Virus record (IMG/VR): IMGVR_UViG_3300020472_002474 | Strand: one strand, 5' to 3' | Length of the DNA stretch: 20,000 bases | Source: an uncultured virus (IMG/VR IMGVR_UViG_3300020472_002474) | Taxonomy: Duplodnaviria > Heunggongvirae > Uroviricota > Caudoviricetes | Shown here: positions 1 through 20,000 of the stretch, in pieces | Layout: every line of letters starts with the position of its first letter | Numbering within the stretch: the stretch's first letter is position 1 | Program-made: the position numbers and the translations under genes | The notes under the pieces: model-generated | Told to the model about the DNA's origin: nothing | The model's database searches: none | Seen by the model: only the letters and a program-made list of their open reading frames with translations

Positions 1-3000
1 TTAACAAGCTTAATATTGAGATAGCAATTAAAATCAGGTGCACCTCCTGTTCCGTTGGCAAAACCTAATAGCTTCCATGCTAAACTAAAGGTAATATTTT
101 CCGAAGCACCTTGTGCTGCGTAAAAATCGGTTGTGGTTAATCTTGGTGAAAATAATTGTAACATTAACTGACCACCAAACATTCCATTTACGAGCTCATC
201 TGGTGCTATCCACCTATGCTCGCTAGGTCTTATAAAACAACATACTGGCCTAAAAAGTTGGGTGTTTGCTGTCGTACTCGAAAAGTATCCACTTGATTGT
301 TGGTATTGTGCATGTCCATCCGCTAAACTCTGTGGGGAAAACTGAGTTGCCTTTGGATATGGTGTGTGGTTGGTGTTTTGTTCATCCGAAAGTGTATTAT
401 TAATTGCAGCTGTATCACGACCATCATAAACAATAGTATGAAAAGAACCAGCATTCGTAATACCTTGTGGGTTGAGATTTCCTATAACTGCACTCCCACT
501 CCAATTTTGGTCACCATTACCGAATTGGTCATTATCTCTACCCCACGAACTGAAGTCTGATGATATAGCTGCTGCACTTTTTACGGCTGATGGACTATTG
601 GTATCTCCCCAAGACTCAACAGGCTTCTTTCCACTATTAGTTCCCGATATAATATCGGCAGTACCACCACCAGCAACCACATCAGAAAAATATCCTGTTT
701 CTGCTGATATATCACCTTTTATTTCAGCTCCAGCTGATGATAATCTGAAATTTGATGAACTTATTTGTAGTGCGTCATCCCCACCATCCACATCAAACTT
801 AATAAAATTAGTTCCACTATCATCAGCCTTTAGTAGAAAATTACCTGCCCCATCAACACGCATTCCTGAATTTGTTGTTGCTATCGTGCTCGTATCGGCT
901 AATGTACCGATTTCAAAGAATCCAGTAGATGTTCCGTCAAGTGTTATGTTTCCATCTGCTAACGATATGGAATGTCCAGCACTATCTATTACTAAATCAT
1001 TTGTATTGGCAGTTAAATTAAAGGTTGTTGACTTCATTTCTAATGAAGTTCCATCCTTCTTTATGAAGTTACTTGCGTTTCCATATGCTAAGAAATCACC
1101 AGTTCCATCCATATAGATACCAGCATTTGTTCCTGCTACACTTGTGTTTGGTGTAGAACCCATTGCTATCTTACCACTATTTGTGGCTGAATCAATAACG
1201 AGGGTTGCAGTGGTCAATGCGAATGTATTAGATTGTAATACAATAGCATTATTTGTGTATTGTATTCTATTACCACTAGCATTACCAACTAAAAACTCAT
1301 TTCCACTACCACTTACGAAGAAACCAGTTCCACTTGTTGCACTTGTTGGTGGAGTTGCTCCTAATGAAATTACACCACCATTGGATGATGATACTCTTAA
1401 TGTGCTTGTATTTAAATCAAAATTTTGAGCTTTAATTACCAATCCACTATTAAATTGTATGTAATTATTAGCGTCATGTTTCATTAATAATAAACCATCA
1501 CCTTGTGCATACAAACCACTATCCCCATCAGTTACATCGGTTACGGAATCTAAACTACCAACAATAAGTTTTGCTCCCGCATCATCCAATTGAAGCTTCG
1601 GTGTGGTGCTTTCGAGTTGTAGAGTATCAGTAACCAAATCAAAAGTGCTTGTCTTGATGTTAAGTTTAGATGTTCCATCGATAATCTGACGTTTGATGAA
1701 ATTATTACTATCTTGTTGTAAATTAAACTCACCACTACCACTAAAAAATATACCATTTGTTGATAAATCAGAAAGTGAGGCGGATGTACCACCCATTGCA
1801 AACATTTGAGTTTGAGTATCTATATCAACCTTCGCGGTATCAATTACTAATTCACTGGCCTTTAATTGTAAGGTGTTACTTGAAAATCTTAAAAAGTTAT
1901 TTGCATCACCTTGAAAGTTAAAATCACCACTACCACTTAGTAATACACCATTAGAAGTTAATGTTGTTGGTATGGTTGAACCCATTGCTATAGTTCCACC
2001 ACCAGATGATGAAACTCTTAAATTACTTGATAATAAATCAAACTTTTCTGACTGTATTTCGAAATTACTATTACCACCCTTAATAAAATTGGCCCCATCC
2101 TCAACAAAACTAAATTTACCAGTTCCATCTAAATAAATTCCAGTTGCACCATGTGTTACCGCACTTCCATCAGTTCCCAAACCTATCATACCACTATTAA
2201 CAGCACTATCCATATAAATTGTAGTGGCATCAAGAGTAAAGTTGTCGGCGGCTATATCAAAATTATTATTTCCACCTATTATGTAATTGTTAGCATCTTC
2301 CTTAAAACTAAAATGACCACTACTATTTAAAAATATACCTTCTGAACCATGAACTAAGGTAGAGGTTGCATTAGAACCGAGTCTTATCTTAGAAGTATCG
2401 ATTGCTAATGTGGTTGATCCCGATAATGAAAAATTCTGTGAACCTATTTTAAAGTCCGTTCCATCTCTCTTAATATAATTTAAACTATTATATTCGAAAT
2501 TAAACTCACCACTACCACTTAAAAATATACCAGCTCCACTCAAATCTGCCAATGATGCTGAAGTTGCTCCAAGTGCTATCATTCCACCATGTTCGGTTGT
2601 AATGTCTACCGTACTTGTATCTATTACCAAATCATCAGTTCTAACTGCTAAATTATTTGATGATGCATCAAAGTACATAAATGAATTACCACTTGTTGCA
2701 GTTCCAACTCTGAAATTACCAGCACCATCAATCCAAGCTCCTGCACCTGCTGTTTTAGAACTTGCCGAACCTAATGCTATTTTATTATTTGCTGCAGTAG
2801 ATGCATCTCGACCAGATATCGTAAGACCTTGTGTGGCTATTTCTAACGATACGGTTTTTACATCTAATGCTGGTGTTGCACCTGCGTCAAATTTAAAGTA
2901 ATTTGTACTATTTTTGTATAAATGAAATTCTGCATTACCACCATCGTTTGCTATAAGTATACCTTCTTGTGCAGGATTTGCAATTGTAGGTGAACCGATT

Positions 3001-6000
3001 TGTAAAAATGAATCATTAGCATCTGATTGTAATGTCATCCTATAACCAGTTTTGTTACCAAATCCAATTGTTTGTGTATCTCCACCTACCATCGTGATAC
3101 CACCATTAGCACTTGTATTGTATCCCAAACTCATTGATTTGTGAGTGCTACTTACCTCAAAATCAGGTGCATCTACTTCAATACCATCACCCGCGGTTAT
3201 ATTTACATTTGATGCCGTTAAGTTGAAGTTTGCTGCTGCTATATCAATGTTAGTTCCGTCAAATCTTATGTATTCAGTTCCACTTCCAACATGAAATTTT
3301 GTAGTAGTTAATGCTCTCTCTAATATAAATCCTTGTTCGTTGTTTGCTACGGCTCCTGCAAAAGATTCACTAACACCAGCCTTTAATACTTGTTGAGTTG
3401 CTGATGCACTTATAATAAGATTATCACTCAAAGCAGGTGCAGAACCAAATTGTGCGTAACCTACATTACCACTTCCTAATAGTTTTACATTTCCATTATT
3501 TAAACTCATTGATTTGTGAGTTGATGAGATTTGTAAATCTGTTGTTCCTGCTGCTAAATCAAGTTGTGTGGTTTTTATATCTACACCAGTTCCACCATCA
3601 AATATAAAGTAGTTTGTAGCACTTTTAACAAATTCAGCTTGAGGATTTGTAGCATCCATACCGATAAGGATACCTGCAGTTCCACTTCCTTCTTGAGAAA
3701 AACTTGTTTTACTACCCATAGCCATAAAGTTATCAGTAGAACCACCTTGTATCGTAACTGAGTTGGAAGTTCCAACTGTAATCTTACCATTTGCCCCATC
3801 AAGTAAAATCTTACCTTCTCCAATACTCATAGATGCATTTGTAGAACTTATTTCAATATTACTTGCATCCAATTCAAAATCTTCAGTTTTAATATCTACT
3901 CCATCATCAAAGATAAAGTAGTTTGTGGCACTTTTAACAAATTCTGCCTGTGGGTTAGTTGAATCCATACCAATTAATATTCCAGCAGTTCCACTTCCTT
4001 CGTGAGAAAAACTTGTTTTACTACCCATAGTAATGAATTGGTCTGTTCCATCAGTTTTTATAGTAATAGGATTACTTGAACCTACTGTAATGAATGGTGT
4101 TGATGATCCTTGTAATACAATTTTACCTTCACCAAGGCTCATTGATGAATGTGTAGATGATAATTCTAAATTACTAGCATCTAATTCAAAAGTTGTAGTT
4201 TTTATATCTACACCAGTTCCACCATCGAAAATAAAATAATTAGTGGCACTCTTAACAAATTCCGCTTGTGGGTTGGTTGCATCCATTCCAATTAAAATAC
4301 CTGCAGTTCCACTTCCCTCATTGGAGAAACTACCTTTACTACCCATTGCTATAAAGTTATCTGTATTTCCACCTTGAATTGTTATAGCATTTGAAGAACC
4401 AACTGTAATTTTAGTATTTGTTCCGTCTAATGTAACTTGTCCACCAAGACTCATAGACTTATGTGCTGAGGATATCTGTAAATCACCACTATTGGCATCT
4501 AATTCAAAATTAACTGTTTTTATATCAAGTCCATCATCGAATATAAAGTATTCACTTGCATTTTTTACGAATTCCGCCTGTGGATTACTTCCATCCATTC
4601 CAATCAAGATACCAGCGGTTCCACTACCTTCGTGTGTAAATGAAGTCTTACTGCCCATTGTTAGGAATTGGTCTGTTCCATCAGTCTTAATTGTTATTGC
4701 ATTACTCGAACCTATCGTGATAGATGGTGATGCTGCACCTTGTATTGTAATTTTATTACCACCGAGACTCATTGATTTATGAGCTGCTGATATTTGTAAA
4801 TCATCCGTGTTTGCTGCTAATTCAAACGCTCTTGTTTTTACAGTTAAGGCGTTATCATCAAATTTTAGAAAATCTGTTCCATCACCAACCACAAATTCTG
4901 CGTCTGTATTATTATTTGCTAACCAAAAACCTTCAGTAGTATCACTTACACTTGTTTTTCCACTTCTTATTGCACCTTGTGTGGATGAACCTGTAATGAA
5001 TATTGCCTTTGTGGATGTGGCACCTATTCTACCGACAGCTTGACTTGAATTTGGTGATTGAAAGAATATATCTCCATCACCCAACGACATAGATTTGTGT
5101 GTTGATGAGATTTGAATATCACCACTACCTGCACTTAATTCAAAAGTATTTGGTTGTATGGATACATTTCCACTCGCGTCGTTTGAGATAAAGAAATTAC
5201 CACCACCAACTTTCCAAGCTCCTGTTGTATACCAATAATTGTTATTATTTATGAAAATTCCATCATTAGTAGATTGAACATCAGTTCCAATTACAACTTG
5301 ATTTGATGCATCTGTTCTAACATGAAGTTTTCCAGTAATTGAACCAGTTTGTGCTGTTATTCCACCTTGTAGAAATACATTTTCTGCAAATAATCCAAAA
5401 CCAGGATTTGTTTCACCATATAACAATCCACTACTCAATCCACTTAAATCACCAAGTCTTGTTTTTAATTCTACATCAAATACTGCACTTCCAGTTCTTT
5501 CGACTATATCAATATAAGGTGTTGTGGTATCATTTGGATTTGCGTTTAATCTTATAAATCCAGTTCCAACTTTTCCTGTTGATACAATTACTTGACCTTG
5601 TGAGTATGTTTGTGCAGAAGATGCAGCATCACCAACTGAACCACTTGTTGTTTCTAATGAACCACTATATCCACGAACAACAAACAACTTACCCATAAAG
5701 TTTGTATCACTTGAAGGAACATCCCTTGATGCACTTTGTATCAACATATATTCTGTTTGAAATCCTGTATCGGATACTTTTTTAGCAGATATAACTTCGT
5801 TTGCTACAAACCCACCAACATTTGCAACACTCATAGTTGTATCTGAAGCGGCTATATCTGTGGAACTCGATATAATAGTTGAATTTGCTACATATAATTG
5901 ACCACCTACGGCGTTTACAGATTCTTTTTCAAATACCGTAGTGGCTAATGTTCCCCTAACCGTAACCTTTTCAAATTCTGCTTCACCATTATTGGCTGAA

Positions 6001-9000
6001 GTTATTCTCCAACCTTGAACACCACTAGCAAAATCTGATGTTTGTATAATTCCTGCAGAATCTATTACTATATTTTCACTTGAAATTTGTGTTGTGCTTA
6101 TTGACCAACTTGCTATCTTGTTATAATCACTACCAAAATGGGCTATTTCATCTGCTCCTGCAGTTCCACTTCCATCATATATTACTAAACCATATTGGTC
6201 ACCACCTGTTGGATCTATTTCACCAATCCTTACCCTTAATCCATCTGATGCATCATAAACATCAATTCTACTTGTTGATGAATCAATATCTAATCTATCA
6301 GTATCGAGTTTAAATGCTGGTGTTTTAATATCAATACCTGCAGGTGTCATTCTTAGGTATTGATTATTACCAGTTCCAACCGTATAATCAAATTCAGGAT
6401 TAGTAGCATCCATTCCCATTATTAATCCAGCAGTAGTTGTTTGGTCGAATGTAGTTTTTCCACCAAACTTCAACATCTTATCAGTTCCGTCTGCGTGTAA
6501 AACTATTGCTCCACCACTTGAGTTAGGATCACCAATACTCATACTTGCGTGTTGTGATGATACTTCTAAATTAGATGCACTTACCTCAAGATTTTTAGTT
6601 CTTATATCAAGACCATCTGTGGAATCCCATCTTAAATATTCATCACCACTTTTTGCCATTTCAAATTTTGGTACAGCCGCATCCATACCGAGAATAATAC
6701 CAACCGTAGATTTATCATAATGACTAAAGGAAGTTTTACTTCCCATAACTATGAATTGGTCTGTACCATCGGTTTTAATGGTAATAGGATTACTATCTCC
6801 TATCTGAAAATATGGTGATGATGCACCAACTAATAAAATTTTACCCTCACCTAAACTCATTGATGCATGAGTGGAAGATAAATCTAAGTTAGTTGTACTT
6901 AATTCAAATGCGGTTGTTTTTATGTCTATTCCGTCATCGAATATAAAATAATCACTTGAATTTTTTACAAATTCTGCTTGTGGATTACTTCCATCCATTC
7001 CAATCAAGATACCAGCAGTTCCACTTCCTTCGTGAGAAAAACTTGTTTTACTACCCATCGTGATAAAATTATCAGTTCCACCACCTTGAATAGTAACCTT
7101 GTTTGATGTTCCCACCGTCATTTTACCATTGGCACCATCAAGTAAGATTTTACCTTCTCCAATACTCATAGATGCATGGGTAGATGAAATCTCTATGTTC
7201 GTAGCATCTAATTCAAGACCTTCAGAAAGTTTTATATCAAAATTAGTTCCATCAAAGGATAAGTAATTTGTTGCACTTCCTGCCAATTCAAATTTAGTAG
7301 TTCCACCATCAGTACCAAAAATAACACCCGCAGTAGATTGGTCAAAGTGTGAAAATGAAGTTTTACTTCCAACCGTTAAAAATCTATCAGTTCCGTCATC
7401 TTTTAATGTTATTGCGTTTGCGGCACCGATTGTAATGAATGAAGTAGATGCTCCAACCATTTTAATCTTACCTTCACCTAAACTCATACTTGCGTGTGTA
7501 GATGATAACTCTATATTTGTAGCATCTAATTCAAGTCCTTCGGTAAGTTTTACATCAAAATTAGTACCATCAAAAGAAAGATAATTTGTAGCGTTTCCAG
7601 CTATTTCAAATTTGGTAGTTCCACTATCAGTTCCTAAAATTACTCCTGCAGTGGATTGGTCGAAATGTGAGAATGATGTTTTACTACCAATAACCAAAAA
7701 TCTATCAGTTCCATCATCCTTTAGAGTAATTGCATTAGCTGCACCAACTGAGAGTGTTGAAGTTGAACCACCTACCATCTTAATTTTACCATCCCCAATA
7801 CTCATACTTGCGTGTGTGGATGATATTTCTATATTGGTGGCATCTAACTCAAATCCCTCAGATAGTTTTATATCAAAATTTGTTCCATCGAAAGAAAAAT
7901 AATTTGCAGAATTTTTAGCTATTTCAAGTTTAGGAACGGTAGAATCCATTCCAATTATTATACCCTCAGTTGATTGGTCAAAATGACTAAAGGAAGTCTT
8001 ACTTCCCATAGTTATAAAGTTATCTGTATTTCCACCTTGAATTGTTACTTTGTTTGCGGAACCAACTTCCACTCGTGAATTACCACCATCGAGTAATATG
8101 TTAGCTGCTGCTCCTGGCACTCCACCTAAACTCATCGATGCATGTGCAGATGAGAGTTGTATATTTGAGGCCGCCATTTCAAATGTATTGGTATCTATAT
8201 CAACCGCGGCTCCTGTGAATTTGAAATGACCACTCGAACCCACAAACGATACTCTTGGTGCACTTCCAGCGTTATTGTATCCTAAAAATACCCCACTATG
8301 TCCATATCCAACCGTACCACCAGTTTGACCGATTGCTAAATATGGATTTGCATCTGATCCTTGGGCTAACCATTGTCTATTTGTTCCCAATGACATTGAA
8401 GCTTGTCCAGAGGATAGTTGAAATCCTGTTGCCGTAATGTTGAGTTCTGTTACATTGATATCAATATCAGAACCAGTAATATTAAAATTACCATTTTCAA
8501 ATAATATTCCACCATCTGCATCACCAAAACGGAAATTACCATCTCCATCCATAAAAATACCACTACCAGTAGATAAACTAATAAAGTCTGCATCAGGTCC
8601 CATTCTAAATGTTGGTGTTCCTTCACCCTCTATGATAATTTTACCTTTTGGATAAGTTGGAGAGTGTCCAAGACTCATACTTGCCTGTGTGGTAGAGACT
8701 TGAATGGTTGATGCTGATATTTCAAGTTTCTGCGATGCTATATCTAAGTTACCATGTTGTAATTTTATAAAATCGGTTGCATCACCAATATGAAATTCAG
8801 GATTTGCATTATTATTTGCGAACCAAAAACCTTCGGTTGTATCACTTACACTTGATTTACCAGTTCTAATATATCCCTTTGAAGAATTTCCAAATATTTC
8901 AATTTGTTTTGAACTATTAGAACCAACAAAAATTTTACTATTTGCTCCGTCAAGTAAAATATTACCTTCACCCAATGACATACTTGCATTTAAGGAACTT

Positions 9001-12000
9001 ATTTCAATATTGGTTGCATCTAATTCAAGACCTTGAGAAAGTTTTATGTCGAAATTACTACCATCGAATGATAAGTAATTTGTAGCACTTGCTACAAGTT
9101 CCATTTTAGGTACAGTTGAATCCATACCAACGATAATACCAGCTGTAGATTGGTCGAAATGAGTAAAGGAAGTTTTACTTCCCATAGTCATAAAATTATC
9201 AGTTCCACCACCTTGTATGGTAACTTTATTTGCTGAACCAATTGTTATTTTTGCATTTGCCCCATCGAATACAATCGTCCCATCATTTAATGACATTGAT
9301 TTATGACCAGATGATATTTGTAAATCACCAGTATTTGCATCAAGTTCAAATGTTGTGGTGTCTATGTCAAGACCAGCCCCATCAAATTTTATATGACCAC
9401 CAGTTCCTACTGCTGAAAACTTTGGTGTTGAACCACCTGATACTCCAAGAAATACTCCTGTTGCACCATAGGCTTTACTTGCGAGAGCTACACTTGGTTG
9501 TAAACTGATATATGGATTATTACTATTACCTCTTATAACAACCTCATCAGAAGTTCCCAAAGACATTGAGGCTTGTGTTGAAGAAATTCGAATAGAACCA
9601 GCGTCATCATGAAATCCAGAAGTTGTTAAATTCCAACCTGAAATATTTTGACTACCCGAACCAATAAATAAAAGGTTTGAATAATTGTTATTTGAATCCT
9701 TTTGTATTATTTGTAAACCATAATCATTAATTGCATGTAAATCAGTAGTATCACTTAATCCACCGAGTCTAACTACCTTTATAGCTCCATTATCTATATC
9801 TTCATCTTTTCTATATACGGAAAAACCTTCTTGAATATTCTGAGTGTTGTCATTGACAGATGACATATAAACTCTCGTAAAGTCTTGATATGCAGCTGAA
9901 CCACTTATAGCCTTAGAAATCCAACTTCCACTTATTGCCCAACCTGCAATTTGATTTGAATTTCCTAATCGGAATAAAGTATCACCACCTGAAATTCCTT
10001 TAATACCCCAATTAGTAGCTGTGGTATGATATAATTCTAACTTATTATTACTATCTTCTTGAACTGTGATAATCGGTGTTGAGTTATCTGCATCAAGTAT
10101 AATACCCTTATTGGAAGCGTTAACACTTGAAAGTGTATCACCTATTATGTCCCAATTTGCAATTCTACCACTTGTAGCAGTTATCTTTCCTTCTATATTT
10201 GCTGCACTTGCAGTTATCCGTCCATCTGCAGAAACTTTAAATTGACTTGATGAAATAAAAGATACTGGATCATCTGTTGCTGCAGAAGATGATATTCTCC
10301 AATGAGGTGGATATGCCAAAGATGTACTTTCTATCTGTGCTCCACCTATCAATCCAGCAGATGATGTTATCTTACCTTCGAATACTGCTCCACTTGCAAA
10401 TAATACACCACTCGCACTTACAGAAAAGTTTGGCCCAAATTTAACATAATATCTTCCTGCTGTTGCAGTATCACCTTGTTCGGGTGTAAAATCAATATAG
10501 TATTCATCTCGTGTTATATCAAATGCTGCTGCTGTATCACTACCAGGACCTTTAGTAGAGTGATAAAGGGCCGCTCCATCAGCGTCAAGTGTAGCATTAC
10601 TACCACTCAACATACCATCTACGATTTTCCAATTACCAATGTTACCAGCAGTAGCGGTAATTGTTCCACTCATATTTACATCACCACTTGAAGATAAATG
10701 AAAATTACTTGAACTTATCTCTACATTACCAAGAGCACCACTAACGAATTGTGTTCCTTCATTACCTACAAAAAATGCGTCCGCTCTAATATCAAGCTCA
10801 CTTGGATCAGTTCTAAATTTTAAATAACTTCCACTATTACCAACTAATTCTAATCCTACACCTTTATAATCATCTCCACTATCAGGTAGAACAGAACCAC
10901 TAAACATCATAAATCCTGAATTTTCACCTGTTGCGTTAGAAGCACTTTTAAATCCTTGATATCCCATTGACCTAATAAATGCAGAATTAACACCAGCCAT
11001 TTCAACACCACTTGCAAGTGCACTTCCAATAAACATTGAACCACTAAGTATGTTATCAGTTCCACTTATGTTTATATTTGGTCCTGTAAAGTCTATTGGA
11101 TTTGTAAATACCGTTGTATCTGCTATATTATTATTTACATCATAAAACTCAACTAAAAATCTAATTCTATCAGGTCGTTCTAATAATGGGGGAACTGGTG
11201 CTGTTATTGTGACGAAGTCAGGATGAAATGCTGTATCGGTTGCCGCTTTTACTTGAATATCTGATACATGCCATACACCAGACGGAGCTTTAAATTGAAT
11301 TACTCCTGTTCCTGTATTGTCAGCTAAAAAACTTCCCTCTACAAGACCAAAATCATACTCTGATACTCCAGTTGGAAAATCAGGTAAGTTTAATTTTTCA
11401 TCACCCCAATGATTACCTTCATTGTTTTCCGTGTTAAATGCACTACCACTTGTATAAACTATAAATTCTGCATTTGAAGTTAAATTTCCATCCACATCTT
11501 TTTTATCAGTTTTTATACCATATACTTTTGCAGAAAAATTATATAAATTTCCTTTTATAAAATCAACTGAAGTCTTATTCTGAACTCTAACGGAATCTCC
11601 GTGTTCTAAATTAGAACCAGAAATTACCATAGAATCTACTTTTTTAGCAGAACTAAATGTAAATGTTCCAGTTCCACCGTTACCATTTTGTCCTTCGTGT
11701 ATTTCCCAATAATTATTTATTCTACCAACATCAATAAAATAACCTATATTGGTATTTAAAGTAGTTTCGTTTTTATCAAATAGAACCTGTGCACTTTCTA
11801 TTGGAGAATCATATATTAGTTCAAAATCTCCGAGAGAACCTTCACTTTTTGCATAAATTTTAACCTTGTGAACATCACCACTAAATGTTTTCATATCTTG
11901 AATTGTGATATCGGCAAATGATGTAAAGTTTATTGATGAAGTTGTTTGTGTAGGTAATTCTACATAACTTGCTGTAATTGCACTTGTTGTTGATAATGGT

Positions 12001-12983
12001 GCAGGTACTAAAGTTGGTGGGGAAGTTCTATCATCATTGACATAAAAAATATCCTTTGGAACAAAAGTTTTATCATTCAACACATTCATCACAGAAGAAG
12101 TATAAATTGTTGGAACTGAATGATATGATTCAAGTGTAAATTGTGAAGTATCTACTTGTGGATTATTAATTGTAATTGGTTCTCCAACAAACTTACTATC
12201 TACTGACGATGAACCACTTAGGTTTATATAAAAGTCATCCATTACAGGTGACATCGTTTCAACTAACTTACCCTTAGAACCTATAGCACCACTTTTACCA
12301 CTTAATTTGGTTAATGGTTTATTTTCCTCTATGATAGTTTGTTTTGCCTTATCCTTGAAATCTTTATTAGGATAGGTTGCATTTGAAACTCCACCAATGG
12401 TTGCATTTTCAACAGGAACTTCAGGTGAAAGTCCAGCACGAGGGACACCATCTCCTGCTAAATTAACAGAAGTAGAAGAACCACTTGGAACTTGAACAAA
12501 TTCTTTAAATAATTCTGTTACCTTTACGGTTGGTGCTCTGTGAAATAAGATTGGTTGGGTATTTACTCCCATACCATTTATTGTTATCGGTTTAGACCAT
12601 CTTGCATTATAAATACCCTGCCATTCAGCTGGAACATTTACGTTTTCAGGATTTAATTCACCAACTACATATAATGTATAAGGTCCAGGAGTAACATCAT
12701 CATAAACCTCAATAGAAACTCTACGAGCATCACCTTCCAAGTGCCCCATTATAGGTTCTACATATATTACTTCATCTGTTTGGTCATGAACTAACTCAAT
12801 TTTTATATCAACACCAGGTTTTAAATTTACTGAACCTGCTATTAAAAAACTACTTTTACCTTGAGTTAATACATCAGGACATTCAAGTATTCTAAAGTAA
12901 CTATCTAAAATATCTTGGGATATTTGTAATACATCGAGGTTTTTTAGTCCTAAATATTCTGATTTACGTTTTGGAACTGCCAA
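1..12983 (-). CDS. Giant repeat-rich virion structural protein, putative tail fibre/adhesin (at least 4327 aa, 3' end outside the window)
   Basis: TTG start at 12983-12981 with GGAG 6 nt upstream (ctcc at 12990-12993). N-terminus reads MAVPKRKSEYLGLKNLDVLQISQDILDSYFRILECPDVLTQGKSSFLIAGS. Manual translation stayed in one frame at ~10300 (LAYPPHWRISSSAATDDPVSFISSSQFKVSADG), 5200-6300 and 1-660 (ending ANGTGGAPDFNCYLNIKLV at the window edge). All repeat spacings are multiples of 3. The ORF track has no long minus-strand ORF here, which an internal in-frame stop would have produced. The tail-fibre call is inferred from composition and motifs (GxIxxWxI, SGxxGWRIxxxxxGEAEFxxVxVRG). Confidence 0.9.
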   Translation of the reverse strand, partial: MAVPKRKSEYLGLKNLDVLQISQDILDSYFRILECPDVLTQGKSSFLIAGSVNLKPGVDIKIELVHDQTDEVIYVEPIMGHLEGDARRVSIEVYDDVTPGPYTLYVVGELNPENVNVPAEWQGIYNARWSKPITINGMGVNTQPILFHRAPTVKVTELFKEFVQVPSGSSTSVNLAGDGVPRAGLSPEVPVENATIGGVSNATYPNKDFKDKAKQTIIEENKPLTKLSGKSGAIGSKGKLVETMSPVMDDFYINLSGSSSVDSKFVGEPITINNPQVDTSQFTLESYHSVPTIYTSSVMNVLNDKTFVPKDIFYVNDDRTSPPTLVPAPLSTTSAITASYVELPTQTTSSINFTSFADITIQDMKTFSGDVHKVKIYAKSEGSLGDFELIYDSPIESAQVLFDKNETTLNTNIGYFIDVGRINNYWEIHEGQNGNGGTGTFTFSSAKKVDSMVISGSNLEHGDSVRVQNKTSVDFIKGNLYNFSAKVYGIKTDKKDVDGNLTSNAEFIVYTSGSAFNTENNEGNHWGDEKLNLPDFPTGVSEYDFGLVEGSFLADNTGTGVIQFKAPSGVWHVSDIQVKAATDTAFHPDFVTITAPVPPLLERPDRIRFLVEFYDVNNNIADTTVFTNPIDFTGPNINISGTDNILSGSMFIGSALASGVEMAGVNSAFIRSMGYQGFKSASNATGENSGFMMFSGSVLPDSGDDYKGVGLELVGNSGSYLKFRTDPSELDIRADAFFVGNEGTQFVSGALGNVEISSSNFHLSSSGDVNMSGTITATAGNIGNWKIVDGMLSGSNATLDADGAALYHSTKGPGSDTAAAFDITRDEYYIDFTPEQGDTATAGRYYVKFGPNFSVSASGVLFASGAVFEGKITSSAGLIGGAQIESTSLAYPPHWRISSSAATDDPVSFISSSQFKVSADGRITASAANIEGKITATSGRIANWDIIGDTLSSVNASNKGIILDADNSTPIITVQEDSNNKLELYHTTATNWGIKGISGGDTLFRLGNSNQIAGWAISGSWISKAISGSAAYQDFTRVYMSSVNDNTQNIQEGFSVYRKDEDIDNGAIKVVRLGGLSDTTDLHAINDYGLQIIQKDSNNNYSNLLFIGSGSQNISGWNLTTSGFHDDAGSIRISSTQASMSLGTSDEVVIRGNSNNPYISLQPSVALASKAYGATGVFLGVSGGSTPKFSAVGTGGHIKFDGAGLDIDTTTFELDANTGDLQISSGHKSMSLNDGTIVFDGANAKITIGSANKVTIQGGGTDNFMTMGSKTSFTHFDQSTAGIIVGMDSTVPKMELVASATNYLSFDGSNFDIKLSQGLELDATNIEISSLNASMSLGEGNILLDGANSKIFVGSNSSKQIEIFGNSSKGYIRTGKSSVSDTTEGFWFANNNANPEFHIGDATDFIKLQHGNLDIASQKLEISASTIQVSTTQASMSLGHSPTYPKGKIIIEGEGTPTFRMGPDADFISLSTGSGIFMDGDGNFRFGDADGGILFENGNFNITGSDIDINVTELNITATGFQLSSGQASMSLGTNRQWLAQGSDANPYLAIGQTGGTVGYGHSGVFLGYNNAGSAPRVSFVGSSGHFKFTGAAVDIDTNTFEMAASNIQLSSAHASMSLGGVPGAAANILLDGGNSRVEVGSANKVTIQGGNTDNFITMGSKTSFSHFDQSTEGIIIGMDSTVPKLEIAKNSANYFSFDGTNFDIKLSEGFELDATNIEISSTHASMSIGDGKIKMVGGSTSTLSVGAANAITLKDDGTDRFLVIGSKTSFSHFDQSTAGVILGTDSGTTKFEIAGNATNYLSFDGTNFDVKLTEGLELDATNIELSSTHASMSLGEGKIKMVGASTSFITIGAANAITLKDDGTDRFLTVGSKTSFSHFDQSTAGVIFGTDGGTTKFELAGSATNYLSFDGTNFDIKLSEGLELDATNIEISSTHASMSIGEGKILLDGANGKMTVGTSNKVTIQGGGTDNFITMGSKTSFSHEGSGTAGILIGMDGSNPQAEFVKNSSDYFIFDDGIDIKTTAFELSTTNLDLSSTHASMSLGEGKILLVGASSPYFQIGDSNPITIKTDGTDQFIVMGSKTSFSHYDKSTVGIILGMDAAVPKFEMAKSGDEYLRWDSTDGLDIRTKNLEVSASNLEVSSQHASMSIGDPNSSGGAIVLHADGTDKMLKFGGKTTFDQTTTAGLIMGMDATNPEFDYTVGTGNNQYLRMTPAGIDIKTPAFKLDTDRLDIDSSTSRIDVYDASDGLRVRIGEIDPTGGDQYGLVIYDGSGTAGADEIAHFGSDYNKIASWSISTTQISSENIVIDSAGIIQTSDFASGVQGWRITSANNGEAEFEKVTVRGTLATTVFEKESVNAVGGQLYVANSTIISSSTDIAASDTTMSVANVGGFVANEVISAKKVSDTGFQTEYMLIQSASRDVPSSDTNFMGKLFVVRGYSGSLETTSGSVGDAASSAQTYSQGQVIVSTGKVGTGFIRLNANPNDTTTPYIDIVERTGSAVFDVELKTRLGDLSGLSSGLLYGETNPGFGLFAENVFLQGGITAQTGSITGKLHVRTDASNQVVIGTDVQSTNDGIFINNNNYWYTTGAWKVGGGNFFISNDASGNVSIQPNTFELSAGSGDIQISSTHKSMSLGDGDIFFQSPNSSQAVGRIGATSTKAIFITGSSTQGAIRSGKTSVSDTTEGFWLANNNTDAEFVVGDGTDFLKFDDNALTVKTRAFELAANTDDLQISAAHKSMSLGGNKITIQGAASPSITIGSSNAITIKTDGTDQFLTMGSKTSFTHEGSGTAGILIGMDGSNPQAEFVKNASEYFIFDDGLDIKTVNFELDANSGDLQISSAHKSMSLGGQVTLDGTNTKITVGSSNAITIQGGNTDNFIAMGSKGSFSNEGSGTAGILIGMDATNPQAEFVKSATNYFIFDGGTGVDIKTTTFELDASNLELSSTHSSMSLGEGKIVLQGSSTPFITVGSSNPITIKTDGTDQFITMGSKTSFSHEGSGTAGILIGMDSTNPQAEFVKSATNYFIFDDGVDIKTEDFELDASNIEISSTNASMSIGEGKILLDGANGKITVGTSNSVTIQGGSTDNFMAMGSKTSFSQEGSGTAGILIGMDATNPQAEFVKSATNYFIFDGGTGVDIKTTQLDLAAGTTDLQISSTHKSMSLNNGNVKLLGSGNVGYAQFGSAPALSDNLIISASATQQVLKAGVSESFAGAVANNEQGFILERALTTTKFHVGSGTEYIRFDGTNIDIAAANFNLTASNVNITAGDGIEVDAPDFEVSSTHKSMSLGYNTSANGGITMVGGDTQTIGFGNKTGYRMTLQSDANDSFLQIGSPTIANPAQEGILIANDGGNAEFHLYKNSTNYFKFDAGATPALDVKTVSLEIATQGLTISGRDASTAANNKIALGSASSKTAGAGAWIDGAGNFRVGTATSGNSFMYFDASSNNLAVRTDDLVIDTSTVDITTEHGGMIALGATSASLADLSGAGIFLSGSGEFNFEYNSLNYIKRDGTDFKIGSQNFSLSGSTTLAIDTSKIRLGSNATSTLVHGSEGIFLNSSGHFSFKEDANNYIIGGNNNFDIAADNFTLDATTIYMDSAVNSGMIGLGTDGSAVTHGATGIYLDGTGKFSFVEDGANFIKGGNSNFEIQSEKFDLLSSNLRVSSSGGGTIAMGSTIPTTLTSNGVLLSGSGDFNFQGDANNFLRFSSNTLQLKASELVIDTAKVDIDTQTQMFAMGGTSASLSDLSTNGIFFSGSGEFNLQQDSNNFIKRQIIDGTSKLNIKTSTFDLVTDTLQLESTTPKLQLDDAGAKLIVGSLDSVTDVTDGDSGLYAQGDGLLLMKHDANNYIQFNSGLVIKAQNFDLNTSTLRVSSSNGGVISLGATPPTSATSGTGFFVSGSGNEFLVGNASGNRIQYTNNAIVLQSNTFALTTATLVIDSATNSGKIAMGSTPNTSVAGTNAGIYMDGTGDFLAYGNASNFIKKDGTSLEMKSTTFNLTANTNDLVIDSAGHSISLADGNITLDGTSTGFFEIGTLADTSTIATTNSGMRVDGAGNFLLKADDSGTNFIKFDVDGGDDALQISSSNFRLSSAGAEIKGDISAETGYFSDVVAGGGTADIISGTNSGKKPVESWGDTNSPSAVKSAAAISSDFSSWGRDNDQFGNGDQNWSGSAVIGNLNPQGITNAGSFHTIVYDGRDTAAINNTLSDEQNTNHTPYPKATQFSPQSLADGHAQYQQSSGYFSSTTANTQLFRPVCCFIRPSEHRWIAPDELVNGMFGGQLMLQLFSPRLTTTDFYAAQGASENITFSLAWKLLGFANGTGGAPDFNCYLNIKLV
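700..2900 (-). repeat. Intragenic repeat array C: about 10 diverged units of ~62-85 aa
   Basis: A recurrent G[IVFM][FYL][LMFV][SD]GxGxF motif lies at about 2730, 2520, 2330, 2130, 1940, 1745, 1510, 1315, 1110 and 855 (e.g. GIFLSGSGEF, GIYLDGTGKF, GVLLSGSGDF, GIYMDGTGDF). It is usually preceded by GxIA[LM]G and followed by N[FY]I. Confidence 0.75.
2900..5170 (-). repeat. Intragenic repeat array B: 7 units of ~104-125 aa, same family as array A
   Basis: The SMS[LI] marker occurs at about 5086, 4768, 4450, 4138, 3826, 3505 and 3130 (spacings 318, 318, 312, 312, 321, 375). The core units read MGSKxSF[ST]xEGSGTAGILIGMDxxNPQAEFVK[SN]AxxYFIFDxGxDIKT. Confidence 0.9.
6300..9600 (-). repeat. Intragenic repeat array A: 11 units of ~87-110 aa
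   Basis: The marker SSx[HQN]xSMS[LIF]G occurs at about 9562, 9292, 8977, 8674, 8392, 8131, 7801, 7483, 7165, 6856 and 6538. Spacings are 261-330 bp, all multiples of 3. Most units carry KTSF[ST]HFDQSTxGxIxGxD. Confidence 0.9.
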
Positions 12984-13010
12984 TATTATCTCCGAATAGA
13001 TTTATTCTTA

Positions 13011-13046
13011 AATAAATATCAGATTAATAAATTCTTACTATTTATT
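13011..13046. promoter_or_regulatory. Inverted pair of TATTTATT motifs in the divergent intergenic region (candidate back-to-back phage promoters or operator)
   Basis: aataaata at 13011-13018 and tatttatt at 13039-13046 form an 8-bp perfect inverted repeat with a 20-nt spacer. Each copy reads TATTTATT on the coding strand about 28 nt before a start (12983 and 13075). Function is inferred. Confidence 0.45.
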
Positions 13047-13074
13047 GTCGGTATAAAGTATGGAGAATATCAGT

Positions 13075-13248
13075 ATGAAAAAAGAAAAAGTATCTTTCAC
13101 GATAGATAAAGATTTAATTAATTGGTTTAGATTGCACACAAAGGACGAACATACTACTATGTCCGCCCTTATTAATCAATACATATTAAATTTAAAACGA
13201 GAACGAGAAGGTCGTTCCATTCCAAAGAATGTTTTACATTCTAATTAA
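13075..13248 (+). CDS. Ribbon-helix-helix (CopG/BrnA-antitoxin-like) DNA-binding protein
   Basis: MKKEKVSFTIDKDLINWFRLHTKDEHTTMSALINQYIL matches the RHH pattern: alternating beta strand KVSFTID, helix A, turn, helix B SALIN. GGAG at 13062-13065 favours ATG 13075 over the track's ATG 13060. The gene overlaps the convergent SbcDC gene by 8 bp. Confidence 0.75.
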   Translation: MKKEKVSFTIDKDLINWFRLHTKDEHTTMSALINQYILNLKREREGRSIPKNVLHSN

Positions 13249-16200
13249 AATCCACATTACTAAATCCATCAATCTTTGATATTTCAAGAAGTGAATCTAC
13301 GGTATCTCTCATTGATTCAATATGAGAAACCACAAACGCGAATTGGAATTGAGATTTTAAATATTGAAACAACATATAGATAGAATTTAGATTATCAGAA
13401 TCCATATTACCAAATCCCTCATCTATGGCTAAGAAGTTAGCTCGTGGTAAATTACAAACATTAATCAAACCAACCCTCATTGCAAGACTTGATATAAATC
13501 GTTCCATACCACTTGATAATTCTAAAGGCCATACATTGTCGTCATCATAGGCTAAATATGTATTGATATTCTTACCATCCATTTCCAACACAATACCAAA
13601 ATCTACCATTTGAGCTAATATATCATTAACCTCACCCTCGATTGTTGGTAAGGCCTTTTCTATTAACTCGTAAGGAATACCATCTCGTTTAATTGCATCA
13701 AGATAGTATTTATAGGCTTCGTGTTCTGTTTCTAAATCTTGAACTCGTTTCATTGTTTCCATAATACTTTTCTTCTTGGTAGCGTTAATCTGTATCTCAC
13801 CATGAATAGTTTGTATCTTCTTATCTATTGTATCGACTTGATAATCCAAATCATCAATAGAATTTTTAAGACTTTCTATTTCTTCTTCTATTTGTTTATT
13901 ATAAACAATATCATTCTTACTCTCGTGATACTTTTCAATCTTATCCTCTTGAACTGCTATCTGAGCTAAAGTATGTTTCTTTCTCTCTGTCAATAATACT
14001 TCTTCTGATTCTAATTTATTCTGATTAATTTCGACATTCTTTAATTCTTCTATGGTGTTGTCGTAATCTAATTTATCATTTTCTACATTTCCAAGTTCAT
14101 CAATTTTCTTTACAATTGAATCTAACGAACCAACATATTGACCAGCCAATACTTTATCTTCATTTAGTTTTTCTTTGGTGTCTATGGCGTCTAATGTAAA
14201 TGGATTACTCATACAAAAATCACAATCTTCATCCCATTCTAAATTACCCAACTTATCAATCTTATCCAATTTAGCACGAACCTCTATTTTTAGCTTATCA
14301 ATCTCAATTTGACTTTCCTTTCGTTGAACTTCTAATTCAGAAAGGTTGGTGTATAGTTGATTTATATTTGATTCGGTATAAGTTTGTATTCTATTTTTAA
14401 ATTCTGTAAGTTTAGTTTTGTTTTCTTCTTTTGTGGATTCAAGTGAACCTAATCTTGTATCTATTGAATCAAGAGAATTTTCAGATTCTAACCTATCGTT
14501 TTCTAACTTTTTAATATTAGTAACTGATTCATCAACAGCTCTTAATTTTTTTGTTAATTTAAATGTTTGAGTTGTTAGTTCTTTCTTCCTATCGGTAAGA
14601 CTTTTCTTTTGACTTCTTAAATCTACTTGTACTTCCTTATATTGAGTATCACTTTTATCAATATCAGCTAAATCAACATCATAATCTGTTTTGTTAAAGT
14701 CTCTCAACAACGCAGTTATATCAGATATATTATCATTAGCACTTGTGTAAAGTCTATCAAAGATTCCCATACCCATAAACTGAGCCAATAAATCTTTTCT
14801 TTCCTTTTGAGTCTTGTCTATGAATACCGTAGAATTGTTTTGTAGAGAAAGTGCAGTTAGAACAAAATCCTCATAAGAACCAATAACCTTTTTTATAGCG
14901 TAGTTTGTAGTTCTTCGTTGGTCACCATTTAGTGAAACAATATCACCTGCATCATCTAACATCCAAAACTCTACATTGACTTTGACGTGTCCATTACTTA
15001 ATCGTTTACCTTTTCTTTCAATAAAATAATCTGTTTCGTTTATTTCAAAATTTACTTTACAACTAAAACTACCTTTTTTATTATTGATAACTCTGTCGGC
15101 TTTAAATGCTCTTGCTGATGTATCAAACAAACAGAATGAAAGGGAATCTAATAATGCTGATTTACCACTTGCGTTTGGTGCGAACATTCCAATAATACCA
15201 TTTAGTTTTGTGAAGTCTACTACATTATCTTCTCCGTAACTGAACATATTAGACCATTCAAATTTCTTTATCTTCCAAAACACATTACGAGATATTTCTT
15301 CAGCTGGTAAGTTTCTATTTAAGTCATCATTTATTTCTTTAATTTTTAATAATGTTTTTTCATCTACGATATGATTTCTACCAATGTAATCCTCGATTAA
15401 CTCATATTGATATTCAGAATTTTGAACATCTCCAACATCAACTATTTGACCATCACGAACTCTTTCTGTCAACCTATCTGTTCGATTAACAGCTATCTCC
15501 TTTATACCATATTTGGTCTGTATTACACTCAAGGCCTTCTTTAATTGAACCGAGTCGGTATCAGATACCCTTACTCTCAACCTGGCCTTTTTTGGCATAT
15601 CTTTTACATCAGGAAATTTACCGTTTTTAATGTCTATTGTGTAATAACCATAATCATTTGGAACTTGAATATATGTAGATTTTCTCTTAGGAACATCCCA
15701 TAGTAAATAGCCGTGGTCTAATCCCTCTCCATGATTCTGTTGAACCAAAGAACCACAATATGATATAGTTTCCTCTTTATTAAGGTGTTGTCTCTTGTGA
15801 ATATCACCGAGTAATCCCATATCGTATCCATCGAACTTTGTAATTTTCACATCAGAAGGTAAATTGAATCCTAAATCAGTTTCACATTTATCTACCGTTC
15901 CATGAAACAATACAATCTTAGTATCACCTTCAACTTGGTCTGATGTGATAAAATCTTTCTCATCTGTCCAACAATCCCATACAACAAACTGAACATCAGC
16001 ACAGGTATAAATCCCACTATCTTTTAAATAATGTAAATTAGGATGATTTAAATTTTCGACTATTGGAGTCAAAACATCCATACGAGAACGATTGTTTAGA
16101 TTACAATCGTGATTACCAGCAATAATTATTGTGGGAACTATATCAGATAGATTTTTAAATAACCTTGAGAGTTGGTCAACCAATTCAGGTGACATCTCAG

Positions 16201-16390
16201 TTTTTGAATGTGCTATATCACCACCGATATAAGCAACAGCATTGTCTTTGTTTTCTTTGACCTTTTCATAAAGACGATTGAATACTTCTTCGTATTCTGT
16301 GTGTCGTTTAAGATTTCTGATTTGAATATCAGATATGTGGTGGATGTGTTTAAGTTTTTGAAAAGGAACTTTTACAACATTTTTTATCAA
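13241..16390 (-). CDS. sbcD-sbcC: Fused Mre11/SbcD-like nuclease and Rad50/SbcC-like ATPase (gp47-gp46-like recombination exonuclease), 1049 aa
   Basis: N-terminal metallophosphoesterase motifs HISDIQ, GGDIAH, IAGNHD, LFHG and LGDIHK. These are followed by Walker A APNASGKS, Q-loop LSLQNN, a coiled coil with the Zn-hook CDFC (14213-14224), signature LSSGMERF, Walker B/D-loop LAIDEGFGNMD and H-loop VVSH. Confidence 0.93.
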   Translation of the reverse strand: MIKNVVKVPFQKLKHIHHISDIQIRNLKRHTEYEEVFNRLYEKVKENKDNAVAYIGGDIAHSKTEMSPELVDQLSRLFKNLSDIVPTIIIAGNHDCNLNNRSRMDVLTPIVENLNHPNLHYLKDSGIYTCADVQFVVWDCWTDEKDFITSDQVEGDTKIVLFHGTVDKCETDLGFNLPSDVKITKFDGYDMGLLGDIHKRQHLNKEETISYCGSLVQQNHGEGLDHGYLLWDVPKRKSTYIQVPNDYGYYTIDIKNGKFPDVKDMPKKARLRVRVSDTDSVQLKKALSVIQTKYGIKEIAVNRTDRLTERVRDGQIVDVGDVQNSEYQYELIEDYIGRNHIVDEKTLLKIKEINDDLNRNLPAEEISRNVFWKIKKFEWSNMFSYGEDNVVDFTKLNGIIGMFAPNASGKSALLDSLSFCLFDTSARAFKADRVINNKKGSFSCKVNFEINETDYFIERKGKRLSNGHVKVNVEFWMLDDAGDIVSLNGDQRRTTNYAIKKVIGSYEDFVLTALSLQNNSTVFIDKTQKERKDLLAQFMGMGIFDRLYTSANDNISDITALLRDFNKTDYDVDLADIDKSDTQYKEVQVDLRSQKKSLTDRKKELTTQTFKLTKKLRAVDESVTNIKKLENDRLESENSLDSIDTRLGSLESTKEENKTKLTEFKNRIQTYTESNINQLYTNLSELEVQRKESQIEIDKLKIEVRAKLDKIDKLGNLEWDEDCDFCMSNPFTLDAIDTKEKLNEDKVLAGQYVGSLDSIVKKIDELGNVENDKLDYDNTIEELKNVEINQNKLESEEVLLTERKKHTLAQIAVQEDKIEKYHESKNDIVYNKQIEEEIESLKNSIDDLDYQVDTIDKKIQTIHGEIQINATKKKSIMETMKRVQDLETEHEAYKYYLDAIKRDGIPYELIEKALPTIEGEVNDILAQMVDFGIVLEMDGKNINTYLAYDDDNVWPLELSSGMERFISSLAMRVGLINVCNLPRANFLAIDEGFGNMDSDNLNSIYMLFQYLKSQFQFAFVVSHIESMRDTVDSLLEISKIDGFSNVDFN

Positions 16391-16608
16391 CTATTATCCT
16401 TGATGTACTTTTTAACTTTGTTTATAAGAGCATTAGGAACAATCAAATCCCAAGATGTTTCTTCTTGAAAATTACCATTCTCATAATAAATAGTACCTGA
16501 TTTCCCAATATTAAATTTTTCTTGCACTTTTACCTTCAATGATTCATCTTTAATATGAATCTTCCATTCTTCCTCATTAAATTTCCATATATCGTTTCGT
16601 TTTACCAT
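16387..16608 (-). CDS. Hypothetical protein (73 aa)
   Basis: It fills the gap between the primase and SbcDC genes, overlapping SbcDC by 4 bp (TTGA start/stop coupling) and the primase by 32 bp. Globular-looking sequence with no recognised family. Confidence 0.7.
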   Translation of the reverse strand: MVKRNDIWKFNEEEWKIHIKDESLKVKVQEKFNIGKSGTIYYENGNFQEETSWDLIVPNALINKVKKYIKDNS

Positions 16609-17527
16609 TTAATTTCATCCTCATCAAATCTGAAAACTTCATTTTATCAGTTTTTTTAAGAAGTTCTGTGACTTTTTCAAATCCCAAATCTGAAGGGTCC
16701 TTCTCTGTTAGTTTAACAAAATAGACATCTATATTGTGATTCATGAAATCTTCAACCATCTTCATTGCATCACCTATTGCATCTGTGTCTAATGATATAT
16801 ATATAGTTTTTACTTTTTTCTCTATAATCTTCCGTTTTAATTTTGGTAGAATAGTTTTACCAAATAACGGAATAGCGTTTCTTTTGATAGCAATAGCATC
16901 AAAAGGACCTTCACATAATACGATTGGTTCATCCCAATTGATAAATAAATCAAATCCTATGATGTCTTTTTGTGTTGGAGAGTTTCTGTATTTCATTTTA
17001 CTCTCAAATATATCTCTACCAACAAAGAAATTTAATTGTCCATTTTCATCATATGATGGAATAATAATTCTATTCGTATACATTCCTTCTTCACAATAAC
17101 CAATACCATATTTTAATATATCCTCTTTGGTTATTCCCCTTTTATTTAAATAAAAAATCGCATGTTTATATGTGGTTGAATTATGTGAGTGGTGTAATGA
17201 TAAAAATTCTTTTGGTAAAACACAAACTTTTTCCTTGACTTTCTCAAGATTTGATGATAGTGATTTGGATTCGCCCACAATACCTCGTAACTCTGTAAGC
17301 TGTTCGTGTGTAGCATTTACCTTTTTAAATAACTGATATAGTTTATGTCCACCTTGATTACTAATCCAACAATGCCATTTTTGAGTAATGATATTGATTT
17401 GTAACTTTGGTTTGTGATGAGATACGAATGGACTCCAATACATATACTCGTTTTGTTTTTTAAGCTTTTGACCTTTAGAGCTCAATACCCTATCAATCAG
17501 ATATACTAATTTATTTTGATCTATCAT
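16577..17527 (-). CDS. dnaG: DNA primase, DnaG/T4 gp61-like TOPRIM family
   Basis: Primase core motifs YLNKRGIT...YGIGY, NRIIIP...FVGR and KYRNSP, plus TOPRIM motifs LCEGPFDA and SLDTDA, KDPSD. The N-terminal Zn-binding-like region SPFVSHHKPKL...WHCWIS is degenerate. Confidence 0.9.
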   Translation of the reverse strand: MIDQNKLVYLIDRVLSSKGQKLKKQNEYMYWSPFVSHHKPKLQINIITQKWHCWISNQGGHKLYQLFKKVNATHEQLTELRGIVGESKSLSSNLEKVKEKVCVLPKEFLSLHHSHNSTTYKHAIFYLNKRGITKEDILKYGIGYCEEGMYTNRIIIPSYDENGQLNFFVGRDIFESKMKYRNSPTQKDIIGFDLFINWDEPIVLCEGPFDAIAIKRNAIPLFGKTILPKLKRKIIEKKVKTIYISLDTDAIGDAMKMVEDFMNHNIDVYFVKLTEKDPSDLGFEKVTELLKKTDKMKFSDLMRMKLNGKTKRYMEI

Positions 17528-17855
17528 TTATTAATTTTAAAAATTCCTCTAAATCTAAAGTAACATAAGTTTTACTTCTGTTTCTTTTAAATATCAAAAT
17601 TGGTGGGTAATCACCACTATTTTCTTCGGCCTGTTTTAGTGATTCCCATATGTTTAATTTTTCTTGATTTTTACACTCAAATGAGTAAGGTATCTTTCTT
17701 CGTGCGGCAGGTGATAATTTGATATCTTCACCAGTTTCACCCATAATTGCTGTACGGATATCATCTGGTTCTAATTCTTTAAATTCTTCGAGAAGTAAAT
17801 CTCTTATTTTGTTCTGTAATCTTCGGCCTTTAGCCTTTGCTGAGCGTGTTTTCAT
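17511..17855 (-). CDS. Holliday junction resolvase, Hjc-like PD-(D/E)xK nuclease
   Basis: N-terminal SAKAKGRRLQ helix, catalytic GEDI and FECKNQE motifs, WxxLxQA and PILIFKRNR. Size (114 aa) and position beside the primase fit this phage family. Confidence 0.8.
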   Translation of the reverse strand: MKTRSAKAKGRRLQNKIRDLLLEEFKELEPDDIRTAIMGETGEDIKLSPAARRKIPYSFECKNQEKLNIWESLKQAEENSGDYPPILIFKRNRSKTYVTLDLEEFLKLINDRSK

Positions 17856-17903
17856 AACCTTAAATAACTATCATTGTATTTTCTTAAAATGTATATTTTT
17901 TTG

Positions 17904-18689
17904 CTAATTAAATTTTAAATATCTTTTGTGGTGTTTTCTAATAAAATCTATCGTCATTTGTTCTTGATTAAACATACTATCAATTACATCGAATTTGTTA
18001 CGAGTTGAAAGAGGAGAAACTAAAACTTTATCTCCTAAAATTAAACCTCCATCGTATTCTGTCCAAAACAATTTCATTTGTTTCCAAAAAATATCCTTAT
18101 GACCTGATTTATTTCTATGTGGTATTTCAGTAACACTTTTCCAATCACTATCTTGCTCACATAACCAATCTAAAAATTTTGGATTACTTAAATCTTTTAA
18201 ATCTAAAAAATATATATTGGGTAAATGTGCATATATGTTTAATGGTATTTCATTAAAATTGTTCCATTTCCAAAACATTCCGTGTCCTCTAAACATCCAT
18301 TCGGTGCCATAAGGACTTCGAGGATTATGAAGTAATGACATAACTTGAAGGGCTGTTTTTGTAGCAAAAGTATTTTTACGAAATCCATTTTTAAAAATAT
18401 TTTTATTAAAAAACTCAAATACATTAGAACGATAAAAAAGACCTTCTTTGGATTGTAACTCCATCCACATTCCACTTTTCCATTTATCAAAAACATCTCT
18501 TAATAGGATTACATATTTTTTATTAGTTTTGAATTCTCCATCGTGTATTACTTCTCTAAAATGATGGACGAGTTTTTTTCTTGGTTGCTGTTGATGTGAA
18601 AGTTCTGATATTCCTAGCAATGACATTGTTCCTACTTTAGCACATTGTCCGATACCTATTCTTTTTGTTCCTACATTTTGAAATTCCAT
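17904..18689 (-). CDS. Putative sulfotransferase-fold protein
   Basis: CAKVGTMSL resembles the 5'-PSB loop (xPKxGTTS) and VILLRDVFDKWKSG resembles the 3'-PB motif (RDPxxRxxS). C-terminal IPHRNKS also fits. The sequence is divergent and the call rests on motifs only. Confidence 0.55.
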   Translation of the reverse strand: MEFQNVGTKRIGIGQCAKVGTMSLLGISELSHQQQPRKKLVHHFREVIHDGEFKTNKKYVILLRDVFDKWKSGMWMELQSKEGLFYRSNVFEFFNKNIFKNGFRKNTFATKTALQVMSLLHNPRSPYGTEWMFRGHGMFWKWNNFNEIPLNIYAHLPNIYFLDLKDLSNPKFLDWLCEQDSDWKSVTEIPHRNKSGHKDIFWKQMKLFWTEYDGGLILGDKVLVSPLSTRNKFDVIDSMFNQEQMTIDFIRKHHKRYLKFN

Positions 18690-18703
18690 ATAACCTTATT
18701 CTT

Positions 18704-19096
18704 TTATTTAAATTTTTTCTTCCACTTTTTTCTATATTCATTCTGTGCCCATCTTTCGGCCTGTTCCTCATAAAAGTTATCATCGTGAAAATCACCACCT
18801 TTTTCTACCGCGTCTTGTCCAGCCATAGTGTATTCACGTTCGTACTTTTTAGCTCCCATTTTATATCTCATTTTTGCGTGGTCAATTTCGTGTAAAACCG
18901 ATACAACAAATTCCTTGACATTAGGATAATTTCGTTTTAAATTTATAACATCATTTACCCAATCATAATCTGCCTCATTCTGTCCTTTGACTTTACCAAA
19001 TTTTACCTTAGAACGAAGGCCATATTTTTTGACCAACATACGGGCAGTATCTTGATAATCAATTCTTTCTACGAGTAGGTCTTTGAGTTTTAACAT
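18704..19096 (-). CDS. Small HExxH zincin-like putative metallopeptidase with an MLKLKDLLVE N-terminal leader
   Basis: VLHEIDH motif with a downstream YEEQAERWA helix that could supply a third Glu ligand (ImmA/IrrE-like spacing), preceded by a beta-hairpin-like EADYDWVNDVINL. Confidence 0.65.
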   Translation of the reverse strand: MLKLKDLLVERIDYQDTARMLVKKYGLRSKVKFGKVKGQNEADYDWVNDVINLKRNYPNVKEFVVSVLHEIDHAKMRYKMGAKKYEREYTMAGQDAVEKGGDFHDDNFYEEQAERWAQNEYRKKWKKKFK

Positions 19097-19099
19097 ATT

Positions 19100-19109
19100 A
19101 ATAAATATA
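19100..19109 (-). promoter_or_regulatory. TATATTTATT motif immediately upstream of the HExxH gene
   Basis: The minus strand reads ctATATTTATTaatATG. The motif takes up most of the 15-nt intergenic gap, and no Shine-Dalgarno sequence is present. It is the same core as upstream of the giant gene. Confidence 0.4.
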
Positions 19110-19111
19110 GA

Positions 19112-19768
19112 TTATTCAGATTTTGAACTACTTACAAGGTTACTTGAGACTTGTGCACTCAACAAAGTTTGAAGTGTAAAATATAATGACGGATTTCTTT
19201 TTAACAATTCTTTAAACTCCCTTTGTTTCCAAACTAAACACTCACATGGATGTTTTACAATACAAGTTGCGGTTGCTGATTTCTCTGTAAGGAATGACAT
19301 CTCACCTACAAATTGTCCATCTTTTAATTGTGCTACTTTTTTTCCATCAACCAATACATCTACCGTTCCATTGTAAATTAAAACTAAATCTGGAACAAGA
19401 TGTGTTTGTCTTGTAAGAAATTCTTCTGGTTTAAACTTTTTCCAAATTGCTGCCTTACTAATCTTTAAATACTCTACTGGTGTTAAATCCTTGAATAAGG
19501 TTTCGTATAACTCACTATTCTTATCGTCCATATGAACAGGACGCTTTTCATATATGATAACTGATATGTGATATAAGTTTACAACTACAAAAACAATATT
19601 CCAACCTATTGGAAGCCACATTGGTTCTATTGGAATGTAAAAGTTATATAATACTGAAAATAAACTTGCTAAGATTGAAAGTAGTCTAAGATATAGAATA
19701 TCCTTTACGAGAAATGAAAACGCTATTAACCCAAATGCTAAATGTCCAGCTATCGTTGCTATGTTCAT
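19112..19768 (-). CDS. Popeye-like membrane protein with a cyclic-nucleotide-binding domain (3 TM + cNMP-binding)
   Basis: Three N-terminal hydrophobic segments with DILYLR and WNIVFVVVNLY, linker LYETLFKDLTPVEY, and CNBD beta-roll LVLIYNGTVDV...VAQLKDGQFVGEMSFL...ATATCIV followed by hinge/C-helix WKQREFKELLKRNP. Confidence 0.8.
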   Translation of the reverse strand: MNIATIAGHLAFGLIAFSFLVKDILYLRLLSILASLFSVLYNFYIPIEPMWLPIGWNIVFVVVNLYHISVIIYEKRPVHMDDKNSELYETLFKDLTPVEYLKISKAAIWKKFKPEEFLTRQTHLVPDLVLIYNGTVDVLVDGKKVAQLKDGQFVGEMSFLTEKSATATCIVKHPCECLVWKQREFKELLKRNPSLYFTLQTLLSAQVSSNLVSSSKSE

Positions 19769-19771
19769 ACA

Positions 19772-20000
19772 TTAAAATACATCACCTGCTATTGCGTTAG
19801 AAATAGCCTTTTTGATTCCTTTGTTATCAACATCAACTTTACCATCCATATCGGCTTTCCAAACTTCTTTCTTTTTACCATTATGAAATAATGCTAATGA
19901 TGGGTAGTTTCTGATTCTAAGTTTTTTTATTACTTTTCTTGCGTTCCCTGCATCTACTTCAAGTATAACACAACTTTCGAATCCACTAACCCCATTAAAT
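19772..20000 (-). CDS. Thioredoxin-fold protein, C-terminal part (5' end outside the window)
   Basis: Manual translation: FNGVSGFESCVILEVDAGNARKVIKKLRIRNYPSLALFHNGKKKEVWKADMDGKVDVDNKGIKKAISNAIAGDVF*, with TAA at 19774-19772. VD...IRNYPSLALFHNGK matches the thioredoxin cis-Pro region. It is absent from the track because its start is off-window. Confidence 0.7.
   Translation of the reverse strand, partial: FNGVSGFESCVILEVDAGNARKVIKKLRIRNYPSLALFHNGKKKEVWKADMDGKVDVDNKGIKKAISNAIAGDVF

Follow-up and report, generated by a model that had tools for sequence, protein, structure and literature searches.

Folding of the long tail fibre of bacteriophage T4 relies on gp57A/gp38, and the T5 tail fibre protein pb1 is 1,396 aa in length. 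ICA domains, as described in PMC8326128, drive trimer folding and then self-cleave via a Ser-Lys dyad; the phage examples given there include endosialidases, K5 lyases, the L-shaped tail fibres of T5 and the neck appendage of GA-1. Residues 413-465 of T5 pb4 form the middle sheet of a trimeric β-helix spike (PMC10038345). In marine T4-like phages, the account in PMC7029224 places glycosyltransferases and radical-SAM cassettes after hypervariable fibre genes.

Here we analyse a 20,000-nt stretch of DNA from an uncultured virus (hereafter the window) and a giant frame that it carries. We propose that its full product, a chain of 4,584 residues (482 kDa), assembles as a homotrimer into a virion fibre, most probably a host-binding tail fibre, of an uncultured T4-like myovirus from the sea (estimated probability about 0.68).

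Results

A single frame of 4,584 codons

The frame occupies 3..12983 on the minus strand and comprises 4,327 codons that translate without a stop and remain open at the 3' end, in agreement with the initial annotation, which had called a single minus-strand frame of at least 4327 codons. The order of regions proposed there also holds, from the N-terminus to the non-repetitive sequence that runs from nt ~698 to the edge. The window contains codons 1-4327 of 4584 of the giant fibre gene; the final 257 codons and the stop lie past its left edge and were supplied by near-identical sequences. The full length of 4,584 aa is given by near-identical database proteins, among them P0274 (4584 aa, 0 differences from the window across 4,326 residues), and by metagenome contig L035, which matches the window at 99.72% identity across 5,078 ungapped nt. 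Extension of the frame into L035 reaches the stop codon 257 codons past the window edge. The TTG start codon (12981..12983, minus strand) is supported because relatives begin at the aligned position, where they open with M-A-[VIT]-x-[KR]-[KR] from an ATG or a TTG, and because GGAG is present at 12990-12993.

Mis-assembly of the repeat arrays is unlikely because the repeats have diverged (no two units exceed 80% DNA identity, and exact repeats reach 47 nt at the longest), because five separate assemblies from ENA and JGI recover the same length of 4584 aa and differ from the window at 0-9 residues, and because contigs from three DNA runs of three studies, covering 30/30 bins of window positions 1-13300, contain no indel and no joint. 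No single contig among those three runs spans the arrays. This very gene was recovered nearly intact from 14 DNA runs belonging to at least six studies.

The N-terminal region and the motif zone

The conserved N-terminal region (aa 1-640; 11064..12983, minus strand) is non-repetitive, has a mean column identity of 47%, lies at the N-terminus of family members in every case and is matched by 1693 representative clusters at E≤1e-3. Its AF2 model (pLDDT 86.4, pTM 0.78) is a series of β-sandwich domains that includes a CBM-like β-jelly-roll sub-domain (aa ~396-582; 11238..11798, minus strand). In structural alignments with VIA-align, in which only N-terminal residues ~390-584 were well tested, this sub-domain matched the C-terminal domain of CBA120 TSP4 and CBM4/16/61 modules (Z 12.4-12.0, rmsd 2.5-3.2 Å, 132-147 residues), the Kp7 tail fibre gp52 (Z 11.2) and a phi812 baseplate chain (Z 10.4). 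Foldseek searches with the whole N-terminal model matched multi-β-sandwich proteins in the PDB at low TM only (0.08-0.18) and three uncharacterised phage relatives in BFVD, and the N-terminal profile (A1) had 0 matches among PDB sequences. By fold search, the model is a generic β-sandwich/CBM string with no recognisable virion anchor.

The motif zone that follows (aa 641-1130; 9594..11063, minus strand) was delimited by motif positions and contains two copies of GxIxxWxI, four of the looser I[AS][GNS]W and two of ISSS[NQ]F; a third ISSS[NQ]F is located outside the zone, at aa 4074. A unit of the motif zone is multiplied in some relatives, as query aa ~676-805 match many sites in the giant ORFs of G002 and G003. 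Comparison of the zone with the 65-aa shaft unit described below by hhalign was not significant (probability 8.8%).

The repeat arrays and the central domain

Array A (aa 1134-2247; 6243..9584, minus strand) consists of 11 units, which are 87-110 aa long and all begin with SS.H.SMS[LI]. Array B (2823..5183, minus strand) consists of seven units of 104-125 aa at aa 2626-3387, preceded by a short linker, and together with array A it gives 18 long-form units of ~106 aa. The ten units of array C (aa 3402-4092; 708..2780, minus strand) are 63-78 aa long and are abridged versions of the long unit: in an hhalign comparison (A4 vs A6: probability 97.4%, E 9.3e-12), the 65-aa unit proved homologous to the final 62 columns of the 106-aa one. 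Neither form belongs to a family in Pfam, PHROG or NCBIfam, which bears out the earlier view that the repeat is not a named domain. In a tree of units from several genomes, the units cluster by position and not by genome.

The repeat profile matches residues 418-462 of T5 pb4 (PDB 7zlv, 8hre) at E 1.6e-4, in an alignment that covers only a 41-49-residue core of the 106-aa unit. From this remote sequence match, the shaft units may adopt a trimeric β-helix fold. A match of the 65-aa profile to designer Pizza β-propellers (E 1e-9) was rejected, as it amounts to ~6 bits per stretch with a total inflated by identical repeats. The pattern Ser/Thr-Gly/Ala-Ser occurs 50 times, compared with 32.9 ± 5.3 in shuffled sequences, and SGS 20 times compared with 7, a modest excess among repeats that are non-independent.

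Arrays A and B are separated by a non-repetitive central domain of ~350 aa (aa ~2248-2600; 5184..6242, minus strand), which is the best-conserved part of the protein (66% mean column identity over 12 sequences). At least 519 proteins match it at E≤1e-3, with 49-81% identity among the best 120 of the 519. It has no family in Pfam or PHROG; its profile (A2) drew a single match among PDB sequences, to RNase T1 at E 0.25, which was dismissed as chance, and the AF2 model built from 12 sequences (pLDDT 44.5) was too poor for a fold search. ESM Atlas scores reached 0.96 to unnamed viral clusters and only 0.82 to Phage_fiber_rpt; these serve as leads only. This domain could act as a knee or as a docking site, or have enzymatic activity.

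The distal tip and the C-terminal chaperone

The distal tip domain spans aa 4096-4478 in the full protein, and its first 232 residues are encoded at 3..698 (minus strand). It is non-repetitive and has few relatives: none of 14 relatives matches the window's tip, and only five database relatives were found, consistent with the variable distal tip that the initial annotation had proposed. The domain belongs to no named family, and its best ESM Atlas score (0.83) is to unnamed clusters only and constitutes a lead only. We infer that it is the receptor binder.

The remainder of the protein lies outside the window and was read from proteins 0-9 residues different from the window and from contig L035. 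Peptidase_S74 (PF13884) matches aa 4479-4539 of P0270 with E 8.3e-15 and 55.3 bits (Pfam cut-off 22), and the C-terminal end matches the ICA domain of MyRF (PDB 7dc3) at E 0.0095. PHROG matches of P0270 are limited to aa 4466-4578, the chaperone region, and there are none in the part of the protein encoded in the window. The sequence SDERLK at 4479-4484 places Ser4479 and Lys4484, five residues apart, at the predicted cleavage site; S-D-x-x-L-K is common to L012, L014 and the small neighbouring S74 protein. By analogy with its family, the predicted chaperone would self-cleave at Ser4479. The C-terminal Peptidase_S74 domain and the match of the repeat profile to the pb4 spike support the fibre-like nature claimed for the protein, and the full length of 4,584 aa with an S74 end supports its description as an unusually long phage appendage.

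Gene neighbourhood and candidate regulatory elements

The fibre gene is flanked by genes for a DnaG-like primase, a RusA/PDDEXK resolvase and a fused SbcD-SbcC. Among the downstream genes, one encodes an S74 protein on its own, the products of two match a 'virion structural protein' PHROG, and others encode glycosyltransferases. A promoter-like ATAAATA (13039..13045, minus strand) is located 62 nt upstream of the start and is conserved in relatives, with an exact copy at -57..-64 in 9/12 of their loci. A T4-type late promoter was considered and rejected: TATAAATA occurs twice in the window against 3.65 expected, and ATAAATA precedes only eight gene starts in a 93-kb relative. ATAAATA is therefore claimed only as a locally conserved promoter-like motif. 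A terminator-like hairpin just past the SbcCD stop (13200..13218, minus strand; one found against 0.1 expected) is likewise conserved in sequence among relatives and, on this evidence, probably delimits the fibre gene as a separate transcription unit. Divergent from the fibre gene is a 62-aa ribbon-helix-helix-like ORF (13060..13248, plus strand), which is conserved by tblastn at 11 loci (nine distinct; 56-94% identity) and has sub-threshold RHH-type matches only in Pfam. An oligo-dT RNA-seq run yielded small contigs in 19/30 bins, for which DNA carry-over is a possible source, and they are not taken as a sign of transcription. No tRNA or Rfam family was found in the window.

Relatives and distribution

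Related proteins of 1,757-5,318 aa are encoded after the same primase-SbcCD genes, with their distal ends swapped. A ~1,050-aa ORF lies ahead of the giant ORF in 14/16 loci (L001-L016). The S74 end is present in two of eight relatives, the rest having different ends; an S74-like end occurs in 32/150 representatives of the N-terminal family and in 28/120 central-domain matches (the best 120 of 519). Contigs of relatives carry the T4 Gp23 capsid protein in 3/5 cases and the tail sheath in 3/5, together with gp25/gp6-like baseplate wedge genes, which are ~25 kb from the fibre gene in the nearest relative. These genes and the flanking genes support the earlier assignment of the protein to a phage.

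Searches of 50,697 phage records returned nothing with the window (megablast), one uncultured record with the N-terminus (tblastn) and none with the central domain (tblastn). Five cultured marine myophages, HTVC008M and the four cyanomyophages Syn9, S-PM2, P-SSM2 and S-TIM5, gave no match to the N-terminal profile; the same kind of search did recover Mel-JY01, the nearest cultured phage, and LR756508. The central domain was also detected in MAGs of cellular taxa, in 5 of 185,579 species genomes and 0 isolates. These five MAGs come from unrelated taxa, archaea included, and the order primase-SbcCD-fibre is present in all four with enough flank (RusA also in two). Given the unrelated taxa and the phage gene order, we therefore regard the MAG occurrences as binned phage contigs.

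Discussion

The protein family is new and unannotated, is of the S74-capped trimeric phage fibre kind, and is unusual mainly for its length. In the proposed working of the tail fibre, the gene would be transcribed as its own unit from the conserved promoter-like region behind the terminator-like hairpin. The S74 chaperone (aa 4479-4584) would bring three chains together and fold the β-structure that precedes it, then cut itself off at Ser4479 with Lys4484, as its family does, to leave a mature chain of 470 kDa. The fibre would attach to both virion and host: the 640-aa N-terminal β-sandwich string with its CBM-like module may hold it on the particle, and the rare, swappable tip (aa 4096-4478) may bind the receptor. 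Between them, the 18 ~106-aa and 10 shortened 65-aa units, with the β-motif common to the T5 pb4 spike, would form a presumably trimeric shaft. The unit tree and the range of lengths among relatives show that fibre length is set as single units, each old in its position, are gained or lost.

The protein could instead be a trimeric virion fibre that is not part of the baseplate, sited on the neck, collar, whisker or head. It would then help in the initial contact or in shielding the particle, and committed binding would fall to shorter proteins of the baseplate. We consider this unlikely. The GA-1 neck appendage is S74-capped as well (PMC8326128), the S74 end weakly matches the 'minor head protein' phrog_1786 (E 0.0074), and in G001 the gene is ~25 kb from the wedge genes, which are followed by a separate 2,316-aa ORF. 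Against this placement, most PHROG matches of the S74 end and of the small neighbouring S74 protein are to tail-fibre families, a swappable distal tip is a hallmark of a receptor-binding protein, and the best phage matches of the CBM-like module are tailspike, tail-fibre and baseplate chains. With respect to position, the gene adjoins replication and recombination genes and not baseplate genes, which speaks against a tail fibre. S74 chaperones also cap neck appendages in the description of PMC8326128, so a position on the tail does not follow from the domain.

A non-virion role, as an adhesin that the phage encodes for the surface or for secretion, or as a surface protein of cellular origin, displayed by the infected cell, is very improbable. 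The many glycosyltransferases downstream and the central domain in five MAGs of cellular taxa would fit such a protein, but the conserved MAVPKRK start shows, by eye, neither a signal peptide nor a membrane anchor, the MAGs are binned phage contigs of unrelated taxa, and capsid, sheath and baseplate genes are present on the contigs of relatives. That the 13-kb frame is an assembly artefact, through collapse or expansion of the arrays or fusion of two genes, can practically be dismissed: short-read contigs do break within the arrays, but the divergence of the units, the agreement of all five assemblies, the three runs free of indels and joints and the positional orthology of the units in relatives argue against it.

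Within the tail-fibre reading, a further and rather doubtful proposal is that the mature trimer is a single-gene fibre of ~0.2 µm that outreaches the phage's own tail and acts as a 'fishing line' with two binding sites and a fold-back, two-step capture. The length is an extrapolation that takes ~0.05 nm per residue from T5 pb4 and from the long tail fibres of T4. In the dilute waters of the open ocean, such a fibre would enlarge the radius of capture, its length tuned by gain and loss of old shaft units; the swappable distal tip and the conserved CBM-like module near the particle would be the two binding sites, and the central domain a hinge or docking site at which the fibre folds back and reels the host in. 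If true, T4-like phages would use a two-step mode of capture that has not been described in them.

The family abounds in ocean metagenomes, to judge from the N-terminal clusters and central-domain proteins counted above, and only its chaperone is covered by Pfam, PHROG and NCBIfam models, so its genes are left 'hypothetical' or overlooked entirely, as in the present case. Names for the modules (the N-terminal β-sandwich/CBM string, the 106-aa and 65-aa units, the central domain, the swappable tips and the S74 end) would let annotators spot the gene for host recognition in a T4-like lineage that is widespread and uncultured. The tip domains lend themselves as probes in a search for the hosts, and the series of lengths from 1,757 to 5,318 aa offers a natural experiment on what determines the length of a fibre.

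Comparison with known systems

The genes downstream of the window's fibre gene resemble in layout the host recognition cluster that PMC7029224 describes in pelagimyophages and cyanomyophages; that cluster follows VrlC, whereas the window's fibre gene follows primase-SbcCD. The N-terminal profile is absent from HTVC008M and the four cyanomyophages searched.

Like the S74/ICA-capped fibres K1F endosialidase, T5 pb1 and GA-1 gp12, the window's protein has an S74 end with Ser-x4-Lys and a variable, putatively receptor-binding part just upstream of the chaperone. Trimer folding followed by self-cleavage would likewise be expected. The window's protein is ~3x longer than pb1, and its N-terminal region, central domain, repeats and tip have no sequence match in K1F endosialidase, pb1 or GA-1 gp12.

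T5 pb4 shares the repeat core. It is a protein of 688 aa that forms one spike after three FNIII domains, whereas the window's protein carries the motif in 18 long and 10 short units and has no FNIII (fn3) domain in Pfam scans of its full length. Moreover, pb4 is not itself the receptor binder and is without an S74 end.

Sequence matches to the gp34-37 families are confined to the S74 end, which matches some 'distal subunit' PHROGs. The T4 long tail fibre nevertheless resembles the window's fibre in belonging to a T4-like myovirus and in being long and segmented, with a conserved proximal and a variable distal part. It is built from four polypeptides, gp34-gp37, and folds with gp57A/gp38, whereas the window's fibre would be made from one polypeptide with a built-in chaperone.

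Integrity and full length of the giant reading frame

The initial annotation described one minus-strand frame of at least 4327 codons, and on translation the frame from 12983 to 3 proved stop-free over 4,327 codons, running off the left edge of the window. The order of regions proposed along it also agrees with the positions of motifs and units. A non-repetitive N-terminus (aa 1-640) is followed by a motif zone with ISSS[NQ]F and GxIxxWxI (aa 641-1130), 11 units each headed by SS.H.SMS[LI] (aa 1134-2247), a unique central domain (aa 2248-2600), seven further units (aa 2626-3387), 10 units of 63-78 aa (aa 3402-4092), and unique sequence after aa 4092 to the window edge. No family in Pfam, PHROG, or NCBIfam matches any part of the fibre within the window, and the repeats thus stand without a named domain, as first noted. 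The start codon is TTG, with GGAG seven bases 5' of it; relatives start with ATG or TTG at the aligned position and open with M-A-[VIT]-x-[KR]-[KR], as in the window. Ser, Gly, Thr, Asn, and Asp abound in the protein, Cys is almost absent, and the calculated pI is 4.5. P0270, a near-identical full-length database protein, contains 50 copies of the tripeptide [ST][GAS]S versus 32.9 ± 5.3 in shuffles (a modest excess in a rough test), and 20 of SGS versus 7.

The full length was sought using the last 238 residues of the window protein as query. A 4,584-aa cluster representative was found with 4 residue differences from the window protein, start codon excluded. Full-length members of its 90 % cluster number five; they come from ENA and JGI contigs 28-140 kb long and measure exactly 4,584 aa each, one of them being identical to the window protein across 4,326 residues. 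The overlapping metagenome contig L035 matches window 1-5078 at 99.72 % identity without gaps and carries the stop codon 257 codons past the window edge, completing a frame of 4,584 aa. Fourteen DNA runs from at least six studies each contain at least 88 % of the words sampled from a 6.8-kb stretch that crosses the arrays. Mis-assembly of the arrays is a very unlikely source of the giant frame because the five members are of equal length, DNA identity between units is at most 80 % (longest exact repeat, 47 nt), the L035 overlap is gap-free, and contigs from three of the fourteen runs cover 30/30 bins of window 1-13300 with 0 indels and 0 joints, no single contig spanning the arrays.

Shaft repeats are remotely related to a trimeric β-helix

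A profile built from fifteen 106-aa units was searched against solved structures. The sole structure family at E < 0.001 was the T5 straight fibre pb4 (residues 418-462, E 1.6e-4). Residues 413-465 of pb4 form the middle sheet of a 110-Å trimeric β-helix spike, according to PMC10038345; the likeness of the shaft unit to this spike is remote and lies at the level of the sequence profile. The 65-aa unit is a shortened 106-aa unit (hhalign probability 97.4 %). In a tree of 50 repeat units from several genomes, 15 rows of which are labelled as the window, units group by position across genomes and not per genome, and the window label needs 14 changes over its 15 rows; local duplications are few (e.g., units 1721 and 1827). 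Because units cluster by position and few are local duplicates, fibre length changes through gain and loss of old units and not through recent runaway expansion.

N-terminal region and central domain

The predicted model of the N-terminal 640 aa, made from 61 sequences, is confident (pLDDT 86.4, pTM 0.78) and consists of consecutive β-sandwiches, with residues ~396-582 forming a CBM-like jelly roll. It matches the CBA120 tailspike 4 C-terminal domain and CBM4/16/61 modules (Z 12.4-12.0, rmsd 2.5-3.2 Å across 132-147 residues). The fold also recurs in gp52, the tail fibre of Kp7 (Z 11.2), and in one chain each from the phi812 baseplate (Z 10.4) and the Pa193 baseplate/tail fibre (Z 9.7). As applied to this model, CBM-like denotes likeness of fold alone, from which sugar binding does not follow. 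At E<=1e-3 the N-terminal family comprises 1,693 clusters, of which 845 remain at E<=1e-30. Among 150 listed members (281 to 4,751 aa, one longer than 4,000 aa), the region lies at the extreme N-terminus in nearly all; two have it past residue ~1000. The central domain is the best-conserved part of the fibre (66 % mean column identity versus 47 % for the N-terminus); it has no sequence match in the PDB, and its predicted model is of poor quality.

A C-terminal chaperone domain and exchanged tips

Beyond the window, aa 4479-4539 match Peptidase_S74 (E 8.3e-15, 55.3 bits versus a cut-off of 22), with the Ser-x4-Lys motif SDERLK at 4479, and the C-terminus weakly matches the MyRF ICA domain in the PDB. 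PMC8326128 describes S74/ICA domains as turning the sequence before them into a folded trimer, after which they remove themselves via a Ser-Lys dyad; phage carriers named there are endosialidases, K5 lyases, T5 L-shaped tail fibres, and the GA-1 neck appendage.

Searching IMG/VR with the central domain gave 17 loci from 23 pattern matches, and the N-terminus added one further locus. Complete relatives measure 1,757, 2,377, 3,375, 3,384, 3,583, 3,927, and 3,980 aa; a further one has 4,084 aa, and one open frame reaches 5,318 aa. The window's tip (the first 232 residues of a domain at aa 4096-4478) is unmatched in all of these. Their C-terminal ends vary: two of eight carry S74 and, as read by eye, two are glycine-rich and others different still. 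Among those listed, an S74-like end is found in 32/150 N-terminal-family representatives and 28/120 central-domain matches, many of the representatives so counted being fragments.

Directly 3' of the fibre gene, outside the window, lies a stand-alone S74 protein of 169 aa (L035 5883-6392; also 61217-61681 in G001, the contig of the nearest relative), made up of 34 N-terminal residues, a complete Peptidase_S74 domain (64.6 bits), and a tail rich in lysine. Even where a relative's fibre is without its own S74 end, this protein is kept beside the fibre gene; it may serve as a trans-acting chaperone or be a fibre of very small size. Two proteins with C-terminal Hint/intein-like domains follow (L035 6394-7536 and 8720-10291). 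Both match phrog_38766 'virion structural protein', with PT-HINT and Hom_end_hint matches below cut-off, and a Hint-like stretch occurs inside the giant ORF of one relative (L008, aa ~2509-2535), which suggests that fibre-associated proteins may undergo self-processing.

Phage type and gene neighbourhood

Among five relatives' contigs, three encode a T4 Gp23-type capsid protein and three a tail sheath, and gp25- and gp6-like baseplate wedge genes are also borne. At 93-168 kb these contigs are 45-78 % complete by CheckV, which puts the genomes near 200 kb. Among cultured phages, Microcystis phage Mel-JY01 is nearest (SbcCD 39 % identical); its N-terminal region lies in a frame two genes 3' of SbcCD, and in a 484-kb uncultured phage the region forms a separate 725-aa ORF. 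A cellular surface protein could be considered, the central domain being found in bacterial and archaeal MAGs. Only five among 185,579 species genomes have it; each is a MAG, their taxa are unrelated, and the four with sufficient flank have the phage gene order of the fibre loci, which argues against that reading.

In the window, 13241-16390 (-) encodes a 1,049-aa fusion of an SbcD metallophosphatase and an SbcC/Rad50-like ATPase that is kept 5' of the fibre gene in the lineage. A 1,027-1,068-aa ORF lies directly 5' of the giant ORF in 14/16 loci (the exceptions being L008, cut at an edge, and L014, with a different N-terminus), and is SbcD-SbcC-like wherever tested. A terminator-like hairpin directly follows SbcCD. 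In 9/12 loci of relatives, the sequence ATAAATA lies 57-64 nt 5' of the start, and the window has it at -62; the data do not support a T4-type late-promoter regulon. Between the two genes, a 62-aa ORF (13060-13248, +) overlaps the SbcCD stop by 8 nt and recurs with 56-94 % identity in 11 loci, 9 of them distinct. Its matches, all sub-threshold, are to the RHH-type families DUF6364, BrnA antitoxin, and RHH_1, and it may regulate the divergent fibre promoter.

Farther upstream, 19112-19768 (-) encodes a membrane protein that contains a cyclic-nucleotide-binding domain and also matches the Popeye-domain family POPDC1-3 (52.1 bits versus a cut-off of 28.1). ORFs of 261 aa (17904-18689, -) and 130 aa (18704-19096, -) are without a family match in Pfam, PHROGs, or NCBIfam; for the 130-aa ORF, weak matches to zincin-like metallopeptidases were found (E 0.035-0.12).

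A probable homotrimeric, self-cleaving fibre

The giant frame is best explained as encoding a virion fibre that forms homotrimers and cleaves itself, most probably the tail fibre with which an uncultured marine T4-like myovirus recognises its host. This reading is based on the length and modular make-up of the gene, an S74 chaperone domain with its motif, a shaft unit distantly linked to a trimeric β-helix, an N-terminus that is conserved and CBM-like in fold, tips that are swapped, and the phage context. The fibre would trimerise and cleave itself, attach to the tail through its N-terminus, and bind a receptor with its tip. The unusually long phage appendage of the initial annotation thus holds for great length and phage context, its place on the virion and tail being one that we infer. 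The sizes of T4 and T5 fibres are one basis for about 0.05 nm per residue, from which a fibre length near 0.2 µm can be extrapolated. The other is the 110-Å pb4 spike, as given in PMC10038345.

No paper on the fibre family was found in a search of a literature collection with few subscription journals. Downstream, L035 also encodes a methyltransferase and glycosyltransferases, a twitch-domain radical SAM protein (11969-14005; NF033640, 301 bits), and a fusion of a glycosyltransferase with a lectin-like Laminin_G_3 domain (14844-15845). This layout 3' of the fibre gene resembles the pelagimyophage host recognition cluster of PMC7029224. The S74-capped phage fibre is a well-known kind; the present family is unannotated, and its protein is unusually long.
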